Assembly: GCA_043820655.1 (NCBI GenBank)
Contig: JBDRDO010000059.1
Span: 1-55,949, forward strand
Length of the DNA: 55,949 bases
Origin: Candidatus Iainarchaeum sp.
GTDB taxonomy: Archaea > Iainarchaeota > Iainarchaeia > Iainarchaeales > JAZDEL01
Reading direction: 5' to 3'
Shown here: in pieces, positions 1 through 55,949 of the stretch
How positions within the stretch are numbered: the stretch's first letter is position 1
Layout of the letters: each line of letters opens with the position of its first letter
Position numbers and translations under genes: made by a program
Notes under the pieces: generated by a model
What the model saw: only the letters and a program-made list of their open reading frames with translations
Databases searched by the model: none
What the model was told of the DNA's origin: nothing

Positions 1-73
1 ATACGAGCCAAACAACAAAAACAACTGCGATGAGGAATTTGTTCTTCTTCAGGAATTCCTGCAGATTCAGCAT
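1..73 (-). CDS. N-terminal 24 codons of a gene that runs off the left edge; hydrophobic N-terminus
   Basis: ATG at 73-71 (minus), open to the window edge (MLNLQEFLKKNKFLIAVVFVVWLV). TATA-like aaatatataaat at 92-103 lies about 25 nt upstream. Confidence 0.3.
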   Translation of the reverse strand, partial: MLNLQEFLKKNKFLIAVVFVVWLV

Positions 74-156
74 GCTAGTATATGCCCTCTGAAATATATA
101 AATGCAGCCCATGACTGCTCCAATAAAATTAAATACTTCCATCACGTATTCTAACC

Positions 157-1035
157 ATGCAAATAATGCATTTATTCCAGCAGGTCAGGCATACCCCTGT
201 TTTTGCGTTCCTTGTGGGAATGGGCTGTGCACTGTTAGGAGTTGCGACAGGCTGGATTTTATTCAGCGGCGGACCTTTAATGGGAAGCATCGGAATCATT
301 ACTGTTTTTTTTACTTCACTCGCGCTGTTCCCATCATGGGACAAGGTTGCATCAATTAAGGCAATAACAAGCGGGACTGAAAGCGAGGTCCTCAGGGGCG
401 GGGGCGTGCGCATGACTGAACTGAAAATGGCAAATATAGGGGGCAGGTTCAATCCAATTCACATAATTGAAAACCACAGAAGCCTTTTCCTCGCATATAT
501 TTTCAGCTTCCTCGGAATTTTTATTGTTTATGTACTGCTTCAGCTCCTGCTGCCGGATGCAATGGCGCATGAGCTTTTCGTTCAGCAGAAGGGCATCTTT
601 GGCGCGGCGGGCGCGGATTTAAATGCAACATTCTGGAGCCTGCTTACGAATAATCTGGGAGTGCTTGCGATATGCTTCCTGATTTCACTTGTTTATCGCT
701 CGGGGATTTTTATTATTGCGTGGAATGCATCTGTGTGGGGCGTGGTGCTTGCGACATTTCTCAAACAGGGCCCGCCGACAGGGGAGGGGATGCTTATGTT
801 TGTACTGATAACAATTATTGCAATAATGCCGCACCTCATTATTGAGGCGCTTTCATATCTCAGCGCCGCAATTGCCGGGGCTGTGACATTCAAGGCATTC
901 TGGAGAAATTTCAATACCGAAAGATTCGGCGTGCTTGTTACGGATGCATTTGTTGTTTTGGGGTTTGCCGTTTTACTTGTTGTGCTGGGGGCTGCTGTTG
1001 AGGCGTATTATGCATTCCCCATGCTGCAAGGGTAG
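157..1035 (+). CDS. polytopic membrane protein, SpoIIM/DUF95-like
   Basis: 292-aa ORF with about 6 hydrophobic segments. The AIMPHLIIEALSYLSAAIAG motif resembles the PHGxxExP signature of the stage II sporulation M-like family (recalled, not searched). Confidence 0.5.
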   Translation: MQIMHLFQQVRHTPVFAFLVGMGCALLGVATGWILFSGGPLMGSIGIITVFFTSLALFPSWDKVASIKAITSGTESEVLRGGGVRMTELKMANIGGRFNPIHIIENHRSLFLAYIFSFLGIFIVYVLLQLLLPDAMAHELFVQQKGIFGAAGADLNATFWSLLTNNLGVLAICFLISLVYRSGIFIIAWNASVWGVVLATFLKQGPPTGEGMLMFVLITIIAIMPHLIIEALSYLSAAIAGAVTFKAFWRNFNTERFGVLVTDAFVVLGFAVLLVVLGAAVEAYYAFPMLQG

Positions 1036-1065
1036 GCTGAAGCAGGGGGCAATGGGGGAAAAGGC

Positions 1066-1377
1066 ATGGCTAAGGGCAGGGACAAAAGCATTGTGAAGGA
1101 AATTGCGCTTGCGCGAATTGAACGGCTTTTTGAACTTGCGGCAAAGGAGTTTGAAAGGCATCCGGAAAGGAGCAAACGTTACGTTGAACTTGCCCGTGCG
1201 TTAGGAACGAGAAATCGCGTGCCTTTGCCGCGTGAACTTAAAAAGAAATTCTGCAAAAAGTGCGGCGCTTTCTGGGTAAGGGGGAAAAACCTTAAGGTTG
1301 AGGGGGGCAAAAAAAACGAAAAGCTTTCAAGCTTCATTTGCGGGGAATGCGGCTTCGCGAAAAAGTTTCCCGCGTGA
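1066..1377 (+). CDS. rnp4: RNase P protein component 4 (Rpp21/Rpr2)
   Basis: 103 aa. N-terminal helical IALARIERLFELA segment plus a zinc ribbon CKKCG...x17...CGECG, typical of archaeal Rpp21. Confidence 0.8.
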   Translation: MAKGRDKSIVKEIALARIERLFELAAKEFERHPERSKRYVELARALGTRNRVPLPRELKKKFCKKCGAFWVRGKNLKVEGGKKNEKLSSFICGECGFAKKFPA

Positions 1378-1418
1378 ATTTGCGGAATTCATTCCCTGAA
1401 CGTTTATTCCCTGAACTT

Positions 1419-4400
1419 TCAAACCTGGAACTTTTTCTCATCATCCACCCTTGCCTTTGCGCGGATGAAGTAAACCGCGGAGTAGATCGATACTATCTCA
1501 AGCACCGCGAAAAGGATTGCAAGCGGAAGGTCAACAAACCTGCTTATCAAAAGCGGGGCAACGAGGAAAAGTGCGGCAAGCAGGGCGCGCTTTAGTTTCT
1601 CACGGTTTTCAAGTTTATCAGTGAGGATTTTCTGCGGGAAGAGGATTTTGCTGTTTCTGTATGCAAGTATGCATGCAACTGCTGAAAGTGCAAAAAGCAG
1701 GAGCACAAGGAAGGGCGCCTCTGTAAAGGACGAGCCGAATATCAGCTCGGCTATTCCACCAAGCGTGCCGCCGATACTGCCTGAAAATCCAACCCCCTCA
1801 AAATACCCCTGTTCGGAGTATTTCTTCTTCCTGACACTTACGCCGTAATTGCCCGCCTCACGCACAGTGAATGTTATTTTTGCGCCTTCCGTGCTCAGGA
1901 TTTCAACAGCGCCCGAGGGCGAGGTAATCTGCGCGGAGAAGCCGTGCAGGAGGCCGAGTGTGGGATGATTAATCCCTATGCTCTGCTCCTTTCCTACAGG
2001 CACATTCGGCTCCATAATAATATCAAGAAGGTTGCTTTTCTCATCCACAGGGTCTGTAATGTCATAAAGATATTCCTGCCCGTCGAAGACATTATCCTCA
2101 TCACTATCAAGGCTTAATATATTAGTCCCTATTTCATGGAATTCCAAACCATCGTTTAGCAGGTCGCCGTCGGTGTCAGGCACATAGGGGTCTGAGCCGT
2201 TTCCCCTTTCATCGTCATCTATAAGCCCGTCATCATCGGTGTCATCGGGCTCTGTAACACAGGGCGGCTCATCAACCAGGCCGTCCTGATCATCGTCAAT
2301 TCCGTTTCCGCAGATTTCGTGGCGGGGATAACAAAGCTCGTCAATTTCCCCGTCCAGATCATTGTCTATATTGTCGCCGCAGATTTCCCCGCAGCCCTCA
2401 TCTATCAGCCCGTTTCTGTTGTCGTCAATTCCGTTTCCGCAGATTTCATAAAGTCCGCTGCAATCCTCGTCTATTTCCCCATCGGCATCATTGTCAATGC
2501 CGTCGCCGCAGATTTCCCCGCCGCAGCCCTCATCCACTATTCCGTCAAGGTCATTGTCTATTCCATCACAGCGCTCCTCGCAATCCTCATCCACAAGGCC
2601 GTTTCTGTTGTCGTCAATGTCGTTTCCGCAGGTTTCTCCGCAATTTGACTCGGGGCTTGTCATGCACTGCCACTCCCCGTTTTCGCAGAAGCACCAGTTG
2701 TGCTCGGTGAGGTCGGGGCAGGTGTATTTCCTCACATCCCCGTCATCACATACACCCTTTGGAGGGGGGTTTGAGGGACAACCATCCGCAACTGAAGAGC
2801 AGAGGCCGTTTGTGCATGCCGGCACGGAGAAACAGGACTCGTCACGCGAGGGCATTGCCTTGCAGAATGCATGTGAGCAGTTGAACTGCGTGTTCACATA
2901 ATCAAGCCAGCACTGCACGTAATCCCTGTTTATGGATGTGTTAGTGCCGCTGTGGTTGCAGTCACAGCACTGGTCCTTTATGTTAATGCAATCAGCATCG
3001 GTTTCACATTCAAAGACATTCACAGTTGTTGTGCTTTCGGGGGCACGGCCGTCCTTAAGGAGGAGCTTTATCTGTGAAAGTTCATTACTGAGTTCGGTTA
3101 AGGATGGGGGAAAGCGCAGGTCGCCCCCGTTGGGGCAGGCGGCATAAAAGCCGACCTTCTTTGAAAGGCTGCCTGGCGTGTAGGTGTAGGTTACGGAGCC
3201 TGCATCTGTCGGTGCGCGGGCGCAGTTGTAATAATCCTGGTCAAGGGAAAGGAAGCCGCCTGTTTCAACAAGGGTTTTGAAATCCGCAAGCTGCTTTGCA
3301 CTGAGCTTGCCGTGCTTGTATGACATATTTCCATAAAGATTTTCCTCGTATGCAAGTGTTCCATCGGGATACATGTAAAGGGTTTTGTCGCATCCGTTGA
3401 GGCAAAATCCGTTTCCGTAAAGGTCCTTGAAAAGGGGGGCACCGGGGCTTGAAGAAACTGAACATTCAATCTCGCCGGGAAGGGCACCATCATCAACATG
3501 ATCCCCGCGTTCGTCGGTGCATATAACCGAACAGCCCTCGTCTGTTTTGCCGTCCATGTCATCATCAATAAGGTTTCCGCAGATTTCGGTAAAGCCCTCA
3601 TCTATCACTCCGTCAAGATCATTGTCTATGTCATCACAGCAAATCTCGGGCTCGGGAACAGTGTCACCGATAATAATGCTAAGCGAGCCCCAGTTGTTGA
3701 ACTCGTCAATCTCGTGAATTGATTTTGAATCAGCCATAAACCCAATGCTGACAATTCCGTTATATGCCCCGCCCCCTGAATTCAGCAGAAGGGTAAGCTC
3801 CTGAATGCTGGTTTTGAATGTAAGCCGTGTGCGTTCTCCCGAAGCCAAAAGGGCTATTGTTTTGCTTTCAATTTCAATCCAGCTTAAGGAGGAAGACTCG
3901 GCATCGCCGCGCATTGCAAACAGGGTGTTTTCAAAATTTGCCGCAGACCTTGAGCCGCGGTTTATTAAATCAACCAGCACAACTATCTCATTTCCCGCCC
4001 TGTAACTGCCGTACGAGTATATTGCAAGGTCAACGGCATCTATTTTTTCCGTGCATCCCTCCGTGCAGCAGACAGCCCCTATATGTGTCGCATATGTGTG
4101 GCCCGGGCAGCCCTCATTGCGCCCGCAGGAGTATGTGCAGCTGCTGATTCCGCTTGTGACGGTGCCTGTGTGCGGCGTCCATGGGCAGCCCTCATCAATC
4201 TCGCCGTCCTGGTCATCATCGCGCGAGTTGCATATCTCCGCGGTTGCGCCAAGGAAGCCCACATACGCGGAATAACTGCCGGAGGAAATGTTTCCCGCGA
4301 CAAGTTCGCCTATTGCGATTGCATTCATGTCGTAAGATGCGGAACTGCCGGGCACGCCTCCGGCAAAAACGTCCGCCTCCATTTGATATGATGTGCTTGT

Positions 4401-4481
4401 CATTACCGCGGAATTCGCAAGAACTGCAAGCACAATGAGCATGGGCAAAACCGCTAAATATTTTGTTTTTTTGCCGAACAT
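1419..4481 (-). CDS. large secreted Cys-rich repeat protein (about 1020 aa) with a C-terminal polytopic membrane anchor
   Basis: The track ORF is 1419..4556. Start is preferred at MFGKKTKYLAVLPMLIVLAVLANS (signal peptide, ATG 4481-4479), 7 nt after the upstream gene's stop. It has nine CGxGIDxDxDGxxDExC repeats and acidic DxDxDG (thrombospondin-3-like) repeats. Three hydrophobic segments lie at the C-terminus. Confidence 0.85.
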   Translation of the reverse strand: MFGKKTKYLAVLPMLIVLAVLANSAVMTSTSYQMEADVFAGGVPGSSASYDMNAIAIGELVAGNISSGSYSAYVGFLGATAEICNSRDDDQDGEIDEGCPWTPHTGTVTSGISSCTYSCGRNEGCPGHTYATHIGAVCCTEGCTEKIDAVDLAIYSYGSYRAGNEIVVLVDLINRGSRSAANFENTLFAMRGDAESSSLSWIEIESKTIALLASGERTRLTFKTSIQELTLLLNSGGGAYNGIVSIGFMADSKSIHEIDEFNNWGSLSIIIGDTVPEPEICCDDIDNDLDGVIDEGFTEICGNLIDDDMDGKTDEGCSVICTDERGDHVDDGALPGEIECSVSSSPGAPLFKDLYGNGFCLNGCDKTLYMYPDGTLAYEENLYGNMSYKHGKLSAKQLADFKTLVETGGFLSLDQDYYNCARAPTDAGSVTYTYTPGSLSKKVGFYAACPNGGDLRFPPSLTELSNELSQIKLLLKDGRAPESTTTVNVFECETDADCINIKDQCCDCNHSGTNTSINRDYVQCWLDYVNTQFNCSHAFCKAMPSRDESCFSVPACTNGLCSSVADGCPSNPPPKGVCDDGDVRKYTCPDLTEHNWCFCENGEWQCMTSPESNCGETCGNDIDDNRNGLVDEDCEERCDGIDNDLDGIVDEGCGGEICGDGIDNDADGEIDEDCSGLYEICGNGIDDNRNGLIDEGCGEICGDNIDNDLDGEIDELCYPRHEICGNGIDDDQDGLVDEPPCVTEPDDTDDDGLIDDDERGNGSDPYVPDTDGDLLNDGLEFHEIGTNILSLDSDEDNVFDGQEYLYDITDPVDEKSNLLDIIMEPNVPVGKEQSIGINHPTLGLLHGFSAQITSPSGAVEILSTEGAKITFTVREAGNYGVSVRKKKYSEQGYFEGVGFSGSIGGTLGGIAELIFGSSFTEAPFLVLLLFALSAVACILAYRNSKILFPQKILTDKLENREKLKRALLAALFLVAPLLISRFVDLPLAILFAVLEIVSIYSAVYFIRAKARVDDEKKFQV
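2262..2640 (-). repeat. in-frame tandem array of six Cys-bounded acidic repeats (C-G-[ND]-[GD]-I-D-[ND]-[DN]-x-[DN]-G-x-[IV]-D-E-x-C)
   Basis: Read directly: ETCGNDIDDNRNGLVDEDC, CDGIDNDLDGIVDEGC, CGDGIDNDADGEIDEDC, CGNGIDDNRNGLIDEGC, CGDNIDNDLDGEIDELC, CGNGIDDDQDGLVDEPPC. Three further dispersed copies lie near 3530-3660 and 4190-4240. Confidence 0.9.
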
Positions 4482-4488
4482 GGTTTTG

Positions 4489-5559
4489 TCATCTCCCTGT
4501 GTACTCCAAATGATAGTGGACCTCATATCCATAAAAGTAGACCTCATGCGCGTCAAGGTCTGAAATTGTGATTGTGATCATGAAAAGATGCGGCTTGTTG
4601 TTCATTTTATAGGGCAGGCCGGTTGTGTTTGAGGAGTTCATTTCAAATTCGGTACCGCTTGTCTGGTTTGTTGTGTAATTCGCCTCAACAGTTACCGCCT
4701 GCGTGTTCGGGTCAACGCTGACTATATTTGCATCATCAACATAGAATGTTGCGCCGACATTGTAATCGTAAACAGTTATGCGGTCTATTACAGGCGTTGC
4801 GCCGAACTCAACAACATGCATCGGCAGCCCAACCTGGAGTATTCCTCCCGCTGTTCTGGAAACCCCGAACTGGTAAACATTGTCCCCGCGGTAAGTGGTG
4901 AATTCCGTTACGTTGGAGGCTGCATCGACAAAAAGGCTGAATGCGCCCTGCGTGCCCGGGTCGGGCATTACAATTTCCGTTCCGCTCTGCAGGATGAGGT
5001 TTCCTGAAAGATTAATGTCGCCTGCCGTTGGAGTTGAGGCATTGCCAGTTACTATTGTGTTTGAGACGTTCATGTCGTTGAAGTTTGCCCCTCCCAAAAG
5101 CACGACTTGTTTATCTGTTGAGATTGTAAGGTCATTGTCGGCATCGCTGTCGGAGATGCACGAGGTGCAGTTAACATCTTCCGCGGTTTTTGAGGTGTAA
5201 CAGCCGGGCAATGGGGTTAACCTGCTGCGCGGAGCCATCTCCCCGTCGTTTTCTATGTTCACGCCGAGCCAGTACTGGTCAAGGAAGTTGAAGTCTGTTA
5301 GTGCTGTGATTTCACCGAGGGTTGTGCTGAAGTAGCCGTTTGAAACGCCGACTTCATTCGCGCCCTGGTGGATTTCATTCCAGATTGCCGTGCCTCCCGT
5401 GGAAACGTTGTAAAGCGCAAAGTGCATGTTGTAATCTCCGTCGGAGTATGTGCCGGATGAGGAAAGCCTGCCCTGCACATTCATCTGGTTTACGTATGCT
5501 GTTATGGGGAGGGCCAGAAGAACAACTGCGAAAAGCGCCAGTGCAAGTTTCAGTTTCAT
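4489..5559 (-). CDS. secreted paralog 3 of a triplicated ~360-aa family
   Basis: Signal peptide MKLKLALALFAVVLLALPITAYV. Shares with its two neighbours the VQG..L....Y.M.F.IY....G...Y.E.H.GAN...V.NG.F...LG.I(T)AL...F...YW.G(I/V)......EM.PR N-domain, a DVNC[ST]xC hinge, a GD(I/V/M)N(L/V/I)SG motif and a C-terminal (R/E)(L/V).Y(H/Y) ending. Confidence 0.85.
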   Translation of the reverse strand: MKLKLALALFAVVLLALPITAYVNQMNVQGRLSSSGTYSDGDYNMHFALYNVSTGGTAIWNEIHQGANEVGVSNGYFSTTLGEITALTDFNFLDQYWLGVNIENDGEMAPRSRLTPLPGCYTSKTAEDVNCTSCISDSDADNDLTISTDKQVVLLGGANFNDMNVSNTIVTGNASTPTAGDINLSGNLILQSGTEIVMPDPGTQGAFSLFVDAASNVTEFTTYRGDNVYQFGVSRTAGGILQVGLPMHVVEFGATPVIDRITVYDYNVGATFYVDDANIVSVDPNTQAVTVEANYTTNQTSGTEFEMNSSNTTGLPYKMNNKPHLFMITITISDLDAHEVYFYGYEVHYHLEYTGR

Positions 5560-5563
5560 TTCA

Positions 5564-6649
5564 TCACTCCAAATGGTAATCCAGCCTGAAGCCGTATATG
5601 TTTACCGGCACAGGCGATGCGTCGGACTGGACATAAACGGTAATCATGTATGGCTTGCTTGAGACAAGGGTGTATGGAAGGTCCGAAGTGTCGGAGCTTG
5701 TAAGGGTTTTGCTTGTGCCGCTTGTTATGTTTGTTGTGTACGTGACAACAGGCGAGGTGCGGCGCGCGGCGCCCATGTTAATTTCCTCAATGTAGATGTC
5801 ATCAAGGTAGTTTGTTCCGTTCACGCCGTTATATTTGAGTATTATTGCGTCAAGCACCGCTGTTGAGCCGAACATGCCCTGCGGAATCGGGAAGGCAAAT
5901 GATACATTTGCGTCCGCGGTAACCTCAACCGATGTTTCAAATGCCTGTACACCGAGCGCGCCTGCAGTATTGTTCATTGATTCCGGCGCCGAAACCCAGA
6001 AGTGCATCGGGGAATCAAGTGCGCCAGAGTCGCGCGCCTGCATAATCTTTGAACCGCCGCTTAAGTGTACGTATTCCGAAATATTCATGTCTCCCAAAGC
6101 GCCTGGCATTGCACCGCCAACGGAAATAGTGTTGCCTGCGTTGAGGTCGTACACATTTATTTTTCCCGAGAGATTGACATCGTTTGATGTTATGAGTGAG
6201 ATGTTATTGTCTATTTCAGAGTCTGTTGCGCAATTTGAGCAGTTTACATCAAGCGCGATTTTGCCGGACATTGCGTATGGCTGGGGAATGAAAGGCTGCC
6301 TCGGGGACATCTCGCTGTCACTGCCGACAGTAATTCCGAGCCAGTAGTTTTGCAAGTAATTCAGGTCAAGGGCGGTTATGCTGCCGAGCTCGGCACTGTA
6401 AAAGCCGTTCTTTACGGTTACTGTATTTGCGCCTGTGTGGGATTCCGTGTAAATTGGCGTTGCGCCTGTTGGGCTGTCGTAGATTTTGAAAACCATATCA
6501 TAAGTTCCGGAAAGGTAGGATGCACCTGCACTGTCTGTTAACTTGCCCTGCACAGTGAGGTAATCAATGTACGCGTTTGCAGGCGCGCCCGCAAGGATTA
6601 AAAGGAAAAGTAAAACAAGGATTTTTTTTGCAATACCCATAATCATCAT
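5564..6649 (-). CDS. secreted paralog 2 of the triplicated family
   Basis: Signal peptide KKILVLLFLLILAGAPANA and the same conserved blocks as 4489..5559. The start overlaps the upstream stop by 4 nt (ATGA). Confidence 0.85.
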   Translation of the reverse strand: MMIMGIAKKILVLLFLLILAGAPANAYIDYLTVQGKLTDSAGASYLSGTYDMVFKIYDSPTGATPIYTESHTGANTVTVKNGFYSAELGSITALDLNYLQNYWLGITVGSDSEMSPRQPFIPQPYAMSGKIALDVNCSNCATDSEIDNNISLITSNDVNLSGKINVYDLNAGNTISVGGAMPGALGDMNISEYVHLSGGSKIMQARDSGALDSPMHFWVSAPESMNNTAGALGVQAFETSVEVTADANVSFAFPIPQGMFGSTAVLDAIILKYNGVNGTNYLDDIYIEEINMGAARRTSPVVTYTTNITSGTSKTLTSSDTSDLPYTLVSSKPYMITVYVQSDASPVPVNIYGFRLDYHLE

Positions 6650-7725
6650 CCCATGTAATATTCCAGCCTTATGAAGTGCAGGTCAATCTGGTCCCCGCTC
6701 TGCACATTGAGGTCTATGTTCAGGGAATACGGGGCATCCTGCATTGTGTAGGGCATGCCCGCCATGTTTGTGCTGTTCAGGTCAATGTAAGTGCCGGAGG
6801 TTATGTTTGTTGCATAAGTGAGGCGCGGTGTTGTGCCGTTTACATCACTGCCCATATTGTTCTGCACAAGGGCTATGTTGTCTACATGTGTTCCGCCCGT
6901 GTTTACGCCGCTGTAATAAACGCCTATTTCAGAAAGGAACATGCTTGAATTGAATTTTTCCGAGAAATTCGGCATCTTCAGCTTCAGCGTGCAGTTTGCG
7001 GTGCAGTATGCCGAGTTTGCGGTGTAGCCATCCCCGATTTTGTTTGTGTCCGAAGTTATGTACTCGGCCGCGCTTACCCAGTATACAAATGGCGTGCCGG
7101 GCATTATCAGTTTTTTATCGGGCGCAATCTCAATGTTTCCGCTGACATTTACATCTCCCGCTATGGATGGCTGGTTTGCGGTTCCGACTGCAAGCGTTGT
7201 TGTGTTTAGATTGTAAATATCTGCCGTGCCTGTTACATTGAAATCACTGGCAGTTACTATTGTGAGCCCGTTGTCAAGGTCATTGTCATTTACGCAGTTT
7301 GTGCAGTTCAGGTCGTATGACGTTGCGGGGGATGAGCAGTAAGGTGCGGAGCGTATCGGCAGGCGCGGAATCATTTCACTGTCAGTGCCGATAGTAATGC
7401 CGACAAAATACTGCGAGGGCCGGAATTCCGAGGAGCGGAAGTTAAGGTCAAGTATTGTGAGCATGCCTATATTTGTGTCAAACCAGCCACGGGTGAATGG
7501 GATTGTGTTTGCGCCTGAATGGGTTTCGGAATAAACCTCGCCGCCGCCGCTTTGCTGAGGATATATTTTGAATGTCATGTTATGCGGGACGGTTATGTAT
7601 TGGCTGTCGGTGTCAAGTGCCAGCCCCTGCACGCGGATGTATTTTGGAATAAGGGCGCTTATTGATACTGTAAGCAGGATAAGCGCAAGTGCGAGGAAAA
7701 TTAAGCGTGGTTTCATGTTATTCAC
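6646..7725 (-). CDS. secreted paralog 1 of the triplicated family (first gene of the minus-strand operon)
   Basis: Signal peptide MKPRLIFLALALILLTVSISA and the same conserved blocks. An AT-rich TATA region lies directly upstream. Confidence 0.85.
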   Translation of the reverse strand: MNNMKPRLIFLALALILLTVSISALIPKYIRVQGLALDTDSQYITVPHNMTFKIYPQQSGGGEVYSETHSGANTIPFTRGWFDTNIGMLTILDLNFRSSEFRPSQYFVGITIGTDSEMIPRLPIRSAPYCSSPATSYDLNCTNCVNDNDLDNGLTIVTASDFNVTGTADIYNLNTTTLAVGTANQPSIAGDVNVSGNIEIAPDKKLIMPGTPFVYWVSAAEYITSDTNKIGDGYTANSAYCTANCTLKLKMPNFSEKFNSSMFLSEIGVYYSGVNTGGTHVDNIALVQNNMGSDVNGTTPRLTYATNITSGTYIDLNSTNMAGMPYTMQDAPYSLNIDLNVQSGDQIDLHFIRLEYYMG

Positions 7726-7862
7726 TTAATATATATCTTTTATATATAAAATTGTTCCGCAGGGCATTAGGGAGGGACCCTGGCGCGGCAGGGGGTGCGC
7801 GGGAAAAATCGGAAAATAAGAAAACAGCAAGAATTAAATACAACTTAATGCAATAATAAGGC
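7726..7862. promoter_or_regulatory. divergent promoter region between the two surface-protein operons
   Basis: 137-bp AT-rich spacer containing ttaatatatatcttttatatataaaatt (TATA-like on both strands), located between divergently oriented starts at 7725 and 7863. Confidence 0.45.
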
Positions 7863-8321
7863 ATGCAGAAAAGTTCCAAAGGGCAGGGTGCGCTGGAATA
7901 TCTTCTCCTAATAGGCGGCGCGGTGCTTGTTGCGGTTGTTATAATTGTGCTAATTATCAATATGGTGCCCACAACGGGGGATGAGATAAACGAAACTATT
8001 GATGCGGGGCAGAGTGAGATTGACCAGGCATATCAGGATGCGCTGGCTAATGGCGGGGGCGGGTCAACAAGCACAGTTACGATTATCAACGGTGTGGTAA
8101 GCGGCGGGGATTACAGCGGCTGCGCGATTCCTCCGACACCACTGCCTTCGGACTGGTGCGACGGCAAGACCACCGGTTACTACACTTGCCCACCGGGAGA
8201 ATACTGCAAAGAAGATTGCAGTTGCGCCCCCGAACCACTCGGCGTGTTGGGTACGCCCGGTGACGAGGATGAGGCAGTAACAACCAACATGCCCGCGATT
8301 TCTTTTCCTAACGAGAGTTAG
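7863..8321 (+). CDS. archaeal type IV pilin-like protein with a class III signal peptide
   Basis: N-terminus MQKSSKGQG/ALEYLLLIGGAVLVAVVIIVLII. This is a short basic leader, then Gly, then a hydrophobic helix with a QGALEYLLL motif typical of prepilin-peptidase substrates. The C-terminal domain is Cys-rich. Confidence 0.75.
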   Translation: MQKSSKGQGALEYLLLIGGAVLVAVVIIVLIINMVPTTGDEINETIDAGQSEIDQAYQDALANGGGGSTSTVTIINGVVSGGDYSGCAIPPTPLPSDWCDGKTTGYYTCPPGEYCKEDCSCAPEPLGVLGTPGDEDEAVTTNMPAISFPNES

Positions 8322-8408
8322 ATACAGCCGCCCCAATATTACTCATACCATTCAGCGGGCGCGAAAGCAATCGAAACCGTTAAATACAAGAAAGGGCATT
8401 TAATTACC

Positions 8409-8633
8409 ATGAATATAGGCAAATGCGATTCGAAATGCCTAATGGTAATAGGCGTAATTGTGATTCTGGTTGTGCTGGCGTTTGTTTTTCTCGGCCAGCC
8501 CGGAGGGCAGGCAGGAGGGCAGGGAACAACTACCGTAGATAGCCGGGACCCATTCGCCGTAGGCGGGGGTTCTGAAACTGCGGACGGCTCTTTGGCGCCC
8601 GACTTCTGCGCCGGCGGCGGGGAGTCCTGCTGA
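8409..8633 (+). CDS. small single-pass membrane protein, Gly-rich and Cys-containing tail
   Basis: 74-aa ORF with a TM segment (LMVIGVIVILVVLAFVFL), co-directional between the pilin-like gene and the 699-aa gene. No clear SD. Confidence 0.35.
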   Translation: MNIGKCDSKCLMVIGVIVILVVLAFVFLGQPGGQAGGQGTTTVDSRDPFAVGGGSETADGSLAPDFCAGGGESC

Positions 8634-8667
8634 GGAGTAAAAAATAAAAAAAAGCGAGGTGTGATGG

Positions 8668-10767
8668 ATGGAAAAGAAAATGGTTTTGATTCTAATTGCG
8701 CTGCTTCTTGTGCCGGCAATGGCGCTTGCTGAGCAGTGCGCACTATACAAAGGAAAGGGGGCTTCAACCACGTACGATTTGCTTACGTATGCGGGGCTTG
8801 AGAACGCCCCTGAAAGGATTGATGCATATGCAAGTACGCCGCTTTACACTATTGTCTTTGCGGGGGACACCGTATATGCATACGACAAGTCAACTAACGA
8901 GTGGGACTCGGGAAAGATTTCAGATTATTTCCCGGTAAGCAGGGTTGATGCCGCGATGTACAGCGGCAAGGACGTTGGAACAATAGTTTCCGGGAGATAC
9001 TATTATTACGTGACCGGGCCTTTATGGGAAGGCAAAGGCGCAGAGAGGCTTGGGCACAGCTGGAAAGGGCCCGTTGAACTGAAGAGGGTGGCGATGAACT
9101 ACTGGAAACCCAGGCTGCTGAGCGGCCAGGCGGAGAGTGTTGCGCCATACCCTGTTGCGCCCCAGCTTGCCGCGGCATTCAAGGACCACAGCGGCGTTGA
9201 GCAGCTCTTCATTGCGGATAATGCCCCTGTGAACGGCGTGCGCGGCATAAGGCAGTGGTGGACCGCGGGGCCGAGGGCAAATGTCTGGTTCTATGGGTTC
9301 ATGCCCTACAGGGGAATCGGCGGGGATATAGTGAATATGTCTTCCATTGATGCGATAGAACAGATAGGCAATGTATGGCTGATATTCGGGGAGGGGGACT
9401 GCATGCCCAATGTCAGGAGCGATGAAACCGTTATTGACGTGCTTGAGCATGTCATAGAGGTGCCTTACGAGAAGATACCTGCGGTGGTGAAGAACAGTAA
9501 CGACAAATACTGCGAGCAGGACACGGACTGCAAAAGCATGAACGGCTGCTTTGCAGGGTGCTGGAACGCGCACTTCAAGCCCATCATCAAGAGCGGCAGC
9601 ATATGCCCGACAATGAAGGGACCTGCAAGCTGCGCATGCGTTGAGAACACGTGCATGGCCGGCAAGCCTGGAGACATAACCGACGACCCGGGAACCATAA
9701 CTCCGGGTGTTGAACTGCCCGCATGTGAGGTGCAGTTCACGGACGCGGGATTCCACGGCACGAACAAGACTGTAACTGTAAAGGTGCAGGGAAAGGCTGC
9801 CACAATCAGCAAGGCAATATCAGGATACTACAACTTCGGAACAAGTGACCCGGAAACATGCGATGTATCGGGCAACACGGCATATTGCCCGTGCACGCAG
9901 AACACGAACGACATACGCTACGTGTCCGCGACACTCAAAACAGAAACTGTCAACGGTATAATATATGCGGTTGATGCAGCGGGCAATAAGGTTTGCAGGG
10001 CTGAGAGGGACCCGAAGTACGGCGTTGCAACATACACCTTCCTTGCGGAGGACGGCCTCAAGCGCTGCAACCCCGAGCAGGTTATGGCGGATCGTGTAAC
10101 AGTGAACACTGTGAACGCGAAATTCCATAAGTTAGTTGCGAACTATGTGCTGCAGGGCATTGACCTGACAAACATCGGCACAGAGGCAGCCACGGTCAGG
10201 GACATCAGCGTCCTTTATCCCGAGGTGCTGATAAAGCCCACTGAAGTAAACATGAAATGCAGCGACGGCAGCGAAAAATACTGCAGCTTCAGGCAGCCAG
10301 CGGTAACCGCAACGCCGATGCCGATGGTGGAGCAGTACGCGCTGACGGCAAAGGTCATGGCAGACCCTGCGCAGGCATATGAGATTCCGACGGGAAAGGT
10401 AAGGCCTTTGGAAGTGGCATGGGACCCGAACGCACAGGTTGCGGGAATGCTACACGACATCTCAGTGGTAATCGACTTCATTGACGGCTCATCGCTGGCA
10501 GTGCCGATACCCGATGTTATGGCGGAGGGCTGCACAGACAGCGACGGAGGCAGGGACCTGTTCGAGAAGGGCTATGCAACTGGCAAAAACCCAGCAAGGC
10601 CCACAGAGACAATCTCCGGAGAGGACTACTGCATAACCTCCAGCAATAAGCCGAATACTGCGGTGATGGAATACACATGCAATGGCGAATACCTAGAGAG
10701 CAATGCAATAGCATGCCCCACAAGTAGTACGGGCTGGTGCTCGAACGGCAAATGCACAGAAAAATAA
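8668..10767 (+). CDS. secreted Cys-rich protein (699 aa)
   Basis: GAGGTG lies 7 nt upstream of the ATG. Signal peptide MEKKMVLILIALLLVPAMALA. Many Cys residues. The C-terminal module is CTDSDGGRDLFEKGY...GEDYC...VMEYTCNG...CSNGKC. Confidence 0.8.
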   Translation: MEKKMVLILIALLLVPAMALAEQCALYKGKGASTTYDLLTYAGLENAPERIDAYASTPLYTIVFAGDTVYAYDKSTNEWDSGKISDYFPVSRVDAAMYSGKDVGTIVSGRYYYYVTGPLWEGKGAERLGHSWKGPVELKRVAMNYWKPRLLSGQAESVAPYPVAPQLAAAFKDHSGVEQLFIADNAPVNGVRGIRQWWTAGPRANVWFYGFMPYRGIGGDIVNMSSIDAIEQIGNVWLIFGEGDCMPNVRSDETVIDVLEHVIEVPYEKIPAVVKNSNDKYCEQDTDCKSMNGCFAGCWNAHFKPIIKSGSICPTMKGPASCACVENTCMAGKPGDITDDPGTITPGVELPACEVQFTDAGFHGTNKTVTVKVQGKAATISKAISGYYNFGTSDPETCDVSGNTAYCPCTQNTNDIRYVSATLKTETVNGIIYAVDAAGNKVCRAERDPKYGVATYTFLAEDGLKRCNPEQVMADRVTVNTVNAKFHKLVANYVLQGIDLTNIGTEAATVRDISVLYPEVLIKPTEVNMKCSDGSEKYCSFRQPAVTATPMPMVEQYALTAKVMADPAQAYEIPTGKVRPLEVAWDPNAQVAGMLHDISVVIDFIDGSSLAVPIPDVMAEGCTDSDGGRDLFEKGYATGKNPARPTETISGEDYCITSSNKPNTAVMEYTCNGEYLESNAIACPTSSTGWCSNGKCTEK

Positions 10768-10778
10768 GTTAAGAAAGA

Positions 10779-10811
10779 GGGGCCTTGAAAAAGGCCCCGC
10801 CTCGCTTTTTT
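10779..10811 (+). terminator. stem-loop plus T-run terminator after the 699-aa gene
   Basis: ggggcctt-gaaa-aaggcccc (8-bp stem, GAAA loop) followed by gcctcgctttttt. Confidence 0.55.
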
Positions 10812-11012
10812 GCGCGAAAACGTGCCTTTTTAAACCTTCTTTTTTTATATTGTATATGGAAACAGGCAGTGTTAGGCTGCCTGCTATTTGGTTTGCTCCC
10901 TACGCTTTGGGCGCACTATTCGGCTGTGGTCGAATGTGCCCATTTTGGCGAAAGCCAAAATAGGGTTGGTTGAGCAACCAATATCCCGTAAGGGAAAAAG
11001 GGAAGTGAAAAT

Positions 11013-11777
11013 TTGGGAATATATGACGTTCCGGCGGGCATGCTGATTGATGAGGTAGCGAAGGAGCTGAAGGGCAAGATAGAGGCTCCGCAGTGGACTG
11101 ATTTTGTTAAGACAGGCGTTAATAGGAATAGGGCGCCGCAGAACCCTGACTGGTATTTTGTGAGGGCTGCATCAATTTTATACAGGGTTTATGCCGACGG
11201 GCCTGTTGGCACCGAGAGCCTGAGGTCATATTACGGCGGAAGGCAGAGGCGCGGTGTAAGGACTGAACACTTCAGGAAGGCGAGCGGGAAGATTATAAGG
11301 ACATGTTTGCAGGCGCTTGAAAAGGAAGGGCTGATTAAGAAAGTTGAAAGGGGAAAGGGCAGGACAATTACGGGAAAGGGAGAAAGTTATCTGCACGGCA
11401 GGGCAAAGGTTGTTGCCGAGGGCTTCAAAAAGATACGCGCGGATGAGAATGCGAAGGAAAAGGAGCGCGCTGAAAGGGCATTAAAGGCAAGGGCGGAGGC
11501 TGAGAGGAAGAAACAGGCGCTGAAGATTGCGGAAAATAGGGAGCAGGGCGTGGCGCAGCAAGGAGTAGTGCAGCAGAGCACACCGCAAAAACCAGTTCCT
11601 GTACAGGCGCAAGTGGATAAACAAAAAACCATTCAGGTTCAGAAGCCTTCTGAAAAGGTTGCGGCTAAGCCCGCCGGGAAAGTTGAAGTTAAGGTTGAGG
11701 AAAAAGTTACTATTAAGCCGGAGGAAAAACCAAAGGCCGATGAAAAAAGTATTGGGAAAAAAGAGAAGGGTGAATGA
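11013..11777 (+). CDS. rps19e: ribosomal protein S19e with a ~110-aa Lys/Glu/Ala-rich C-terminal extension
   Basis: YDVPAGMLIDEVAKELKGKIEAPQWTDFVKTG...DWYFVRAASILYRVY...GGRQRRG is the S19e core. TTG start with GGAAGTGA upstream. The tail beyond about residue 140 is low-complexity. Confidence 0.85.
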   Translation: MGIYDVPAGMLIDEVAKELKGKIEAPQWTDFVKTGVNRNRAPQNPDWYFVRAASILYRVYADGPVGTESLRSYYGGRQRRGVRTEHFRKASGKIIRTCLQALEKEGLIKKVERGKGRTITGKGESYLHGRAKVVAEGFKKIRADENAKEKERAERALKARAEAERKKQALKIAENREQGVAQQGVVQQSTPQKPVPVQAQVDKQKTIQVQKPSEKVAAKPAGKVEVKVEEKVTIKPEEKPKADEKSIGKKEKGE

Positions 11778-12070
11778 TGGAGGAACGAGGTGCCGATGCG
11801 GAAGCCGAAAAGCTGCGTGCGGAAAGGCAAAGGCGGCTTGAGGGCGAGATGCAGTTAAGCGCAATGATGAGGAATCTGCTGGATGATGATGCAAGGGAAA
11901 GGCTCAACAATGTGCGGCTTGTAAATTCGGAACTGTATTACAGGGCTGCGCAGGGGGTTGTTTTGGTTGCACAGCAAAGGCGGCAGGGATGGAAAATGAG
12001 TGAAGCGGAAATGAGGGGCTTGCTTGAGAAGTTAAGCGGAAAGCGCGAGACGGTTATAAAACGGAAGTGA
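11774..12070 (+). CDS. PDCD5/TFAR19-like DNA-binding protein
   Basis: ILRNLLDDDARERLNNVRLVN...A-type motif. Conserved position between S19e and L39e in archaea. 4-nt overlap with S19e. Confidence 0.8.
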   Translation: MMEERGADAEAEKLRAERQRRLEGEMQLSAMMRNLLDDDARERLNNVRLVNSELYYRAAQGVVLVAQQRRQGWKMSEAEMRGLLEKLSGKRETVIKRK

Positions 12071-12331
12071 ATGTTTATGAGCCATAAAAGTCAGGAAAAA
12101 AAGGAGTTTTTATCCTCGGCGAGGAAAAAGATAGGACCGGGGCTGACAAACGCGCCTGTATGGGTTATGCAGAAGAAGCAGTCAAGGATATGGAACAAGA
12201 AGCAGAAAAGGCACTGGAGAAGGACAAAGTTAGGGTTGCTTTTCAAAAAGAAACAGGGGGAGCAGGGAAAGTTAAAGAGGATAAAGCCGGGCTCAAAGAA
12301 AAAGGCGGGGAAAAGGAACGGCAGGAGTTAA
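12071..12331 (+). CDS. rpl39e: ribosomal protein L39e with a basic C-terminal extension
   Basis: NAPVWVMQKK...KRHWRRTKLG matches the L39e core (VPxWV...RRHWRRTKL). 86 aa. Confidence 0.75.
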   Translation: MFMSHKSQEKKEFLSSARKKIGPGLTNAPVWVMQKKQSRIWNKKQKRHWRRTKLGLLFKKKQGEQGKLKRIKPGSKKKAGKRNGRS

Positions 12332-12381
12332 CGGTTAAGGAACGGGGCAGGTAAACGCAAGAGGGCATGGGGTGAATTTTT

Positions 12382-12885
12382 ATGAAGGGTGAAGAAGCAG
12401 AATATGTTGTTCCGTTCAGGAAATTGTTTAACCAGCCCGTCCCCTACAGGGCAAGGCGCGCCATACGCGAGCTGAAAAGGTTTGCGGTCAAGCACACGCG
12501 TGTTGAAGAGAGCGAGGTGCTTATTGCTGAAGAGGTTAACAGGGAAGTTTGGAAGAATTCATATAATATCCCGCGCAGGGCCAATGTTATTTTGAGAAAA
12601 AAGGACGGAAAAATTGTTGTTTACCTGCAGGGCGGGAAGCAGTTGGCGGAGGATAAGAAACGCGAGGAGAAGGAGAAGAAGGCGGCGGAGGATAAGAAAA
12701 AGGAGAAGGAAGCCAAGGATAAGGGCAAGAGCGAGGTAAAGTCAGGTGCTGCCGAGCCCAAGGGCGAGGCGCACGGATCACGCGCGGATCCTTCCGCGCA
12801 AGAGGAGAGCAAGAGGCTCGCGGAAAAGAAGATTAAGGAAAAGGCCGCGGAAAAGGCGGACTTTAAGAGGAAAACAGGCAAGTAA
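12382..12885 (+). CDS. rpl31e: ribosomal protein L31e with a Lys/Glu-rich C-terminal extension
   Basis: YVVPFRK...RARRAIRELKRFAVKHT...EVNREVWKNSYNIPRR...V is the L31e core. The tail from about residue 90 is low-complexity. Confidence 0.85.
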   Translation: MKGEEAEYVVPFRKLFNQPVPYRARRAIRELKRFAVKHTRVEESEVLIAEEVNREVWKNSYNIPRRANVILRKKDGKIVVYLQGGKQLAEDKKREEKEKKAAEDKKKEKEAKDKGKSEVKSGAAEPKGEAHGSRADPSAQEESKRLAEKKIKEKAAEKADFKRKTGK

Positions 12886-12897
12886 AGGGTTAGTACA

Positions 12898-13557
12898 ATG
12901 GAAATTGTGAAGGGAACTGTGAGGGCGAGCCCGTATCTCGGGGTTTTTGCGCTTGCGACAGATGATGTTGTTCTGCTGCCAAGGTTTGTTGAGGCAAAGG
13001 AACTGAAGATTATTGAAAAGGCACTTGAGGTTGAGGCAGTAAAGGTTAATATAGTTGAGAGCTCTTTGATAGGTGTGTTTATGGCTGGAATAGGGAAGAA
13101 GGTTGTTGTGCCTGAAATGGCGGAAAGGTCAGAGGTTAAGGCGCTTGAGCACGCGGGGCTTGAGGTTGAGAGCGTTTACTCAACTGCAATAGGAAATCTG
13201 GCGGCATTAAACAGCAAGGGCGGGATTATAAGCCCGTTGATGCCTGAGGCGGAAAAGAAAAGGCTTGAAAACTTTTTCGGGGTTAAATTTACAGGCATGA
13301 CTGTTGCCGGGAGCGATGTGCCGGGGGCGGCAATTGCGGTTACGGAAAAGGGATTTATTGTGCACCCCAATGTTGATGAAAAGGAGTTTAAGAAAATCGG
13401 GAAGATTTTCAGGGTTAACGGCGCGGCAGGCACGGCAAACTACGGGGATGCGTTTGTGGGGAATGACGTTATTGCAAATTCAAAGGGCGTTGTAGTGGGG
13501 GCATATACATCGGGACATGAGCTTATGAGGATTGACGAGGGGCTGAGGGGTGAATAA
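12898..13557 (+). CDS. eif6: translation initiation factor 6 (aIF6)
   Basis: 219 aa with pentein-like repeats (GSPYLGVFALATDD, SSLIGVF, AIGNLAALNSKGG, GTANYGDAFVGNDVIANSKG). Confidence 0.9.
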   Translation: MEIVKGTVRASPYLGVFALATDDVVLLPRFVEAKELKIIEKALEVEAVKVNIVESSLIGVFMAGIGKKVVVPEMAERSEVKALEHAGLEVESVYSTAIGNLAALNSKGGIISPLMPEAEKKRLENFFGVKFTGMTVAGSDVPGAAIAVTEKGFIVHPNVDEKEFKKIGKIFRVNGAAGTANYGDAFVGNDVIANSKGVVVGAYTSGHELMRIDEGLRGE

Positions 13558-13594
13558 AATGGATGATGGAAAGGGAGAGAAAGGCGGGGAAGGA

Positions 13595-13783
13595 ATGAAG
13601 AAATTTGAGGTTCGCGGGACATATCTGGAGAAGGGAATTTATAAGAAGTTTACAAAGAGCATAAGTGCCATTAACGAGGGCGCGGCAAGGGAGTATGCGT
13701 TCAGCAGCATAGGCTCTAACCACGGTGCCAATAGAAGGCAGGTCAAGATTGCGGAAGTGAAAGAATCACAGGAGGCGGAATAA
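13595..13783 (+). CDS. rplX: ribosomal protein LX (L18Ae/eL20-like)
   Basis: MKKFEVRGTYLEKG...FTK.I.A.NE..ARE.A.S.IGS.H resembles LX and sits in the conserved position after aIF6. The track ORF starts at 13550; the internal Met at 13595 is preferred. Confidence 0.65.
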   Translation: MKKFEVRGTYLEKGIYKKFTKSISAINEGAAREYAFSSIGSNHGANRRQVKIAEVKESQEAE

Positions 13784-14223
13784 TGGCGAGGGAAATGAGG
13801 ATTTCAGGTGCGCAGCTTGCGCAGGCATATGAGCAGGAGCGCACGAAGATGGAGGCAATTATAAACAGGCTTAACCAGATTAACAATCTCAGGATGCAGG
13901 TAATGGGTGCTGTGGAGGCGGTTAAGGCGGTTGAAAGTGCGGAGCCGGGAACCAAGATTAAGGTTTCTCTCGGTGCCGGGGCTTATATTGATGCGACCAT
14001 TGACAAGAACAGGGAGATTGACATGTCGCTTGCGGGGAATGTGATGAAGCCCACTGCCGTAGGCAAGGCAAAGGCGGAACTTGAGAAAAGGCTTGCGGAA
14101 CTTGACACTGCCATGGCAAGGGAACAGAAACAGAGGGAAACATCCGCATTGAACCTGAACCAGCTTGCAAGGGCGATTGAGACAATCCAGCGCGATTCAC
14201 AGGCAAGGGCTGCACGACAGTAG
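13783..14223 (+). CDS. pfdA: prefoldin alpha subunit
   Basis: 146 aa. Coiled coil, then beta hairpins (KIKVSLGAGAYIDATI), then coiled coil. TAATG overlap with LX. Confidence 0.8.
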   Translation: MAREMRISGAQLAQAYEQERTKMEAIINRLNQINNLRMQVMGAVEAVKAVESAEPGTKIKVSLGAGAYIDATIDKNREIDMSLAGNVMKPTAVGKAKAELEKRLAELDTAMAREQKQRETSALNLNQLARAIETIQRDSQARAARQ

Positions 14224-14233
14224 TAGGGTCTGC

Positions 14234-15520
14234 ATGTTTGAATTTTTAAAGAAGAAAGTTGCTGCTTTTACAGATAAGGTTAAGGACAGGATTGAGAAAA
14301 AGGGCGGGGTTGAAAAGCCCGCTGCGGAAGAAATTGAAAAACTTCCTGCCGAACCTGTTGGGGAAAAACAAGAAGCACAGCCTGAGCCGCAGGCGGAAGA
14401 AATTATTGAAACTATTCCTGAACCTGAAAAAACTATTGAGGCTGAACTTGAAGCCGAACCTGAAATTGAGGATGAACCAATTCCCGAACCTGTTGAGGAA
14501 CCCGCGGTTGAACATGGGCCAGTTATTGAGCCCACTACTGACCCTGAGCCCGCAGAAGAAATTCCTGTTGATGATGAACCGCTGCCTGAGCCCGATGATA
14601 CGCCGCTGCCCGAACCTAAAGCAAGGGAATTGAAGGCGAAGGTTTCCGTTAAGGGGAAACTGAGGGGCTTTCTTAAGGGCTCTGTGAAGGTTGAGGAAAG
14701 GGATATTTCCGAATTTTTGGAGGAGTTTGAATTTGCACTGCTTGAGGGAGACGTTGAGCAGGAAACCGCGGAGCATATTGTTTCTGAAATAAGGAAGGAG
14801 CTTGTGGGAAAGGAGGTGCCGCGCGGGAAGGATGTTTCCGAATTTTTGAAGCAGGAGCTTAAGAATGTGCTCAGCGCGAGCATGGAAACCGAGGGCAGGG
14901 ATTTGCTTGGCGAGATGCGGGAAAAGAAACCATATGTCATACTATTCCTCGGGCCGAACGGTGCGGGAAAGACAACAAGCATTGCAAAATTAACCCACAT
15001 GCTTCAGGGGAAAGGGAAATCGGTTATATGGGCTGCGGGGGACACATTCCGTGCTGCTTCAATTGAACAGCTTGAGAAGCATGCCGAGAAACTAGGTGTG
15101 CGCGTGGTGAAGCATCAGTATGGCTCGGACCCTGCCGCTGTTGCGTTTGATGCAATAAAGGCAGCGGAGGCGAAGAAGGCCGATGTTGTTATGATTGACA
15201 GCGCGGGAAGGCAGGAAACAAACAAGAATTTAATGGGGGAACTTGAGAAGATTGTGCGCGTGGCAAAGCCCGACCTTAAGGTTTATGTCGGGGAATCATA
15301 CACAGGGCAGGCATTGCTGCAGCAGGCAATGGAATTTAATGAAAAGCTGGGGATTGACGGGTTTATTCTCACTAAAATTGACTGTGATGCAAAGGGCGGT
15401 ACTGCAATCTCACTTTTATACAGGGTGAAGAAGCCGATACTTTTCATAGGCACGGGGCAGGAATACAAGGATTTGCGGGAATTCAAAACTGATTTTATTA
15501 TTGACAGGGTTATTGGCTGA
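14234..15520 (+). CDS. ftsY: signal recognition particle receptor FtsY with a long acidic Pro/Glu-rich N-terminal region
   Basis: NG domain: LFLGPNGAGKTTSIAKL, DTFRAASIEQL, DSAGR, TKIDCDAKGG. Start chosen at MFEFLKKK (14234); the track ORF begins at 14165 inside prefoldin. Confidence 0.9.
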   Translation: MFEFLKKKVAAFTDKVKDRIEKKGGVEKPAAEEIEKLPAEPVGEKQEAQPEPQAEEIIETIPEPEKTIEAELEAEPEIEDEPIPEPVEEPAVEHGPVIEPTTDPEPAEEIPVDDEPLPEPDDTPLPEPKARELKAKVSVKGKLRGFLKGSVKVEERDISEFLEEFEFALLEGDVEQETAEHIVSEIRKELVGKEVPRGKDVSEFLKQELKNVLSASMETEGRDLLGEMREKKPYVILFLGPNGAGKTTSIAKLTHMLQGKGKSVIWAAGDTFRAASIEQLEKHAEKLGVRVVKHQYGSDPAAVAFDAIKAAEAKKADVVMIDSAGRQETNKNLMGELEKIVRVAKPDLKVYVGESYTGQALLQQAMEFNEKLGIDGFILTKIDCDAKGGTAISLLYRVKKPILFIGTGQEYKDLREFKTDFIIDRVIG

Positions 15521-15522
15521 AA

Positions 15523-15927
15523 TTATTTGCTTTTTCCGGCATATTCTTTGGAAAGGGCTTCGAGAATTTCACTTGCCTCTTCCAAATATTTTTTGCGCAC
15601 GTCTGCAGGGGCATTTGAGAGCCCGTAAGAGATGCTTTCAGCGGTTTTTCGGATGTCAACAACTGACACCCCTGCTGGGCCTTTTACCTTTGGGTTTTCA
15701 GACTTGAGGAGTGACATTTTGGCTTCATTGGCTACGCCTATGCCAAAGAGGCCTGAAGGGCCATGTTTGATTGCTGCGGCAATTGCCGCGGCATTTATTC
15801 TGTCTACAAGGTCGCTGAGGCGCATGTGCAGAAATAAACATAGGCGAGTAGGGGGAGTGTATTTGAACTCAGGGCGCACCCTGCTCTTTTCAATCAGGAT
15901 ATTGTGTTTTTTGAAGAAACGCACCAT
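15523..15927 (-). CDS. hypothetical protein
   Basis: Track ORF is 15523..15972. The Met at 15927 lies about 30 nt downstream of TATA-like ACTTATTTATT (minus strand, approx 15955-15965). No family recognised. Confidence 0.45.
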   Translation of the reverse strand: MVRFFKKHNILIEKSRVRPEFKYTPPTRLCLFLHMRLSDLVDRINAAAIAAAIKHGPSGLFGIGVANEAKMSLLKSENPKVKGPAGVSVVDIRKTAESISYGLSNAPADVRKKYLEEASEILEALSKEYAGKSK

Positions 15928-16197
15928 GCATGAATAAGGTTCCTGCGGAATAAATAAGTTTCTGTTTCGCACGGGAAATTTTCCCCCTTAATTCCGCACC
16001 GGAAATCCACTCTCCTTCAAATCCTTTAAAAGGGAGGAAAACGAAGGTATGTACGAGGTGATGCTTTATGATGGAAAGCAGATTGGTAAGGTTTGTAGAG
16101 GCGTATAAAAGGCAGGAAAGAGGCAGGTATGGCACGCTTTACCGCCCACTGCCCTTTTAATTCTTTTGGAAGTGGGATATAAAAGGGTGATTTTGAC

Positions 16198-16488
16198 ATG
16201 AAAATTTCAGAACTTAGTGCACGCAGTGAAATACCTGAGCTTGTGGTTGAGGTGGTTTCCATGGGAGAAACAAGGGAATTTGCCAATGAGCGCGGAAGCG
16301 GAAAGGTGGCAAATGCCGCGGTAAAGGACAGCACAGGCGAGGTAAAAATGAGCCTTTGGAACGAGCAGATAGGCGAGGTCAAGGAAGGGGATAAGATAAA
16401 GATTGAGAACGGCTGGTGCTCGGAATTCAAGGGCGAACTGCAGGTCGGCACAGGCAAAAAGGGCACGATTACAGTTGTTAGCGAGTAG
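16198..16488 (+). CDS. single OB-fold nucleic-acid-binding (SSB/RPA-like) protein
   Basis: 96 aa. The pattern V.V.V..(G)E.REF......G.V.NA.V.D.TGE.K..LW.EQ....EGD.I.I.NG is typical of archaeal single-OB proteins. AGGGTGA SD. Confidence 0.7.
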   Translation: MKISELSARSEIPELVVEVVSMGETREFANERGSGKVANAAVKDSTGEVKMSLWNEQIGEVKEGDKIKIENGWCSEFKGELQVGTGKKGTITVVSE

Positions 16489-16734
16489 GATTGGCGGTTA
16501 AATTTCCGCCGCCTGCTGGCAGGCCTATTACGTCAATCAACGAAGGGAAGAAACCTTTTTAAATAAGTTAAGCCGTAATATATATGCCATTAAGTTATGG
16601 TGAGCAATAAAGGAAAATAAGCAAAGTTAGCGACCGCACTGTCCCCTGATTTTGAAATAGTTTGATTTCCAAAAAGGGAATTGACCTGTTTTCGGGGCAA
16701 GGGGCTGTAAAAAATATTAACGGAGGAGAAATAA

Positions 16735-17217
16735 ATGGCATATAGTAAATACAATACTGCACGCTTCCAGAGGGATATCCCTGTCAAGGAAGGGGAAATA
16801 TACGATGTTGAGATTGAGGGTGTCGGAGAGAAGGGAGACGGCATAGGCAAGGTAAAGGGCTATGTTGTTATTGTTCCCAACACCCAGAAGGGAGACAATG
16901 TTAAGGTAAGGGTTACTGCCGTAAGGGGCAGGGTCTCATTTGGAGAGGTTGTCGGAGACGGAGAGACGCCGGCAAAGAGTGCGGATGCCGGGTCTGAGGA
17001 AGGCGCCGAAACCGCGGATGCCGCAGAGGCGGAAGACACAGAGGCTGAGGAAGCCCCTGTAGAGGAAGAGGAAGCTGCAGAGGAAAAAGAAGCGGTTGCT
17101 GAGGAAGAGGAAACCGGGTCTGAGGATGAAAAATCCGAAGGCGAAGATGAGGTTAAGGAAGAAGGTAAAAAAAAGGATAAAAAAGAAGCCAAAGTTAAGG
17201 GCAAAAAGAAGAAGTAA
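16735..17217 (+). CDS. TRAM-domain protein with an acidic, then basic, low-complexity tail
   Basis: PVKEGEIYDVEIEGVGEKGDGIGKVKGYVVIVPNTQKGDNVKVRVTAV is a TRAM fold signature. GGAGGAG SD. Confidence 0.8.
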   Translation: MAYSKYNTARFQRDIPVKEGEIYDVEIEGVGEKGDGIGKVKGYVVIVPNTQKGDNVKVRVTAVRGRVSFGEVVGDGETPAKSADAGSEEGAETADAAEAEDTEAEEAPVEEEEAAEEKEAVAEEEETGSEDEKSEGEDEVKEEGKKKDKKEAKVKGKKKK

Positions 17218-17251
17218 TTGAATCTGGAAACTGAAAAAACGAGGTGTAAAA

Positions 17252-17413
17252 ATGGATCTAACCCCGGGAAAAGTAACAGAAGAGATGAGGCAGAGGCTGC
17301 TTGCGGAAGAGTTCGCATTGAGGAAGAAACAGCCCACGGCCTGGACAAAGACAAAGTACAGGCCTTATGCAAACTTCCGTACAAGGAAGGTTGAAGTAAC
17401 TTCAACAGCGTAA
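17252..17413 (+). CDS. small hypothetical protein (53 aa), absent from the ORF track
   Basis: ATG preceded by GAGGTG at -7. MDLTPGKVTEEMRQRLLAEEFALRKKQPTAWTKTKYRPYANFRTRKVEVTSTA. Followed by a terminator hairpin. Confidence 0.4.
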   Translation: MDLTPGKVTEEMRQRLLAEEFALRKKQPTAWTKTKYRPYANFRTRKVEVTSTA

Positions 17414-17453
17414 GGCAGTCTTTTTCTTTTATTTAAACTCAAATTTAGCAAAT

Positions 17454-17490
17454 CCCGCCTTCGGGCGGGCTATTTTAATTCTTTTTATTG
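17454..17490 (+). terminator. stem-loop plus T-rich tract
   Basis: cccgcc-ttcg-ggcggg followed by ctattttaattcttttt. Confidence 0.5.
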
Positions 17491-17541
17491 TTAATTAACT
17501 ATGGCAAAATGCGGGCATAAGGCGTGCGGAAGGTATTGAAA

Positions 17542-18906
17542 ATGGGCCTTGGAGAGAAGCTGAGGGGTGCAATGGAAAAGCTCCGCAATTCAACGGAGCT
17601 GGATAAGGGCACGGTAAAGGAGATTGTCAAGGAGCTTCAGCGCGCGCTTATAAGTTCCGACGTTGAGGTTGCGCTTGTCCTCGGGCTCAGCAAAAAAATT
17701 GAGGCTGCCGCATTTAAGGATCTGCCCGCGGGAATTAATCGAAGGGAGCACGTAATTAAGGAAACCTATGATTTGCTTGCGGAACTGCTTGGTGGAGAGG
17801 ATGTCAAAATTCCGGAAAAGCCGGGGAAGATTTTGGTTGTTGGATTATTCGGTTCGGGGAAGACAACAAGCATAGGGAAGATTGCGAATTATTATTCAAA
17901 GCGCGGGGCGAAAGTGGGGGTTATTGCGGGGGACACATTCAGGCCAGCGGCTTATGAACAGCTGGAACAGGTTGCCAAAAAGGCAGGGGTTGATTTTTAC
18001 GGAGAGGGGGGGGAGAAGAACGCTGCAAAGGTTGTAAGGAACGGACTGAAGGAATTTGCAAAGCATGATTTGATTATTTCCGACTCGGCAGGAAGGAGCG
18101 GGCTTGATGCGGAACTGAAGAAGGAGATTAAGGAAATAGGCACTGCATTTAATGCAGGGCATGTCTGGCTTGTGCTTGCCGCTGACACTGGACAGCTTGC
18201 CAAGAGGCAGGCGGAGGCATTCCATAATGCTGTCGGGGTTAATGGAGTTGTGATAACAAGAATGGACGGCAGTGCGAAGGGCGGGGGGGCGTTAGCGGCG
18301 TGCAGCGCAACAAAGGCGCCAGTACTATTTTTAGGGACGGGGGAAAAGGTAAATGACATCGAGGAGTTTGAGGCTGAAAGATATCTTGGCAGGATAATGG
18401 GCTATGGGGATTTGAAGGCACTGCTTGAAAAGGCAAGGGAGGCAGGCGCTGGGGAAATGGACATTGAGGAACTGATGAAGGGCGAATTTACATTGACTGT
18501 TTTTTATGAGCAGTTGCGCGCCGCAAGGAAAATGGGGCCGATGGGCAAGGTTATGGAAATGATGGGACTTAATCAACAGCTGCCGCAGGAAATGCTGGAA
18601 GTGGGGGAGGAGAAGCTTGACGGGTTTAAGGTAATGATGGATTCAATGACAAGGGAGGAGAAGGACAATCCCGATGTGCTCAACAAATCAAGGATTGCAC
18701 GAGTTGCAAGGGGTTCGGGGAAATCTATTGAGGATGTAAGGGCGCTTATAAAGAATTACAAAAATATGAAGGCGATTTTCAAGAGGTTCAATAAGTTTGA
18801 TGAAAAGAAGCTCGAGAAGCAGGGTTTGCAGGGGCTTCTGAAGGGGCTTGGCGGAATAAAGGGCGTGCGCGGGCTCGGCGGAAAGAAGAAATTCAAGATA
18901 AGGTAA
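17542..18906 (+). CDS. srp54: signal recognition particle protein SRP54
   Basis: GLFGSGKTTSIGKIA, DTFRPAAYEQL, DSAGR, TRMDGSAKGG, plus a Met-rich M domain (GPMGKVMEMMG). Confidence 0.9.
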   Translation: MGLGEKLRGAMEKLRNSTELDKGTVKEIVKELQRALISSDVEVALVLGLSKKIEAAAFKDLPAGINRREHVIKETYDLLAELLGGEDVKIPEKPGKILVVGLFGSGKTTSIGKIANYYSKRGAKVGVIAGDTFRPAAYEQLEQVAKKAGVDFYGEGGEKNAAKVVRNGLKEFAKHDLIISDSAGRSGLDAELKKEIKEIGTAFNAGHVWLVLAADTGQLAKRQAEAFHNAVGVNGVVITRMDGSAKGGGALAACSATKAPVLFLGTGEKVNDIEEFEAERYLGRIMGYGDLKALLEKAREAGAGEMDIEELMKGEFTLTVFYEQLRAARKMGPMGKVMEMMGLNQQLPQEMLEVGEEKLDGFKVMMDSMTREEKDNPDVLNKSRIARVARGSGKSIEDVRALIKNYKNMKAIFKRFNKFDEKKLEKQGLQGLLKGLGGIKGVRGLGGKKKFKIR

Positions 18907-18907
18907 G

Positions 18908-19768
18908 GTGCTTGATTTGGAACTGCTGCTTATACGGGGGGCTGCGGTGCTTATTGCCGCGGCGATTTCCGCATACACTGATTACAAAACAGGGCTTATT
19001 CCCGATAAGATAACGTATTCATTGATTGCACTTGGCGCGGTTCTGCTTATTTTTGATTTTAATTTTCAGGCAGTGCTTATTTCAGGCGCGGTGTTTGCGA
19101 TAGGATATGTCTTTTATTATGCGGGGAAGTTTGGCGGCGGGGATGTGAAGCTGTTCACCGGAATTGCACTGGTGCTGCCTGTGCTTGGCGGGCAGGTGTT
19201 TGTGATTACGGTTTTATTTGCGGCATCTGCATTTGCCGCGGTCTGGATGGGGGCATATTATGCAATAAAATATTTCAGAGGAGGGGGAGGCTTTAACGAG
19301 AACCGCAAAAGGATAATTCTTGCCTGCGCACTTGGGATTGTTGTGTCCGCACTGCTTGCGCTTTCCGCTTGGGGCGGGAGAATTTCACTGTTTGCAGCAA
19401 TGGCAATGGGCGTGCCTTTGCTTTTTGCATTGCTGTTTGTTGCGCTTGAGCGCGGGATAAGGAGGACGTGCTTCCTTGAGCGCGTTAATATTGGGGCGCT
19501 TGATGAGGATGATATAATTGCGATTGAATTTATGGGTGAGGGGCAGGCGGAAAAACTTGGCACAATGTTCAGGGCAGGACTTAAGGGAATAATTGATGAA
19601 AAGGCAAAGCGCGGGCTTGAGAAACTTGGAATTAAGGAGGTGCCTGTGTACAGGAATCTGCCGAGGTTCGGGCCGTTCATACTTGCGGGAGTTATTATTG
19701 CACTGCTTATGCCTGATCTGCTTTTCCTCATAGTTCCTGTCGGGGGCACAGCATATGCACTCGGCTGA
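18908..19768 (+). CDS. A24-family prepilin/preflagellin peptidase (PibD/FlaK/EppA-like)
   Basis: Polytopic. Two catalytic Asp contexts: AYTDYKTGLIPD and GKFGGGDVKLF. GTG start 1 nt after the SRP54 stop. Confidence 0.8.
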   Translation: MLDLELLLIRGAAVLIAAAISAYTDYKTGLIPDKITYSLIALGAVLLIFDFNFQAVLISGAVFAIGYVFYYAGKFGGGDVKLFTGIALVLPVLGGQVFVITVLFAASAFAAVWMGAYYAIKYFRGGGGFNENRKRIILACALGIVVSALLALSAWGGRISLFAAMAMGVPLLFALLFVALERGIRRTCFLERVNIGALDEDDIIAIEFMGEGQAEKLGTMFRAGLKGIIDEKAKRGLEKLGIKEVPVYRNLPRFGPFILAGVIIALLMPDLLFLIVPVGGTAYALG

Positions 19769-19790
19769 TGTGGCGGGAAAAGGAGCGCGC

Positions 19791-20909
19791 ATGGAAACGC
19801 GCTTTATGGAGCGCGCACTCAAACTTGCGGAAAAGGGGCGGGGGAAGGTAAGCCCCAATCCAATAGTGGGGTGCGTTATTGCAAAGAAAGGCAGGGTTAT
19901 TGCCGAGGCAGGGCATGCAAAATACGGGGGCATGCATGCCGAGGCCGCTGCACTGAAAAAGGCGGGAAAGCGCGCAAAAGGCGCGGATATGTACGTTACG
20001 CTTGAGCCCTGCCCCCATTGGGGAAAGACTCCGCCATGCACGGAAGCCATAATAAAAGCGGGGATAAAGCGTGTTTTTGCGGCAATGAAAGACCCGAACC
20101 CGCGGGTAAAAGGGCGCGGCGTGAAGAAATTGCGTGCTTCAGGCGTGCCCACAGTGCTTGGAATATGCAAAAAAGAGGCTGAAATGCTTAATGACTTCTA
20201 CATAACATACATGCTCAAGAAACGGCCTTTTGTTATTATGAAAGTCGCAATGACCGCAGATGGGAAAATTACATGGGGCAATGGGAAAAGGAAAAATGTG
20301 AGCGGGAAAGAGGCAAAGGAATTTGTGCATAACCTTAGGGCGGATGTTGATGCTGTTGCTGTCGGAATTAATACTGTTATAAAGGACAACCCGCGGCTTA
20401 CCGCAAGGCTTGGGGAAAAACAGGGCGGGAATAAAAAGGCGGAGTGCAAAAAAGCAAAATGCAGAAATCCCTTGCGCATTGTGTTTGACAGTTCACTTAA
20501 AATTCCATTAAATGCGCGCATTCTGAAGGGAGTGAAAACTGCGGGAACGACAATAATCACTACAGGGAAATCAAAAAACAAAAAGAGAAAGGCAATTGAA
20601 ATTCAGAAACGCGGGGCGGGGGTTATTATCGTCAAGGCAGGGCAGGAGAGGGTTGATTTGCGCTCCGCACTTGCCGAGTTAGGGAAGGCGGGAATTTCAT
20701 CCCTGCTTCTGGAGGGGGGGAATAAAATTAACACAGCATTCCTGCGTGAGGGGCTTGCCGATAAAATTGCGTTTATTGTTTCGGCAAGGCGCGTTGGGAA
20801 GGGGCTTGACTGGGCGGATGCGCGAGTATTAGGGAAAATTAAAATTAGGGATTTGAAGGTTTCCGCGCTGGGGAATGATTTGCTTATTGAGGGCAGGCCT
20901 GAGGCTTGA
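19791..20909 (+). CDS. ribD: bifunctional riboflavin biosynthesis protein RibD (deaminase plus reductase)
   Basis: CMP/dCMP deaminase zinc motifs HAE..A and PCxxxxxxPPC (LEPCPHWGKTPPC), followed by a RibD C-terminal reductase domain. Confidence 0.85.
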   Translation: METRFMERALKLAEKGRGKVSPNPIVGCVIAKKGRVIAEAGHAKYGGMHAEAAALKKAGKRAKGADMYVTLEPCPHWGKTPPCTEAIIKAGIKRVFAAMKDPNPRVKGRGVKKLRASGVPTVLGICKKEAEMLNDFYITYMLKKRPFVIMKVAMTADGKITWGNGKRKNVSGKEAKEFVHNLRADVDAVAVGINTVIKDNPRLTARLGEKQGGNKKAECKKAKCRNPLRIVFDSSLKIPLNARILKGVKTAGTTIITTGKSKNKKRKAIEIQKRGAGVIIVKAGQERVDLRSALAELGKAGISSLLLEGGNKINTAFLREGLADKIAFIVSARRVGKGLDWADARVLGKIKIRDLKVSALGNDLLIEGRPEA

Positions 20910-21972
20910 ATGCCACGCCATTCACTGAAATTTTCGCGGGTGCGTTTTCCTTTCCTTCAACTGAAAATTTAATTCCAAGAATTTTTTCGCAGACAGCAAT
21001 GTTTGTAAGGGTGTGCTGTGAAAGCGAGGTGCAGGCAATCTCACTCTTCCCTTTTGCAAGCGCCATGTAGGGGATTAATTGATCGGCAAGGTGCACATCA
21101 ACGGGCTGTTTTGCATTCAGTTCGCGCAGGAGATTTTGTGCGGCTTCCGTGCCGACCTTTGATGCGTGCTTTCCGCGCTCGCCAAGCGCGTTTGCCCCGA
21201 TTACTGCACCTGAGGAAAGGTGCGCAAAGAGGGAAATTCCGGAGCCTATTGTCGAGGATGCGCCCTTTGAAACCGCACTGCCTTCAAAATCCACATCAAT
21301 GCCGGCATCCAATAATTCTTTTTCCGCGGCACTTAACTGATTGCGCGCAATATCCTCAGGCAGGGATGCGCAGTGTGAAAATGCTGTAATGTGTGTCAGT
21401 TCGCCGGGCGCGACAAGGACAATCGGCCTGAGCGGGAATTTTGCCGGCTTTGAAATGAAATTTGCCTTGCCGTTCCCTTTGGGAAAGTAGCCGTGTGAAA
21501 TTAAATCCACTGAAAAGTTCGCCCCCATTTTTTTCAGCACAGGCAGAAGTACGTATTTTAGGTAGTGGACTGGCGGGCTCCATGCAACGTCCGTTCCCCC
21601 AATAATGCTTAACTTTGCACCGCGCACAAGCGTGGGGAATGCCGCAGCCTGCAGCACAAGGGAGACTGAGCCTGCCGTGCCTATGTTGAGGCGCAGGGTT
21701 TGCGGCTCTGCTGAAAGTGCGGAGGGCCGGAAGGTTAATTTGCCCGAGGCCTCGTAAGTGCCGTTTGTCTGCGCATGGCAGAGGCTAGAAACCGCACGAA
21801 TGGCAGTGAGATGCTGTTTCTTAAGCCCGGGCTTCGGGCGGGTTGAGCGGATTGATGTAAGGGAAACAGGCTTTCCCGTGAGCGCTGAGAGACCTACCGA
21901 GGTGCGCAAAACCTGCCCGCCGTTTGAGGCATCAATTTCAAGAAACTCCTGTTTTTCATCTGCATCAGGCAT
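20884..21972 (-). CDS. rtcA: RNA 3'-terminal phosphate cyclase
   Basis: GGQVLRTSVGLSALTGKPVSLTSIRSTRPKPGLKKQHL is the RtcA N-terminal signature. 362 aa. Confidence 0.85.
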   Translation of the reverse strand: MPDADEKQEFLEIDASNGGQVLRTSVGLSALTGKPVSLTSIRSTRPKPGLKKQHLTAIRAVSSLCHAQTNGTYEASGKLTFRPSALSAEPQTLRLNIGTAGSVSLVLQAAAFPTLVRGAKLSIIGGTDVAWSPPVHYLKYVLLPVLKKMGANFSVDLISHGYFPKGNGKANFISKPAKFPLRPIVLVAPGELTHITAFSHCASLPEDIARNQLSAAEKELLDAGIDVDFEGSAVSKGASSTIGSGISLFAHLSSGAVIGANALGERGKHASKVGTEAAQNLLRELNAKQPVDVHLADQLIPYMALAKGKSEIACTSLSQHTLTNIAVCEKILGIKFSVEGKENAPAKISVNGVAFKPQACPQ

Positions 21973-22032
21973 AATGATACACTCGCTTCAAAACCCTTAA
22001 AAACTCCTATAACCTAAATCTAACGTGATGAA

Positions 22033-22950
22033 ATGAAGGTTGTTGTGACAGGCTCTGAAGGGTTTGTGGGAAAGGAACTTGCCAATGCACTGATAAGGCG
22101 CAGCCATCAGGTTGAAAGGTTTGATGTAAAGCTGGGGCATAACATACTGGATAAGGGCGCGGTGGAAAAGGCAGTGACGGGCGCTGACGCGGTTTACCAT
22201 CTCGCTGCGCAGCTGGATGAGGGCGCAAAGGATTTGTTTGAGGTTAATGTGCAGGGCACGAAGAATGTGCTTGAGGCATGTGAAAAGGCACGCGTAAAAC
22301 AGCTTATTTACCTCAGCACTGTCGGGGTAATGGGCAAATTAAAGCACGGGCAGTGCGCGGATGAAAATACGCCGATTAATCCCGAAACAAATTATGAAAA
22401 AAGCAAGGCCGATGCCGAGAAGGCTGCACAGGAATATCTGGAAAGCATTCCGCTTACAATTGTGCGGGCCGCCTTTGTAATAGGGCCAAGCGGTTTTTGG
22501 ACGGGAATAATAAAACAGGCGAAGCATAATTTTCCGCTGGTTGGGGAGGGAAAAAATAAGTGGCAGGTTATTTATTACAGGGATTTGGCTGATGCACTTG
22601 TGTTCCTGCTGGGAAAGGAGGATGCAATGGGGGAAATTTTCATAATTGCGGAGGATAAGGGCGTTACACTCAGGGAACTTTATATCGCACTTAGAAAAGA
22701 GCTTGGGGTTACGGAGGGGCTGAAGACAATCTCCCCACTGATGGCAAAGGCGGTTTCGTGGATTTATTTTACAGGTGCGACAATAACGCACAAGAAAACC
22801 GTTGTTATGCCCGCGCATATTGACAGGCTTGAAAGGGAGCGCTGTTACAGCACGAAGAAAATAAATGCGCTCGGCTGGCATGCAAAGACATCGACAATGC
22901 AGGCGGTTGCGGAAACTGTGAAGGCATTAGAGGGAAAAGATAAAAAATAG
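22033..22950 (+). CDS. NAD-dependent epimerase/dehydratase (extended SDR)
   Basis: VVVTGSEGFVGKEL Rossmann motif and YEKSK catalytic motif. Confidence 0.8.
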   Translation: MKVVVTGSEGFVGKELANALIRRSHQVERFDVKLGHNILDKGAVEKAVTGADAVYHLAAQLDEGAKDLFEVNVQGTKNVLEACEKARVKQLIYLSTVGVMGKLKHGQCADENTPINPETNYEKSKADAEKAAQEYLESIPLTIVRAAFVIGPSGFWTGIIKQAKHNFPLVGEGKNKWQVIYYRDLADALVFLLGKEDAMGEIFIIAEDKGVTLRELYIALRKELGVTEGLKTISPLMAKAVSWIYFTGATITHKKTVVMPAHIDRLERERCYSTKKINALGWHAKTSTMQAVAETVKALEGKDKK

Positions 22951-22958
22951 GCGGCGAA

Positions 22959-23738
22959 TTACTTTCTTTCCTTTGCGCCCTTTTGTGCAGCGGAAACAAA
23001 CTTCCTTATTTTTTGCTCGGCTTTTGAAAGGTCCGAGGATGTGTTTTCAACCGCGGTTCCCACATGAATTATATCCGCGCCTGCCTTCATTGTTTTGTAT
23101 GCGTATTCGGGCGTCCTTACGCCGCCTGCAACTATAAGCGGAATGTCGATAAGCTTTTTTGTGTGCGCTATCATTTCAGGGGGCGCGGGCCGTAGTGCGC
23201 CGCCGCCTGATTCAAGAATCACTAATTTGGAGCCCATGTACTGCCCTGCAAGTGCCGTAATTGCCGCAAGGTAAGGCAGATTACGCGGCACGGGCTTTGC
23301 CCTGCCAACCCAGCCCACTGCCCTGCCTGGCTCAACTATAATGTATGATGTCGGCATAACCTCAAGACCCATCTGCTTTACAGTGAGGGATGATGCAATC
23401 TGCGCGCCTGTAATATAATAAGGGTCAAGGGAATTTAGCATTGACATGAAATATATTGCGTCCGCGCGCTCGCTTAAGGTTGCTATATTTCCGGGAAATA
23501 AAATTGCGGGAATCTTGCAGCATTCCTTTATTGAGAGCAAAGTTTTTGAGAGGAGTTCGCCCTGCGCACCCACGCTTCCCCCTACCGCAATTGCCGCGGC
23601 GCCCGAACGTTCCGCAATTTTCGCTATCTTTCCCGCGATTTCGGGGGTTTGATTTGGGGGGTCAATAACAACAAAAACCTGCCCGCGGCTGGCTTCGCAA
23701 TCCGCAAGTATCTGTTTGTACACCTTTCCCTCTTTCAT
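22959..23738 (-). CDS. geranylgeranylglyceryl phosphate synthase family protein
   Basis: TIM-barrel PcrB/GGGPS-like: FVVIDP..Q, AIAVGGS, ESGGGA, PLIVAGGVRTPE. Start chosen at MKEGKVYK. Confidence 0.75.
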   Translation of the reverse strand: MKEGKVYKQILADCEASRGQVFVVIDPPNQTPEIAGKIAKIAERSGAAAIAVGGSVGAQGELLSKTLLSIKECCKIPAILFPGNIATLSERADAIYFMSMLNSLDPYYITGAQIASSLTVKQMGLEVMPTSYIIVEPGRAVGWVGRAKPVPRNLPYLAAITALAGQYMGSKLVILESGGGALRPAPPEMIAHTKKLIDIPLIVAGGVRTPEYAYKTMKAGADIIHVGTAVENTSSDLSKAEQKIRKFVSAAQKGAKERK

Positions 23739-23815
23739 GAAAACCAAACAATTATGGGCGCGATTAGGTATATAAAAGTAACTATGGGGGGGAAAAAGCA
23801 AAATGCACGTGCATG

Positions 23816-24493
23816 CTAGCCCAGCATTGCAATTGCGTTTTCTATGTTTTCACGCTGTTTTCCGCGCAGTACATTGCCGTGCCCCGAAAGCAGGATTTCA
23901 AAATCAAGCGCACTGAGCTTTTCAAGGGAGGAACGCAATTCATTTGCCGCGCCCGATACAAGGTCATGCCTTCCCACTGCGCCCAAAAAAACAGTGTCCC
24001 CCGAAAAAAGGATTTTTGCCTTGCGCTCAAGGAAGCATACACTTCCCGCGGTGTGGCCGGGGGTGTGCAAAACTTCAAGAACTGATTTGCCTATTTTTAT
24101 TTTTTCTTCAGAGGATAACATGCACGTTATTTCAGGGAAATACGGGTCCTGAAAAAAGGAGGATGCGGTGAAGTGCGTGTCCTTTGCGTTTACGTATTCC
24201 GCATCCGCGGGGTGCATTGCAATCTCCGCATTGGGAAATGCAAAATCAGCGGAAATGTGGTCAGCATGCCCGTGGGTGTGGAGGATTAATGAAATATCCG
24301 CGGGCGCAATGGATGGGGCGAGTGCGGAAAGCGCGTGTTCAAGCACTGCTGCATTTTCATGCAGGCCTGTGTCAATGAGGGCGTGATGCGTTTTGTTTTC
24401 TCCGATAAGCAAATATGCATTTGAACTCCAGCCTTTGGCAAAAAGGGCATAAACTCCGGGGGAGATTTCCTCAAATTCGGGTTTTGCAGGCAT
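23816..24493 (-). CDS. MBL-fold metallo-hydrolase
   Basis: HTHGHADH motif, then TPGHTAGS, then a distal H (SGHG). Confidence 0.8.
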   Translation of the reverse strand: MPAKPEFEEISPGVYALFAKGWSSNAYLLIGENKTHHALIDTGLHENAAVLEHALSALAPSIAPADISLILHTHGHADHISADFAFPNAEIAMHPADAEYVNAKDTHFTASSFFQDPYFPEITCMLSSEEKIKIGKSVLEVLHTPGHTAGSVCFLERKAKILFSGDTVFLGAVGRHDLVSGAANELRSSLEKLSALDFEILLSGHGNVLRGKQRENIENAIAMLG

Positions 24494-24552
24494 ATGCAAT
24501 ATTTGGCGGCAAACCAATAAAAACAATTCCGAACCTAATAGTTCCGATATGT

Positions 24553-25902
24553 ATGGCTAAGGGAGGGAAGAGTGCGCGGGCAGATGCGCAGGACGGCATA
24601 ATGGAGAAAATAATCTCCAAAAGCGGGAAGGCGCAGGCCGATATTGAGGCAATGGTTGAGGGCAAGAAAACAAAGTTCTCGGGCCTGCTGACAGAGTCGG
24701 GGGCGCTGTTTATGGTTGCACGTGAACTGGGGGTTGAACTGGAGGTTGAAAAAGGGGAGCCAGCGGCAGTTGCAAAAATCGCGGGGCTTGATGACGGGAT
24801 GCAGAATGTTGATTTAATTGTGCGCGCAATGCAGATTTCCACTCCAAGAGAATTTGAAAAGGGCGGGAAGAAAGGCGTGCTCTGCAATCTGCTTGTTGCG
24901 GATGACAGCGGGGATATAAGGCTTACATTGTGGCACGGGGATGTGAAGAAACTGCGGGAACTGAATGTTCAAAGGGGGGCGATACTCTCATTGAAAGGGT
25001 GCAGGGTCAGTGCGTATAAGGAAAGGAAGCAGGTTGATGTAGGGTATGGGGGGAGTTTCAGCGTGCTTGGCTCCACATCTGAAAAACTGCCGGAACCATG
25101 TGCAAAGGAATGCTGGCTTGCGGAATTAAAGGCAGGGGAACAGAATGTTGATGTTTATGCACGGGTTGCGCGAATTTATGGTGAGCGTGAATTTGAAAAG
25201 GACGGCAGGGGCGGAAAAGTCCTTAACTTTGAGATTGCCGATGAGGGCGCTGCGATTAGGGCGGCGGCATGGAATGAAATTGCGGATGTTGTGAAGGGGC
25301 TTGATGAGGGCGAGCTTGTTAAGATTGAGGGGGCGTATGCAAAGGAAGGTTTGCGCGGGGTTGAACTGAACCTCGGCTGGCAGGCAAGGGTTCTGCGCGG
25401 GGTTAAGAAAGAGATGAAGCCGCTTTCTGAACTGCCGGGGATTGAAAGGGCGAAGGCGGAAAAGAAAGAAATTTCAGAACTGCAGGAGGGCGGCAACTTT
25501 GAAATTAAGGCAAAGATTGCGGAACTTCAGCAGGGGAATTTAAAATACAACATCTGCCCGAAGTGCGGGAAAAAAGTTGAAAGCGTTTCAGGGGGCTGGG
25601 TGTGTAATGCCTGCGGCGAGGTTGATAAGCCGGACATTAATCCGCTGATTGGTTTTACTGCGCAGGACAGGAGCGGGAAGATAAGGGGGGTTGCTTTCGG
25701 CACCGCGGCGGAGAAGATTATGGGGATTGAAAAGGAGGAATTAAAGAGGCGGCTTGCAAAAGAGGACAGCGTGCATATACTTGAGGAAATCGCCAAGGCA
25801 AGGGAGGGCGATGAATTAACCCTGCGCGGCAGGGCAAAGGCAAACACAATGAGCGGGGAGATTGAGTTTGTTGTGAATGAGGTTGCGGGAGATAAAGAAT
25901 AA
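24553..25902 (+). CDS. rpa: replication protein A (multi-OB-fold ssDNA-binding protein with zinc ribbon)
   Basis: Repeated OB units (V.R....REFEK.G..G.V.N..(V/I)AD..G.IR...W) and CPKCGKK...x9...CNACG. Start chosen at MAKGGKS (24553). Confidence 0.8.
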   Translation: MAKGGKSARADAQDGIMEKIISKSGKAQADIEAMVEGKKTKFSGLLTESGALFMVARELGVELEVEKGEPAAVAKIAGLDDGMQNVDLIVRAMQISTPREFEKGGKKGVLCNLLVADDSGDIRLTLWHGDVKKLRELNVQRGAILSLKGCRVSAYKERKQVDVGYGGSFSVLGSTSEKLPEPCAKECWLAELKAGEQNVDVYARVARIYGEREFEKDGRGGKVLNFEIADEGAAIRAAAWNEIADVVKGLDEGELVKIEGAYAKEGLRGVELNLGWQARVLRGVKKEMKPLSELPGIERAKAEKKEISELQEGGNFEIKAKIAELQQGNLKYNICPKCGKKVESVSGGWVCNACGEVDKPDINPLIGFTAQDRSGKIRGVAFGTAAEKIMGIEKEELKRRLAKEDSVHILEEIAKAREGDELTLRGRAKANTMSGEIEFVVNEVAGDKE

Positions 25903-26041
25903 TCCCGCACCGGAAATCTGGTCTAAAAGCATTTAAAAAGGCTGGAACTGATTATATTATTGCACAAAAAACTGCACCCGCAAGGGGGCTTTGGTTTCCA
26001 AAACCGCGCCTCAAAAAGCGGGGATGCATGGAGGTGTTTAT

Positions 26042-26989
26042 ATGGCAAAGGAAATCAAGGAAATAAAGGATTTGCCCGGAGTCGGGCCGACATCATTGGA
26101 AAAACTGTTTAGCGCGGGATATAAAACGCTTGAGAGCGTTGCTGTTGCATCCCCTATGGAACTTAATGAGGTTGCCGGGCTGGGAGATGGCACTGCGGAA
26201 AAGGCAATAAAGGCCGCGCGTGACGCGCTTGAAATGGGGTTTGAATCCGCGGACAAGCTTGCGGAAAGGAGGAAGCTTGTAGGGAAAATAACCACGGGTT
26301 CGGCGGAACTTGATGCGCTTATAGGCGGGGGAATTGAAACCCAGAGCATAACCGAGATTTACGGAAAGTTTGCCTCGGGAAAAACGCAGTGGTGCTTTCA
26401 GACATGCGTGACAACACAGCTCCCCAGAGATAAGGGCGGACTTGGGGGGAATGTGCTGTACATTGACAGCGAAAATTCATTCAGGCCCGAGAGGGTTATA
26501 GCGATTGCAAAGGCAAGGGGGATTGACCCTGACAAGGCGCTGAAGAATATTTTTGTGGCAAGGGCGTACAATGCGGACCATCAGATGCTGCTTGCGGAAA
26601 AGGCAAGTGAACTGGTTAAGGAGAAGAACATAAAGCTTGTGATTGTGGATTCGCTGACTTCGCAGTTCAGGTCCGAATTTATAGGGAGGGGCATGCTTGC
26701 GGACAGGCAGCAAAGGCTGAACAAGCATATGCGTGTTTTGCAGAAGCTTGCCGAAATGAACAACATAGCACTGCTTGTCACAAATCAGGTTATGGCAAGG
26801 CCGGATATTTTGTTCGGAGATCCCACTACGCCGATAGGGGGGCATGTTGTGGGGCATGCATCAAAAACAAGGCTGTATTTGAGGAAGAGCAAAGAAGATA
26901 AGCGTGTTGCGAAACTTGTTGATTCCCCGAGCCTGCCTGACGGCGAGGCGATTTACAGGGTAACTGAAAACGGAATAGAGGATGTGTAA
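26042..26989 (+). CDS. radA: DNA repair and recombination protein RadA
   Basis: HhH N-domain (LPGVGPTSLEKL), Walker A GKFASGKTQ, Walker B LVIVDSL. GGAGGTG SD. Confidence 0.9.
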   Translation: MAKEIKEIKDLPGVGPTSLEKLFSAGYKTLESVAVASPMELNEVAGLGDGTAEKAIKAARDALEMGFESADKLAERRKLVGKITTGSAELDALIGGGIETQSITEIYGKFASGKTQWCFQTCVTTQLPRDKGGLGGNVLYIDSENSFRPERVIAIAKARGIDPDKALKNIFVARAYNADHQMLLAEKASELVKEKNIKLVIVDSLTSQFRSEFIGRGMLADRQQRLNKHMRVLQKLAEMNNIALLVTNQVMARPDILFGDPTTPIGGHVVGHASKTRLYLRKSKEDKRVAKLVDSPSLPDGEAIYRVTENGIEDV

Positions 26990-27003
26990 AAGGAGGCGTG
27001 AAT

Positions 27004-27096
27004 ATGGATGGAAAGGAAACAATGAAGGCATTCAAAAGGGAGAAGAAGGCACGCGCGGGAAACAGCCGCGACGGCAGGACAAAGGACAGGTGCTGA
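27004..27096 (+). CDS. 30-codon highly basic micro-ORF (uncertain)
   Basis: AGGAGG at 26991-26996, 7 nt before the ATG. MDGKETMKAFKREKKARAGNSRDGRTKDRC. Not in the track (<60 aa). Confidence 0.3.
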   Translation: MDGKETMKAFKREKKARAGNSRDGRTKDRC

Positions 27097-27143
27097 ACGC
27101 GCAAATGAGCGGCAGGGCAGGCAGGAAAAATTACGCGCAGGAA

Positions 27144-27578
27144 TCAGACCTGCGCATCCCGCAATTGCTCAATGCGCCATTCAAATGACATATCCTTGTC
27201 AAGCACATAATCCGTGATTCCGCGGTCGGCATATTCATTGTTCACATACAGTGCCCAGTATGCATTCTCGCCTGCGGGAGTGCCGTTTATTGATGTGACC
27301 ATCACGCCGAAGGCAAACTGCTGATACTCAACATCAAACAAATCCTGCATTGCGTCAAATGCATTTGAGCCCTTTTCAAAGCGCCCGGAATTTTCAAACA
27401 GGGTTTCCCCGTTGTCTGTTATTCCGAACTGCGCGGTTACTGTTTCTGTTTTTTCACCGGTGTTTGCCGTGCCTGTATCTGCCGTGCCTGCGTCAGTTGC
27501 CTCTGCCGGACTTGTACATCCTGAGAGTAGTGCTGCCGCGAGCATCAGCACGAGTAAGGCTGACCACTTTGAATTCAT
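27144..27578 (-). CDS. DUF4430-like lipoprotein (transcobalamin-like beta domain)
   Basis: Lipobox LLSGC after the signal peptide. The C-terminal motif G.NAFDA...L..V....FG..V.SING......YWALYVN resembles DUF4430 (recalled). Confidence 0.65.
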   Translation of the reverse strand: MNSKWSALLVLMLAAALLSGCTSPAEATDAGTADTGTANTGEKTETVTAQFGITDNGETLFENSGRFEKGSNAFDAMQDLFDVEYQQFAFGVMVTSINGTPAGENAYWALYVNNEYADRGITDYVLDKDMSFEWRIEQLRDAQV

Positions 27579-28194
27579 TGTCTCCCTCCTTTAGTTTCAG
27601 CAGCGGCCTAAGGAGCGCTGCAAATCCTGCGTTTGTTGCTATGTGAATAATTGAAAAGGGCGCGGAGGAAAGGAAGTACAGCGGGATTGAAAGTGCGCCT
27701 ATGAAGAGGCCTATGCCCATCATCGGGCCTGAAAGATTCATTATAACCTCAAACAATACTGTGCCAGCAATGCTCATGAAAATAAGGTCCCTCGGTTTAG
27801 GGGATTTCATCTTCCCGAAGGCGCCGCCCATGGCGCCTGCCATCGCTCCCCCTAATGCCTGGAAAATTGTCCACGGACCCTGAAGGCCCCATAGAAAGAA
27901 GTTTGAAATTATGTATGCGCTTCCGCCGAGCGCGAAACCCTCGCGCATGCCGAAGAGCATTCCCGCAAGGATTGCCAAAGGTATTATGGGCTCGACAGAG
28001 GGCACGTACTGAAGCAGGACCCTGCCTCCTGCTGCCCCCGCAAGCATTGTTGTGAAAATTGTTAGGCTGCGCGAATCGCGCTTAAGTTTCTCAAAATTCC
28101 AGTGGCTTTTCAGCTGTTCGGCAGCGGGGATTTCACCCTGCATTGGCTTTTGCAGGAGAACCTGCCTTGCACTGTTTCTTGCCCTTTCAAGCAT
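27493..28194 (-). CDS. polytopic membrane protein, ECF-transporter S-component-like
   Basis: About 5-6 TM segments, Gly-rich. Adjacent to the DUF4430 gene as in ECF/cobalamin-type pairs. The 3' end overlaps the next gene by 86 nt, so the stop and the gene model are uncertain. Confidence 0.45.
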   Translation of the reverse strand: MLERARNSARQVLLQKPMQGEIPAAEQLKSHWNFEKLKRDSRSLTIFTTMLAGAAGGRVLLQYVPSVEPIIPLAILAGMLFGMREGFALGGSAYIISNFFLWGLQGPWTIFQALGGAMAGAMGGAFGKMKSPKPRDLIFMSIAGTVLFEVIMNLSGPMMGIGLFIGALSIPLYFLSSAPFSIIHIATNAGFAALLRPLLKLKEGDNEFKVVSLTRADARGSTTLRMYKSGRGN

Positions 28195-28241
28195 ATAGCA
28201 ATATGTGGTGCAGGGGGCTTTTTATATATTTGGACTGGCTG

Positions 28242-28835
28242 TTAGGGGCGTGCGCCAAAGATATCAATAAACGGCTTTTTTACATGTGAGAAAAGGACAT
28301 ATGCAAGCGGCACGCTGAAAAGGGTCATGGCAACTGTTGCAATGAACATGAACTGCAATTCCTCTTGTGGAATTGGCGGGTGGATAAATAATGTGTAATC
28401 AAGAAAGTCATTTAGCAGGAGCCACGCAAGTGCGGGCAGGGCAAGCAAAGGGCGTATTGAGAGTTTGCCGGCAAGCAGGGAAACTTCCGCAATAAGCCCT
28501 ATGTGCGCGGCAAAGAGCACTACATATATAAGTGCCGCGGCAGGAGTGAAGTAAAATTCAGGGAAGTATGAAAGGACGAAAATTGTCCAGATTCCGTATT
28601 TAAGTGCCGTTGCCGCGGCAAGGAAATAAAACCATTCCGCCCTTGCCCCGCGGTGAATTAGAAAGATTGCGATCGCAAAAAGCAGGGCGGCAAGCGGGCA
28701 GTCGGCAATAAAAATCCAGAGCAGGGGATTTGAGGATGCAAGGGTTGAGCCGTAGTAAAAGATGAAGCCGTATGCCGCGCCGGCAAGGTTTGCAATAAAC
28801 ACAGCCCAGAACAGGGTTTGCGTGCGTGAAATCAT
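28242..28835 (-). CDS. DUF1405-like membrane protein
   Basis: 197 aa, 6 TM. The WIFIADCPLAA motif resembles DUF1405 (recalled). Confidence 0.55.
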   Translation of the reverse strand: MISRTQTLFWAVFIANLAGAAYGFIFYYGSTLASSNPLLWIFIADCPLAALLFAIAIFLIHRGARAEWFYFLAAATALKYGIWTIFVLSYFPEFYFTPAAALIYVVLFAAHIGLIAEVSLLAGKLSIRPLLALPALAWLLLNDFLDYTLFIHPPIPQEELQFMFIATVAMTLFSVPLAYVLFSHVKKPFIDIFGARP

Positions 28836-29362
28836 TTTTCCCGCCTCAGTTCTTTTGCAGGAACGCCCCCAACAAAGGCGCCTGCAGGCACATCCTTATT
28901 CACAAGGGAGCAGGCGGAAATAGTTGCCCCTGCGCCTATTGAAACCCCTGCAAGGACTGTTGTGTTTGCGCCGAGGAGTGAATTCTTTCCTATAACAACC
29001 GGGCCTGTGCGGTACTCTTCCCGCAAAAATTCATGGGCAAGGATTGTGCAGTTATAGCCGAGCATGCAATTCTCCTCAAGCACAATCAATTCGGGAAAGA
29101 ATATGTCAAACATTGCCGCAAGGCCGATTGAAACGTTTTTTCCGACCTTCATTCCTGTTGTGCGGAGGAGTGCGCGTTTCAGTGCGAGGGAAGGGAGCAT
29201 TCGTGCCAGGGAAATTATGATGAAATTAAGGGAAACAGTTAAGGGGTTTTTTGCCCTATGCCATTCAAGCAGGGAGTTGGCTGCCTTGGTTTTATGGACA
29301 GTAAGGCGCCTTGGCAGTCCCATGTAAATACCTTTCCGGGTTTCAGCTTCACCCTTCAACAA
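28832..29362 (-). CDS. hexapeptide-repeat acetyltransferase (left-handed beta helix)
   Basis: Hexapeptide repeats: IGKNSLLGANTTVLAGVSIGAGATISACSLVNKDVPAGAFVGGVPA. The start may be the internal Met at 29323. Confidence 0.7.
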   Translation of the reverse strand: MLKGEAETRKGIYMGLPRRLTVHKTKAANSLLEWHRAKNPLTVSLNFIIISLARMLPSLALKRALLRTTGMKVGKNVSIGLAAMFDIFFPELIVLEENCMLGYNCTILAHEFLREEYRTGPVVIGKNSLLGANTTVLAGVSIGAGATISACSLVNKDVPAGAFVGGVPAKELRREK

Positions 29363-29540
29363 CTTTTATGCACTGCACAGGGCAGGCATCCGCTGCCCGC
29401 TTGTTGCATCCAATATCATCAAGTTCGGTCTTTTTCGGCTTTGATTTATCGCCGTTCATTACCCAGTTTTCGGGGCATATTGCCGCACAACTTCCGCAGC
29501 CTATGCACTTCTCAATGTCTTGTTCTATTTTAACAGCCAT
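29349..29540 (-). CDS. 4Fe-4S ferredoxin
   Basis: CIGCGSCAAICP and a distal C...CP motif. Start chosen at MAVKIEQD. Confidence 0.75.
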   Translation of the reverse strand: MAVKIEQDIEKCIGCGSCAAICPENWVMNGDKSKPKKTELDDIGCNKRAADACPVQCIKVVEG

Positions 29541-30102
29541 CAGGCATCGCCTCCTTATACATTTTCTTGCTCCCCTTAATAACCCTTTCGTGAAGACTTT
29601 TTCCGCCTGAATCAATGGTCACTATTGCCGGAAACATTGAAACCTCAAAAACCCATATTGCGTCCGCCATTCCGAATTCACGGAGTTTGTAAACCGCACG
29701 GACCTTTGTTATGTGTTGTGCAAGGAGCGCACCTGTTCCACCAATAGCGGAAAGGTATGGCACGCCTGTGTTCTGCATTCCGCCTTTCCCCATAAATGCG
29801 GCAATGCCGTGGCGTTTTGCAAGGGCTTTTGCATACATCCCAAAGCGGGCGCTTGTTGTCGGGCCCGCACTAAGCACGGAATATGACTTGCCCTTTCTGC
29901 GGACAACCGGACCGCAGTGGTAGATTAAAGATCCTTTGAGCAGGCGCTTCAGTTCTGCGGGAACACCGTCCCCCAGTAAAAATTTATGCGCGCGGTCGCG
30001 TGCGGTTATTATTGTGCCTGTCAATTCAACAGGCATGCCAACCTCAAGGCGCGAGGCTGTTTTTTTGTTTAGCGGAAGATCCATGCGAAACGCGTTACGC
30101 AT
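29530..30102 (-). CDS. class I fumarate hydratase / tartrate dehydratase, beta subunit
   Basis: TGTIITARDRAHKFL, YHCGPV and GKGGM motifs. Follows the alpha subunit with an 8-nt overlap. Confidence 0.8.
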   Translation of the reverse strand: MRNAFRMDLPLNKKTASRLEVGMPVELTGTIITARDRAHKFLLGDGVPAELKRLLKGSLIYHCGPVVRRKGKSYSVLSAGPTTSARFGMYAKALAKRHGIAAFMGKGGMQNTGVPYLSAIGGTGALLAQHITKVRAVYKLREFGMADAIWVFEVSMFPAIVTIDSGGKSLHERVIKGSKKMYKEAMPDGC

Positions 30103-30967
30103 ACTTTGCCCCCTCCTTTTGCCAGAGCATGCCGCGCCTCCTCAATGCCCAGCAGGAGAATGAAACATCAACAAACATTGAGGCGGGATGGCGTGCAAGC
30201 ACGGAAATATGCACGGCAAGAAGCGTGCTTTTTCCCCCTAAGCCGGAGGGGCCGATGCCGAGGGAGTTTGCCTTTTTCAGGATGCTGTTTTCAAGTTTGG
30301 CAAGTTCCCTGTTTTTGTTTTTTTCCCCGAGTTTACGGAGCAGGAGGCGCTTTGATTCCGCCGCGGCTTCGGCACGCGAGCCCGTAATTGCAATGCATAA
30401 AACCATCGGAGGGCACGCCCTGCCCTGCGCCTTTTGCACCGCATCAAGCGCACATTTTTCAACTCCCGTAAAATCACGCTCCGCACATAGTGATTCGTCG
30501 GGCAGGGAATAGCACTTCCCTATGTTCTCACTGCCTGCGCCTTTCATAAGCAGTTCAAAATACAGCGCATTTTTTCCCCATTGCGAGATGTGAATTTCGG
30601 GAATTCCTGCGCCTGTGCTGCCAAGCGGCCTGCCTGAAAGGCATTCCACAGCATTCGGGCGCAAAGGAACCTTGCGTTCGGCAAGTTTTGTTGCGGAAAT
30701 TATCGCGCTTTTTATTTTCTGCGGGCTGTAGCCCTGCGGAGCGCGGACATAAAAAACAGGCGTGCCTGTGTCCTGGCAAAGCGGCACAGAATTGTGCTTT
30801 GCTATTTTTGTATTTTCAATAATCGCATCAAGCGCGCGGCGTGCGTTTGAATTTGGCATTTCAGATTTTCTTGCGCACACAAGCGCGGCATGCACATCGG
30901 AAGGGAGTTCCGTTGATGCAAGGCGATAGAGTTCAACAAGTGCGGGAATAAGGGTTAGGGATGCCAC
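30095..30967 (-). CDS. class I fumarate hydratase / tartrate dehydratase, alpha subunit
   Basis: PLCQDTGTPVFYV and Cys ligands for the Fe-S cluster. 290 aa. Confidence 0.8.
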   Translation of the reverse strand: MASLTLIPALVELYRLASTELPSDVHAALVCARKSEMPNSNARRALDAIIENTKIAKHNSVPLCQDTGTPVFYVRAPQGYSPQKIKSAIISATKLAERKVPLRPNAVECLSGRPLGSTGAGIPEIHISQWGKNALYFELLMKGAGSENIGKCYSLPDESLCAERDFTGVEKCALDAVQKAQGRACPPMVLCIAITGSRAEAAAESKRLLLRKLGEKNKNRELAKLENSILKKANSLGIGPSGLGGKSTLLAVHISVLARHPASMFVDVSFSCWALRRRGMLWQKEGAKYA

Positions 30968-31057
30968 AGAATCACAATAGCATTTGGGGAAAAAGTAATT
31001 ATAAGGTTAATGAAAAGGGGGGCGAAAAGCGAAGTGCGGAATGGGAATTCCGAAGGA

Positions 31058-31294
31058 TTATTCCTCAATTCCGAGCGCTTCAATAATCTTCGGCTTGTCA
31101 AAGCCCACGATTACCTTTTTGCCTATCACGATTACGGGAACGCCTGACTGGCCGCTTTTCCGCATCATTTCCTGCAATTTTTCCCTGTCGGATGAAACAT
31201 CAAAATGCGTGAATTCAATGTGTTTCGCCTTAAGGAAATCCTCAACCATTGTGCAGAAAGGGCAGGTAGGGGTTGAGTAAACTATCACATCCAT
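31058..31294 (-). CDS. glutaredoxin-like protein
   Basis: MDVIVYSTPTCPFC...GVPVIVIG. CPFC active site and a cis-Pro motif. The track ORF is extended upstream. Confidence 0.8.
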   Translation of the reverse strand: MDVIVYSTPTCPFCTMVEDFLKAKHIEFTHFDVSSDREKLQEMMRKSGQSGVPVIVIGKKVIVGFDKPKIIEALGIEE

Positions 31295-31349
31295 ATAATC
31301 ACAACAAAAAATGGGTTGCAAATAAATAAAAAGAAGGGGGTTGGCGCAA

Positions 31350-32489
31350 TTATGCGCCGCATGCCCCCGCGCCTGAAGACACCCCGTCAGCATAGCCGAA
31401 GCCAGATGATGGACCTTCAGAAGATAGTGTTGCAGCACAATCCTCTGGCGATTCGTTGAACGCCTCGCAGATTATGCTAAGCAAATTAGCTGGCGACCTT
31501 GCTCCCGCATTTGGAATTGAAACAGTAGTTCCATTCACAACAAGTGTCGGCGATCCGCCAACACCATAGAGTTCGTTCAGCGCCTTGTCGATGTTGAAGA
31601 GCGGGTAATTGCCACTCAGGTAGCTTGTTGTATCTGCAAGGTTTGCTGAAACACTGAACTCCGTGTCCGCTGCAGCAGTGCATATTGCAAGTGCCGCAGT
31701 GTCAATGCCTGCCTGTGCAAGGCAGGTTTCGGAGTCGCCTGCATCAAGGAAGCATTTAAGGTATGGTAGATAGAGTTCGTTCTGCCCCTTCTGGATGCAG
31801 TACTGGTTCAACTGCTCATTAACCTCTGTTGCGCCGTGCATTGCATAGTACACAAAGCGGATGTTGAAATTTATCTTATCTCCGAGCAATTCAGCAACAG
31901 GGATTATGCCCTTCTCTACCTGCGTGCCAAATGGGCAGTGGCTCATAACAAAGAGGTCAACTTCCGGCACTGCGGACTTCTGCACCTCAACTGTGTCCGT
32001 GCCTGCGTCAGGCTGTTCCGGCGTTTCTGTTCCGGGAAGCGGCTCATTCATGTTTAAAGGAGCGCCTGAAAGCAGGAATACGCCGTCCTTTGTTATGTAA
32101 GTCTCTATTGTTGCCGCGACTTCCCCTGCCTCAATTATGTCAATTTCCGCAACATAGAAAGAGCCGTCAGAGCTCTTTATCCTTGTATCTACTGAAATGC
32201 CGGGCCCAAAAAATACCTCGGCATTGTTGTTCAGGTACGTTTTCAGCTTTGCCGCAACCTCCCCCTGTGTCGGCATGCCTGCCGTGTTCTGCCCTGAATT
32301 CGTCACAAACCCGGTTGGCTGTGCGGGATTCAGCAGAAATGTGCCCGCAATTGCCCCCACAAGCAGCGCAATAATCGCTGTTACAAGCAGTATGCTAAGC
32401 GAAAATGTTTTTGCGCCCTCTGCATGTGCGGAGGATGCCTGTCCCGCAGTTTCACGAACTGTGGAAGATCCGTTTGTTTCCTCATCCAT
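31350..32489 (-). CDS. membrane-anchored thioredoxin-fold (DsbA-like) protein
   Basis: N-terminal TM (FSLSILLVTAIIALLVGAIAGTFLL), an extracytoplasmic domain, then a DsbA-like module with SHCPFG and GSPTLVVNG. Confidence 0.65.
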   Translation of the reverse strand: MDEETNGSSTVRETAGQASSAHAEGAKTFSLSILLVTAIIALLVGAIAGTFLLNPAQPTGFVTNSGQNTAGMPTQGEVAAKLKTYLNNNAEVFFGPGISVDTRIKSSDGSFYVAEIDIIEAGEVAATIETYITKDGVFLLSGAPLNMNEPLPGTETPEQPDAGTDTVEVQKSAVPEVDLFVMSHCPFGTQVEKGIIPVAELLGDKINFNIRFVYYAMHGATEVNEQLNQYCIQKGQNELYLPYLKCFLDAGDSETCLAQAGIDTAALAICTAAADTEFSVSANLADTTSYLSGNYPLFNIDKALNELYGVGGSPTLVVNGTTVSIPNAGARSPANLLSIICEAFNESPEDCAATLSSEGPSSGFGYADGVSSGAGACGA

Positions 32490-32655
32490 TGAAAAACCCC
32501 CTTTTGGTTTATTACACTAAATATATTATGCAACTCTTTTAAAGTATCTGTTTTTGTGAGCGGAAATTATTGCAAAATCTGTCAGGTGATGCATTAGAAA
32601 GATGGACCAAAAGGTTTATAAGGAAAATTAACGATTGTTGATATATGGCGATTAC

Positions 32656-33018
32656 ATGGTTATGAGGCTCCCTTGTGAACTGGTGGGGTGGTATTTGCTT
32701 CCCGCAATAAGAATGGAGCTTGTGAAGGAAATGGTCAAGGGCGGAATGCCGCGCAAGGATGTCGCAAAACAGTTGGGCCTTACCGAGGCGGCGGTATGCA
32801 ATTATATTAAGGGAAAACGGGGCGCGAACATTGCGCTTGACGGCAAAGCAAAGGCGAAGATAAGGGCTATTGCCAAGAAGATTGCGGATAAGGAAAAGGG
32901 CGGCAAGGAAACGTTCATAGGGGAGACGTGCGCGCTGTGCATATCACTCCGCAAGGCAGGGGCGCTTTGCAAGATGCACAAGGAGCAGGGAGCGCCAAAG
33001 GACTGCAACGCATGTTAG
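32656..33018 (+). CDS. HTH transcriptional regulator with a C-terminal Cys cluster
   Basis: HTH (RKDVAKQLGLTEAAVCNYIKGKRG) followed by CALCISLRKAGALCKMH...DCNAC. Directly upstream of nifS-iscU. Confidence 0.6.
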   Translation: MVMRLPCELVGWYLLPAIRMELVKEMVKGGMPRKDVAKQLGLTEAAVCNYIKGKRGANIALDGKAKAKIRAIAKKIADKEKGGKETFIGETCALCISLRKAGALCKMHKEQGAPKDCNAC

Positions 33019-33026
33019 GGGCTGAA

Positions 33027-34202
33027 ATGGCGATGAAAAACGGAAAAATCTATATGGACAATGCCGCAACCACGCGCGTTGATGAACGCGTGATTGGGGC
33101 AATGGCGCCTTATTTCTCGGAAAGGTTCGGGAATGCCTCATCACTGCACGAATATGGCAGGGGCGCATCAGTGGCTGTTGAAGTGGCGAGGGAAAAGGTT
33201 GCGAAACTGCTTGGCGCAAAGGCGGAGGAAATTTACTTCACTTCGGGCGGGACCGAGGCTGACAATCTTGCATTAAAAGGCGCGGCATTTGCCGCACGCG
33301 GGAGGGGAAAGGGGAACCATATAATAACAAGCGCAATAGAGCATCCCGCGGTTCTGCAGGCATGTGAATTTTTGGGAAAGGATGGATTTGAGGTTACTTA
33401 CGTGCCCGTGGACAGGGAAGGGGCGGTTAAGGCTGATGCAATTGGGGATGCAATAACAAAAAACACATCACTGGTTTCAGTTATGCACGCAAATAATGAG
33501 ATAGGCACAATACAGCCTGTTTCGGAAATAGGAAAAATCTGCGGGGAAAGGGGCGTGCTGTTCCACAGTGATGCGGTGCAGACATTCGGGAAGATTGAAA
33601 CAGATGTGAAAAAAATGAATGCGGATTTGGTTTCTTTAAGTGCGCATAAGATTTACGGGCCGAAGGGTGTTGGGGCGCTGTATGTTAGGGATGGTGTTGA
33701 GTTAAGCACGCTTATGCACGGCGGGGGGCATGAAAGGGGGCTGCGTGCAGGCACTGAAAACGTGCCCGGTATTGCGGGATTTGGAAAGGCGGCAGAGATT
33801 TGCGGAAAGGGAATGGTAAAGGAGGCAAAGCGTGTTTCGGGAATGAGGGATGCGCTTATTGATGGTGTGCTCTCGGAAATTAAGGATGTTGCGCTTAACG
33901 GCCACAGGAAACAGCGGCTGCCAGGGAATGCAAATTTTTCATTTTCACATATAGAGGGCGAGGCGCTTATTATGATGCTTGACGATAAGGGGGTTGCGGC
34001 TTCAACAGGGTCGGCATGCTCGTCAAAATCATTGAAGGCAAGCCATGTTTTGCTTGCGCTGGGAATGCGGGAGGTGCAGGCGCACGGCTCTTTGCGGCTT
34101 ACTTTGGGGAGATTCAATACAAGGCAGGATGTTGATTATGTGCTTGGGGTTTTGCCCGGCGTTGTTAAGGGCCTGAGGAAAATAAGCCCGCTTGGGAAGT
34201 GA
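33027..34202 (+). CDS. nifS: cysteine desulfurase (NifS/IscS class)
   Basis: IYMDNAATT, SLSAHKIYGPKG (PLP lysine), SSGSACSS (catalytic Cys loop). Confidence 0.9.
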   Translation: MAMKNGKIYMDNAATTRVDERVIGAMAPYFSERFGNASSLHEYGRGASVAVEVAREKVAKLLGAKAEEIYFTSGGTEADNLALKGAAFAARGRGKGNHIITSAIEHPAVLQACEFLGKDGFEVTYVPVDREGAVKADAIGDAITKNTSLVSVMHANNEIGTIQPVSEIGKICGERGVLFHSDAVQTFGKIETDVKKMNADLVSLSAHKIYGPKGVGALYVRDGVELSTLMHGGGHERGLRAGTENVPGIAGFGKAAEICGKGMVKEAKRVSGMRDALIDGVLSEIKDVALNGHRKQRLPGNANFSFSHIEGEALIMMLDDKGVAASTGSACSSKSLKASHVLLALGMREVQAHGSLRLTLGRFNTRQDVDYVLGVLPGVVKGLRKISPLGK

Positions 34203-34238
34203 ATGATTAGAGGTAACACGGAATACGGGAGTGATTGC

Positions 34239-34634
34239 ATGTACGGCGAGAAGGTGATGAAGGAATTCAGGAACCCGAAAAATATGGGCGCAATTAAGGA
34301 TGCTGACGGCATTGGCACAGTAGGAAATCCATCCTGCGGGGATTTGATGAAGGTTTACATAAAGGTCAAGGCAGGGAAGATTGCGGATATTAAGGTTGAG
34401 ACTTACGGATGCGTGGCGGCAATTGCAACTTCCTCAGTTACAACGGAATTTGTAAAGGGCAAAACAATCGAGGAAGCGGAGAGGCTGACAAAGGATGCTG
34501 TTGCAAAGGAACTGGGGGGGCTTCCGCCCATAAAAATGCACTGTTCCGTGCTTGCGGTTGACGGACTTAAGGCAGCAATCGCGGATTACAGGAAGAGGCA
34601 GAACGAAAATAAGGCGCGAAAAGTAAAATCCTAA
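34239..34634 (+). CDS. iscU: Fe-S cluster scaffold IscU/NifU N-terminal type
   Basis: NPSCGD, GCVAAIA, HCS motifs (three Cys ligands). Confidence 0.85.
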   Translation: MYGEKVMKEFRNPKNMGAIKDADGIGTVGNPSCGDLMKVYIKVKAGKIADIKVETYGCVAAIATSSVTTEFVKGKTIEEAERLTKDAVAKELGGLPPIKMHCSVLAVDGLKAAIADYRKRQNENKARKVKS

Positions 34635-34760
34635 GTGCATCCTATTCGCTTTGAAAAAAAGCGAACTGCGGGGCAATTAGCCCGCCAAGATAATAAGGAA
34701 ACCTAATAAAAGGGCGCGGCTTTCTTTGGTTTCTATGGCGCGGCGCATTGCGGCAAATCC

Positions 34761-34791
34761 TTATAAACTCAGGAAACACAATTGTTGTTCC
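34761..34791 (+). promoter_or_regulatory. TATA-like box followed by an imperfect 20-bp palindrome upstream of nrdD
   Basis: ttataaa (34761-34767), then ggaaacacaa/ttgttgttcc (34772-34791; the half-sites match 8/10 as an inverted repeat). 39 nt before the nrdD ATG. Confidence 0.4.
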
Positions 34792-34829
34792 AATAGGTTT
34801 GATAAGAAGATAATAGAAGGGGGGATTAT

Positions 34830-37800
34830 ATGGAAAGCAAAAAAAATGAAATTGCATCTATACGCAAAAGGGACGGCAGAATCGTGCCTTTTGACGGGGA
34901 AAAGATAGCCCATGCTATTTTCAAGTCCGCGCAGGCAGTGGGGGGAAGCGATAAGGCAACTGCGGAGGCGCTTGCGGGAAAGGTTTTTGAGGCACTTGGA
35001 AAGAGGTTCAAGGCGGATGAAATACCGAGTGTTGAGCAGATACAGGACCTTGTTGAAAAGGTGCTTATTGAGGAGGGGCATGCAAAAACAGCGAAGGCCT
35101 ACATCATCTACAGGCAGCAGCACAAGAAAATCAGGGAAATAGAGAGCACGCTTATAGATGTTCAGAAAACAATTGATGAGTATCTGCAGCAGAGCGACTG
35201 GAGGGTTAATGAAAACAGCAATGAGGCGTATTCATTCAGCGGCCTGCTTCTGCACACCGCGGGAAAGGTCATTGCAAATTACGCGCTGACTGAAATTTAT
35301 CCCCCCGATATTGCGGATGCGCACAAGAAGGGGTATATGCATGTGCATGACCTGAGCCACGGGTTTATCGGCTACTGCGCGGGCTGGAGTTTGGAAACAC
35401 TGCTTGAGCGCGGGTTTGGGGGGGTCGCAAATAAGGTGGATGCAAAGCCGGCAAAGCACATGGATGTTGTTGTGCACCAGATGGTGAATTATATCGGGTG
35501 TTTGCAGATGGAGTTTGCTGGTGCGCAGGCGTTCAGCAGCGTGGACACTTTGCTTGCGCCGTTTGTAAAGGCTGACAATCTTAGCTATAAGCAGGTTAAG
35601 CAGGATATGCAGAAACTTATATTCTCATTGAATATACCCTCAAGGTGGGGCTGCCTCAGCGAGGACACAGAAATACTGGCTGAGGGAGGCTGGAGGAAGG
35701 GCACGGAACTTGAGCGCGGAGATGTAATTGCCACGTTCAACACAAAAACAGAGGAGATAGAATATCTGCCCGTTATAAAGATGACAAAGGACCATTACAA
35801 GGGCAGGATGAAAAGGCTGCGCAACAGGATTACCGACCAGCTTGTGACTCCGAATCATCGCATTCTCAGGAGAATACACAATTACAAAGAAGGCGTTTCA
35901 AAATCAAAATATGTATTTGAGGAGGCAGCGGAACTGAAAACAGGCATCCCGCTGATACCGCTTGGCGGTTTTTTTCGGGGCACTGAAAACGGCGCTGTTC
36001 TTAACCACGACACTGTGAATCTGCTTTCATGGATTGTTTCTGAGGGCACGCTGTGCGAGGGTGAAAGAATAGGCATACATCAATCCGCGGAAATGAATCC
36101 GCAGAACTGTGAAGATATACGGGGCACACTTACAAGGCTTGAAATCCCGTTTGACGAGGCGATGAAGGTTTCCGGTTACACAGGAAAAAGGAACTGTTTA
36201 AGGTTCAGAATTAACCGGCCTGAATCAAGGAACATCTGCACTGAGTTCTTTCCGAGATATGAGAAAAAAATTCCTGAGCAAATGAGAGATGCCCCTGCAG
36301 AAAGTATAAGGCTTTTCTTGGAAACGTATATGAAAGCAGATGGCTGGGCGCCTGAAAACAAAATTTACACAAAGAAAGGGGATGATGCGGATGTTTTTCA
36401 GGAACTGGCGGTAAAGGCGGGCTGGGGCAGCACCTGCTACAAAAACAGGAACGGTATTTTTGTTGTTAGGGTAATAAAGCACGATTATACACAAATAACA
36501 GCAATAGAGGATGTTGAGTATGACGGACTGGTTTGGTGCCCTACAACGGAAAACGGCACGGTTATAGCCAGGAGAAAGGGAAAGGTTTTCATAAGCGGGA
36601 ACTCACAGTATCCTTTTTCGAATCTAACTTTCGACTGGGTTGTGCCTGATGACATGAAAGATAAGAAGGCGCTTGTTGGCGGGGTTAAGCAGGAATTCAC
36701 TTACGGGGATTGCCAGAAGGAAATGGACACGGTAAACAAGGCGTTCCTTGAGATAATGAATGGGGGAGATGCGAACGGCAGGGTTTTCACATTCCCGATC
36801 CCGACATATAATATCACAAAGGACTTTGACTGGGACAGCGAGAATGCTGATTTGCTTTTCGAGGTTACGGCAAAATATGGATTGCCCTACTTCCAGAATT
36901 ATGTCGGAAGTAATTTAGATCCGGGAAGCATACGGGCAATGTGCTGCAGGCTGAACATGGACACAAGCCAGCTTATGAACAGGCCGGGAAGCATGTGGGG
37001 GCCGGGCGACAGCACGGGAAGTATTGGTGTTGTCACAATAAACCTGAACAGGCTTGCATATGAGGCAAAGACAAAGGACGAGTTCATGGACAAGGTTGCG
37101 CACTACATGAACCTTGCACACCAGTCGCTTGAGATAAAGCGCGTAATAATAAACAAGAATTTGAAGAACGGGCTTATGCCCTACACAAAGGCATATCTCG
37201 GAACGTTCAGGAACCACTTTTCAACAATAGGGCTTGTCGGAATGAACGAGGCGTGCAAGAACATGCTTGGGGAGAGCATCAAAAGTGAGGCAGGGAAGCA
37301 GTTTGCAATAGAGACACTGCAGTTCATGCGTGAAAGGTGCCTGCAGTTCCAAAAGAACAGCGGAAACCTATATAATCTTGAGGCAACGCCAGCGGAATCC
37401 GCATCATTCAGGCTTGCGAAGCTTGACAAGGAGATGTACCCGGATATAATAACTGCAGGGACCGATGTGCCGTACCTCACAAACTCAACGCACTTGGGGG
37501 TTGGGGAGACGGATGATGCTGTTGAGGCAATAGAGCACCAGAACGACATTCAGCCGCTTTACACAGGGGGAACAATGTTCCACACATTTTTAGGGGAGAA
37601 TGTTTCAAGCGGCGCTGCGTGTAAAAAACTTGTGCGAAGGATTGCGGAAAACACAAGGCTGCCATACTACAGCATAACCCCTACATTCAGTGTCTGTCCC
37701 GATCACGGGTATATTGCGGGGAAGCATTTTACCTGCCCCGCATGCAGTGACAACGCGGAAGGGGTGAAGGAAAATAATGCAGGCAGTGTGGAAACTGCGG

Positions 37801-37901
37801 AAATTGGCGGGCGGGCGGAGGAAGGCACGGCAGATGCCGCGGAAACCGGAGCCCCTGCAAACGGAGATGGCAATTTAGCCGAAGCAACTGAAACGAGGTG
37901 A
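34830..37901 (+). CDS. nrdD: anaerobic (class III) ribonucleoside-triphosphate reductase large chain, intein-containing, lacking the glycyl-radical tail
   Basis: ATP-cone N-terminus (IRKRDGRIVPFDGEKIAHAI), NrdD core, and a C-terminal ITPTFSVCPDHGY..FTCPAC. Ends in a 50-aa acidic low-complexity tail and a double stop (TGA TAA). Confidence 0.9.
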   Translation: MESKKNEIASIRKRDGRIVPFDGEKIAHAIFKSAQAVGGSDKATAEALAGKVFEALGKRFKADEIPSVEQIQDLVEKVLIEEGHAKTAKAYIIYRQQHKKIREIESTLIDVQKTIDEYLQQSDWRVNENSNEAYSFSGLLLHTAGKVIANYALTEIYPPDIADAHKKGYMHVHDLSHGFIGYCAGWSLETLLERGFGGVANKVDAKPAKHMDVVVHQMVNYIGCLQMEFAGAQAFSSVDTLLAPFVKADNLSYKQVKQDMQKLIFSLNIPSRWGCLSEDTEILAEGGWRKGTELERGDVIATFNTKTEEIEYLPVIKMTKDHYKGRMKRLRNRITDQLVTPNHRILRRIHNYKEGVSKSKYVFEEAAELKTGIPLIPLGGFFRGTENGAVLNHDTVNLLSWIVSEGTLCEGERIGIHQSAEMNPQNCEDIRGTLTRLEIPFDEAMKVSGYTGKRNCLRFRINRPESRNICTEFFPRYEKKIPEQMRDAPAESIRLFLETYMKADGWAPENKIYTKKGDDADVFQELAVKAGWGSTCYKNRNGIFVVRVIKHDYTQITAIEDVEYDGLVWCPTTENGTVIARRKGKVFISGNSQYPFSNLTFDWVVPDDMKDKKALVGGVKQEFTYGDCQKEMDTVNKAFLEIMNGGDANGRVFTFPIPTYNITKDFDWDSENADLLFEVTAKYGLPYFQNYVGSNLDPGSIRAMCCRLNMDTSQLMNRPGSMWGPGDSTGSIGVVTINLNRLAYEAKTKDEFMDKVAHYMNLAHQSLEIKRVIINKNLKNGLMPYTKAYLGTFRNHFSTIGLVGMNEACKNMLGESIKSEAGKQFAIETLQFMRERCLQFQKNSGNLYNLEATPAESASFRLAKLDKEMYPDIITAGTDVPYLTNSTHLGVGETDDAVEAIEHQNDIQPLYTGGTMFHTFLGENVSSGAACKKLVRRIAENTRLPYYSITPTFSVCPDHGYIAGKHFTCPACSDNAEGVKENNAGSVETAEIGGRAEEGTADAAETGAPANGDGNLAEATETR
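35652..36602 (+). mobile_element. intein (317 aa) with a LAGLIDADG homing-endonuclease domain inside nrdD
   Basis: Block A CLSEDTEIL, block B VTPNHRIL, LAGLIDADG-like LLSWIVSEGTL and FLETYMKADGW, block F/G VWCPTTENGTVIA...VFISGN followed by Ser +1. Removing it leaves a 706-aa NrdD. Confidence 0.8.
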
Positions 37902-37906
37902 TAAAG

Positions 37907-38071
37907 ATGACGGAATGCGGAAAGGAATGTGAAGTATACAGCAGGATTGTGGGCTATTTCAGGCCTGTGCAGAACTGGAACATAGGGAAGAAGGAGGAGT
38001 TCAGTGAGAGGTCTGAATATGTCGAGGAGAAATCCATGGCAAGCCGGTTCAGTAAAGAGAAGGGATGTTAG
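37907..38071 (+). CDS. stand-alone glycyl-radical / zinc-ribbon C-terminal module of NrdD (54 aa), absent from the ORF track
   Basis: MTECGKECEVYSRIVGYFRPVQNWNIGKKEEFSERSEY contains the RIVGY glycyl-radical motif. GAGGTGA SD at 37894-37900. Frame +2 relative to nrdD. Confidence 0.7.
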   Translation: MTECGKECEVYSRIVGYFRPVQNWNIGKKEEFSERSEYVEEKSMASRFSKEKGC

Positions 38072-38307
38072 TGGTTAATACATATAAGTTCTTCACAATC
38101 ACGACATGCACAAAGTGCCCTGAGATAAGGGAGTTCCTTAAGGGCGCGAACCTCAAGGGAGAGGAAATAAACGCAACTTCTGAGGAGGGGTTTGAGGAAT
38201 CAAAGAAGCATAATGTTCTGGCCGCGCCCACGGTTATTTTCTTTGATGAGAATGGCGATGAAGTCGGGCGTGCCGGCACTATTGAGGAGATAAAAAAATG
38301 GATATAG
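38065..38307 (+). CDS. thioredoxin/glutaredoxin-like small redox protein (NrdH-like position)
   Basis: 80 aa. CTKC active site in a Trx-fold context (KFFTITTCTKCPE ... APTVIFFD). Lies between the nrdD tail ORF and nrdG. Confidence 0.7.
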   Translation: MLVVNTYKFFTITTCTKCPEIREFLKGANLKGEEINATSEEGFEESKKHNVLAAPTVIFFDENGDEVGRAGTIEEIKKWI

Positions 38308-38999
38308 CCGGGCTGCAGAAAACCACGCTTATTGATTATCCCGGCAAGGTTGCATGCACTGTTTTTGTTGCGGGCTGTAATTTCAGGTGCCCCTACTGCC
38401 ATAATCCGGATCTGGTGCAGGCAGGCAGGGAAATCCCAAAGATGCCCCGGCAGGGGGAGTTCTTCAAATTCCTTGCGAAAAGGAAGAAGTGGCTTGACGG
38501 GGTTTGCATAACAGGCGGGGAGCCGACACTTAACGCGGAACTGCCTGAATTCATCGGGAAGATAAAGGCAGAGGGGTTTCTGGTTAAGCTGGATACAAAC
38601 GGCACAAACCCAAAACTGTTGGGGGAACTTATTAAGGGCGGGCTTGTTGATTACGTTGCAATGGACATAAAGGCGCCGCTTGAGGGATATGACAAAGTTG
38701 TGGGGGTTAAGGTTGATACTGCCGCGATTAAGGAAAGCGCGGCAATGCTTATGCAAGGGGGCGTGGATTACGAATTCAGGACAACTGTTGTGCCGGAACT
38801 ATTCGGGGAGAAAGAGGCGCGGGAGATTGCAAAGTGGCTTAAGGGGGCAAAGAAGTATTACCTGCAGACATTTAACCCGCAGGTTCCTCTGCTTGACAGG
38901 GAATTCATGAAAAAGAAGCCATACGAACAGGGAGGAATGGGGAAATTAAGGGAAATTATGGCGCCTGCCTTCGGAATTTGCGGGGTGCGGGAAGGTTAA
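38298..38999 (+). CDS. nrdG: anaerobic ribonucleotide reductase activating protein (radical SAM)
   Basis: CNFRCPYCHN radical-SAM cluster motif, GVCITGGEP. Confidence 0.9.
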   Translation: MDIAGLQKTTLIDYPGKVACTVFVAGCNFRCPYCHNPDLVQAGREIPKMPRQGEFFKFLAKRKKWLDGVCITGGEPTLNAELPEFIGKIKAEGFLVKLDTNGTNPKLLGELIKGGLVDYVAMDIKAPLEGYDKVVGVKVDTAAIKESAAMLMQGGVDYEFRTTVVPELFGEKEAREIAKWLKGAKKYYLQTFNPQVPLLDREFMKKKPYEQGGMGKLREIMAPAFGICGVREG

Positions 39000-39053
39000 G
39001 CCTGCGGGATACATATAAAAAAACATGCCAGTTTTTTTTAATGGGGTGAGCAT

Positions 39054-39233
39054 ATGGAAAAACCTAATATTGACTATGGGAAATGCAAGAATGACGGGAC
39101 ATGCATAAGGGTCTGCCCTATGGAGGTTTTCGCTAAGGAGGGCAAGAAGACCGTTGTTAAGCATCCCGAGAAGTGCATCCAGTGCAGGGCATGTGAAGTC
39201 AGCTGCCCGAATTCCGCGATTGAAGTTAAGTGA
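39054..39233 (+). CDS. small 2x[4Fe-4S]-type ferredoxin (59 aa), absent from the ORF track
   Basis: MEKPNIDYGKCKNDGTCIRVCP...KCIQCRACEVSCP. Confidence 0.7.
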   Translation: MEKPNIDYGKCKNDGTCIRVCPMEVFAKEGKKTVVKHPEKCIQCRACEVSCPNSAIEVK

Positions 39234-39294
39234 TTTGCCGCAGGTGCAAACCGCACATAAGAACAGAAAAGCAAAACAAACAAGAGGTGTGACA

Positions 39295-40401
39295 ATGGTT
39301 AAATTTGATGAGTTCGGGCCGGAGAAGATATTGGAGGTGCACGACCATAAATCGGGAATGCACGGGTTTGTTGTGATTGACAACACAGCACTTGGACCGG
39401 GAAAGGGCGGCATCAGGATGATGCCCAATGTTACTGTTGATGAGGTGTATAAGCTTGCGCGCACAATGACATGGAAATGTGCGATGGCGGAACTCCCTTT
39501 CGGCGGGGCGAAGTCGGGAATAATTGCGGATGCTAAAAAGCTGAGCGCGGAGCAGAAGGAGAGGATTGTTGCGAAGTTTGCCGAGGGGCTTAAACCTGTC
39601 TGCCCCGAACTTTATGTTTCAGCGCCCGATATGAACATAGCTGAGCATGAGATGGAAATATTTGCGAATGCCAACGGGGATAACAAGGCGTGCACAGGCA
39701 AGCCCGCGGCAATGGGAGGCCTGCCGCATGAATTGGGAAGCACGGGTTACGGCACATACCTTGCGGCAAAGGCAGGGGCGGAACATCTTGGGATGGATTT
39801 AAAGGGAGCAAAGGTTTCAATAGAGGGTTTCGGAAATGTCGGAACATTTGCAATGAAGTTCCTTGCGGAGGAGCAGGCGAACATAGTCGCTGTTTCTGAT
39901 TCAAAGGGGCTTATCTATGACGAAAACGGATTTGATTATGAGAAGATGATGAAGGTTAAAGGGGAGACAGGGAGCGTGACAAATTACGGCACTGGAAAGG
40001 TTCTTGCGGGGAAGGATATTGTCGGGCTTGATGTGGATATCCTTATAACCGCGGCAATACCCGACCTAATTACAAGGGAGAATGTCGGGCAGGTCAAGGC
40101 AAGGCTTCTTTCCGAGGGGTCGAACATACCTATGGAGCTTGGGCTTGAGGAGGAACTGCACAAAAAGGGCGTGCTTATTATGCCTGATTTCATCGCGAAT
40201 GCGGGCGGCGTAATTTCAAGCTATGTTGAATACATAGGCGGCACGGAACAGGAAATGTTCAGGATGGTCGAAGATAAGATAATAAAAAACAGCAAGGAGA
40301 TGCTTGAACATTCAAAGGAAAGCGGAAAAAGTCCAAGAGAGAGCGCGATGGAGATTGCGCTTAAAAGAGTAAGGGAAGCAATGGAAAAGAGAGGGCAATG
40401 A
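39295..40401 (+). CDS. Glu/Leu/Phe/Val-family amino-acid dehydrogenase
   Basis: GPGKGGIRM, FGGAKSG, GFGNVG Rossmann motif. Start chosen at MVKFDEF (39295), since the track start at 39154 overlaps the ferredoxin ORF. Confidence 0.85.
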   Translation: MVKFDEFGPEKILEVHDHKSGMHGFVVIDNTALGPGKGGIRMMPNVTVDEVYKLARTMTWKCAMAELPFGGAKSGIIADAKKLSAEQKERIVAKFAEGLKPVCPELYVSAPDMNIAEHEMEIFANANGDNKACTGKPAAMGGLPHELGSTGYGTYLAAKAGAEHLGMDLKGAKVSIEGFGNVGTFAMKFLAEEQANIVAVSDSKGLIYDENGFDYEKMMKVKGETGSVTNYGTGKVLAGKDIVGLDVDILITAAIPDLITRENVGQVKARLLSEGSNIPMELGLEEELHKKGVLIMPDFIANAGGVISSYVEYIGGTEQEMFRMVEDKIIKNSKEMLEHSKESGKSPRESAMEIALKRVREAMEKRGQ

Positions 40402-41048
40402 GCCGCACAGCGGGCATTGAAAAAATACTGCGCGTAATGCGCGCGGAAGCGGGGAATAGTGCGGCAGTGGTTTCACTGCGCACCCCTTTTCAGGTGCTTG
40501 TCTCAACTGTGCTTAGCGCAAGGACAAGGGATGAAAATACTGCAAGGGCTTCCGCACAATTATTTTCAAAATTTGGCACGCCCTCGGCAATTGCGGGGGC
40601 AAGGCTGAGTGAAATTGGGCGGCTTATAAAGCCAAGCGGATTTTACAAAACAAAGGCGAGGAATATAAAAAAACTCGCACGCGAACTGCTGGAGCGGTTT
40701 GATGGGGAAGTTCCGCAGGGCATTGAGGCCCTCATAACGCTTCCCGGAGTGGGAAGGAAAACCGCAAACTGCGTTTTGGTTTACGCCTTTGGGAAGCCGG
40801 CAATCCCCGTTGATGTGCATGTGCACAGGATTTCAAACAGGCTCGGCCTTGTGGAAACGCGGGCGCCGGAGGAAACCGAGATTGCACTTATGAAAGCCGT
40901 GCCAAAGAGGCACTGGATTGAAATAAATAATCTGATGGTTAAATTCGGGCAGAGGGTTTGCAGGCCTGTTGCGCCCCATTGTGCGCAGTGCGGGTTGATG
41001 AAGGATTGCAACTATGGCAAATTAAATGTGCCTTCAGCCCATGCCTGA
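40398..41048 (+). CDS. nth: endonuclease III (DNA glycosylase/AP lyase)
   Basis: HhH-GPD (LPGVGRKTANCVL, catalytic Lys; VDVHV.R) and the Fe-S loop CRPVAPHCAQCGLMKDC. Confidence 0.9.
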   Translation: MSRTAGIEKILRVMRAEAGNSAAVVSLRTPFQVLVSTVLSARTRDENTARASAQLFSKFGTPSAIAGARLSEIGRLIKPSGFYKTKARNIKKLARELLERFDGEVPQGIEALITLPGVGRKTANCVLVYAFGKPAIPVDVHVHRISNRLGLVETRAPEETEIALMKAVPKRHWIEINNLMVKFGQRVCRPVAPHCAQCGLMKDCNYGKLNVPSAHA

Positions 41049-41699
41049 AACAAGTTCACGCAGTGCCTTTTCGGGATGTTTAGATTTTACGACTGCGGAG
41101 GCGACAAACACGCCAGCAGCGCCGAGTTCAATGCTTTTTGAAACATCCTCCCGCGCGTTTATTCCTGCGCCCGCAATTACGGGGATTTTTGCGATTTTGG
41201 AAACAGCGTCAATCGCGGAGGTTATTATTTCGGGCTTTGCCGTTGAAACTGAAAGTGTGCCGCCTATTAATTCAGGGGGCTCAATTGCGATAAGGTCGGG
41301 CTTGAATTTTGCAAGCACTGCCGCGCGTTTGGGGGTTTCGGCGCATAACATTATTTTAAGGCCTGCTTCACGTGCGCGGTTAACACACCGTTCAACAAAT
41401 TCATTGTCCTGCTTGTCCTCCGCGTGGTTTGTTATTGTGCCTGCGGCACCGGCATTCTTTATTGCCTCGGGCATGTTTTTCCCGGTGTTTGAGCCGAAAT
41501 TAACAGGGTCAATATGCTGGGCGAAAATTTCAATGCCGACTGCGGATGCCACAGCATGTAAATCAACCGCCTGAACAACAGGGATTATTTTATGCCCTGT
41601 TTCATGCGAAACCTTTTCCGCGATTTTTGCGAGTTCAATAGCACGCTTTCCCGTTGCCTGTTCATAAGTCTTGAAATTCAGGAAGAACACGGGTTTCAT
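41034..41699 (-). CDS. tpiA: triosephosphate isomerase (archaeal short type)
   Basis: FLNFKTY, TITNHAE (NHSE-like), IAIEPPELIG, GAGI. Confidence 0.9.
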   Translation of the reverse strand: MKPVFFLNFKTYEQATGKRAIELAKIAEKVSHETGHKIIPVVQAVDLHAVASAVGIEIFAQHIDPVNFGSNTGKNMPEAIKNAGAAGTITNHAEDKQDNEFVERCVNRAREAGLKIMLCAETPKRAAVLAKFKPDLIAIEPPELIGGTLSVSTAKPEIITSAIDAVSKIAKIPVIAGAGINAREDVSKSIELGAAGVFVASAVVKSKHPEKALRELVSGMG

Positions 41700-41794
41700 A
41701 AAACCATAAAAGGAGCAACAAATTAAAAGCGTTCTGCTTGGGAAATTGAGGTGTTTGGGGCATTTTGTAACTGCGGCAAATTACGGAAACGCAT

Positions 41795-41819
41795 AAAATA
41801 TAAAGCAATATAAAGCAAT
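41795..41819 (+). promoter_or_regulatory. TATA-like element containing a tandem 10-bp duplication upstream of the RelA/SpoT-like gene
   Basis: aaaatataaagcaatataaagcaat. ataaagcaat occurs twice (41800-41819), 27-50 nt before the ATG at 41846. Confidence 0.35.
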
Positions 41820-41845
41820 CGCAGGCTTAATTTCTAAAAGAGAGC

Positions 41846-43762
41846 ATGTTTCCGACAAGGCCGCTTTTAGATGAGACTATTTCACATGTCAGGCAGCACT
41901 ACCCCGCCCCTGATATCCAGGTAATAAAGGACGCATATGCATTTGCAAATGAAATTTATGTCGGAGGGAAAACCCCCGCGGGGAGGCAGTTCATAATGCA
42001 CCCGCTTGGCACGGCAAAAATTGTTGCAGAAATGGGGGGGGATGAAAAGGCGGTTGCCGCGGCAATGCTCCATAATGCATGGGCCACTGAAGTGCATGAC
42101 GCCGGTGGAATGACATTAACAACCAAAAAAAATGTGGAGGAACGGTTCGGCAGCGAGATTACGGCATTGATTGACAATGTCCTGAAGGAGAGTGCGCTGG
42201 AGGAGAAATACGCAAAAAAGCTTTCAAACACACTGGTGGCAAAACTAATCATGGCTTCAATGAAGGACAGGCGCGGATTTCTTATAAAACTTGCCGCAAG
42301 GCTGGACATGCTGAGGGAGGCGGGAGATTGGGGAGAAGAAGAAAGGGCGCAAATAGCGGACAAATCCCTTCAGGTTTTTGCGCCGATTTCAAACAGGCTT
42401 GGCATTTACCAGATAAAGGATGAGTTTGAGGACCTTGGCTTTAAGTACAGTCAGCCTGAAGAGTACAATAAACTTGCGGGCATGATGGAGGAAGTGGTTT
42501 CAAGAAGCGAAAGGCACCTTCTGGAGGCGGAGGATATGCTTCAAAAAAAGCTTTCAACCGCGGGAATATCCGCGGAAATAACCCATAGGGAAAAAGCAGT
42601 GTACAGCGTTTACATGAAAATGAAGCGCAAGAACTGCAAATTCAGCGAAATATACGATCTGCTGGGGATAAGGATTATAACAAAAAGCGTAAAGGACTGC
42701 TACGTTGTTTTGGGGCTGGTGCATGCGCAATGGGAGCATATTAAGGAGGAGTTTAACGATTACATAGCAAAACCCAAACAGAACAACTACCAGTCAATAC
42801 AGACAACTATAATCGGCCCTGTGGAAACACCTATAGAAATCCAGATACGGACAGGAGAGATGCACAGGCTGGCGGAACTTGGCTTTGCCGCGGACTGGAA
42901 ATACGGAAGCATTGTCGGGGAGGACAGGTATGAGAAAAGGCTGTACTGGCTTAAGCAGCTTTTTGACTGGGAAAGGCAGGCGAAAAACCCAAGTTACGGC
43001 GGGTTTGAAATAAATTACAAGGGGGACATAATTGTGGCGCTTACCCCCGAGGGGCTGCCTGTTGAATTGCCTTCCGGCGCAACAGTCCTTGATTTTGCAT
43101 ATGCAATACACAGCGGGCTTGGCAGCAGGTGCAGGGGCGCCAGGGTAAATGAGGAAATGGTTTCACTTAAACATGCGCTGAAGAACCTTGACATTGTTGA
43201 AATAATTGCCTCTAAAAACCATCAGGCAAACAGTGGCTGGCTGGGCATAGCCAAAACCGCAAAGGCAAGGAAAAAAATAAGGGCGGCACTTAAAATCAAG
43301 CCCGGAACTGCGGGAGAAACAAGTATCGGCGGGAAAGTCACAATAGACGATGGGAATTACAAGGTAAGGCTTGCAAGATGCTGCAACCCCGTGCCAGGGG
43401 ATGAGATTGCGGGGTATACGTCCACGAACAGGAAAATATCTGTGCACAGGAAAACATGCAAAGAAATTGAAAAGGCAAACGGCAGGCTATGCCATGTTGA
43501 GATTGAATGGGGCAGCGGCACGGAAACCGATTACTCTGCAAATTTGTGCGTAGAAGCGAAGGAGGGTTTTGCCGTTGTGTCGGAACTGCTCTCGGTTTTT
43601 TCAAAACAGAAGGTGCAGGTAATTTCCGGCGGGCTTCAGAGCGCAAACAATAATATTGCGAAGTATCTTTTTAACATAAAAATAAATAACATGGATGAGC
43701 TGAATAAAATAGTTTCAATGGTTGGGAAAATAAGAGGCATCAGGAAAGTCTGGAGGGAATAA
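41846..43762 (+). CDS. long RelA/SpoT homolog (HD-like, synthetase, TGS, Cys-rich helical and ACT-like domains)
   Basis: HPLGTAKIVAEMGGD..AAAMLHN (HD-like; the D of the HD dyad is N). Synthetase: YSVYMKM.RK...F.EIYDLLGIRII....DCY..LG.VH..W....EEF.DYIA.PK.N.YQS..T...GP....IEIQIRT.EMH..AE.G.AA.WKY. TGS: DIIVALTPEG..VELP.GAT.LDFAY.IHS..G. ARCCNPVPGDEI.GY. Confidence 0.85.
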   Translation: MFPTRPLLDETISHVRQHYPAPDIQVIKDAYAFANEIYVGGKTPAGRQFIMHPLGTAKIVAEMGGDEKAVAAAMLHNAWATEVHDAGGMTLTTKKNVEERFGSEITALIDNVLKESALEEKYAKKLSNTLVAKLIMASMKDRRGFLIKLAARLDMLREAGDWGEEERAQIADKSLQVFAPISNRLGIYQIKDEFEDLGFKYSQPEEYNKLAGMMEEVVSRSERHLLEAEDMLQKKLSTAGISAEITHREKAVYSVYMKMKRKNCKFSEIYDLLGIRIITKSVKDCYVVLGLVHAQWEHIKEEFNDYIAKPKQNNYQSIQTTIIGPVETPIEIQIRTGEMHRLAELGFAADWKYGSIVGEDRYEKRLYWLKQLFDWERQAKNPSYGGFEINYKGDIIVALTPEGLPVELPSGATVLDFAYAIHSGLGSRCRGARVNEEMVSLKHALKNLDIVEIIASKNHQANSGWLGIAKTAKARKKIRAALKIKPGTAGETSIGGKVTIDDGNYKVRLARCCNPVPGDEIAGYTSTNRKISVHRKTCKEIEKANGRLCHVEIEWGSGTETDYSANLCVEAKEGFAVVSELLSVFSKQKVQVISGGLQSANNNIAKYLFNIKINNMDELNKIVSMVGKIRGIRKVWRE

Positions 43763-44896
43763 CTATTCCGCCCTGAGCGCATCAACAGGGTCCATTTTCG
43801 AGGCGGCATATGCGGGATAAAATCCCGCGAAAACGCCTATAAACAGGGCAAAGAAAAAAGCCTGCAGAATCAGCGCAGGGCTTACCAGTGTTGTGAGCCC
43901 TGCAACATCCTGTATAAGGCCTGCACCTATAATTCCAAAAATAATTCCCAGTATTCCGCCGAAAATTCCTATAAGCGCGGATTCATAAAGTATCATTTTC
44001 ATTATGTCGTTATTTGTCCAGCCCACCGCTTTCAGCGAGCCTATTTCCTGAAAGCGCTCAACAACACTCATCAGCATTGTGTTGAGGATGCCTACGCCGG
44101 CAACAATTGCCGCGATTGCCGCAACCGCCCCGACAAGGAGGCGGAGGCTGCCAAGCACATCCCCGATCTGACTTGAGAAATCACTCGCCGAGCGCGCCAT
44201 CAGGTCATCCCCGTATTTGAAATTAATTATTTTTGCTATTTTCTGGTCGTCTTCGGGGGTGCGGAGTGAGAGGCTGTATTGTGTCACTTTTCCGTTTGCA
44301 AAGCCGACCAAATCGCGGAGGTCATCAATCGGCATTATCATTACGGTGTTAAGGATTGACGAGCCTGTTTCATACGTCCCCATTATTTTGAATGCCTTGC
44401 CGTTTATCTTAATCCTGTTCCCGACAAATTTGTCATTGTCCTCGGCATACTGCTTGGAGATAAGGACTGCCTTTGTGTCGCCTGCCTTGAGCTCCCTGCC
44501 GCTTACAATCTCTCCCGAAAAGCCCGCGGCGCCTTTCATTTTTTGCCCTTCAAGACCGATGCCAATAAGCCTTGTTGGTACGCCGGTCAGGCTGCCTGAT
44601 TTCCCGTCAACTGAATTTGCAAGCGCAACTATTGTCGGCACCGCCGATTCAACGCCGGGAATTGCCTCAAGCTTTGATCCATAGGATATGTCAATTTCGG
44701 AAAAAATGCCGATCTGCCCCTCCTCAAATATTGTGACGCCCTGCATGTTTGAGAATGCGTTTTCAACTTCCCCCACCATGCCGTCCACAACCGATACCAT
44801 GGTTATTATTGCGGCAACGCCTATGACTATTCCGAGAAGGGAGAGCACCGCGCGGCTCTTATTTCTGAAGATATTCAAAACAGCGACCTTTATCAT
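43763..44896 (-). CDS. ABC transporter permease, FtsX/MacB type
   Basis: N-terminal TM, large extracytoplasmic domain, and a C-terminal FtsX 3-TM bundle (EIGSLKAVGWTNNDI). Confidence 0.8.
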   Translation of the reverse strand: MIKVAVLNIFRNKSRAVLSLLGIVIGVAAIITMVSVVDGMVGEVENAFSNMQGVTIFEEGQIGIFSEIDISYGSKLEAIPGVESAVPTIVALANSVDGKSGSLTGVPTRLIGIGLEGQKMKGAAGFSGEIVSGRELKAGDTKAVLISKQYAEDNDKFVGNRIKINGKAFKIMGTYETGSSILNTVMIMPIDDLRDLVGFANGKVTQYSLSLRTPEDDQKIAKIINFKYGDDLMARSASDFSSQIGDVLGSLRLLVGAVAAIAAIVAGVGILNTMLMSVVERFQEIGSLKAVGWTNNDIMKMILYESALIGIFGGILGIIFGIIGAGLIQDVAGLTTLVSPALILQAFFFALFIGVFAGFYPAYAASKMDPVDALRAE

Positions 44897-44911
44897 GGAA
44901 TCACGGCAGGA

Positions 44912-45604
44912 TTATTTTTTCACGCGGCTCTTAGACCTGATTGAATCTATTTTTCCGTCCTTTAAATGGTATTGCCTGGTTGCATAGCGCAGCAAATCCT
45001 CATCATGCGTTACAATCACAAAAGTTTTGTTTTCCTCCTTATTGAGCCTGCGCATCTCGCGGACAATCTTGTCGCCTGTTGCGGAATCAAGATTGCCTGT
45101 CGGCTCGTCCGCAAATATTATTTCAGGGTTGTTTATAAGCGAGCGCGCTATTGATACGCGCTGGCGCTCACCCCCTGAAAGTTCTGTCGGCTTATGGAAC
45201 ATGCGCTCGCCAAGACCCATCTGGCGCAGCAGGGCCTTTGCCTTTTCCGCAACCTCCTCGGGCTGGCGGTTTGTCGGTTCTGTAGGGATGATTACGTTTT
45301 CAAGCGCGTTAAGTGTGGGGATTAAATTAAATGCCTGAAAAACAAAGCCTATTTTCTCGCGCCTTATCATTGCAAGGTGCCAGTCCTCAAGCACTGATAT
45401 GTTCCTGCCGCCAATATGGACCGAGCCGGACGTGGGATGGTCCAGTGCGCCGAGAATGTGCATAAGCGTGCTTTTCCCCGAACCGCTGGGTCCGACAATA
45501 ATCACGAAGTCCCCCTTATTTATTTTCAAAGAAACCCCCCTGAGTGCGTGCACAGTGGTTGTGCCCATTTTGTACTGCTTGGTTATGTTTTTGGCTTCTA
45601 TCAT
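44912..45604 (-). CDS. ABC transporter ATP-binding protein (MacB/LolD family)
   Basis: Walker A GPSGSGKST, signature LSGGERQR, Walker B IIFADEPTGNLD. Confidence 0.9.
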   Translation of the reverse strand: MIEAKNITKQYKMGTTTVHALRGVSLKINKGDFVIIVGPSGSGKSTLMHILGALDHPTSGSVHIGGRNISVLEDWHLAMIRREKIGFVFQAFNLIPTLNALENVIIPTEPTNRQPEEVAEKAKALLRQMGLGERMFHKPTELSGGERQRVSIARSLINNPEIIFADEPTGNLDSATGDKIVREMRRLNKEENKTFVIVTHDEDLLRYATRQYHLKDGKIDSIRSKSRVKK

Positions 45605-45605
45605 T

Positions 45606-46742
45606 TTATCTCCCCCCTCTTATCGCATGCACAGGGTCAAGGCGCGAGGCGCGTATTGCGGGATAAACTCCTGCAATCAACCCTATAAGGAATGCAAAGC
45701 CGAAAGCCTGAAAAACCAATGGCATTGTTATTGCATAACTGAGGCCGAATGCCTGCTCAAGGAAAACATCCGCAAGGAAACCCAGGACAAGGCCGAAAAC
45801 CCCGCCAAGCATGCCGAGGAACATTGATTCATAAAGGATCATGCGCATTATGTCCAGATTTGTCCAGCCCACTGCCTTCAGTGCACCTATTTCCTTTGTG
45901 CGCTCCATTATGCTCATCAGGATTGTGTTTATTATGCCAATACCCCCCACTATTGCGGAAATTCCCGCAATGAAGAACACAAGCAGCCTGAAGTTGCCAA
46001 GTACATCCCCCATCTGGTCTGAGAAGTCTGAAGACGTGTACGCCTCAAGGTCATCCCTGAACCTGAAGTTTATTTCCTGTGTAACGCGCTTATCCATGGA
46101 AGGGTCGGTAAGGCTCATGTAGAAATCGTTCACCTTATCGTCAGGAAATCCCGAAAGGTCGCGTGCGTCCTCTATGCTCATCACAACCATGCTGCCAAGC
46201 AAATCCGAGCCTGCACGGTAAATTCCCTTTACCTTGAATTTTTTCCCGTCAATCTTAAATGTGCTGCCGGGGAATTTGCTATATTCGTCCGCAATCTGAT
46301 TGCCAAGGACAACGTATCCGGTGTCGCCCGGGCGCAGGAATGCTCCCTGCTCTATTTCCCCGACCCATGGATTGCCGCCCATTAAGATGTATTTTCTGAC
46401 ATCAAGGCCGTATATTGCGGTGCTCATCATGTTTGAGACTGAGCCGCCCTCCAGCGAGGATGGGACAATCCATATCTCAGGCATTACATATTTGACACCC
46501 TGCACTGATTTCAGTTTTGATTCGTATGAGGCGTCAACCTTTGAGAGGGTCTGGTCAAGGGCGTCCTTTTCCATCACATAAACGCCCTGAAACTGACCTA
46601 TGACATCATTTATTTCACCATAAATTCCGTCAACAATTGAGACAAGGACAATTATTGAGGCAACGCCTATGATTATGCCAAGCAATGCAAGGCCTGTGCG
46701 GCTCTTCCTCCTGAAAAGGTTTAGAAAAGATAACTTAATCAT
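45606..46742 (-). CDS. ABC transporter permease, FtsX/MacB type (second copy)
   Basis: Same architecture as 43763..44896 (EIGALKAVGWTNLDI). 1-nt spacing to the ATPase gene. Confidence 0.8.
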   Translation of the reverse strand: MIKLSFLNLFRRKSRTGLALLGIIIGVASIIVLVSIVDGIYGEINDVIGQFQGVYVMEKDALDQTLSKVDASYESKLKSVQGVKYVMPEIWIVPSSLEGGSVSNMMSTAIYGLDVRKYILMGGNPWVGEIEQGAFLRPGDTGYVVLGNQIADEYSKFPGSTFKIDGKKFKVKGIYRAGSDLLGSMVVMSIEDARDLSGFPDDKVNDFYMSLTDPSMDKRVTQEINFRFRDDLEAYTSSDFSDQMGDVLGNFRLLVFFIAGISAIVGGIGIINTILMSIMERTKEIGALKAVGWTNLDIMRMILYESMFLGMLGGVFGLVLGFLADVFLEQAFGLSYAITMPLVFQAFGFAFLIGLIAGVYPAIRASRLDPVHAIRGGR

Positions 46743-46763
46743 AAATATTCATTGGGCTGGGGG

Positions 46764-47993
46764 CTATGCCTTACGCATTGCGAGCTGCCTGAAGACCATC
46801 TTTATTATGAAGTAGAGGAGCACGAGAATAATTACTATCAGGATAAGCAGGCCTATCGGCGATTCTGCAGGGCGGGGGTGTATGTAAAGATCTATACTGG
46901 TCTGGATTTTCTGTTCCTCGTTGAGCTCATCACGATAGGTTATGAGTATAGGGACATTGCGCTCGCCAAGTTCTGCGGTCGGGCTGACAACAAGCGTGAA
47001 AAGGCCCGAGCCTGAATCATCATCATCAATGTTCCCGACATAGCTTTCAAGTATGCCCTCTATCCCGGCATCAGGAGATAGCGCAACGCGTGTTGCCTTT
47101 GCCGTTTCCTTGCCTATATTGTCAAGCTGCACCGACAGGGTGAGCGTGTCCGCCTGCATTATGCGCTTGTCATCCCCGCGGTTCTCTATTGAGAAGTCAA
47201 TTCCCGAAATTATAAGGTCGGGCCTGCCAAACAAATCAAAGGAAAAGGACTGTTTTGCGGAGGAACTGCAGTCAAGGCAGTTTGCGTCTATTTCAAAGAC
47301 ATATGTCTTGGGCGCGCCCTTGTCGGAAGCCTTAAGGGAGTAACTAACCGGCTTTGATTCATACGGCCCGATGTCGCCGAGATCTACGATTGTGTCGGAA
47401 AGTGAAATAAAGGGATCTAGGGTGCTGTTTGTTTGGGGCCTCAGGTTAACACTTACGTTCCTTGCCTCGCCGGAGCAGTTGTTTGTCACTTTCGCCATTA
47501 TTCTGAACATCTCATTTAAGTGGGGGGCATATGTGTCAAGTTTAACATCCCCGACATCAAGGCTGTAGCATTCCGTAACCAGGAGATCTGCGTCGTAGCT
47601 GTGTTCCACGGCATCATTGCCGTTTTTATATTTCAGGTTCACTGAGAACTTGTATGTTCCGGGATACGCATTCTCCCTTACCTTGAAGCGGAATACCGCG
47701 TTTTTCAGGGAACCGGGATGTATTGTGCCAAGACCCTCCTCAACATGAATTGACTCAAAATAATTCTCATTAAGGGAAAGTGTGGCAATAACCTCCTTTG
47801 CAGGGACGTTGCCGGATGTGCTCTCAATCTGCACATTGAAATTTACCGTATCTCCCGCATAAACAGTTGCAGGATTCTGTGAAAATGTATTAGCCTTAAG
47901 GAGCGTATTGTACGACTGTGCACCGGCTGTGCCTGCAATAAGCAGAAGGAGCATTGCAATTGAAAACAAAAATCTAAACTTATTGCCTTGCAT
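46764..47993 (-). CDS. secreted repeat-domain (CARDB/COG1361-like) protein with a C-terminal TM anchor
   Basis: Signal peptide LFSIAMLLLLIAGTAGAQS. About three ~110-aa beta-sandwich-like repeats (..V.N.G...A.NV.V.L..). C-terminal TM plus a basic tail. First gene of the ABC operon. Confidence 0.7.
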   Translation of the reverse strand: MQGNKFRFLFSIAMLLLLIAGTAGAQSYNTLLKANTFSQNPATVYAGDTVNFNVQIESTSGNVPAKEVIATLSLNENYFESIHVEEGLGTIHPGSLKNAVFRFKVRENAYPGTYKFSVNLKYKNGNDAVEHSYDADLLVTECYSLDVGDVKLDTYAPHLNEMFRIMAKVTNNCSGEARNVSVNLRPQTNSTLDPFISLSDTIVDLGDIGPYESKPVSYSLKASDKGAPKTYVFEIDANCLDCSSSAKQSFSFDLFGRPDLIISGIDFSIENRGDDKRIMQADTLTLSVQLDNIGKETAKATRVALSPDAGIEGILESYVGNIDDDDSGSGLFTLVVSPTAELGERNVPILITYRDELNEEQKIQTSIDLYIHPRPAESPIGLLILIVIILVLLYFIIKMVFRQLAMRKA

Positions 47994-48089
47994 TACAATA
48001 TAAAAAAGCGCAATTAATTTAAATACGGCACTATGAATGCGTGATGAAAGGTATAAATATTAGTTCAGTTCATAGTTATTCGTGATTAA

Positions 48090-48830
48090 ATGAAGCGTGT
48101 TGCCACAGGCGTTAAGGGGCTTGATGATTTAATAGAGGGCGGCCTTCCCGAGGGCAGGTCTGTTCTGCTTTCAGGGGCGTGCGGAACAGGAAAAACGATA
48201 CTTTCAATGCAGTACATATACCACGGCGCGAAGCAGTATTCCGAACCCGGGGTTTATGTGACACTTGATGAAAGGCCTGATTTGATACGGCAGGATGTGC
48301 TCAGGTTCGGCTGGGATTTAAGGAAGCTTGAGGATGAGAACCTAATGCAGATTGTTGACGGGAGCATTGCAAAACTTGGGCTGCCTAGTGACGAGGAATT
48401 TTCAATGCCTGCAACAGGATTTGACCTTGATAAATTGCTGCTTGAGATAATGCGTGTTTCGAAGAGAATAGGGGCAAAGAGGGTCGTTATTGACAGCATT
48501 CCTGCGCTGGGATTTAATTTTGAGAACGACAATGATGTGCGGAAGGCGATACTGAAGCTTAGTTATATGCTGATGCGCACGGGGGTTACTTCAATACTCA
48601 CTTCGGAGGTGCAGGAGGGCGAAAACAAGTTCGGCAAGTATGGAGTAGAGGAGTATGTTGTTGACGGAGTCATAGTTCTGCACTATGTGGGAATTGGCGC
48701 GCAGAGCAACAGGACTTTACACATAAGGAAGATGCGGGCAACAAACCATTCCGAGGATCTGCACCCGATAAAAATAACAAACAAGGGAATGGTTGTGCAC
48801 AAAATAGAGGAAGATTATAAGGACACTTAA
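48090..48830 (+). CDS. KaiC/RecA-superfamily single-domain ATPase
   Basis: V.TGV.GLDDLIEGGLPEGRSVLLSGACGTGKT (Walker A), Walker B VVIDSI, and a KaiC-like C-terminus (R.L.I.KMR...H). Confidence 0.8.
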   Translation: MKRVATGVKGLDDLIEGGLPEGRSVLLSGACGTGKTILSMQYIYHGAKQYSEPGVYVTLDERPDLIRQDVLRFGWDLRKLEDENLMQIVDGSIAKLGLPSDEEFSMPATGFDLDKLLLEIMRVSKRIGAKRVVIDSIPALGFNFENDNDVRKAILKLSYMLMRTGVTSILTSEVQEGENKFGKYGVEEYVVDGVIVLHYVGIGAQSNRTLHIRKMRATNHSEDLHPIKITNKGMVVHKIEEDYKDT

Positions 48831-48842
48831 GTTAAGCGAAAA

Positions 48843-49901
48843 TTAGAGTTTCCTGTTTATAAGGTAGTCCGCGAATTCCTTTAATTTTGCCTTTGATTCA
48901 CTTTCATCAATAACGGGATTGAGGCGGTTCCATGCATCTGAAACAAGGTCTGCCGCTGTTTTGCGCGCGTAATCAGCGGAGCCCTGCGTTTTGATAATTT
49001 TAATTGCCCCTTTTATTTCATCCTTTGTGTTTTGCCTTGAGTTCAATATTTCAAGCAGGCGCGCACTTTCGGCTTTCGGGGCATGCGCAAGGGCGTGTAT
49101 TGCAAGGAGGCTGCGCTTTCCCTCCGCAATATCCTCCCCTGTTTCCTTGCCCCACCCCTTTGAGGGGAAGAGGTTAAGGATGTCATCCTGTATCTGGAAG
49201 CCCGTGCCTATTGTTGCCGCAAAATCGCCCAGCGCCTGCACTTTCTTCCCGTCCGCGCCTGCGAGAATTGCGCCGAGCTTTGCCGCAAAGCTTGCAAGCG
49301 TGCCTGTCTTATAATGGCACATTTGCAGGTACTGCTTCTCACTTATCTCGCCGCCCTTCCCATTGTGCCAGTATATGTCCATTGCCTGACCGAATGAGAG
49401 GCGGAGCATTTCCTCGGAATAAACGTCATAGATTTTTACACGCATTTTGTCGCCGAGGTTTTTTGTGTTGCGGTAGAGCAATACTGTCGGGAGGAAGTAA
49501 AGGAGGTTTGCGTCGTTTATTGCGAGGTCCGCCCCATATATTTTATGGGTACATGGCTTTCCGCGCCTTAATTCCGCGCAGTCCTCCACATCATCAACCA
49601 TAATTGTTCCGTTGTGAACAAGTTCCGGGAGAACTGCGAATTCCTCAATGGATTTTGGGTCGCCGCCTGCCGCGCCGCAGGAAAGGAACATAAGTGCCGG
49701 CCTCCACCTCTTTCCGCCCCTTGAAAGGAAATCCCAAATGGGTTCGGCTACAGCGGCGTTTGCGGTTTTTTCATCAGCGTGAAATTTTGCAGGGCCGAGC
49801 GCAAAGTCCAGCCAGTCCTTGCCTATTTTTTTCGGGAAGAATTTCTCTATCTGCACATCAACAAGCCCGGCGATATCCTTCAGGCATGGCTCAACAGCCA
49901 T
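48843..49901 (-). CDS. idsA: polyprenyl (geranylgeranyl) diphosphate synthase
   Basis: First DDxxD (MVDDVEDCAELRRGKP) and second Asp-rich motif (FQIQDDILN). Confidence 0.85.
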   Translation of the reverse strand: MAVEPCLKDIAGLVDVQIEKFFPKKIGKDWLDFALGPAKFHADEKTANAAVAEPIWDFLSRGGKRWRPALMFLSCGAAGGDPKSIEEFAVLPELVHNGTIMVDDVEDCAELRRGKPCTHKIYGADLAINDANLLYFLPTVLLYRNTKNLGDKMRVKIYDVYSEEMLRLSFGQAMDIYWHNGKGGEISEKQYLQMCHYKTGTLASFAAKLGAILAGADGKKVQALGDFAATIGTGFQIQDDILNLFPSKGWGKETGEDIAEGKRSLLAIHALAHAPKAESARLLEILNSRQNTKDEIKGAIKIIKTQGSADYARKTAADLVSDAWNRLNPVIDESESKAKLKEFADYLINRKL

Positions 49902-49902
49902 G

Positions 49903-52098
49903 CTACCGCCTCCTTTTGCGCATAAGGAAGAATATTATCACTCCCGCAAGTACCGCGGCTATAAGCAGGAGGAGCACTATCACAACAGCGCCTACCCCTA
50001 AAATAACCATGCCCTGATCCATCTGCCCGCCGCCAAAAATAGCGGAAAGGTCAATTACGGGAATCTGCGGCAGCGGGAACTGCATTGTGAATGACGCACC
50101 GTCAACCTGCGCGGAATCGTCAAGCACTATCGGGGGGGCTGTGAACTTATTTATTGTGTCCGCCTGCATCATTGCGTCCGCCTCTTCTTTTGTAAGCTGT
50201 TCAGTAAGGGAGTAATTAATTGTGATTGTTTCGCCGGGGTTTATGTCCTGCCCTGAAAATTTTATTATCGGGTCCTCGCGGAGCACTGAAAATTCCTCTC
50301 CCGATGAGAGCAGGGCTGCGCGCATTGCAAACTCCTTGGGAACAACCTCAATTACATGCAGGCGCACGGCACTGCTTTCATTGTTTGTTACGCTTATGCG
50401 CACCCTTGCCTGGAAATAGGGCTGTGCATCCTGCGCCTGGCTGCTTACCTCAATAATTTCCAGCTTCCTTGTTACAAGGCTATTCTTAACAAGTTCCGCG
50501 GACTGCTGTGCAAGGTCCGCGCGAAGCCCGGTGCCCTGCAGAAGCGGCAGAATCTGGCTCTCGGTGAAAATATATGCCTTTGAGCCCGTGTTCCTTGTTG
50601 TGAAAAGTGCCTCTGCCTTCACATAGGTTGAGGATGCTATTTCCGCAAGTTCCTGTGCGCGTTCATAATCAAGGCCTTTTTCAAATGATGTCTGTGCTGC
50701 CGAGAGGTTTGCATCCGCCCACGAAATCAATTCGCTGAAATAGGGAGTAAGGACCATTTCCTTGTTGAATGCCTTTTCCTTTTCCGCGGCGGAACTTTGT
50801 GCAGCCTCTGCCGAGGAAATTGCTTCAGATGCCGAGGTGCGAACGAGATGCATGTTCTTGAGGGTTATGGAAATGTGCGGCGTTTCCGCGGAATTTCCGG
50901 CCTTGTCAGCCACTGTTGCTTTGAGGGAGTATCTGCCATTTGGGGAGTTTGCCGTGTTCCAGTCATAGGAGTATTTGCCGCCATTCTGCTGGCTGAGCTT
51001 TGTTATTTCAGTCCAGCTGCCTTCAGTTCCATAGTAAAATGTGACGCTTTCAATGCCGGAGCTGAAACCGCCGCCATCTGAAGCCTGCGCGGAAAGGGCA
51101 AGCATGCCGGAAAAATAGCCCCCCTCAGCGGGCGCCGTGAGGGTTATTTCTGGGGGCACGGTGTCATAAGGGAATGTAATGCTCTCATTACAGGGGTCAA
51201 ACTGGGAGTCTTTTGACTCTAATGAAATAACAATATTGCCCTGTTTGGTTAGCGAGAGGTCGTAGCTCCTGCTAAGGGAGGTTATTCCCGTTTCTCCGCT
51301 TGCGAGCGCTGTTTCATTGCCGTCGGGGAGTAAGAGCGAAAGGCTTGCAAAATTAAGCGCCCCTTCAGAGGACAAGTCAAGATTCAATGTGTTTGCTTCG
51401 CGGTCCCAGTTATATGAGAGATTGACATTTGCACTGCAGTATTTTGTTGTTGAAAGGAAACGCTCCTTGCATACATTACCCTGCGTGCCTGTGTTGTCGA
51501 CTGCGGCAAGTATGTAATGGTATGTTTTACCCTCCTCCAGTTCAGTGTCAACGTAAGTTGTGCCTGTGTGGAGCGGCTCTATAAGGGCAACTGTTGAATC
51601 GCGGACGTCCACTATTATGAGGCGGCTTCTGAATATTTTGTAGCCTGCAACTCCGGAAAGCTCGTCAATTGCGGGGTCCCATGTCAGGGTTAGCTCGCCC
51701 TTCGCGGTGGCCTCTATGGCAAGGTTGGTTATGATGCCCGGCTTTGTCGTGTCTATCTGGGTTTTGAAATGCGCGGCATTGCCCCACTCCCCGCCTTCCT
51801 TTGCGCGGAGGTGGAAATGCCATGTGCCCTCCATCTTGTCGGAGGATTCGTATTCCAGTTCTGTTATGTTTTCTGAACTTTCGTCAGGCACGGTGTCAGG
51901 CTCGTGGTCTAGCAGGAAATAGTACTTTGCCGCGCCATCCCCTACCGCATTCCATTCGAATTTCATTTTTCCCGTGTGATACCATTTATCCTGCTCAGGG
52001 TGTGTTGAAGAAGTAATAGAGGGCGTTGCAAGTGCAATGCAGAAGGAGGGCAGAAGAAGGATTGCCAGAATCAAAAATATACATGTGCGCGCGTTCAT
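49903..52098 (-). CDS. large surface protein (731 aa): signal peptide, FN3/Ig-like domains, helical region, C-terminal TM anchor
   Basis: The signal peptide is CIFLILAILLLPSFCIALA. An HPEQDKWY...F.W......YYFLLD..PDT.P module is followed by an FN3-like LTLTWDP..DELSGVAGYKIFR. The C-terminus is VILGVGAVVIVLLLLIAAVLAGVIIFFLMRKRRR. Confidence 0.8.
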   Translation of the reverse strand: MNARTCIFLILAILLLPSFCIALATPSITSSTHPEQDKWYHTGKMKFEWNAVGDGAAKYYFLLDHEPDTVPDESSENITELEYESSDKMEGTWHFHLRAKEGGEWGNAAHFKTQIDTTKPGIITNLAIEATAKGELTLTWDPAIDELSGVAGYKIFRSRLIIVDVRDSTVALIEPLHTGTTYVDTELEEGKTYHYILAAVDNTGTQGNVCKERFLSTTKYCSANVNLSYNWDREANTLNLDLSSEGALNFASLSLLLPDGNETALASGETGITSLSRSYDLSLTKQGNIVISLESKDSQFDPCNESITFPYDTVPPEITLTAPAEGGYFSGMLALSAQASDGGGFSSGIESVTFYYGTEGSWTEITKLSQQNGGKYSYDWNTANSPNGRYSLKATVADKAGNSAETPHISITLKNMHLVRTSASEAISSAEAAQSSAAEKEKAFNKEMVLTPYFSELISWADANLSAAQTSFEKGLDYERAQELAEIASSTYVKAEALFTTRNTGSKAYIFTESQILPLLQGTGLRADLAQQSAELVKNSLVTRKLEIIEVSSQAQDAQPYFQARVRISVTNNESSAVRLHVIEVVPKEFAMRAALLSSGEEFSVLREDPIIKFSGQDINPGETITINYSLTEQLTKEEADAMMQADTINKFTAPPIVLDDSAQVDGASFTMQFPLPQIPVIDLSAIFGGGQMDQGMVILGVGAVVIVLLLLIAAVLAGVIIFFLMRKRRR

Positions 52099-52154
52099 TT
52101 GAACCCCTAAATAGTGGGGGCGGAAACTAATTTAAAGAGTTAGCCGTGCGGGCG

Positions 52155-53828
52155 TTAAAGCAGTTCTTTCAGGCGCGCGGTTACGCGTTCCTTTCCGAGC
52201 GCAATTATTAAAGTCCCTATGCGCGGGCCGCGTTCCTTTGCAAGGAGTGTAAGGTAAAGCAGTTTGAAAAGGTCGCGCGGCTGTGCGTTGTTCTGCTTTG
52301 CGCTTTCAAATACAATCTGCTGGATTTCATCCGCGGTTTTTGCCTTTGGGAGCAAAGAAAGCAGAGACTCAATTACAGGCCTTAATTCTCTTGCCGGTTC
52401 AAGCGCCTCTTTTGGAACGGCTTTCGCAAAGGAAACCTTAAATTCATCGGGGGCGTAATTTTCAACCCATGTTTTTGCGGAAATTAGTTTTTGTTTCAGC
52501 GCCCGCAGTTCTTCCGCAGAAGGGTTTTTTCCGAGGTGGCCTGTCTGTGCAAGTATTTCGGTTATTTTTCCCAGATCTTTTTCAGGATCCATTAATTGCG
52601 AGAGGAATGCCGCAAATGAATACGGGACCTGCACGGGCATTTTTTTGCCGGGCGTCCCGATGCGCGAGTTAATGTATGCGCGCTTTAACTGCTTTGCTAT
52701 TTTTTCGTTTTCCGCCTTTTCTTTGCCGTAATAAATGCGCTCCGCACGCTCATATCTTTCATTCAGGAGGATAAATGAATTGTCATGCAGGCTGAAGTCT
52801 ACTGCCTTCTGCGGGCGGTACGAGAAATTAAGGTAGCGGAACATTTCCGGCTGTGCCACGGTAAGCCATTCGCTGAGCGTGAATACATTTCCCACAGAGC
52901 CCGCCATTTTTCTTCCCCCCAGCAGGAGAAATTCCGTCGGGAACTGCAGCGGCGGGTTTGTTTTGAAAACTTCCCTGCAAAGGGCCCTGCCAACATCTAC
53001 ACTCCCGCCCTTTGAAAAGTGATCCTTTCCCCCGGATTCAAACGCAACATCGTGCAGCGCCCAGTGCGCAACCCAGTGCACGCGCCAGTGGAGTTTTGCT
53101 TTTCCGTTTAGCGGGGAAATTTTGGACTTATTCCAGCAGGAACAGGAGTAACTGACTTCCTTTCCATCCCATGAAGTTGCGGGCACAAGAATTCCGCACT
53201 TTTCGCAAATAACCTGCACGGGAACAAATGTTTCGGGCTTGTCCGCGCCCGCGACTTTGTTCCACACCAGCACAATCGCCTTTGCATTGTCCAGCGAGAA
53301 CTTAATCAGTTCGTTGAATTTTCCGCGTTTGTAGGTTTCGTAGGCGGAGATTATGTTTATTTCGCCGAGCCCGAAATTCGGGAGCGCTTCCCGCACTTCC
53401 GAAACAAAATAATCCGCCCAGCTTTTACTGCCCTTAACAGGAGATGGGGCGAGATAATATGGCTTTCCGAGGAATTCGTGCTCCCTTTCCTTCGTCACTG
53501 GAATTCCCGCGGGAATTTTATCTATTGGATCGAAATCATCCAAAATGAAATTCTGCCTCACCTTTGCGCCCTTTTCTTTCAGCGCGAGATAAACCGCATT
53601 GGGGGTGAATAGTTCCGCGCGTGCGTTCCCCAAATGCATATAGCCGCTCGGGCTCCACATCCCCTCGCAGACATATTCCCTGCGCTTCTTTTTCAGCATT
53701 TCCTCGGCTACATTGTCGGCCCAGAATGTGCTTTCGGATTCCTTGTCAGGGGCATGGGACTTGCCCTTTGCAATTGCCTTTTCAGCCACTTCGCCCTTTG
53801 CCGCGGCTTTCGCCTTTTGCCTTGCCAT
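52155..53828 (-). CDS. lysK: class I lysyl-tRNA synthetase
   Basis: PSGYMHLGNARAE (HIGH-like) and KMAGSVGN (KMSKS-like). Cys-rich insertion CEKCG...CSC. 557 aa. Confidence 0.9.
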   Translation of the reverse strand: MARQKAKAAAKGEVAEKAIAKGKSHAPDKESESTFWADNVAEEMLKKKRREYVCEGMWSPSGYMHLGNARAELFTPNAVYLALKEKGAKVRQNFILDDFDPIDKIPAGIPVTKEREHEFLGKPYYLAPSPVKGSKSWADYFVSEVREALPNFGLGEINIISAYETYKRGKFNELIKFSLDNAKAIVLVWNKVAGADKPETFVPVQVICEKCGILVPATSWDGKEVSYSCSCWNKSKISPLNGKAKLHWRVHWVAHWALHDVAFESGGKDHFSKGGSVDVGRALCREVFKTNPPLQFPTEFLLLGGRKMAGSVGNVFTLSEWLTVAQPEMFRYLNFSYRPQKAVDFSLHDNSFILLNERYERAERIYYGKEKAENEKIAKQLKRAYINSRIGTPGKKMPVQVPYSFAAFLSQLMDPEKDLGKITEILAQTGHLGKNPSAEELRALKQKLISAKTWVENYAPDEFKVSFAKAVPKEALEPARELRPVIESLLSLLPKAKTADEIQQIVFESAKQNNAQPRDLFKLLYLTLLAKERGPRIGTLIIALGKERVTARLKELL

Positions 53829-53870
53829 AATAATTCACTTAATATAACGGGAGTGGGGAAATAGTTAAAT

Positions 53871-54761
53871 TTAATGCTGTGCGGTTTTGCTTTGCCCGAG
53901 GCGGCCGCGGGAGGGGCCTTTTCCAATATGCACTATACAGCCCGCAAGAATGAGAAGCGCACCACCCACTATTAGGTTCCGGGTCAGCGCCTCGCCGAGG
54001 AGCAGTACGGCAAGCGCGATTGCGGAAACCGCAAGAACAACCATTTCAATTGCCGAATAATGGTCGGCATGGATTTTTTCAAGCGCGAATGTTGTGAAGA
54101 GGTACGCGAGACCTGTTGAGATTGCCCCGATGCCTATAAGCCATGGCAGGGCGGGAAACCAGTCGCCTGCGCCCTGCAGTAACGGAAAGGGGAGCAGGAA
54201 TATGCTTGCAAACAGCATTATCCAGAAGATTGTGCTCACTGTGTGCGAGCGGTCTTCAAGGCGCATGAGGACTATTAGCAGGGCGAATGCCACAGCCGCA
54301 AGAAGGGCGAGTGCATTGCCGAACATCTGTTCAGGGGCGAGGGGGTTTATTATTGCAAGACCTGCGAAGGCAACTATGAATGCAATGCCCTCCTGGCGGG
54401 TTATTTTTTCCTTCAAAATGAAAAAGGCAAGCACAGCGGAGAACATGACCCACAGGGAGTGGATAAGGACTGTGTTTGACACGCCTGTGTGGAGGAATGC
54501 CGTGTTGTAAATTGCCTGCTCAGCCGCGAGAAGAAAGCCGATTCCCGCAAAGGCGATAAGGTCACGGGGCGTTTGTTTCAGGAAATGCGGGTCGATGCGC
54601 GGAACAACGATTGCGAGCAGAAGAAGCCCGATGAAAACGCGGAAGAAGGATATTGTCATAATTGGGACATTGCCGCCTATGAATTTCACGAAAATTCCAA
54701 CTGTGCTGAAGCATATTGCGGCAAGCACTGCGTAAAGATAGGGCTTCATGTGCAATAGCAA
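53871..54761 (-). CDS. EamA/DMT-family transporter
   Basis: 10 TM segments in two EamA-like halves. TATA-like ACTAATAAATAC about 20 nt upstream of the ATG. Confidence 0.8.
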   Translation of the reverse strand: MLLHMKPYLYAVLAAICFSTVGIFVKFIGGNVPIMTISFFRVFIGLLLLAIVVPRIDPHFLKQTPRDLIAFAGIGFLLAAEQAIYNTAFLHTGVSNTVLIHSLWVMFSAVLAFFILKEKITRQEGIAFIVAFAGLAIINPLAPEQMFGNALALLAAVAFALLIVLMRLEDRSHTVSTIFWIMLFASIFLLPFPLLQGAGDWFPALPWLIGIGAISTGLAYLFTTFALEKIHADHYSAIEMVVLAVSAIALAVLLLGEALTRNLIVGGALLILAGCIVHIGKGPSRGRLGQSKTAQH

Positions 54762-54935
54762 GGGGCAAAGTTGTATTTATTAGTTTCAGTTTTGCGAAAA
54801 GCAGTCCGCGTGAATAGCAGTGCCATCAAGCGCAAAGCGTGAAATGAAGTGCCGTGCTGCCGAGCGCGGCGAGAAGGGGAGTTGTCCGCACACGAACTAG
54901 TGCTGCCGAGCCAGCAGGCGAGGCGCACGGATCGT

Positions 54936-54955
54936 GCACGGATCCCTCCGTGCAT
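54936..54955 (-). other. perfect 8-bp hairpin abutting the tRNA 3' end
   Basis: Minus-strand UGCACGGA-GGGA-UCCGUGCA. Read directly. Confidence 0.6.
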
Positions 54956-55043
54956 GGGAAGAGCGGGATTTGGACCCGCGACACCATGGTTTCTGATTCA
55001 CCCTTATTTTGAAACTTCAGCCATGTGCTCTCCCAGACTGAGC
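54955..55043 (-). tRNA. tRNA-Phe (GAA) body from D-stem to 3' end, intron-containing, with no contiguous 5' acceptor strand
   Basis: Read on the minus strand: GCUC-AGUCUGGGA-GAGC-A-CAUGG-CUGAAG[24-nt intron]A-CCAUG-GUGUC-GCGGG-UCCAAAU-CCCGC-UCUCCCA-U. The D-arm and anticodon arm closely match archaeal tRNA-Phe. The nine nt upstream (UUACCUUUU) cannot pair with UCUCCCA. The T-loop has C at position 55. Confidence 0.6.
54991..55014 (-). other. canonical 37/38 bulge-helix-bulge tRNA intron (24 nt)
   Basis: CAUGG-CUGA-[AGU]-UUCA-AAAUAAGGG-UGAA-UCAG-[AAA]-CCAUG is a complete hBHBh' motif. Splicing gives the anticodon loop CUGAAGA. Confidence 0.8.
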
Positions 55044-55127
55044 AAAAGGTAAAACAATAAACTCAAACTATTGCTTTATTACCTTCCCACTGGGAGATAC
55101 CCCAATATTTGATTAAAAGAAAGTCTT

Positions 55128-55868
55128 TTAAGCAATAGTTAATTTCAATTTTCTCATTTTCTTAGCACTGTCAAACCCAACAAACCCATAAAACCTTGAG
55201 AGATTGTCTTTTCCCCTGACCTTTAATCGTATCCCTTGGACAACCGCCCCGCATTTCCGCTTATTCTTTCTGGAAAGTAAAAAAGGCACAGTGGATTTAA
55301 TGCCAAAATAATTGAGAAGCCCGCGCCGCATCTGATTCAAGAAAAAGGTGCCACTATCTGTCAAATCCACGGATTTGTGCAATTCAACCGCTATGGATTT
55401 GCCAGCCACATCGATGCCTGCTTCACAATCAAAATATCTCCTCACAAAGGAAGCGAAGAGCTTTTTATCATTTAAAATCCAGGTGGGAATCGAATATTTT
55501 TTCATGACTTTATTGCCGCACGGAACGCCAATCAAAAACAGGCTCTTTGCCAAAGGCCTGTAATTTACGCCGTAATTTTTAGTGTTGTACTGATTAGTAG
55601 TGCAGTCCCGTATTTTTCCTTTCAATCCGAATAATTCGGCGATAGTTTTTTCAAACCTGTTTAACTCACAACGGGAATTTGAACAATAATCAAAACGCCA
55701 TTTTGGATCGCCCTGAAGATGGCCGTCTGCCATTAAATCCGCAACTAATCCTGCGAGTTTTTGCGAGGGAACCAAAGGCAGCCAATGGTTTATTCTATTA
55801 TCAAATTTCAACTTATTATTTCGCGGATATGTTTTGAGAAGGCTTGTAAAATCAACTAGTGCGTCCAT
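55128..55868 (-). CDS. free-standing double-motif LAGLIDADG homing endonuclease
   Basis: KLAGLVADLMADGHLQG (motif 1) and FASFVRRYFDCEAGI (motif 2). 246 aa. Confidence 0.85.
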   Translation of the reverse strand: MDALVDFTSLLKTYPRNNKLKFDNRINHWLPLVPSQKLAGLVADLMADGHLQGDPKWRFDYCSNSRCELNRFEKTIAELFGLKGKIRDCTTNQYNTKNYGVNYRPLAKSLFLIGVPCGNKVMKKYSIPTWILNDKKLFASFVRRYFDCEAGIDVAGKSIAVELHKSVDLTDSGTFFLNQMRRGLLNYFGIKSTVPFLLSRKNKRKCGAVVQGIRLKVRGKDNLSRFYGFVGFDSAKKMRKLKLTIA

Positions 55869-55885
55869 ACATAATAAATTCAGGG

Positions 55886-55897
55886 TTTAATATAAAG
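55886..55897 (-). promoter_or_regulatory. TATA box for the LAGLIDADG gene (leaderless start)
   Basis: Minus-strand CTTTATATTAAA, centred about 24 nt upstream of the ATG at 55868. Confidence 0.5.
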
Positions 55898-55949
55898 CCC
55901 TTTTCAAGCACACCTCATTTCCCATGCGGTTTTGCCTTAAGTGATTTCC

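What the first reader, a model, noticed from the sequence alone, without database searches (positions are those of the whole stretch)
1419..10767. Divergent 9.3-kb island of exclusively secreted, Cys-rich, repeat-rich proteins: candidate uncharacterised archaeal surface or attachment module
Seven consecutive genes flank one AT-rich divergent promoter (7726-7862), and none shows an enzymatic motif. The minus-strand operon is tightly packed, with a 4-nt overlap and then 4-nt and 7-nt gaps. It encodes three ~360-aa paralogs with Sec signal peptides. Downstream of them lies a 1020-aa protein that carries nine Cys-bounded acidic repeats and a three-TM C-terminal anchor. The plus-strand arm encodes a pilin-like protein with a class III signal peptide, a 74-aa single-pass protein and a 699-aa Cys-rich secreted protein. 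The same window also holds an A24 prepilin peptidase (18908-19768) and a membrane-anchored DsbA-like oxidoreductase (31350-32489). These could mature the pilin-like and disulfide-rich components. The arrangement (paralogous subunits, an anchored Ca-binding-type scaffold and a pilin-like subunit) looks like a dedicated extracellular structure rather than scattered surface proteins. I could not match it to any named system.
Basis: partly seen in the sequence, partly recalled or inferred. Interest (0 to 1): 0.75.

Follow-up and report, generated by a model that had tools for sequence, protein, structure and literature searches.

The report
Archaeal fibre-plus-anchor surface gene cluster
A tiny symbiotic-type (DPANN) archaeon carries a conserved operon of three tail-fibre-like surface proteins and a membrane-anchored stalk protein, which probably form an adhesion fibre, and the recurring fibre/anchor gene pairing suggests what this very large fibre family docks onto.

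Summary
The seven genes are real and laid out as described. The window is a whole contig of a Candidatus Diapherotrites/Iainarchaeum (DPANN) MAG.

**The three paralogs.** The ~360-aa paralogs are not orphans. Residues ~27-126 are the N-terminal base domain of the mosaic-adhesive-trimer (MAT) chimeric-fibre superfamily, which resembles phage tail fibres. This domain matches 32,492 representative proteins. Of 60 top relatives, 54 hit NCBIfam Bdello_MAT_N, and their tips are S74, YadA, C1q and collar domains. The full-length architecture occurs in only three related genomes, with 1:1:1 orthology and the same gene order.

**The 1020-aa protein.** It is a C-terminally membrane-anchored stalk with CARDB, DUF6438, nine MopE-like acidic disulfide repeats and TSP3. 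It has a conserved 55-aa N-terminal 'SxxY x3' module that weakly resembles the N-terminus of the CPR pilus protein PamT. The same module heads the gene beside MAT-like fibre genes in at least three other DPANN loci. This points to a fibre-plus-anchor pair.

**Best reading.** The operon encodes a surface adhesion fibre displayed on an anchored stalk.

**Plus-strand arm.** The pilin, the 74-aa protein and the 699-aa protein are linked to the operon only by adjacency.

The DsbA claim is unsupported.

**Verdict.** New variant of a known kind; interest about 0.6.

The parts
1419..4481 (-). Gene A: 1020-aa secreted stalk/anchor protein, membrane-anchored at its C-terminus. Order of elements: signal peptide, SxxY x3 module, Cys knot, CARDB, DUF6438, Cys-rich region, nine MopE-like acidic disulfide repeats, TSP3-like repeats, beta domain, three TM helices.
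   Evidence: The ortholog hits CARDB at 2e-13, Cu-binding_MopE at 38 bits (cut-off 27), acid_disulf_rpt at 51 bits (cut-off 41), DUF6438 at 5e-6 and TSP3_bac at 2.8e-3.
4242..4409 (-). N-terminal 'SxxY x3' module of A (residues 25-80), the proposed docking module for the fibres.
   Evidence: It is nearly invariant in three orthologs. It hits NCBIfam CPR_pilus_PamT positions 28-81 even without the signal peptide, at E 7e-4 to 1e-5, far below the family cut-off. It recurs in L008 424 aa, L013 622 aa, L005 503 aa and L006 1396 aa, each next to a fibre gene.
2259..2630 (-). Block of six consecutive acidic Cys-bounded repeats in A (residues 618-741), of the form CGxGIDxDxDGxIDExC. Inferred to bind Ca2+ or another metal and to be disulfide-stabilised.
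   Evidence: Regex; Pfam PF11617 and NCBIfam NF033662.
1458..1745 (-). C-terminal membrane anchor of A (residues 913-1008, about three TM helices), with positively charged loops and tail.
   Evidence: Hydropathy; conserved in the ortholog.
4489..5559 (-). Gene B: 356-aa MAT-like short fibre or spike protein. Signal peptide, N-terminal base domain, short stalk, beta-sandwich head.
   Evidence: It has 2.8 sequons per 100 aa.
5564..6649 (-). Gene C: 361-aa MAT-like short fibre or spike protein.
6272..6571 (-). MAT-type N-terminal base domain of C (residues ~27-126). The equivalent domain is present in B and D.
   Evidence: The profile matches 32,492 representative proteins over profile positions ~15-140. 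Of 60 relatives, 54 hit Bdello_MAT_N. AF2 pLDDT is 67-87 in this region.
6646..7725 (-). Gene D: 356/359-aa MAT-like short fibre or spike protein. The likely start is ATG 7716.
7726..7862 (.). Divergent intergenic region of 137 nt at 39% GC. It holds TATA-like boxes at 7743-7750 (minus strand, about 26 nt before ATG 7716) and at 7834-7840 (plus strand, about 26 nt before ATG 7863).
   Evidence: Sequence read directly. The promoter role is inferred from the archaeal TATA consensus position.
7863..8321 (+). Gene E: 152-aa type-IV-pilin-like protein with a class III signal peptide (KG/QGALEYLLLIGG) and a Cys-containing C-terminal part.
   Evidence: Pfam PF04021 at 27.5 bits, above the 23.7 cut-off. 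The leader is invariant in orthologs. It is the only such leader in the window.
8409..8633 (+). Gene F: 74-aa single-pass membrane protein with a Gly-rich tail. It is always paired with a G-family gene.
   Evidence: The F+G unit is duplicated in the relatives.
8668..10767 (+). Gene G: 699-aa secreted, Cys-rich (24 Cys), all-beta protein of unknown fold. Homologs occur only in the same clade.
   Evidence: No Pfam, NCBIfam or PDB hit. The AF2 model failed at pLDDT 36.6.
10779..10811 (+). Terminator-like GC hairpin (GGGGCC...GGCCCC) followed by a T6 run, downstream of G.
   Evidence: Sequence read directly.
18908..19768 (+). Peptidase_A24 prepilin peptidase. It is a candidate processing enzyme for E and lies outside the island.
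   Evidence: Pfam E 3.8e-12.

Best explanation
The minus-strand operon D-C-B-A encodes a two-part cell-surface adhesion apparatus of a DPANN (Iainarchaeia) archaeon.

**Proposed parts.**
- B, C and D are Sec-secreted, heavily N-glycosylated short fibre or spike proteins of the MAT chimeric-fibre superfamily, which resembles phage tail fibres.
- Each has a conserved ~100-aa N-terminal base domain, a short stalk and a divergent beta-sandwich (jelly-roll-like) head.
- A is a long, disulfide-rich and probably Ca2+-stiffened stalk. It is held in the membrane by three C-terminal helices.

**Proposed mechanism.**
- The distal N-terminal SxxY x3 module of A docks the base domains of the fibres, possibly by beta-strand complementation.
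- The fibre trimers are thereby held away from the cell with their heads outward, where they can bind a host cell or a surface.
- The trimers may be three homotrimers or one B:C:D heterotrimer.

**Shown.**
- Gene structure and the homology of the N-terminal base domain.
- The domain content of A.
- Conserved order and 1:1:1 orthology across three genomes.
- The recurrent fibre/anchor gene pairing.

**Inferred.**
- Trimerisation, docking between A and the fibres, and the adhesive function.

**Plus-strand genes.** E (pilin-like), F and G are surface proteins of unknown role. Their membership in the same apparatus is unproven.
For: **Base-domain homology of B, C and D.**
- B and C hit NCBIfam Bdello_MAT_N directly after the signal peptide.
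- The B/C/D profile matches 32,492 representative proteins through this domain only.
- Of 60 top relatives, 54 hit Bdello_MAT_N, best E 8e-14.
- The relatives' C-terminal parts are classic trimeric tip domains: Peptidase_S74, YadA_head, C1q, Collar, BclA_C, Fibrinogen_C and Gp10_C.
- The published MAT fibres have the same layout, and their N-domain is proposed to bind an unidentified surface element.

**Fibre-like shape and surface exposure.**
- Identity among paralogs falls from base 44% to stalk 37% to head 27%.
- The AF2 model shows a beta N-domain, a beta-sandwich head and a low-confidence middle.
- Foldseek hits are enriched in phage tail-fibre, tailspike, CBM and jelly-roll proteins.
- Sequon density is 2.2-3.1 per 100 aa, against 0.31 in cytoplasmic proteins of the window.

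**Operon and conservation.**
- The operon is tightly packed.
- Order and 1:1:1 orthology are conserved in three genomes.

**Anchor pairing in other loci.**
- An HMM built only from A orthologs finds a single outside hit among 2,652 ORFs. It is the gene immediately downstream of fibre P0021 in L008 (E 1.8e-4).
- BLASTP of A against that protein gives 1e-6 over the module plus the Cys knot.
- L013 has the same module two genes downstream of fibre P0028 (E 2.7e-14).
- L005 503 aa lies downstream of fibre P0020 and is homologous to the L008 protein (2e-57).
- These partners have Ig-like/CarboxypepD_reg domains and a TM anchor.
Against: - No direct evidence exists for trimerisation, for an A-fibre contact or for adhesion. 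Multimer modelling was not available.
- The NCBIfam MAT_N scores for B and C (17 and 22.5 bits) are below the 60-bit cut-off, and D gives no hit.
- The AF2 model is only moderate (pLDDT 61) and the Foldseek TM-scores are low (about 0.2).
- The fibre/anchor pairing is not universal. P0022 in L006, P0025 in L009 and P0036 in L014 show no such neighbour. In L005 and L006 the module is seen by eye and is not significant by HMM.
- The island proteins are as conserved as the flanking ribosomal and translation proteins (56-61% vs 44-69%). That is unusual for host-recognition adhesins and fits a structural envelope role equally well.
- Synteny extends into the housekeeping flanks, so conserved order is weak evidence of coupling.
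Confidence: 0.5

Rival explanations
1. B, C and D are the structural envelope (S-layer-type) glycoproteins of this archaeon, and A is their membrane stalk. This would be analogous to SlaA/SlaB of Sulfolobales. On this reading the operon builds the cell coat, not an adhesin.
For: - The island proteins diverge no faster than the neighbouring housekeeping proteins.
- Sequon density is very high.
- The genes are co-operonic with a membrane-anchored stalk.
- They sit among ribosomal and translation genes.
- The B/C/D profile gives a weak, non-significant match to a PDB chain named 'S-layer' (8q1o_A, E 0.11).
Against: - The base domain belongs to a superfamily whose relatives carry adhesin or fibre tips, not lattice domains.
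- The proteins are small, at about 360 aa.
- Other DPANN genomes carry the same base domain on 400-2000-aa proteins scattered as single genes.
- The PDB hit is not significant.
Confidence: 0.2
2. The seven genes are independent surface proteins that merely sit together. There is no common structure, and the conserved order reflects the close relatedness of the three genomes.
For: - Synteny also covers the housekeeping flanks: Rpr2 on one side and S19e, L31e, eIF6, prefoldin and FtsY on the other.
- The E/F/G arm does not accompany fibre+anchor pairs elsewhere.
- The number of F+G units varies between genomes.
Against: - D-C-B-A has a 4-nt overlap and 4/7-nt gaps.
- Three paralogs are retained 1:1:1.
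- The fibre/anchor pairing recurs in unrelated genomic contexts.
Confidence: 0.15
3. The island is an accessory locus of a type IV filament. E is a pilin processed by the A24 peptidase. B/C/D, G or both are adhesins carried on or beside that pilus.
For: - E has a class III signal peptide above the Pfam cut-off.
- An A24 peptidase lies 10.6 kb away.
- In L006 a MAT-like fibre and its SxxY partner lie next to T2SSF/T2SSE genes.
- The MAT paper raises a possible interplay with type IV pili.
Against: - No ATPase or platform gene is in the island or the 56-kb window.
- B, C, D, A and G have Sec-type leaders, not class III leaders.
- The pilin is absent from the other fibre+anchor loci.
Confidence: 0.1
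4. The operon builds a donor-strand-exchange pilus related to the CPR Pam pilus. The PamT-like module of A would act as donor-strand acceptor or terminator.
For: - The N-terminal module of A and of its analogues hits NCBIfam CPR_pilus_PamT positions ~10-81, at E 1e-5 to 6e-8.
- A resembles PamR in layout: an N-terminal beta element, beta-sandwich domains and a C-terminal TM anchor.
Against: - Scores are 19-32 bits against a 240-bit cut-off and cover 70 of 241 positions.
- No PamA/B-like pilins and no PapD-like chaperones were detected.
- The Pam pilins are reported as CPR-exclusive.
Confidence: 0.05

Closest known systems
Mosaic adhesive trimer (MAT) chimeric fibre proteins of Bdellovibrio bacteriovorus (Caulton et al. 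2024, PMC10769870; NCBIfam NF053851 Bdello_MAT_N), together with the wider family of S74-, YadA- or C1q-tipped 'tail fibre domain' proteins
   Same: - A Sec signal peptide is followed directly by a conserved beta-rich N-terminal domain of ~100-130 aa.
- The stalk and the C-terminal tip are variable.
- The relatives of the B/C/D base domain hit Bdello_MAT_N in 54 of 60 cases and carry trimeric tip domains.
   Different: - The host is an archaeon (DPANN).
- The proteins are very short (356-361 aa, against the ~920-1,150 aa of the Bdellovibrio MATs whose construct numbering was read), with no S74 domain and no long fibre shaft.
- Scores are below the NCBIfam cut-off.
- Three paralogs are fixed in one operon together with a membrane-anchored partner. 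In Bdellovibrio the docking partner is unknown.
CPR Pam pilus components PamT and PamR (bioRxiv 10.64898/2026.03.03.709456; NCBIfam NF058579)
   Same: - The 55-aa N-terminal SxxY x3 module of A and its analogues resembles the N-terminal part of PamT in sequence.
- A shares the PamR logic: an N-terminal beta element, beta-sandwich domains and a C-terminal TM anchor that tethers a filament.
   Different: - Only 70 of 241 profile positions match, at about 10% of the cut-off score.
- No Pam pilins or chaperones are present.
- The partners here are MAT-like fibres, not donor-strand pilins.
Archaeal type IV filament (TFF) systems with class III signal peptide pilins and PibD/EppA-type A24 peptidases
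   Same: E has a bona fide class III leader, and an A24 peptidase is encoded in the window.
   Different: No secretion ATPase or platform protein is in the island or the window. The other six proteins do not have class III leaders.
Sulfolobales S-layer pair SlaA/SlaB (an outer glycoprotein canopy on a membrane-anchored stalk). This comparison rests on my own knowledge.
   Same: A glycosylated outer component is encoded beside a stalk protein that is membrane-anchored at its C-terminus.
   Different: No sequence or fold similarity was detected. The outer components here belong to a fibre-adhesin superfamily.

Membership tests
MAT / chimeric trimeric fibre superfamily | A conserved beta-rich N-terminal domain of ~100-130 aa immediately after a Sec signal peptide | tested here: met
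   The B/C/D profile matches 32,492 representatives over positions ~15-140. Of 60 relatives, 54 hit Bdello_MAT_N. The domain starts 1-3 residues after the predicted A-x-A cleavage site.
MAT / chimeric trimeric fibre superfamily | Score above the NCBIfam NF053851 (Bdello_MAT_N) cut-off of 60 bits | tested here: not met
   B scores 17 bits, C scores 22.5 bits and D has no hit. The model is a Bdellovibrio subfamily model. The proteins therefore belong to the superfamily but not to the Bdellovibrio subfamily.
MAT / chimeric trimeric fibre superfamily | A variable, swappable C-terminal tip on a conserved base | tested here: met
   Paralog identity is 44% in the base, 37% in the stalk and 27% in the head. 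The relatives carry S74, YadA, C1q, Collar, BclA_C and other tips.
MAT / chimeric trimeric fibre superfamily | Trimeric fibre assembly and surface display | not testable with these tools
   Only a monomer AF2 model was possible (pLDDT 61, with the middle region below 50).
Type IV filament (TFF) system | A pilin with a class III signal peptide | tested here: met
   E hits PF04021 at 27.5 bits, above the 23.7-bit cut-off.
Type IV filament (TFF) system | A class III signal peptidase (Peptidase_A24) | tested here: met
   ORF 18908-19768 hits at E 3.8e-12. It lies outside the island.
Type IV filament (TFF) system | A secretion ATPase (T2SSE) and a platform protein (T2SSF) in the locus | tested here: not met
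   None was found among the 37 largest ORFs of the window scanned with Pfam.
CPR Pam pilus (PamT) | A full-length match to NF058579 (241 positions, cut-off 240 bits) | tested here: not met
   Scores are 19-32 bits and cover positions ~10-81 only.
CPR Pam pilus | PamA/B-type pilins and PapD-like membrane-anchored chaperones in the operon | tested here: not met
   No such NCBIfam or Pfam hits were found for any island protein.
MopE-like / acidic double-disulfide repeat proteins | Tandem CxxxDxDxDGxxDExC repeats | tested here: met
   A has nine copies. The ortholog scores 38 bits for PF11617 (cut-off 27) and 51.4 bits for NF033662 (cut-off 41). A itself scores below both cut-offs.
DsbA/thioredoxin-fold oxidoreductase (31350-32489) | A thioredoxin-family profile hit and a CxxC active site | tested here: not met
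   There is no Pfam hit at E<=1e-3, and the motif is HCPFG.

The most novel reading that the evidence does not exclude
The SxxY x3 N-terminal module, shared by A, its DPANN analogues and CPR PamT, would be the long-sought cell-surface docking partner of the MAT-type fibre base domain.

On this reading, a membrane-anchored stalk in this archaeon presents a B:C:D heterotrimeric fibre through beta-strand complementation. The result would be a previously unrecognised two-component surface organelle common to ultrasmall symbiotic archaea, with a mechanistic link to CPR bacteria. It would also offer a general rule for how tens of thousands of MAT-like fibres are attached to cells.
Probability: 0.2. 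Interest if true: 0.8.

Novelty: new variant of a known kind. Interest (0 to 1): 0.6.

Why it matters
DPANN archaea are thought to live attached to host cells, but the molecules that mediate contact are largely unknown.

- **A candidate adhesion apparatus.** This locus assigns an Iainarchaeial candidate adhesion apparatus to a recognisable protein superfamily, the MAT fibres that resemble phage tail fibres. That superfamily has been characterised only in a predatory bacterium.
- **A very large, poorly curated domain family.** The base domain has more than 30,000 representative members. None of the B/C/D proteins or 60 relatives scanned against Pfam matched any Pfam family over this domain, and the only NCBIfam model that matched it is a Bdellovibrio subfamily model.
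- **A testable answer to an open question.** The MAT paper left open what the fibre base binds. The recurrent gene pair 'fibre followed by an anchored protein with an SxxY x3 N-terminus' gives a concrete hypothesis.
- **A possible DPANN-CPR link.** The pairing hints at shared surface-assembly logic between DPANN archaea and CPR bacteria.

Tried and rejected
**Searches and models that gave nothing usable.**
1. PDB sequence searches with single proteins and with profiles for A, B/C/D and G found nothing significant.
2. The AF2 model of G from a 3-sequence alignment failed (pLDDT 36.6), so no fold search was run on it.
3. By eye, G residues ~50-250 look hemopexin- or propeller-like, with repeated (I/V)DA motifs. 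Pfam gives no hit even on the fragment. This is left as an impression only.
4. The search for related loci with the 7-sequence B/C/D alignment failed for lack of a conserved stretch. With the C orthologs it recovered only the already known Iainarchaeum MAG.
5. The metagenome scan with the A alignment returned only a spurious MopE-repeat match.
6. Rfam and tRNA scans of the window found nothing.

**Ideas tested and dropped.**

7. Mobile-element or viral origin is rejected. GC content matches the rest of the contig. The island occupies the same Rpr2...S19e slot in a relative. Its divergence equals that of the housekeeping neighbours.
8. No homology was found between the window's 379-aa 'DsbA-like' protein and the 380-aa thioredoxin-like protein next to fibres in L006.
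9. An HMM search for the SxxY module in L005 and L006 partners was not significant. Those two rest on visual alignment and on the homology of L005 to L008.
10. A literature search found no paper that links MAT-type fibres to archaea or DPANN.

Full report
**1. The observation**

The ORF map reproduces the seven genes:
- A is 1419-4481(-), 1020 aa from the ATG 'MFGKK'.
- B is 4489-5559(-), 356 aa.
- C is 5564-6649(-), 361 aa.
- D is 6646-7725(-), 359 aa from GTG. The public annotation uses ATG 7716, giving 356 aa.
- E is 7863-8321(+), 152 aa.
- F is 8409-8633(+), 74 aa.
- G is 8668-10767(+), 699 aa.

The D-E spacer is 137 nt at 39% GC, against about 50% elsewhere. Every product starts with a hydrophobic segment.

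A has 49 Cys and nine acidic Cys-bounded repeats. Its hydrophobic segments at residues 913-944 and 962-1008 fit three TM helices, with positive charges in the predicted cytoplasmic loop and tail.

Two descriptors fail:
- B, C and D have only 2-5 Cys each. They carry 8-11 N-x-S/T sequons (2.2-3.1 per 100 aa), against 0.31 in 14 cytoplasmic proteins of the window.
- The 'DsbA-like' protein at 31350-32489 has no Pfam hit and shows HCPFG rather than CxxC.

The A24 peptidase at 18908-19768 is confirmed.

The spacer has TATA-like boxes about 26 nt upstream of ATG 7716 (minus strand, 7743-7750) and of ATG 7863 (plus strand, 7834-7840). From the known archaeal promoter geometry this suggests divergent, leaderless transcripts. 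That is an inference. A GC hairpin plus T6 run follows G at 10779-10811.

**2. Source and conservation**

The window is an entire 55,949-bp contig of a MAG labelled Candidatus Diapherotrites archaeon (locus tags ABH854_*). Homologs of the full-length paralogs exist in only three further sources:
- near-identical Micrarchaeota-labelled contigs;
- the Iainarchaeum MAG GCA_043808785.1;
- one Logan contig.

A HMMER scan of 1.84 billion representatives found just three full-length representatives. The GTDB-species scan and the JGI metagenome scan added nothing.

In the relatives the arrangement is the same:
- A pilin gene lies divergent from three paralogs and a ~1018-aa protein, followed by Rpr2.
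- On the other side lie the 74-aa and ~650-aa genes, followed by S19e, L31e, eIF6 and so on.
- The F+G unit is present twice in both relatives, as two subfamilies about 30% identical. The window has it once.

Orthology among the paralogs is strictly 1:1:1 by position, at 57-59% to the window and 82-84% between the two relatives. Paralogs are 33-39% identical. The triplication is therefore old and all three copies are retained.

One caveat applies. The housekeeping flanks are collinear too and equally diverged: 44-69% identity, against 56-61% for A, B, C, D and G. Conserved order is thus weak evidence for functional coupling. It does show that these surface proteins are under purifying selection as strong as that on ribosomal proteins.

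**3. What B, C and D are**

Pfam is silent. NCBIfam gives sub-threshold hits of B and C residues ~12-92 to Bdello_MAT_N.

The profile search settles the matter. Profile positions ~15-140 match 32,492 representative proteins at E<=1e-3 and 14,032 at E<=1e-10. These proteins range from 134 to 2,974 aa.

Of 60 top relatives, 54 hit Bdello_MAT_N (best E 8e-14). Their remaining parts carry Peptidase_S74, YadA_head, C1q, phage Collar, BclA_C, fibrillar-collagen C-terminal, Fibrinogen_C, Gp10_C and beta-helix domains. These are the repertoire of trimeric fibre and adhesin tips.

The published MAT fibres of Bdellovibrio have the same layout. A signal peptide is followed by an invariant beta-rich domain of ~130 aa and then a trimeric fibre with a swappable tip. 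The base is 'presumably' bound to an unidentified surface element.

The nearest base-domain relatives of B/C/D are themselves DPANN proteins from Micrarchaeota and Diapherotrites MAGs. An Aenigmarchaeota hit lies slightly further down the list. The domain is therefore established in these archaea and is not a recent bacterial import.

Within B/C/D, identity among paralogs falls from base (44%) through stalk (37%) to head (27%).

The AF2 model of C has these features (pLDDT 61):
- a confident beta N-domain (pLDDT 67-87);
- a poorly predicted middle region, as expected for a segment that folds only in an oligomer;
- a beta-sandwich head (pLDDT 55-79).

Foldseek finds only weak, partial matches with TM about 0.2. 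They are dominated by CBM4 and jelly-roll folds, phage tailspike C-termini, tail fibres, S74 proteins and collagen-like proteins.

I conclude with high confidence that B, C and D are short members of the MAT-like chimeric-fibre superfamily. I conclude with moderate confidence that they are trimeric, glycosylated surface spikes.

**4. What A is**

The domain order of A follows:
- signal peptide;
- conserved 55-aa module (STSYQMEADVFAGG..SSASYDMNAIAIGE..SSGSYSAYVGFLG);
- Cys knot;
- CARDB (2e-13 in the ortholog);
- two acidic repeats;
- DUF6438;
- Cys-rich region;
- six acidic repeats (MopE-like and acid_disulf_rpt, both above cut-off in the ortholog);
- TSP3-like repeats;
- a beta domain;
- three TM helices.

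With the N-terminus outside and the C-terminus in the membrane, the conserved module is the distal tip of a long stalk. That stalk is probably Ca2+- and disulfide-stiffened.

**5. The key extra finding**

The N-terminal module hits NCBIfam CPR_pilus_PamT positions ~28-81 even without the signal peptide, at 19-25 bits. This is far below the 240-bit cut-off.

More telling is where else the module occurs:
- **L008.** An HMM built only from the three A orthologs, searched against all 2,652 ORFs of the window and fetched loci, found one outside hit. It is the 424-aa gene immediately downstream of the MAT-like fibre P0021 in L008 (E 1.8e-4). BLASTP of A against that protein gives 1e-6 over the module plus a shared C..C..CPG..CC..C knot. 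The protein also hits PamT (6.3e-8).
- **L013.** In a second Diapherotrites MAG, a 622-aa protein two genes downstream of fibre P0028 has the module (HMM 2.7e-14, PamT 2.4e-7).
- **L005.** In a Micrarchaeota contig, the 503-aa gene after fibre P0020 is homologous to the L008 protein (2e-57). It shows a degenerate module.
- **L006.** The 1396-aa gene after a 277-aa fibre shows the pattern by eye only.

The L008, L005 and L013 partners end in Ig-like/CarboxypepD_reg domains plus a TM helix and a basic tail. The L006 1396-aa protein shows no obvious C-terminal TM segment. Six sequences align over the module, with S5, Y8, Y26, G39, S43, Y46, G51 and F52 invariant.

The pairing is not universal. 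P0022, P0025 and P0036 lack such a partner.

The recurrent pair in different genomic contexts is the best evidence that A and the fibres work together. It suggests that the module is what the fibre base binds. The PamR anchor of CPR Pam pili has an N-terminal strand inserted into the last pilin and a C-terminal TM helix. That is an analogy for the mechanism and does not show membership.

**6. The plus-strand arm**

- **E.** It has a class III signal peptide above the Pfam cut-off, with an invariant leader in its orthologs. It is the only such protein in the window. No TFF ATPase or platform gene is in the window.
- **F.** It is a conserved single-pass protein that always precedes a G-family gene.
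- **G.** It has homologs only in this clade and no family or PDB hit. Its AF2 model is unusable.

None of E, F or G accompanies the fibre+anchor pairs in the other loci. Their role in the same structure remains open.

**7. Verdict**

The minus-strand operon is best explained as a fibre-on-stalk adhesion apparatus (confidence about 0.5). The rivals are:
- an S-layer-type envelope role (0.2);
- mere adjacency (0.15);
- a type-IV-pilus accessory role (0.1);
- a Pam-like donor-strand pilus (0.05).

It is a new variant of a known kind: MAT-like chimeric fibres, here archaeal, miniaturised, triplicated and coupled to an anchor. The interest lies in the testable hypothesis for the docking partner of a very large fibre family, and in a concrete candidate for DPANN host or surface attachment.

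Noticed in passing
window 41846-43762 (+): A 638-aa full-length long RelA/SpoT homolog (HD_4 + RelA_SpoT + TGS + ACT_4) in a DPANN archaeon. As far as I know, long RSH enzymes are unusual in Archaea.
   Followed up: no
window 34830-37901 (+): An anaerobic ribonucleotide reductase NrdD with an ATP-cone is 1023 aa long, and its Pfam NRDD match is split into two stretches. It may carry an insertion or an intein.
   Followed up: no
window 55128-55868 (-): A free-standing protein with a LAGLIDADG_3 homing-endonuclease-like domain lies near the contig end.
   Followed up: no
window 43763-47993 (-): A MacB-type ABC exporter (two FtsX/MacB_PCD permeases and an ABC ATPase) lies next to a 409-aa CARDB protein with a C-terminal TM helix. 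This is another surface-protein module in the same contig.
   Followed up: partly
window 49903-52098 (-): A 731-aa Big_7 Ig-domain surface protein with a C-terminal TM helix and a KRRR tail lies adjacent to a polyprenyl synthetase. It has no SxxY x3 module. In L005 a polyprenyl synthetase also lies near the fibre/anchor pair.
   Followed up: partly
window 31350-32489 (-): The alleged DsbA-like protein has an N-terminal TM helix and an HCPFG motif with a single Cys instead of CxxC. It has no Pfam hit and is not homologous to the 380-aa thioredoxin-like protein found beside fibres in L006, L011 and L012.
   Followed up: yes
L003 2611-4775 and L002 255-2353: The relatives carry a second, divergent copy of the small-TM plus large-Cys-rich gene pair (F2+G2, about 30% identical to F+G) that the window lacks. 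F2 lacks the C-terminal Cys pair of F.
   Followed up: partly
L006 13096-21260: In another Diapherotrites MAG, a 277-aa MAT-like fibre and a 1396-aa protein with OmpL47-barrel and Big_3_3 domains and an SxxY-like N-terminus lie directly beside two T2SSF genes and a T2SSE gene. This hints at a link between such fibres and a type IV filament system.
   Followed up: partly
P0025 (L009 5008-8742): A 1244-aa Diapherotrites protein matched the B/C/D profile in 7 separate stretches. It may contain tandem copies of the base domain. This was not examined.
   Followed up: no

Follow-up and report, generated by a model that had tools for sequence, protein, structure and literature searches.

A four-gene operon of candidate mini-fiber adhesins and a putative membrane anchor in a DPANN archaeon

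Three tandem paralogous genes (A, B, and C) and a fourth gene, D, form a single operon in the window, the 55,949-nucleotide stretch of Candidatus Iainarchaeum sp. DNA analyzed here; the source lineage is a DPANN archaeon (Iainarchaeota/Micrarchaeota-like). The explanation that we favor, with somewhat better than even confidence, is that A, B, and C are secreted, N-glycosylated mini-fiber adhesins docked on D. DPANN archaea presumably live in attachment to host cells, and, to our knowledge, their host-recognition molecules are largely unknown; the A–D operon provides good candidates for the host grip, with three knobs and one stalk. The features of the locus are as follows.

Gene A: 6646–7725, minus strand; 359 aa from GTG 7725, probably 356 aa from ATG 7716.
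Parts of gene A, minus strand: N-module, ~7650–7336; hinge and shaft, 7335–7144; CxxC, 7305–7294; knob, 7143–6649.
Gene B: 5564–6649, minus strand; 361 aa, or 358 aa if the start is 6640.
Parts of gene B, minus strand: N-module, ~6571–6275; hinge and shaft, 6274–6062; CxxC, 6241–6230; knob, 6061–5567.
Gene C: 4489–5559, minus strand; 356 aa.
Parts of gene C, minus strand: N-module, ~5505–5203; hinge and shaft, 5202–4987; CxxC, 5169–5158; knob, 4986–4492.
Gene D: 1419–4481, minus strand; 1020 aa from ATG 4481; final gene of the operon.
PamT-like SxNY x3 motif of D: 4242–4403, minus strand; aa ~27–80, STSYQMEADVFAGGVPGSSASYDMNAIAIGELVAGNISSGSYSAYVGFLG; proposed docking site of the N-module.
Archaeal TATA-box-like element, tttatatata: about 7741–7750, minus strand; ~25–34 nt upstream of ATG 7716; read from the sequence.
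Class III signal peptide gene (archaeal type IV pilin-like): 7863–8321, plus strand; divergent from A; PF04021 match.

The three minus-strand open reading frames (ORFs) lie where a preliminary description of this DNA had placed them, with lengths given there as 359, 361, and 356 aa. The length of C stands, whereas for A the most likely start is ATG 7716 rather than GTG 7725, and A would then have the 356 aa of its database entry (P0007); the start of B is ambiguous, with three candidate ATGs within 6649–6640. The translational coupling suggested earlier agrees with the gene junctions: A and B overlap by ATGA, and the spacers between B and C (4 nt) and between C and D (7 nt) each have a GGAG-like motif upstream. 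The TATA-box-like element probably serves as the promoter for a leaderless transcript of A-B-C-D. The flanking genes are of the cellular housekeeping type (Rpr2, SpoIIM, S19e, SRP54, and FtsY). The A-B-C order recurs, with one copy of each gene, in three other assemblies (L001/L004, Ca. Iainarchaeum; L002; and the near-identical L024), and the A-B-C-D order is kept in L001, L002, and L024. This conservation could simply mirror relatedness, as the lineages involved number only three, are related, and have the flanking Rpr2 and SpoIIM in common as well. The pilin-like gene at 7863–8321 neighbors the cluster in L001, L002, and L024 too; it alone matches PF04021, which is absent from A, B, and C, and its membership in the A–D system is uncertain. 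A scan of GTDB species representatives returned a single Ca. Iainarchaeum contig, an exhaustive search of 1.84 billion representatives yielded full-length relatives of A, B, and C in three clusters only, and the family is thus confined to a very narrow clade.

The full-length paralogy of A, B, and C, initially recognized by eye, is evident from a three-way alignment with few gaps (33–34% identity to A), from pairwise identities of 33–37%, and from BLASTP similarities far beyond chance (A versus C, 33% identity, E = 3e-54; B versus C, 37%, E = 7e-69). Each protein opens with a Sec signal peptide, which is followed by a beta-rich N-module of ~100 aa, a CxxC hinge that includes a single shaft unit, and a C-terminal domain of ~165 aa, hereafter the knob. 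The motifs listed in the preliminary description are real in the alignment, including V-Q-G, F.(I/L)Y, E.H.GAN, and EM.PR of the N-module, the hinge motif D(V/L)NC(S/T)xC..D...DN, and the C-terminal ending (R/E)(L/V)xY(H/Y); in the GD.N.SG motif, G-D-x-N-x-S is shared by all three, but the final G is not invariant (GDMNISE in B). Likewise, the proteins are dense in N-glycosylation sequons, with 2.2–3.1 per 100 aa versus 0.37 in the 31 other ORFs of the window, which is about twice the expectation from each protein's own composition (shuffle p 0.01–0.05). Searches of A, B, and C against Pfam, PHROGs, and PDB sequences gave nothing significant, and no match to curated families reached the family threshold.

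The N-module had been likened to the N-termini of bacterial tail-fiber-domain adhesins, and profile searches point the same way. The mosaic adhesive trimer (MAT) fibers of Bdellovibrio bacteriovorus carry, after the signal peptide, a conserved ~130-aa beta-rich domain that has no homologue in the PDB and presumably binds some element of the cell surface (Caulton et al. 2024, PMC10769870). The corresponding NCBIfam profile (NF053851, Bdello_MAT_N; length 162, cut-off 60 bits) gave ten independent, consistently sub-threshold matches of 15–33 bits, from B (22.5 bits), C (17.0), orthologs of A (P0008, 22.9) and C (P0009, 15.2), and six unrelated N-module proteins, whereas the window's own A did not match it. 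All matches cover profile positions ~2–80, that is, the first half only, directly after the signal peptide. This partial, below-threshold match is consistent with remote homology between the N-module and the MAT N-terminal domain. An N-module HMM located the module at the head of proteins with unrelated C-termini at 17 metagenome loci, among them one with an H-type lectin (PF09458, E = 1.4e-19), and many bacterial and archaeal proteins with unrelated C-termini begin with the module.

On sequence comparison, what had been described as a hinge is one copy of a repeat found in long archaeal fibers. This ~35-aa shaft unit, single in each of A, B, and C, is repeated 4–7 times in long DPANN/Altiarchaeales fibers, with seven matched stretches in a 1244-aa Ca. 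Diapherotrites protein (P0020), which also has a YadA_head match, and four in a 1579-aa Altiarchaeales protein (P0040). The D-x-N-x-S-G shaft repeat resembles the calcium loop of dockerins and EF-hands and at the same time constitutes an N-glycosylation sequon. The single unit and a length one third that of MAT proteins would count against a true fiber shaft. The full-length monomer model of B is poor (pLDDT 49; residues 121–247 below 35), which may be due to the shallow alignment (9 sequences) and not to an obligate oligomer; a fold search with it returned generic jelly rolls only (TMq ≤0.24) and was disregarded, the model being too poor.

The knob was modeled with confidence as a jelly-roll (pLDDT 90.3, pTM 0.85). 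Structurally, it comes closest to the C-terminal domains in models of tail fibers/spikes of Klebsiella and Achromobacter phages (TMq 0.56–0.58), followed by CBM6/15/16/86 jelly rolls; membership of a CBM family was rejected, because Pfam gave no match and Foldseek similarity (TMq 0.35–0.49 at 10–16% identity) extends to the fold class only. The search for knob-bearing proteins among 1.84 billion representatives yielded 39 clusters (E ≤ 1e-3), some 34–35 of which share the C-terminal domain only, nearly always at the C-terminal end of the protein. Some family members match tail-fiber PHROGs, and two knob proteins are encoded within tail modules of uncultivated tailed viruses (L003 and L023). 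In some viral relatives, the knob is preceded by a CBM_4_9 domain, so that the knob itself may nucleate trimerization or folding instead of binding the receptor. Neither tblastn with three different knob members against 50,697 deposited phage genomes nor scans of viral contigs with single knob proteins produced a relative; a word-indexed search with a 35-sequence knob alignment returned a single protein and is uninformative on the family's distribution. Neither Pfam nor PHROGs contains a family that covers the knob, and Pfam gave no S74 match for A, B, or C. By these profile and structure searches, the knob is a distinct recurrent domain family common to cells and tailed viruses. The earlier fiber or adhesin reading gains independent support from the shaft repeats of the 1244-aa and 1579-aa archaeal fibers and from the knob in viral tail modules, with adhesion as the function that we infer.

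The presence of the knob in tail modules of tailed viruses could also mean that A, B, and C are remnant or domesticated tail-fiber genes of a provirus or tailocin-like element. We consider this extremely improbable: there is no other viral gene nearby, the flanks being the housekeeping genes named above, the three proteins carry Sec signal peptides and lack PHROG matches, and the chromosomal position is kept in three lineages. As phage receptor-binding genes they were rejected on similar grounds, lying between housekeeping genes instead of in a viral structural module and matching no PHROG.

Gene D, missed in the preliminary description, belongs to the A-B-C unit. Its product carries a signal peptide and the SxNY x3 motif, matches CARDB weakly, and contains MopE/double-disulfide repeats that are acidic and rich in Cys (49 Cys) as well as transmembrane helices at the C-terminus (aa 913–944 and 962–1008); none of A, B, and C has a transmembrane segment other than the signal peptide. 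When 3925 ORFs were searched with an HMM of the D motif, matches occurred only in ORFs directly adjoining N-module genes (non-seed matches: L016, 2e-5; L017, 4e-5; L010b, 9e-5; L008, 3e-4; L012, 6e-3), and the adjacency of SxNY and N-module genes recurs in six independent metagenome lineages, including unrelated bacteria. The pairing is absent at five N-module loci with downstream sequence (L005, L011, L018, L019, and L021) and at L022, whose downstream gene is incompletely covered; the motif is also missing from the gene that follows the Diapherotrites long fiber (P0020). Six of the eight motif proteins match the first ~80 positions of NCBIfam CPR_pilus_PamT (NF058579).

The CPR Pam pilus consists of PamA/B/E pilins (nine-strand NTD, linker strand, and truncated Ig CTD) served by PamC/D chaperones, and a tail fiber-like protein is reported to be co-localized with pam operons (bioRxiv 10.64898/2026.03.03.709456). 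By analogy, A, B, and C might be two-domain subunits of a pilus-like heteropolymer assembled by head-to-tail strand exchange, with D as the terminator. Pam likewise has three paralogous two-beta-domain pilins and a membrane-anchored terminator with an N-terminal strand, the N-terminus of D weakly resembles PamT, and a pilin-like gene adjoins the cluster. We nevertheless judge such a polymer very unlikely, because A, B, and C match no NCBIfam Pam model at E ≤ 1, chaperone-like genes are missing from the cluster, the C-terminal domain is modeled as a full jelly roll (pLDDT 90) with no donated strand, and each of the three modules has relatives among fiber/tail proteins; on the first three grounds, A, B, and C were rejected as Pam donor-strand-exchange pilins.

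Relative to a close strain, dN/dS values of 0–0.3, derived from few substitutions, indicate purifying selection, with no positive selection seen; distant orthologs are too diverged for dS. Gene conversion between paralogs gained no support as the cause of a divergent patch in B: at the variant sites, neither strain matches A or C better than the other strain does. The lack of a sign of diversifying selection in the knobs, the housekeeping context, and the acidic, very sequon-rich nature of the secreted proteins would suit general envelope components, that is, S-layer-associated or glycan-shield glycoproteins decorating D with no specific ligand. This is unlikely, in our view, given that every module's relatives are fiber, adhesin, or tail proteins, that the family is limited to so narrow a clade, and that the sole S-layer match (8q1o, E about 1) is insignificant.

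The preliminary description had proposed a heteromeric fiber or variant tip adhesins. Within the fiber reading, A, B, and C may be three homo-oligomers, or they might form an obligate heterotrimer, a pseudo-threefold mini-fiber with a mixed knob, its chains supplied 1:1:1 by translational coupling and each bound by one SxNY strand of D, an arrangement that we regard as possible if doubtful. It would accommodate the A-B-C order with strictly one copy of each gene in all lineages found, the three full-length clusters, the overlapping or 4–7 nt junctions, the three SxNY repeats of D, and near-equal lengths with shaft gaps of just 1–2 residues. Conservation between the paralogs is also highest in the hinge/shaft (36–49% identity), whereas their knobs have diverged (23–30%) yet are conserved between orthologs (52–58%). 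However, bacterial tandem N-module genes bear unrelated tips unable to co-trimerize (one of the three copies at L007 carries the H-type lectin), single N-module genes are paired with the same three-repeat motif, and for known MATs and phage fibers, trimers built from a single gene product have been described (PMC10769870). A broader version, which we hold to be unlikely, would make the MAT-like N-domain a universal plug and the ~55-aa SxNY x3 stretch its socket, with one repeat per trimer chain and A, B, and C as a heterotrimeric C1q-like head on the D stalk; the socket would have its own gene beside that of the plug in Chloroflexi-like, Planctomycete-like, and CPR bacteria and be fused to a membrane-anchored stalk in this DPANN archaeon. 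If true, this would constitute a cross-domain system displaying exchangeable adhesin tips, would name a host-recognition apparatus for an uncultivated DPANN lineage, and would mean that the operon exposes the long-sought docking partner of MAT-type fibers.

In the favored reading, mini-fiber adhesins docked on D, A, B, and C would be made together with D from one leaderless operon, Sec-secreted, and heavily N-glycosylated. Because they have no membrane anchor of their own, they would be retained at the surface through the N-module, a beta-rich docking domain predicted to bind the PamT-like SxNY x3 at the N-terminus of D. The CxxC-containing loop and the single D-x-N-x-S-G shaft repeat would form the stalk, and the C-terminal jelly-roll knob the tip. 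D would act as a long Cys-rich anchor protein with acidic, putatively metal-binding repeats, held by its C-terminal transmembrane helices. The three knobs, divergent between paralogs and conserved between orthologs, would provide three fixed binding specificities for the surface of a host or partner cell. This reading would extend the MAT-type modular fiber design from predatory bacteria into archaea, and the N-module/SxNY pair suggests a binding partner for the conserved fiber N-domain, a question left open by the Bdellovibrio work. The searches also define a previously undescribed C-terminal knob domain common to cells and tailed viruses.

Of the known systems, the Bdellovibrio MATs resemble A, B, and C in a conserved beta-rich N-domain, putatively homologous, directly after the signal peptide, in a plan by which a constant N-domain and a stalk precede an exchangeable beta-sandwich tip at the C-terminus, in the presence of several paralogs in a genome, and in an organism that must recognize another cell. 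Lacking the S74 chaperone-protease, A, B, and C would correspond to the non-S74 type, with the discrete knob as the variable tip. They differ from MATs in length (356–361 aa versus about 1000 aa), in having a single shaft unit instead of long beta-helices, another tip domain, and an archaeal host, in their fixed three-gene operon with the anchor-like D, and in family matches of 15–33 bits against a cut-off of 60, confined to the first half of the model. D resembles PamT, the CPR tip pilin, in the signal peptide followed by an SxNY-type motif, and pam operons, too, reportedly have a tail fiber-like protein next door; however, D-type motifs score 14–34 bits against a cut-off of 240 over the first ~80 of 241 positions, D is a 1020-aa membrane-anchored multi-repeat protein, and the cluster is devoid of Pam pilins and chaperones. 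From the phage tail fiber models (BFVD; Klebsiella phages KpV79 and KpV767 and Achromobacter phage phiAxp-3) and the CBM6/15/16/86 structures (PDB), the knob is set apart by a structural similarity that is only moderate, with TMq values of 0.56–0.58 (viral) and 0.35–0.49 (PDB) at 10–17% identity, whereas it shares with phage tail fibers and tailspikes the placement of a jelly-roll at the very C-terminal end of a receptor-binding protein of elongated shape.

The three tandem paralogs on the minus strand (A, B and C) are followed by a fourth gene, D, with which they form one operon, as indicated by an ATGA overlap at the A/B junction, spacers of 4 nt (B-C) and 7 nt (C-D), GGAG-like motifs upstream, and a TATA-like element. 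The preliminary description (4489-7725) thus placed the three genes correctly but left one gene of the operon, D, outside. Translation of A probably starts at ATG 7716, which lies 25-34 nt 3' of the TATA-like tttatatata, a spacing that fits a leaderless archaeal transcript.

Operon genes and further features of the window
7725/7716-6646, minus strand: paralog A
6649-5564, minus strand: paralog B
5559-4489, minus strand: paralog C
4481-1419, minus strand: D
7863-8321, plus strand, divergent from the operon: gene with class III (type IV pilin-like) signal peptide
8668-10767, plus strand, divergent from the operon: secreted Cys-rich protein of 699 aa
41846-43762, plus strand: full-length RelA/SpoT homolog (HD, RelA_SpoT, TGS and ACT domains found)
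43763-52098, minus strand: second ORF run, including CARDB (46764-47993) and Big_7 (49903-52098) proteins

The window is a segment of a cellular archaeal chromosome, encoding ribosomal protein S19e, SRP54, FtsY, RPA, class I LysRS, Rpr2 and NrdD, and its nearest named relatives are DPANN (Nanobdellati) MAGs labeled Ca. Micrarchaeota, Ca. Diapherotrites and Ca. Iainarchaeum. A viral-remnant origin of A, B and C agrees poorly with this context and with the homologies described below, and we consider it exceedingly improbable. Long RelA/SpoT proteins are, to our knowledge, unusual in archaea. The second minus-strand ORF run is possibly another surface-protein cluster. The pilin-like gene is kept as a neighbor in L001, L002 and L024, and the 699-aa protein in L002, where it has two paralogs.

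A, B and C were described at the outset as full-length paralogs dense in N-x-S/T sequons, and both claims hold: the proteins share 33-37% identity (BLASTP E values of 3e-54 and 7e-69), and sequons are 6-8 times as dense as in the other ORFs of the window and about twice as frequent as expected from each protein's own composition. The motifs quoted then are likewise present in all three, except for the final G of GD.N.SG, since B reads GDMNISE. Each paralog carries a Sec-type signal peptide and no further hydrophobic segment. The gene order A-B-C-D, with one copy of each and the divergent pilin-like gene, is found again in L001/L004 (Ca. Iainarchaeum), in L002 and in L024, which is near-identical to the window. 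Neither the representative library nor the GTDB species representatives nor the JGI metagenome scan yielded any further full-length homolog of A, B or C; the family is limited to a narrow clade.

Identity between paralogs is 34-48% in the N-module, 36-49% in the hinge/shaft and 23-30% in the C-terminal knob, vs 56-76%, 56-68% and 52-58%, respectively, between orthologs. The knobs are the most diverged module between paralogs, yet each is conserved within its own lineage, and they are therefore fixed, distinct tips rather than hypervariable ones. In comparison with a close strain, dN/dS is 0 for A, 0.13 for B, 0.3 for C (four changes only) and 0.18 for D. Between the window and L024, 31 of the 70 differences over 6.3 kb sit in an approximately 140-nt patch in the N-module of B (6320-6457), where the changes are mostly synonymous and dS reaches ~0.35, vs 0.01-0.02 elsewhere. 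The patch either stems from a divergent B allele by recombination or is the product of a strain-chimeric assembly; gene conversion from A or C was not supported as its source.

The N-module (~100 aa, beta-rich in the predicted model) had been likened to the N-termini of bacterial tail-fibre-domain adhesins. This likeness, as a remote one, agrees with matches to NCBIfam NF053851 (Bdello_MAT_N) that are sub-threshold (15-33 bits; cut-off, 60 bits) and strikingly consistent: they were obtained for B, C, orthologs of A and C, and six unrelated proteins with the N-module as their sole common part, and always span profile positions ~3-80 of 162, directly behind the signal peptide. All 21 mosaic adhesive trimer (MAT) fibres of Bdellovibrio possess a beta-rich, conserved domain, ~130 aa long, right after the signal peptide, which is without PDB homolog and presumed to bind some element of the cell surface (PMC10769870). 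An HMM of the N-module retrieved 17 metagenome loci, bacterial where inspected, with the module at the N-terminus and very different C-termini. A clear example of variant tip adhesins is a bacterial array:

L007 7854-10645: three tandem N-module genes, ~300 aa each, no two alike in their C-terminal domain

The third gene, split by a frameshift, ends in an H-type lectin domain (PF09458, E 1.4e-19). Such arrays with unrelated tips, together with the precedent of MATs and phage fibres, favor separate homo-oligomers of A, B and C. An A-B-C heterotrimer, in favor of which are the strict 1:1:1 retention, the matched lengths, the tight gene coupling and a three-fold repeat in D, appears rather doubtful.

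The CxxC hinge and the GD-x-N-x-S motif belong to a single copy of a ~35-aa unit (D-h-N-h-S-G ... DLN..N..VG.A ... GD-h-N-h-S-G). P0020, a 1244-aa protein of a Ca. Diapherotrites archaeon with an additional YadA_head match, contains seven stretches matching this shaft unit, and P0040 (1579 aa, Altiarchaeales, beta-helix repeats) contains four; at the N-terminus of both is the same N-module. A, B and C hence have the appearance of long archaeal fibres in minimal form.

CxxC positions within the invariant D(V/L)NC(S/T)xC..D..(D/E) stretch
7305-7294, minus strand: A
6241-6230, minus strand: B
5169-5158, minus strand: C

Judging from sequence, this stretch and the D-x-N-x-(S/T)-G-x-(I/V) loops would fit the dockerin/EF-hand calcium-loop pattern, in agreement with weak Dockerin_1 matches (B, E 0.003; P0020, E 8.6e-8 summed over repeats). 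This would put the two cysteines at positions 4 and 7 of the loop. Each loop's central N-x-S doubles as a glycosylation sequon.

For the knob (~165 aa), an exhaustive search of 1.84 billion cluster representatives was run with a profile of the part C-terminal to the N-module (E<=1e-3). Of the 39 clusters recovered, 3 correspond to the A, B and C types, 2 match the shaft repeat only, and ~34 match over the last 110-170 residues only, the domain nearly always closing the protein, with the conserved ending ...YG(F/I)x(V/I)(E/K)YH(L)E. The carriers are very diverse, including secreted, CBM_4_9-containing and phage-tail-fibre-like proteins (PHROG tail-fibre matches in P0029 and P0030), and P0052 has the N-module too. 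Two uncultivated tailed viruses close tail-gene modules with the knob:

L023 1936-11344: tail module with tape-measure protein; final gene, P0025
L003 7504-10648: podovirus-like structural module; P0053, after the adaptor gene

The former lies on a 102-kb contig binned to a Promethearchaeota (Asgard) MAG, whose origin might be an archaeal virus or else a phage binned wrongly. The knob is covered by no Pfam, PHROG or NCBIfam model, and tblastn detected none in 50,697 deposited phage genomes. The model built from a 35-sequence alignment (pLDDT 90.3, pTM 0.85) is a beta-sandwich/jelly roll, with the C-terminal domains from tail fibre/spike models of Klebsiella and Achromobacter phages as best structural neighbors (TMq 0.56-0.58), followed by CBM6/15/16/86-type modules (TMq 0.35-0.49); the predicted fold suggests the same class and no close relative. 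Because a CBM precedes the knob in some viral relatives, its conserved role may be trimerisation or folding nucleation instead of ligand binding. A generic envelope glycoprotein role for A, B and C sits poorly with these homologies and with the context, and is improbable.

D (1020 aa) starts with a signal peptide, followed by a ~55-aa motif in which S-x-(N/S)-Y occurs three times before a closing GF(L/W), then by a CARDB match that is weak here but clear in the L001 ortholog, by numerous Cys-rich acidic MopE/"double-disulfide" repeats (49 Cys) and, at the C-terminal end, by two to three transmembrane helices. The SxNY x3 ... GFW motif belongs to no Pfam family. An HMM built from six instances and run on the 3925 ORFs of all fetched loci matched only ORFs immediately adjoining N-module genes, including the non-seed matches in L016 (2e-5), L017 (4e-5), L010 (second instance, 9e-5), L008 (3e-4) and L012 (6e-3).

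Locations of the SxNY x3 motif
4242-4403, minus strand, window: D, aa ~27-80 (~55 aa)
L007 5810-7843
L008 1759-2277
L010 9005-9334 and 11047-11394
L012 10570-11130
L014 10003-10581
L015/L020 11194-11772
L016 1871-2317
L017 2571-3026

The adjacency spans six independent bacterial lineages and this archaeon. The motif follows a signal peptide in the ORF downstream of the N-module gene, except in L007, where the gene upstream ends in it. The pairing is frequent, not universal, given that five loci having downstream sequence and the partial ORF after P0020 are without the motif. Since only D, and none of A, B and C, carries a membrane anchor, the most straightforward interpretation would have the N-module dock on D at its SxNY motif. 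The motif region of D weakly matches NCBIfam CPR_pilus_PamT (25.6 bits, first ~80 positions), the tip pilin of the CPR Pam pilus, and 6 of 8 SxNY proteins match the PamT N-terminal region; a "tail fibre-like protein" is consistently co-located with CPR pam operons (bioRxiv 10.64898/2026.03.03.709456). A Pam-like strand-exchange pilus is very improbable, since Pam pilins and chaperones are absent and the fold of the C-terminal domain is complete.

On balance, we lean slightly towards A, B and C being secreted, N-glycosylated mini-fibre adhesins of MAT-like modular plan, which D would display and which would attach the cell to another cell, in line with the DPANN lifestyle. A, B and C are members of no curated family tested, and full-text searches, which are limited evidence of absence, returned no publication in which DPANN archaea are connected with surface proteins of MAT-like or tail-fibre-like type; both the knob domain family and the gene pairing of N-module and SxNY motif appear to be undescribed so far. 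Among known systems, the Bdellovibrio MAT fibre family comes closest: A, B and C share its modular plan and, remotely and below threshold, its N-terminal domain, but are of different size, with another shaft and tip, another host domain and another operon organisation.

Follow-up and report, generated by a model that had tools for sequence, protein, structure and literature searches.

The locus described here raises a simple question: can an anaerobic ribonucleotide reductase (RNR) carry its radical glycine on a separate small protein? By the window we mean the whole stretch of DNA analysed, 55,949 nt from the archaeon Candidatus Iainarchaeum sp. A sequence-only reading had placed the glycyl-radical loop of NrdD on a mini-ORF which starts with an ATG at 37907, in a different frame from nrdD and with its own Shine-Dalgarno (SD) sequence. 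The ORF map, the profile matches and the SD counts agree with this description. In our main reading we have found a natural split class III RNR with two obligate subunits, in which the radical glycine belongs to a protein of 54 aa; we give it a probability of about 85%. The features of the region are the following:

34830–37901, + strand: nrdD large (catalytic) subunit, 1023 aa including an intein, assigned by profile matches
35652–36602, + strand: intein, 317 aa (CLSED...FISGN), inserted between RWG and SQYPF
37695–37745, + strand: zinc-ribbon segment C956-P-D-H959 ... C969-P-A-C972, aligned to T. maritima NrdD (4COI)
37746–37898, + strand: acidic low-complexity tail of the large subunit, 51 codons, rich in Glu, Ala and Gly, non-homologous
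37895–37901, + strand: Shine-Dalgarno GAGGTGA, overlapping the nrdD TGA, with 5 nt between its end and the ATG
37899–37904, + strand: tandem stops TGA (37899–37901) and TAA (37902–37904), which close the large subunit
37907–38071, + strand: small glycyl-radical subunit ORF, 54 aa, ATG at 37907 and stop at 38069–38071
38065–38307, + strand: thioredoxin/glutaredoxin-like redoxin, 80 aa, with CTKC; 7-nt overlap with the end of the small ORF
38298–38999, + strand: nrdG activase (radical SAM), 10-nt overlap with the redoxin gene
39054–39233, + strand: 2x[4Fe-4S] ferredoxin, 59 aa, syntenic in the closest relative (L001)

By every profile tried the large ORF is assigned to class III RNR and not to class II (B12-dependent). 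It contains an ATP-cone (E 1.2e-24), an alpha/beta barrel core and a finger loop (...IRAMCCRL...). The Pfam NRDD match has E 9.8e-164 and 546 bits, while the NCBIfam models NF006126 and TIGR02487 give 985 bits (cut-off 548) and 462 bits (cut-off 326). When an AF2 model of the large subunit (core and tail) and the peptide in one chain is compared with solved class III RNR structures, 8P2C, 9D3X, 4COI and 1H7A are each found with probability 1.00. The two cysteines of RAMCCRL, C388 and C389 in extein numbering, are invariant in an alignment of 50 sequences; a putative thiyl-radical role is assigned to them by homology only. The intein noticed earlier in this gene was confirmed by alignment with intein-free homologues: it is missing at the insertion site in three of them (L004, L007 and L009) and present in L001.

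A peculiarity of the large ORF is that the RxxGY glycyl-radical loop is absent from it, as judged by inspection of both sequence and profiles. Its coverage stops at position 531 of 562 in the Pfam NRDD profile (residue 976) and at 657 of 684 in NF006126. Homology to NrdD ends at the motif FTCPAC, which was correctly recognised in the sequence-only reading and occupies 37728–37745; the interval 37734–37745 given there corresponds to CPAC only. It resumes in the small ORF, as had been proposed, with NRDD positions 526–562 (E 3.5e-11, 42.9 bits, cut-off 26.2) and NF006126 positions 646–682 of 684. The matches of the two ORFs are collinear, which supports a single NrdD split in two pieces. With the fused relative P0125 as query, tblastn gives three collinear pieces in the window and no second nrdD in its 56 kb.

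Between both regions of homology there is an acidic tail, of 51 aa rather than the 50 first counted. Its length and sequence are different in every relative compared, and it is predicted to be disordered (AF2 pLDDT below 50 in model residues 656–707). The double stop TGA TAA is found exactly where it had been described. GAGGTGA is indeed an SD sequence placed before the ATG, one base downstream of the interval 37894–37900 given for it. Only 5 nt separate nrdD from the small ORF, with positions modulo 3 of 0 and 2, respectively.

The small ORF is organized as an N-terminal cysteine (Cys4), the glycine loop EVYSRIVG16YFRPV, the segment QNWNxGKKEEF and a variable tail which ends in Cys. The codon of the radical glycine G16 (RIVGY) is at 37952–37954. 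Only NRDD/NrdD models match this ORF in Pfam and NCBIfam, with no homology to Gly_radical (PF01228). Its best 120 homologues are all stand-alone proteins of 36–82 aa, most of them beginning with M-x(1-2)-C; among the best 150 matches to 50%-identity representatives, about 136 have at most 100 aa. Residues S12, R13, V15, G16, R19, P20, W24 and N25 are invariant. In the 36-codon core the median dN/dS is 0.14, for which 144 pairs of loci out of 595 had a usable, unsaturated dS; the window compared with L001 gives 0.14 as well. By this codon measure the mini-ORF is under purifying selection.

It might be thought that this layout is peculiar to one genome, or that close relatives all have a continuous nrdD with no SD at this position. 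Neither is the case. The order truncated nrdD, mini-ORF (45–69 aa) and nrdG recurs across DPANN-type archaea, in independent assemblies labelled Diapherotrites, Micrarchaeota, Nanoarchaeia and Bilamarchaeaceae. L001, the closest relative, is labelled Diapherotrites and is syntenic with the window; it has both ORFs and the SD, as do dozens more. We have compared 35 distinct split loci from unrelated samples, with different tails, a GC content of 29–53% and inter-ORF gaps that go from -26 to +119 nt. All three frame offsets are used (13, 11 and 5 loci). At least 5 nt of GGAGGTGA are found 3–10 nt before the ATG in 32 of the 35 loci, versus 6% of background ATGs. As far as genome comparison can tell, the two-piece layout is conserved in many archaeal relatives and is not a sequencing error.

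Fused genes are also present. Among the 120 closest homologues of the large subunit (at least 68% identity), 88 are fused and 32 end just past HFxCP with unrelated tails; in some relatives (e.g. L150, L114, L008) these tails have only 5–12 aa after CP. Errors of gene calling or assembly could account for some of the "truncated" homologues that are singletons. A neighbour-joining tree of 121 cores requires about 13 changes between split and fused states, although its deep branches are short and unsupported; a single origin of the split is disfavoured. On this tree the split is patchy and probably recurrent, and fission in the zinc-ligand loop appears to have happened, or to have been reverted, several times.

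Other explanations of the locus have to be weighed. The one that survives best, though we find it unlikely, is that the mini-protein is a true spare part, which mainly re-arms a full-length NrdD encoded at another place in the genome, or by a host, the truncated ORF being secondary. A precedent exists in GrcA (YfiD), for pyruvate formate-lyase (PFL), and the peptide also occurs as an orphan, with no nrdD core beside it, on a virus-like contig in three samples (L010/L171). A 230-aa neighbour in L010 was considered as a divergent nrdG and rejected, as it has no radical-SAM match. However, all the cellular split loci that were examined have the peptide gene directly after a well-conserved GRD-less core and before nrdG, and the search of the window mentioned above gave no other nrdD which it could serve. 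The core subunits are 70–86% identical across lineages and are therefore under constraint. In eight relatives inspected the adjacent large subunit has no glycine loop, as in the window. Since the large subunit lacks any such loop, we consider the mini-protein an obligate subunit and not a spare part of the GrcA type; what stands from the likeness to GrcA/YfiD suggested earlier is a possible similarity of behaviour, not identity.

A less probable alternative is recoding, in which a programmed -1 frameshift, readthrough or ribosomal bypass would give a fused polypeptide with the tail as a linker. A change from frame 0 to frame 2 amounts formally to a -1 shift, the tail is open over 51 codons, and in one relative (L006) both ORFs are in frame with only a TAA between them. 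Such a process is difficult to reconcile with gaps and frame offsets as variable as those of the split loci, with tandem stops of two kinds in the window and with a junction which contains no slippery heptamer by direct reading and whose RNA is no more stably folded than shuffled controls (z = -0.33). It would not need a conserved ATG and SD either. We have rejected it on these grounds.

We give even less credit to an indel from sequencing or assembly and to a recently formed pseudogene. One base added in 37886–37898 does fuse the frames (...ATETR-VIKMTECGK...), and short homopolymers occur in this stretch. Yet the same split recurs in independent assemblies, which indicates that it is genuine: the 35 loci differ in gap, frame, tail and GC content while keeping ATG and SD, in L001 the gap is of 47 nt and the tail is unlike that of the window, and a dN/dS of about 0.14 is not that of a pseudogene. 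These comparative data effectively refute the indel. Restoration of a single chain by splicing, either through a 161-nt bulge-helix-bulge intron, whose excision would restore the frame, or through a split intein formed by the tail and the peptide N-terminus, is equally hard to believe and was rejected: the gene already holds one intein and a few archaeal mRNAs are spliced, but the junction has no significant structure and no Pfam intein domain, the tails (5–51 aa past C-P(xC)) are low-complexity and mutually unrelated so that no IntN domain is present, and the peptide starts 1–3 residues before the conserved Cys, with no space for IntC.

The position of the break with respect to the zinc site supports the reading as two subunits. 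The zinc motif of T. maritima NrdD is CxxxHx6CxxC (PMC4493059). In the window C956-x2-H959-x9-C969-x2-C972 aligns with it as a putative zinc ribbon, and the zinc-ribbon columns of the large subunit are invariant in the 50-sequence alignment. The family found here would thus have a putative zinc site C-P-x-H ... C-P-x-C of the T. maritima type; the alignment rules out a T4-type site of four cysteines divided 2 + 2. The first Cys of the small ORF aligns with the last Cys of the second knuckle and is nearly invariant (117 of 120 homologues). A second Cys pair had been attributed to the mini-ORF; this does not hold, because its later position is Cys in 87 of the 120 homologues and Thr in 30 and is not a conserved ligand. 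From the alignment the break would lie inside the second knuckle (C-P / x-C), in the loop between the third and fourth ligands, which is tolerant of insertions in fused relatives: 12 of the 88 fused homologues have insertions of 6–17 aa between C-P and the next Cys.

Cys4 of the small subunit is a putative fourth zinc ligand. We have examined 33 truncated large subunits (32 homologues and the window): CPxC is kept in five and CPC is found in three more, and in all others a second Cys is missing nearby. Since most of them lack the last Cys, while the N-terminal Cys of the peptide is nearly invariant, a zinc site common to both chains is likely. The large subunits of the window and L001 retain all four ligands (CPAC and CPVC, respectively), which makes the idea less compelling at the window locus.

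We can now propose how the two-subunit enzyme would work. The barrel with its ATP-cone would come from the large gene, together with the finger-loop cysteines and the greater part of the zinc ribbon; the peptide with G16 would come from the gene behind it and be translated from its own SD sequence, which overlaps the nrdD stop codon. The peptide would dock non-covalently onto the large subunit, its N-terminal Cys adjoining or completing the zinc site, and the glycine loop would enter the barrel facing the Cys loop, in the same way as in single-chain NrdD. The glycine hydrogen would be taken from the peptide by NrdG, after which catalysis would proceed as in an ordinary NrdD. We infer that the two chains assemble, that NrdG activates the free peptide and that the enzyme is active. 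In the AF2 model of core, tail and peptide, the peptide has a pLDDT of 77–86 and forms a beta-hairpin at the glycine loop; all three were modelled as one chain on an alignment of fused relatives, so that docking in trans is outside the reach of the model. In P. copri NrdD the glycyl-radical domain is a mobile unit which comprises the zinc site, the glycine loop and the tail (PMC11226230). When oxygen cleaves the chain at the glycyl radical, a likely consequence of the split is that only a subunit of 6 kDa would be lost, and the large subunit need not be remade.

A more speculative extension, which we offer only tentatively and hold to be rather doubtful, is that the peptide acts as an exchangeable cartridge: free 6-kDa peptides would be charged by NrdG while away from the enzyme, dock through the shared zinc site and be swapped after oxygen damage, and virus-like elements with the peptide gene only (L010/L171) would re-arm or take over the GRD-less reductase of their host. 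If so, it would be the first glycyl-radical enzyme (GRE) with the radical cofactor on a dissociable subunit and a class III counterpart to the alpha/beta design of class I. The class I enzyme NrdA/NrdB is a conceptual parallel, as it keeps its stable radical on a separate small subunit which docks. However, NrdB is unrelated, being a ferritin-like metallo- or tyrosyl-radical protein, and its radical is transferred over a long range, whereas the glycine of split NrdD is predicted to be directly in the active-site barrel.

With single-chain NrdD (phage T4, T. maritima, P. copri, S. thermophilus) the split form shares the family NF006126/TIGR02487/PF13597 with its ATP-cone, the finger-loop cysteines, the RxxGY loop and the NrdG2-type activase; its predicted C..H..CxxC zinc ribbon is of the T. 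maritima type. It differs in that a separate polypeptide of 54 aa carries the C-terminal tail together with the glycyl-radical loop, and that an acidic tail, predicted to be disordered, takes the place of the connection. To our knowledge GrcA, a backup of PFL, is the only free-standing glycine-loop protein known. Like the mini-protein, GrcA and its T4 homologue are small stand-alone carriers of the radical glycine loop; both GrcA and the mini-protein would need a cognate radical-SAM activase and by analogy their oxygen damage would be cheap to repair. GrcA, however, is homologous to the C-terminus of PFL, is not known to have a zinc-ligand Cys at its N-terminus and coexists with an intact PFL whose cleaved domain it replaces, whereas the partner of the mini-protein never had the loop. 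The rescue function for PFL is cited in a 2026 GRE review.

Other RNRs are also found in pieces. The Aeh1 NrdA split was caused by insertion of a homing endonuclease; no mobile element was seen at the nrdD break. In split class II RNR, the adjacent ORFs NrdJa and NrdJb jointly correspond to a full-length homologue (bioRxiv 10.1101/2022.04.23.489257), and Aeromonas phage Aeh1 has a "genes-in-pieces" NrdA, with two adjacent ORFs for one catalytic subunit (PMC3653736). The pieces are thought to assemble non-covalently in both cases, as we propose for split NrdD, which shares with NrdJa/NrdJb the adjacent, collinear ORFs with their own starts, conserved across lineages. They belong to other RNR classes and have other break points, and neither has a 6-kDa radical-bearing peptide. 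Among GREs the 2026 review lists small subunits only in HPAD (gamma), BSS (beta, gamma) and MASS (beta, gamma, delta): they are Cys-rich, metal-binding HiPIP- or rubredoxin-like Fe-S proteins with no radical glycine (PMC13450708). They bind the GRE catalytic subunit, as proposed for the mini-protein.

The genes which follow are arranged as had been described, a Trx-like gene and then nrdG, in a tight operon with 5 nt between the nrdD core and the peptide gene and overlaps of 7 and 10 nt thereafter. The redoxin has weak matches, both below cut-off, with Thioredoxin_3 (E 3.5e-5, 24.2 bits, cut-off 24.8) and Glutaredoxin (E 5.6e-4, 20.5 bits, cut-off 22.9); its assignment comes from them and from homology to fused forms, since the same module is a C-terminal fusion of NrdD in many relatives. 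NrdG is found by TIGR02495 (NrdG2) with 216.7 bits (cut-off 131) and by Pfam Radical_SAM and Fer4_12. The ferredoxin is a possible electron donor. A promoter and terminator scan of 34500–39300 gave counts near the shuffled expectation, with a sigma-70 model that is inapplicable to archaea.

In the reviews we have read the radical glycine of GREs is always on the catalytic chain, and a split NrdD of this kind was not described in the literature searched, an absence which is not proof. A widespread, natively two-piece class III RNR would indicate that a radical domain is able to function as a subunit of its own. The 54-residue peptide would be a natural soluble substrate for studies of NrdG recognition and activation and of entry into the barrel, and the arrangement suggests a cheap repair after exposure to oxygen in archaea with small genomes. 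Annotation is also concerned: small ORFs are easily missed and a truncated nrdD is easily flagged as a pseudogene, so that DPANN-type genomes may wrongly seem to have no working anaerobic RNR. In public records the small ORFs already appear, as short entries under the name "anaerobic ribonucleoside-triphosphate reductase".

The nrdD gene of the window is divided into two ORFs, a feature that is real, conserved and functional-looking. [quoted passage not shown] We read the two products as an obligate two-subunit class III RNR, with a probability of about 0.85. The features concerned are:

34830–37901, + strand: nrdD, 1023 aa (ORF reading)
35652–36602, + strand: intein of 317 aa, inserted at RWG|SQYPF (alignment with intein-free homologues)
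37728–37745, + strand: FTCPAC, end of NrdD homology in the large ORF (profile matches)
after FTCPAC, + strand: Glu/Ala/Gly-rich tail of nrdD, 51 codons, ending at TGA TAA, 37899–37904 (sequence reading)
37895–37901, + strand: Shine-Dalgarno sequence GAGGTGA, overlapping the nrdD TGA and ending 5 nt before the ATG of the mini-ORF
ATG at 37907, + strand, in a frame different from nrdD: mini-ORF, 54 codons, MTECGKECEVYSRIVGYFRPVQNWNIGKKEEFSER... (ORF reading)
38065–38307, + strand: Trx-like redoxin gene, separate in the window, overlapping the mini-ORF by 7 nt

Every profile identifies the large ORF as a class III NrdD. Its match stops at position 531 of 562 in Pfam NRDD and at 657 of 684 in NCBIfam NF006126, and the Gly loop expected on the same chain as the barrel is absent from it. 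The mini-ORF, whose ATG is placed five bases past the nrdD TGA, covers the final 37 positions of the NrdD profiles: it matches Pfam NRDD with E 3.5e-11, above the gathering score, and NF006126 at positions 646–682. Aligned with the window, a relative with both parts fused on one chain (P0125) falls into three collinear segments, and a search of the window with it found no second nrdD. Profile matches, relatives and the Shine-Dalgarno sequence all bear out the core observation of the sequence-only reading, a Gly loop on a separate ORF with its own ribosome-binding site. Its coordinates were correct within a few bases: 37734–37745 is CPAC only, and the Shine-Dalgarno sequence was shifted by one base. 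The intein site is uninterrupted in three intein-free nrdD homologues, and the intein itself has no Pfam intein or homing-endonuclease match at E < 0.01. Two inteins with recognisable domains are found in the nrdD of another locus (L002).

The two frames would join with a one-base insertion anywhere in 37886–37898, so that comparison with other genomes is the key test. A search with the 54-aa protein matched 227 proteins; the best 120 of them all have 36–82 aa, usually with the N-terminus M-x(1-2)-C-x3-[CT]-E-[VT]-YSRIVGYFRPVQNWN, and their sources, where named, are Diapherotrites, Micrarchaeota, Bilamarchaeaceae and Nanoarchaeia. Run against a library of representatives at 50% identity, the same query gave 3242 proteins at E <= 1e-3, and about 136 of the best 150 have <=100 aa. 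All seven long contigs that we looked up (7/7) have the same order: a truncated nrdD, directly followed by the mini-ORF and then nrdG, sometimes with one or two small ORFs, such as a redoxin, before nrdG. With species-representative genomes and JGI metagenomes each scanned once, the distinct split loci number 35. In the 29 loci where it can be measured, the gap between the large-subunit stop and the ATG goes from -26 to +119 nt; the three frame offsets appear 13, 11 and 5 times. At least 5 nt of GGAGGTGA lie 3–10 nt upstream of the ATG in 32 of the 35 loci; over all ATGs of these loci the figure is 6%.

The sequence-only reading had named a continuous nrdD without Shine-Dalgarno sequence in all relatives as evidence against it; relatives share the two-ORF split with such a sequence, among them L001, a Diapherotrites MAG (GCA_043808785.1). 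L001 has the gene order of the window (IscS, IscU, nrdD with intein, mini-ORF, redoxin, nrdG, ferredoxin, GDH, EndoIII), and its large subunit is 84% identical over the aligned part. Its junction differs, with a 47-nt gap and a shorter and different tail. The 36-codon core of the mini-ORF is under purifying selection: dN/dS is 0.14 between the window and L001, and its median is also 0.14 among the 144 pairs, out of 595, in which dS is usable and not saturated; in the others saturation affects the synonymous sites. The recurrent loci, the varied gaps and frames, the Shine-Dalgarno sequences and the selection exclude an assembly error or a recent pseudogenisation. A fixed recoding signal is excluded by the variable gaps and the presence of all three frame offsets, and the junction RNA folds no better than shuffled sequence (z = -0.33). 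A split intein has no room, as the tails of relatives may be as short as 5–12 residues after C-P.

The flanks of the window (32928–34634 and 39154–41048) contain cysteine desulfurase, IscU, glutamate dehydrogenase and endonuclease III in the order of L001, which places the window, as far as gene order indicates, in or near that Diapherotrites lineage. In a genome with 29% GC (L006, 2952–5168) nrdD is called as three ORFs (582, 91 and 55 aa), with an additional 21-nt break that might come from another fission event or from a frameshift. A MAG labelled Verrucomicrobia (L075, 3501–3647) also has the two-ORF split, with MAKCGEKTEVYSRVCGYFRPV... and a gap of 49 nt; the split may exist in bacteria, or the contig may have been binned wrongly.

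The position of the break is related to the zinc site. A T4-like CxxC...CxxC motif split into two pairs had been proposed; alignment to Thermotoga maritima NrdD, with its CxxxHx6CxxC motif (PMC4493059), contradicts it and gives as ligands of this family C956-P-D-H959 ... C969-P-A-C972. Close fused relatives read ...HFxC-P-x-C-x3-[CT]-E-V-YSR... at the junction, a pattern by which the first Cys of the mini-protein (C4) corresponds to the last Cys of the second knuckle. It is present in 117 of 120 homologues. The 'second' Cys position holds Cys in 87 of 120 and Thr in 30, and is not a conserved ligand. Among the closest 120 large-subunit homologues (>=68% identity) 88 are fused, and 32 end soon after HFxCP, with unrelated tails. 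The spacing is canonical in 75 of the 87 fused homologues scored; the other 12 have insertions of 6–17 residues exactly between C-P and the next Cys. These alignments point to that loop as a permissive site, where the fission happened. CPxC is kept in 5 of 33 truncated large chains, the window included, and CPC in 3 more. The complementary Cys pattern of large chains and peptides argues that split enzymes bind zinc jointly through core and peptide. In the window and L001 all four ligands are on the large chain and the peptide also keeps its Cys, so either Cys is a candidate for the metal.

The genes form a tight operon in which the ends of nrdD core and peptide genes overlap or nearly abut. 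The nrdG gene overlaps the redoxin gene by 10 nt and its product matches TIGR02495 (NrdG2 type, 216.7 bits); a ferredoxin gene also lies alongside. We modelled core, tail and peptide as a single chain, with an alignment of fused relatives, a design which does not bear on binding in trans. The mean pLDDT is 80, with 77–86 in the peptide and under 50 in the tail, which is predicted to be disordered. The model has a beta-hairpin at the Gly loop and matches the solved class III RNRs of Prevotella copri, Streptococcus thermophilus, T. maritima and T4; the predicted fold shows a peptide compatible with the normal position of the glycyl-radical domain. In P. copri NrdD this domain, which consists of a Zn site, a buried Gly loop and a surface tail, is mobile as a unit and can no longer be seen when the enzyme is inhibited (PMC11226230), so a detachable one is physically plausible.

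The following steps are each less certain than the two-subunit reading itself. Coupled translation would make the peptide in near-stoichiometric amounts. The zinc site and insertion of the Gly loop would bind the peptide to the core; with three zinc ligands on the core and the fourth on the peptide, the site would clamp the N-terminus of the peptide to the core. NrdG would then create the radical on G16, as in single-chain NrdD with NrdG, and oxygen cleavage there would cost only a 6-kDa chain, a cost of repair similar to that of GrcA. The subunit logic resembles that of class I alpha/beta RNRs. The proposed analogy with spare-part proteins (GrcA/YfiD) needs correcting: the peptide does not belong to the GrcA family, because it has no PFL-type Gly_radical match, and since the large subunit lacks a Gly loop of its own, the peptide cannot be called a spare. 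The mini-proteins have a Cys within the last 8 residues in 44 of the best 120 of the 227 matches, and a Cys pair in 18; that of the window ends in ...KEKGC (38060–38068). By analogy with class I/II RNRs this may be a redox-shuttle tail, or else an extra metal ligand.

A split class II RNR is already known (NrdJa/NrdJb, bioRxiv 10.1101/2022.04.23.489257), and phage NrdA and NrdD are interrupted by introns, inteins or endonucleases (PMC3653736). According to a 2026 review, HPAD, BSS and MASS are the only glycyl-radical enzymes with small subunits, which are Fe-S accessory proteins in each case, and GrcA is the only autonomous glycine-loop protein (PMC13450708). In the searchable full-text literature, which is incomplete, we found no account of a class III RNR split into core and Gly-loop peptide. 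Public records already name such mini-ORFs as short 'anaerobic ribonucleoside-triphosphate reductase' proteins. Gene fission is unsurprising in itself in DPANN-type archaea, and the function as a split RNR is a prediction; a native radical-bearing mini-subunit would be notable for specialists in glycyl-radical enzymes and RNRs, and easy to test.

A neighbour-joining tree of 121 core sequences implies about 13 switches from split to fused or back. It has several coherent split clades, and some split forms stand beside fused forms with insertions at the same site. Its deep branches are short and unsupported, so we claim only a patchy distribution of the split, with probably more than one origin or reversion. 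Many Clostridia and some DPANN archaea (seen in L013–L090) have an NrdD with a Trx-like module fused to its C-terminus, so in the window lineage the three modules of one protein seem to have become separate genes. Two stand-alone peptides (P0268, P0305) begin at the same M-x-C site and retain a C-terminal Trx-like CxxC domain. Another one from this site (P0355) has an additional C-terminal dCMP-deaminase-like domain (HAE...PCxxC). An orphan Gly-loop ORF of 40 aa (P0098) is found at 5001–5123 of L010, which is the same contig as L171 (10001–10123), and also in L172 and L173. No nrdD core or nrdG is present within 20 kb of it. It lies in a run of tiny co-directional ORFans, near intein-interrupted helicases, a NinG-like gene and a phosphoribosyltransferase; the locus, present in three samples, resembles a viral or mobile element that carries only the radical peptide.

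Follow-up and report, generated by a model that had tools for sequence, protein, structure and literature searches.

The 638-residue protein encoded at 41846 to 43762 of a Candidatus Iainarchaeum contig is a long RelA/SpoT homologue (RSH), and we propose that it is probably native to the Iainarchaeota, vertically inherited there after an ancient transfer from bacteria, and synthetase-only in the manner of RelA. The window, by which we mean the whole 55,949-nucleotide (56-kb) stretch that was analysed, carries this gene, paralogue A, in an archaeal setting, and about half of the relatives encode a second RSH, paralogue B, which is predicted by its sequence to hydrolyse and not to synthesise and which lacks the zinc finger. 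A sequence-only reading of the same stretch had recognised the long RSH; it missed the deletion of the helical (AH) domain, the hydrolase-only sister paralogue in relatives, and the absence of that paralogue from the query genome.

Domain architecture and family identity

The gene and its domains, all on the plus strand, are as follows.

41846..43762, plus: long RSH paralogue A, 638 aa, with pseudo-HD, SYNTH, TGS, ZFD and ACT domains and without AH (open ORF, Pfam, TIGR00691, alignment, AlphaFold2 model)
41933..42406, plus: pseudo-hydrolase HD_4 domain, residues 30-187 (Pfam, alignment, residue counts)
42584..42904, plus: (p)ppGpp synthetase domain, residues 247-353 (Pfam RelA_SpoT, residue alignment)
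43034..43207, plus: TGS domain, residues 397-454 (Pfam, alignment)
43208..43360, plus: remnant of the AH (helical) domain, two short helices and a disordered linker (alignment, pLDDT)
43361..43480, plus: ZFD/RIS zinc-finger domain, ligands C512, C513, H534 and C538 (alignment, residue counts)
43523..43756, plus: ACT/RRM domain, residues 560-637 (Pfam, alignment)

Pfam matches HD_4 (E 5e-27), RelA_SpoT (E 7.5e-39), TGS (E 2.4e-19) and ACT_4 (E 4.4e-08, over the cut-off) at the residues listed, RelA_AH_RIS gives a weak and partial match only (residues 456-534, E 0.016), and TIGR00691 (spoT_relA) reaches 503 bits, just above its cut-off of 499. The AlphaFold2 model of the protein (pLDDT 82.9) has RelA on the 70S ribosome as its best structural match (5iqr, E 4.5e-39), and in a superposition its N-terminal half fits S. 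aureus Rel at a TM of 0.93 and an rmsd of 2.2 Å. An N-terminal HD_4 fold followed by a RelA_SpoT domain, which we took to define a long RSH, is found by Pfam, TIGR00691 and this superposition alike. The order read earlier from the letters, of HD, synthetase, TGS, a CC..P.PGD region and ACT, is borne out by Pfam, TIGR00691 and alignment, as is the bacterial type of the architecture; in the C-terminal regulatory set TGS, the CCHC zinc finger and ACT are present and AH is cut to its two short helices.

Hydrolase and synthetase active sites

Residue states were tallied in 30 orthologues of A and in 18 B proteins. The HD domain of the query retains H52 and H76, reads LHN for LHD at residues 75-77 (D78 is N77) and has an 8-residue insertion (AWATEVHDAGG) where the EDT motif should stand; the altered dyad and the missing EDT had both been noted earlier. 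Further on, ADRLHNMRT has become AARLDMLRE, placing A151 at D144 and M155 at N148, the equivalents of R44/K45 are absent, and the loop standing in for the ED pair is of low confidence in the model. The HDxxED motif with D144 and N148, which comprises the Mn2+ ligands and the catalytic pair, is therefore not found in this protein, and among the A orthologues D78 is kept in 6/30, D144 in 7/30 and N148 in 5/30. In the clade of the query, a same-genus MAG (G001) and G004, HP and the leading histidine of the HD motif survive; most other A proteins have lost them. Monofunctional RelA is without hydrolysis owing to its absent HDXXED (PMC2666561). The pseudo-HD domain is 61% identical between the query and the same-genus orthologue and is therefore still under constraint. 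Its metal and catalytic residues lost, it probably serves now as a scaffold, structural or regulatory, much as its counterpart in E. coli RelA does.

Between the same two proteins no catalytic part is better conserved than the synthetase domain, at 69%. R248, K250, D271, R276, Y315, E331, Q333 and R335 are all present in the query, and across the A orthologues the R, K, D, R, Y, E and Q are each found in 30/30 and R327 in 29/30, so that every residue taken to mark synthetase competence (GRxK, D264, R269, Y308, E323 and Q325) is in place, with the caveat of an H319Q change in the conserved SxHT motif. This change is unusual, being seen in 2/30 A sequences, and the same-genus orthologue keeps the histidine; the query also has AADW instead of AAHW. 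Both substitutions could lower or alter activity and to that extent count against our explanation. Where bacterial Rel has RXKD the query has an acidic EFND. Among A proteins the equivalent motif has E at position 1 in 14/30, D at position 3 in 20/30 and D at position 4 in 30/30, whereas it is basic (K/RxKD) in paralogue B and bacterial Rel; an acidic EXDD-type motif is typical of monofunctional RelA and has been linked to pGpp formation (PMC2666561). With a dead hydrolase site and an intact synthetase site, the earlier suggestion of a synthetase-only, RelA-like enzyme holds at the level of residues, and these states support the prediction that the enzyme makes (p)ppGpp and does not hydrolyse it.

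C-terminal region and predicted signal sensing

In the TGS domain H422 aligns to H432 of E. coli RelA, and this histidine is kept in 30/30 A proteins versus 1/18 B proteins; in bacteria it (E. coli H432, B. subtilis H420) stacks on the CCA end of uncharged tRNA (PMC7797070). The zinc-finger motif RCCNPVPGD...VHRKTC at residues 511-538 falls on the ZFD when aligned with mycobacterial Rel or with E. coli RelA, and its CCHC ligands are kept in 30/30 A orthologues. Between the two domains the query falls short of bacterial Rel/RelA by about 90-115 aa, with Rel 545-661 aligned against query residues 480-507, RelA 498-592 against 484-493, and pLDDT below 50 at residues 485-496. AH is missing across the whole archaeal clade.

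Since TGS, the zinc finger, ACT and the CCA-reading histidine have all been kept, we predict that deacylated tRNA and/or the ribosome probably switches paralogue A on. As AH has been deleted throughout the clade, the geometry must therefore differ from that of the bacterial RelA-70S complex. In B. subtilis Rel, TGS alone forms no stable complex with tRNA and TGS together with the helical domain does (PMC7797070), which argues against a simple RelA-like tRNA sensor in a protein that has lost AH.

Gene neighbourhood, distribution and origin

The surroundings of the gene comprise the following.

41034..41699, minus: archaeal-type triosephosphate isomerase (TIM), divergent from and upstream of the RSH gene; adjoins paralogue A in 15/29 loci
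41797..41819, plus: tandem 10-bp duplication, 2.3 copies of ATAAAGCAAT, 27-49 nt upstream of the ATG
43763..47993, minus: MacB-type FtsX-ABC-FtsX cassette and a CARDB surface-protein gene, convergent with the RSH gene
48090..48830, plus: KaiC-like single-domain ATPase, the usual downstream partner of paralogue A

The contig is genuinely archaeal and belongs to the Iainarchaeota, formerly Diapherotrites, of the DPANN. The gene has archaeal neighbours, as had been claimed, with a short TIM of 221 aa, RPA, class I LysRS and SRP54/FtsY among them, and the nearest genome is a Candidatus Iainarchaeum MAG by a scan that used one protein as query and returned only two loci. In 17/29 relatives the KaiC-like ATPase gene follows paralogue A downstream on its strand, and in 11 of the 17 the two are about 50-90 nt apart; at the query locus the MacB-type cassette and the CARDB gene sit between the two. 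Scans of the 56-kb window for tRNA and Rfam families gave no matches.

The tandem duplication had been noted at 41800-41819; it is real, spans 41797-41819 and is the sole exact tandem duplication with an 8-15-base unit in the window. It carries two TATA-like ATATAAAG elements; in the same-genus MAG just one element, TTTATATTAAAG, precedes the ATG of the RSH gene, at 11-22 nt. We regard the duplication as a putative archaeal promoter. A scan for sigma-70 promoters and terminators, of a type that does not apply to archaea, stayed at background level.

An RSH homologue occurs in 137/201 genomes of the phylum (68%) and in 38/41 relatives, the TIM / RSH / KaiC-like ATPase arrangement is conserved across many families, and the gene is native in GC, GC3 and codon usage, its codon-usage distance ranking 10th of 38 ORFs. 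The rarity and isolation first ascribed to the gene do not survive this distribution. On either side of the gene the order of genes is shared with an independent Ca. Iainarchaeum MAG; this, the native composition and a contamination of 0.9% in the query genome (84% complete) dispose of a chimeric or contaminated contig, a worry raised earlier.

No bacterial donor could be named. The closest non-archaeal matches are bacterial Rel proteins with about 40% identity over the N-terminal three quarters, and no one bacterial group stands out among the best matches, which belong to Coriobacteriia and Bacillota in the case of A and to Clostridia and Rokubacteria/Methylomirabilia in that of B. A recent transfer with an identifiable donor is ruled out by the phylum-wide spread and the synteny. 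In a quick IQ-TREE search with a limited bacterial sample and SH-aLRT support only, 29/29 archaeal A sequences form a separate clan (support 98) and a branch with support 99 has all the bacteria to one side; five proteobacterial RelA proteins form a clan nested among the bacteria, apart from archaeal A. On this tree we reject an origin from proteobacterial RelA, and with the two kept apart in it the RelA-like state seems to have arisen by convergence. Two trees, unrooted and with partial bacterial diversity, each give three clans (A, B and bacteria) meeting at one node, which is consistent with a single transfer followed by an A/B duplication.

Paralogue B and proposed alarmone turnover

In paralogue B the HD residues are kept in 18/18 proteins and the synthetase E323 in 0/18, both AH and ZFD are lacking, and the gene directly follows argS in 15/18 loci. 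We expect B to supply alarmone degradation in about half of the phylum. Whole-genome searches of both assemblies of the genus, the query genome at 84% completeness and the same-genus MAG, found A and no B; in both, argS is followed in contiguous sequence by an unrelated small ORF. This 168-aa ORF was considered as a remnant of B and rejected, since it resembles neither A nor B and matches no Pfam family.

Searches of the query genome with PF04607, PF13328 and a B query detected neither a second RSH nor a small alarmone hydrolase, and Ppx/GppA was likewise not found there. Of the ppGpp hydrolases and Nudix partners envisaged earlier, no RSH-type hydrolase was found and one Nudix gene is present (contig C42 of the query genome, 4183-4572). 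In the genus without B, turnover would have to rest on another enzyme (such as the one Nudix), on dilution or on tight control of A. A synthetase without any RSH hydrolase breaks the bacterial rule (PMC3153485); this, the loss of AH and the incompleteness of the query genome speak against our explanation.

A model for paralogue A and its alternatives

Taken as one chain, the observations suggest a possible, and still tentative, history in which an archaeal alarmone system arose from one ancient import, split independently of Proteobacteria into a sensor, A, and a hydrolase, B, beside argS, and then lost B in this genus, where A would rely on non-RSH turnover (e.g. Nudix) or have been repurposed. 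Of the other readings we weighed, the one that we take most seriously, and nonetheless think unlikely, makes A an RSH-derived pseudoenzyme or sensor, or a maker of pGpp or (p)ppApp, with (p)ppGpp no longer produced in vivo in the genus. If A made no (p)ppGpp, the tolerated loss of its hydrolase partner would be explained, and H319Q falls in the motif for the acceptor nucleotide, AADW replaces AAHW, EXDD-type motifs have their link to pGpp (PMC2666561), and the query genome has no B, no other HD_4 protein and no Ppx/GppA. The eight synthetase residues counted, from R248 to R335, are intact, however, in a synthetase domain that is the best conserved of the catalytic parts, and the same-genus orthologue keeps the SxHT histidine yet is also without B.

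It is distinctly improbable that A is still bifunctional, its HD domain weakly hydrolysing (p)ppGpp through H52, H76, N77 and a loop aspartate, D85, so that a separate hydrolase would be unnecessary. The HP and first HD histidine of the clade, the constraint on the pseudo-HD domain and the lack of B in the genus would fit such an enzyme, but D78N and D144A alter two of the four Mn ligands, the ED pair has given way to a low-confidence loop, N148 and the counterparts of R44/K45 are gone, the absence of HDXXED is also why monofunctional RelA does not hydrolyse (PMC2666561), and G004 shares the HD state of the query and retains B all the same. We give hardly any credence to a recent horizontal gain at this locus or to a chimeric or contaminated contig: the bacterial Rel matches and the 2011 description of archaea as lacking long RSHs (PMC3153485) pointed that way, but the flanks shared with the independent MAG, the TIM and KaiC-like neighbours conserved across many families, the presence of the gene in 68% of the phylum, the separate archaeal clan, the native composition and the low contamination all stand against it.

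Comparison with known systems

The presence of RSH in Diapherotrites is already published and so is not a first. Archaea were entered as without long RSHs in the superfamily's reference census (PMC3153485), and Li et al. 2021 (mSystems, PMC8407392) reported RelA/SpoT in 69.0% of Diapherotrites with a predicted bacterial origin, a figure that matches our 68% and largely overtakes the view that a long RSH is rare here. In the main text of that paper the matter is one sentence from automatic annotation, and that main text is silent on the dead hydrolase, the deletion of AH, the split into A and B, the synteny and the loss of B.

Bifunctional Rel proteins (B. subtilis 6yxa, S. aureus 7oiw, RelSeq 1vj7, mycobacterial 8fr8) share the domain order of the query and are the proteins closest to it in sequence (34-42% identical across the N-terminal domains and TGS), but they have a live hydrolase (HD, ED, D144, N148), RXKD and a full AH, and the query has none of these. 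Paralogue B of the relatives resembles the Acinetobacter baumannii SpoT[Hs] (7qpr; PMC9974481), in which a live hydrolase is joined to an inactive pseudo-synthetase serving as a regulatory domain; B differs from it in lacking AH and ZFD, in lying just downstream of argS, and in that this partner is absent from the query genome. E. coli RelA (class [hS]; 5iqr, 5kpv) provides a close parallel in kind, with a pseudo-hydrolase that has lost HDxxED, intact synthetase residues, an acidic motif of EXDD type (EFND in the query, commonly EFDD among A proteins), the CCA-stacking TGS histidine, the CCHC zinc finger and ACT/RRM, but the query lacks the AH residues, belongs to an archaeal host with archaeal ribosomes, has no SpoT-like partner in its genome and falls outside proteobacterial RelA in the tree. 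If the tentative history given above is true, this would be the simplest natural long RSH synthetase without an RSH hydrolase, acting on archaeal ribosomes without the tRNA-gripping AH. A long RSH that is conserved across a phylum, under constraint and intact in its synthetase offers a concrete protein with which to test archaeal alarmone production and to ask how an archaeal ribosome could be read without the helical domain. Furthermore, the reciprocal specialisation of A and B resembles the RelA/SpoT split, as if it had been played out a second time and independently, and to this the query genome adds the natural case of A alone.

The long RSH paralogue of the window (A; 638 residues, from an open frame at 41846-43762 (+)) is best read, from its residues, as a monofunctional (p)ppGpp synthetase in which a pseudo-hydrolase serves as scaffold. 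It is a member of an archaeal long-RSH variant whose presence is already on record.

Domain architecture of A

Pfam places the following domains in the product.

Pfam domains of A
Residues 30-187: HD_4, E 5e-27
Residues 247-353: RelA_SpoT, E 7.5e-39
Residues 397-454: TGS, E 2.4e-19
Residues 560-637: ACT_4, E 4.4e-08, over the cut-off

The protein lies narrowly above the cut-off of NCBIfam TIGR00691 (spoT_relA; 503 bits against 499), and in phmmer searches of the PDB its residues 5-480 align with mycobacterial Rel and residues 507-637 with the zinc-finger and ACT region of the same protein, the same parts aligning with ribosome-bound E. coli RelA. Open frame, Pfam, TIGR00691 and PDB alignment together bear out the complete HD, synthetase, TGS, zinc-finger and ACT order of the sequence-only reading. 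The alignments agree with it in detail as well: residues 75-77 read LHN for LHD, an 8-residue insertion lies where the EDT motif would be, and the CC..P.PGD region is present as RCCNPVPGD...VHRKTC. An AlphaFold2 model (67 input sequences, mean pLDDT 82.9) has RelA on the 70S ribosome (5iqr, E 4.5e-39), B. subtilis Rel and A. baumannii SpoT as its top structural matches, and its N-terminal half fits S. aureus Rel with a TM of 0.93 and an rmsd of 2.2 Å. Between the source genome (G000) and a second genome of the genus (G001) identity is 61% in the pseudo-HD, 69% in the synthetase, 67% in TGS, 52% in the zinc-finger domain (ZFD) and 35% in ACT, and every domain is therefore under constraint.

The helical domain (AH) is missing. 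RelA_AH_RIS gives a weak, partial Pfam match alone (E 0.016), and the ~116 residues of mycobacterial Rel and ~94 of E. coli RelA that separate TGS from the zinc finger are matched at the alignment breaks by 27 and 9 residues of the query, respectively, in which the model has no more than a pair of short helices with a disordered linker. The A orthologues are all 590-650 aa long and PF19296 is missing from their precomputed Pfam lists, so the whole clade shares the deletion.

Reciprocal residue states of A and B

Many relatives have a second, shorter match (B), with the Pfam architecture HD, pseudo-synthetase, TGS and ACT; by hand count, at least two matches occur in 69 of the 137 genomes with a match, about half. 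The comparison drew on 29 long-type (A) and 18 short-type (B) loci from relatives. The residue states of the two types, aligned with bacterial Rel, are reciprocal.

Residue states in A (n = 30) and B (n = 18)
Synthetase GRxK: A, R and K 30/30 each; B, R 0/18, K 13/18
Synthetase D264: A 30/30; B 18/18
Synthetase R269: A 30/30; B 0/18
Synthetase Y308: A 30/30; B 15/18
Synthetase E323 and Q325: A 30/30 both; B, E323 0/18 (K in 15), Q325 0/18
TGS histidine (E. coli RelA H432): A 30/30; B 1/18
ZFD ligands C, C, H, C: A 30/30; B, ZFD absent
HD H53 and H77: A 22/30 each; B 18/18 each
HD D78: A 6/30; B 18/18
HD D144: A 7/30; B 18/18
HD N148: A 5/30; B 18/18

The earlier prediction of a synthetase-only enzyme holds at the level of residues, the synthetase positions listed being invariant in A and D78, D144 and N148 retained in few. 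At one motif A is also acidic (E-x-D-D; the query reads EFND) where B and bacterial Rel are basic (K/R-x-K-D); this charge reversal separates monofunctional RelA from bifunctional Rel, and loss of HDXXED is the reason given for RelA being without hydrolysis (PMC2666561). The H319Q and AADW states specific to the query leave room for a weakened or altered activity.

Two other RSH forms were seen. L053 (G003:C1:523000-526300, from family f3, which is without a full-length match) is very divergent and 460 aa long. Its HD is degenerate, its synthetase (EIQIRT) looks intact and TGS is present, but zinc finger and ACT are lacking; it is a third, truncated form on a very long branch. L054 (G025:C4:147400-149900), from a genome that also has A, is a single-domain RelA_SpoT protein of ~190 aa with EFDD and EVQIRT motifs that looks like a small alarmone synthetase.

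Absence of B in this genus

In G000 and in G001 (92% complete), searches with PF04607, PF13328 and a B protein recovered A only. In 15 of the 18 B loci, among them those of the relatives G002, G022 and G028, the gene immediately before B, on its strand, encodes ArgRS. In G000 (C28) and G001 (C9) the sequence runs on unbroken from argS into a small unrelated ORF instead, with other genes next in G000, which rules out an assembly gap at this site; judged by the canonical site, then, the genus does lack B. The post-argS ORFs (G000:C28:1149-1652, 168 aa; G001 L058:305-1081, 259 aa), which overlap the argS stop, share the N-terminus GDVGMA.FPKPLR and have no Pfam family and no likeness to RSH proteins. 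The search of G000 for hydrolases or Nudix partners found one Nudix gene, and no second RSH and no Ppx/GppA.

Distribution, gene order and phylogeny

The sequence-only reading took the gene to be a rarity of bacterial type, a premise with which the older literature agrees (Atkinson et al. 2011, where long RSHs are lacking in archaea, PMC3153485; cited beside Braun et al.). The wider comparison supports neither rarity nor recent import. The query protein finds a match in 38 of 41 relatives and, in a phylum-wide sample of 201 genomes at E <= 1e-30, in 137 (68%), all labelled as the same order; the majority of these matches are full-length orthologues of 600-660 aa with 30-58% identity. Li et al. 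already report RelA/SpoT in Diapherotrites (PMC8407392), and we found no other paper on the RSH gene of Iainarchaeota in the literature searched. Gene order is conserved: triosephosphate isomerase (TIM) lies divergent and upstream of A in 15 of 29 orthologous loci, from many families, and in 17 of the 29 a co-oriented KaiC-like ATPase gene comes downstream; in 11 of those 17 the two genes are only ~50-90 nt apart. A convergent MacB-type ABC cassette adjoins A instead in seven loci of several families, the window included. The pattern fits long vertical inheritance and not a recent import.

Genes downstream of A in the window
43763-47993 (-): MacB-type cassette of four genes (CARDB surface protein, FtsX, ABC ATPase, FtsX), transcribed convergently with RSH
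48090-48830 (+): KaiC-like single-domain ATPase (PF06745, E 1.8e-74)

The KaiC-like ATPase is 52-79% identical in most families and may form a conserved pair with A; in the window the cassette separates the two.

Upstream, the tandem 10-bp duplication noticed earlier is real (41797-41819, 2.3 copies) and is the sole exact tandem duplication with an 8-15-base unit in the window. Through it, a TATA-like ATATAAAG element is present twice, 27-49 nt 5' of the RSH ATG, and the whole is a putative promoter.

Two IQ-TREE runs (quick search, LG+C20 PMSF, SH-aLRT support, no root) were made on a bacterial sample skewed to best matches, with deviant composition in many rows, and the two agree. In the first, the 29 A sequences and truncated L053 formed one clan (99) and B another (100), with the sampled bacteria all on one side of a branch of their own (99). 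In the second, which omitted L053 and added 13 proteobacterial Rel/SpoT and four RelA sequences, the 29 A alone formed a clan (98), as did B (100) and the bacteria (99). As for a bacterial donor, the trees set A apart from bacteria, and the proteobacterial RelA clan (99) was nested in the bacteria and not grouped with A, so that the RelA-like state of A would most simply be convergent. One transfer followed by duplication is compatible with the trees, not proven by them, because the A, B and bacterial clans meet at one node.

Host contig and composition

A chimeric contig at the RSH locus was ruled out. The window is the entire contig C59 of G000 (1.01 Mb, 103 contigs, 84% complete, 0.9% contamination) and carries archaeal hallmark genes (a short 221-aa TIM, replication protein A, class I lysyl-tRNA synthetase, SRP54/FtsY), and the best named protein match to the query is from "Candidatus Diapherotrites archaeon" (58% identity). 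An independent 114-kb contig of a Candidatus Iainarchaeum archaeon MAG has the same order and orientation, GDH, HhH-GPD glycosylase, TIM(-), RSH(+), FtsX(-), ABC(-), FtsX(-), CARDB(-), with flanking proteins 67-80% and RSH 57% identical. The RSH gene is compositionally native (GC 0.472, GC3 0.531, genome GC 0.488; codon-usage distance 10th among 38 ORFs).

Elsewhere on the contig, a 246-aa ORF at its end (55128-55868 (-)) has GC 0.40 and GC3 0.43, against ~0.49 and ~0.54 in the rest, and the second-largest codon-usage distance, and may be a foreign gene. The 1023-aa ORF for anaerobic ribonucleotide reductase NrdD (34830-37901 (+)) has a Pfam match split into two stretches, the best covering residues 591-976 (profile positions 154-531), and this points to a large insertion. 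The large ORFs at 1419-4556 (-), 1045 aa, and 8668-10767 (+), 699 aa, have no Pfam family at E <= 1e-5.

Comparison with bacterial RSH enzymes

The value of A would lie in its use to test for an archaeal alarmone. Uncharged tRNA and/or the ribosome may control it, to judge from its conserved zinc finger and CCA-reading histidine. The loss of AH bears on this mechanism, given that in B. subtilis Rel TGS together with the helical domain binds tRNA stably and TGS alone does not (PMC7797070), and A would then not exactly copy the bacterial binding mode.
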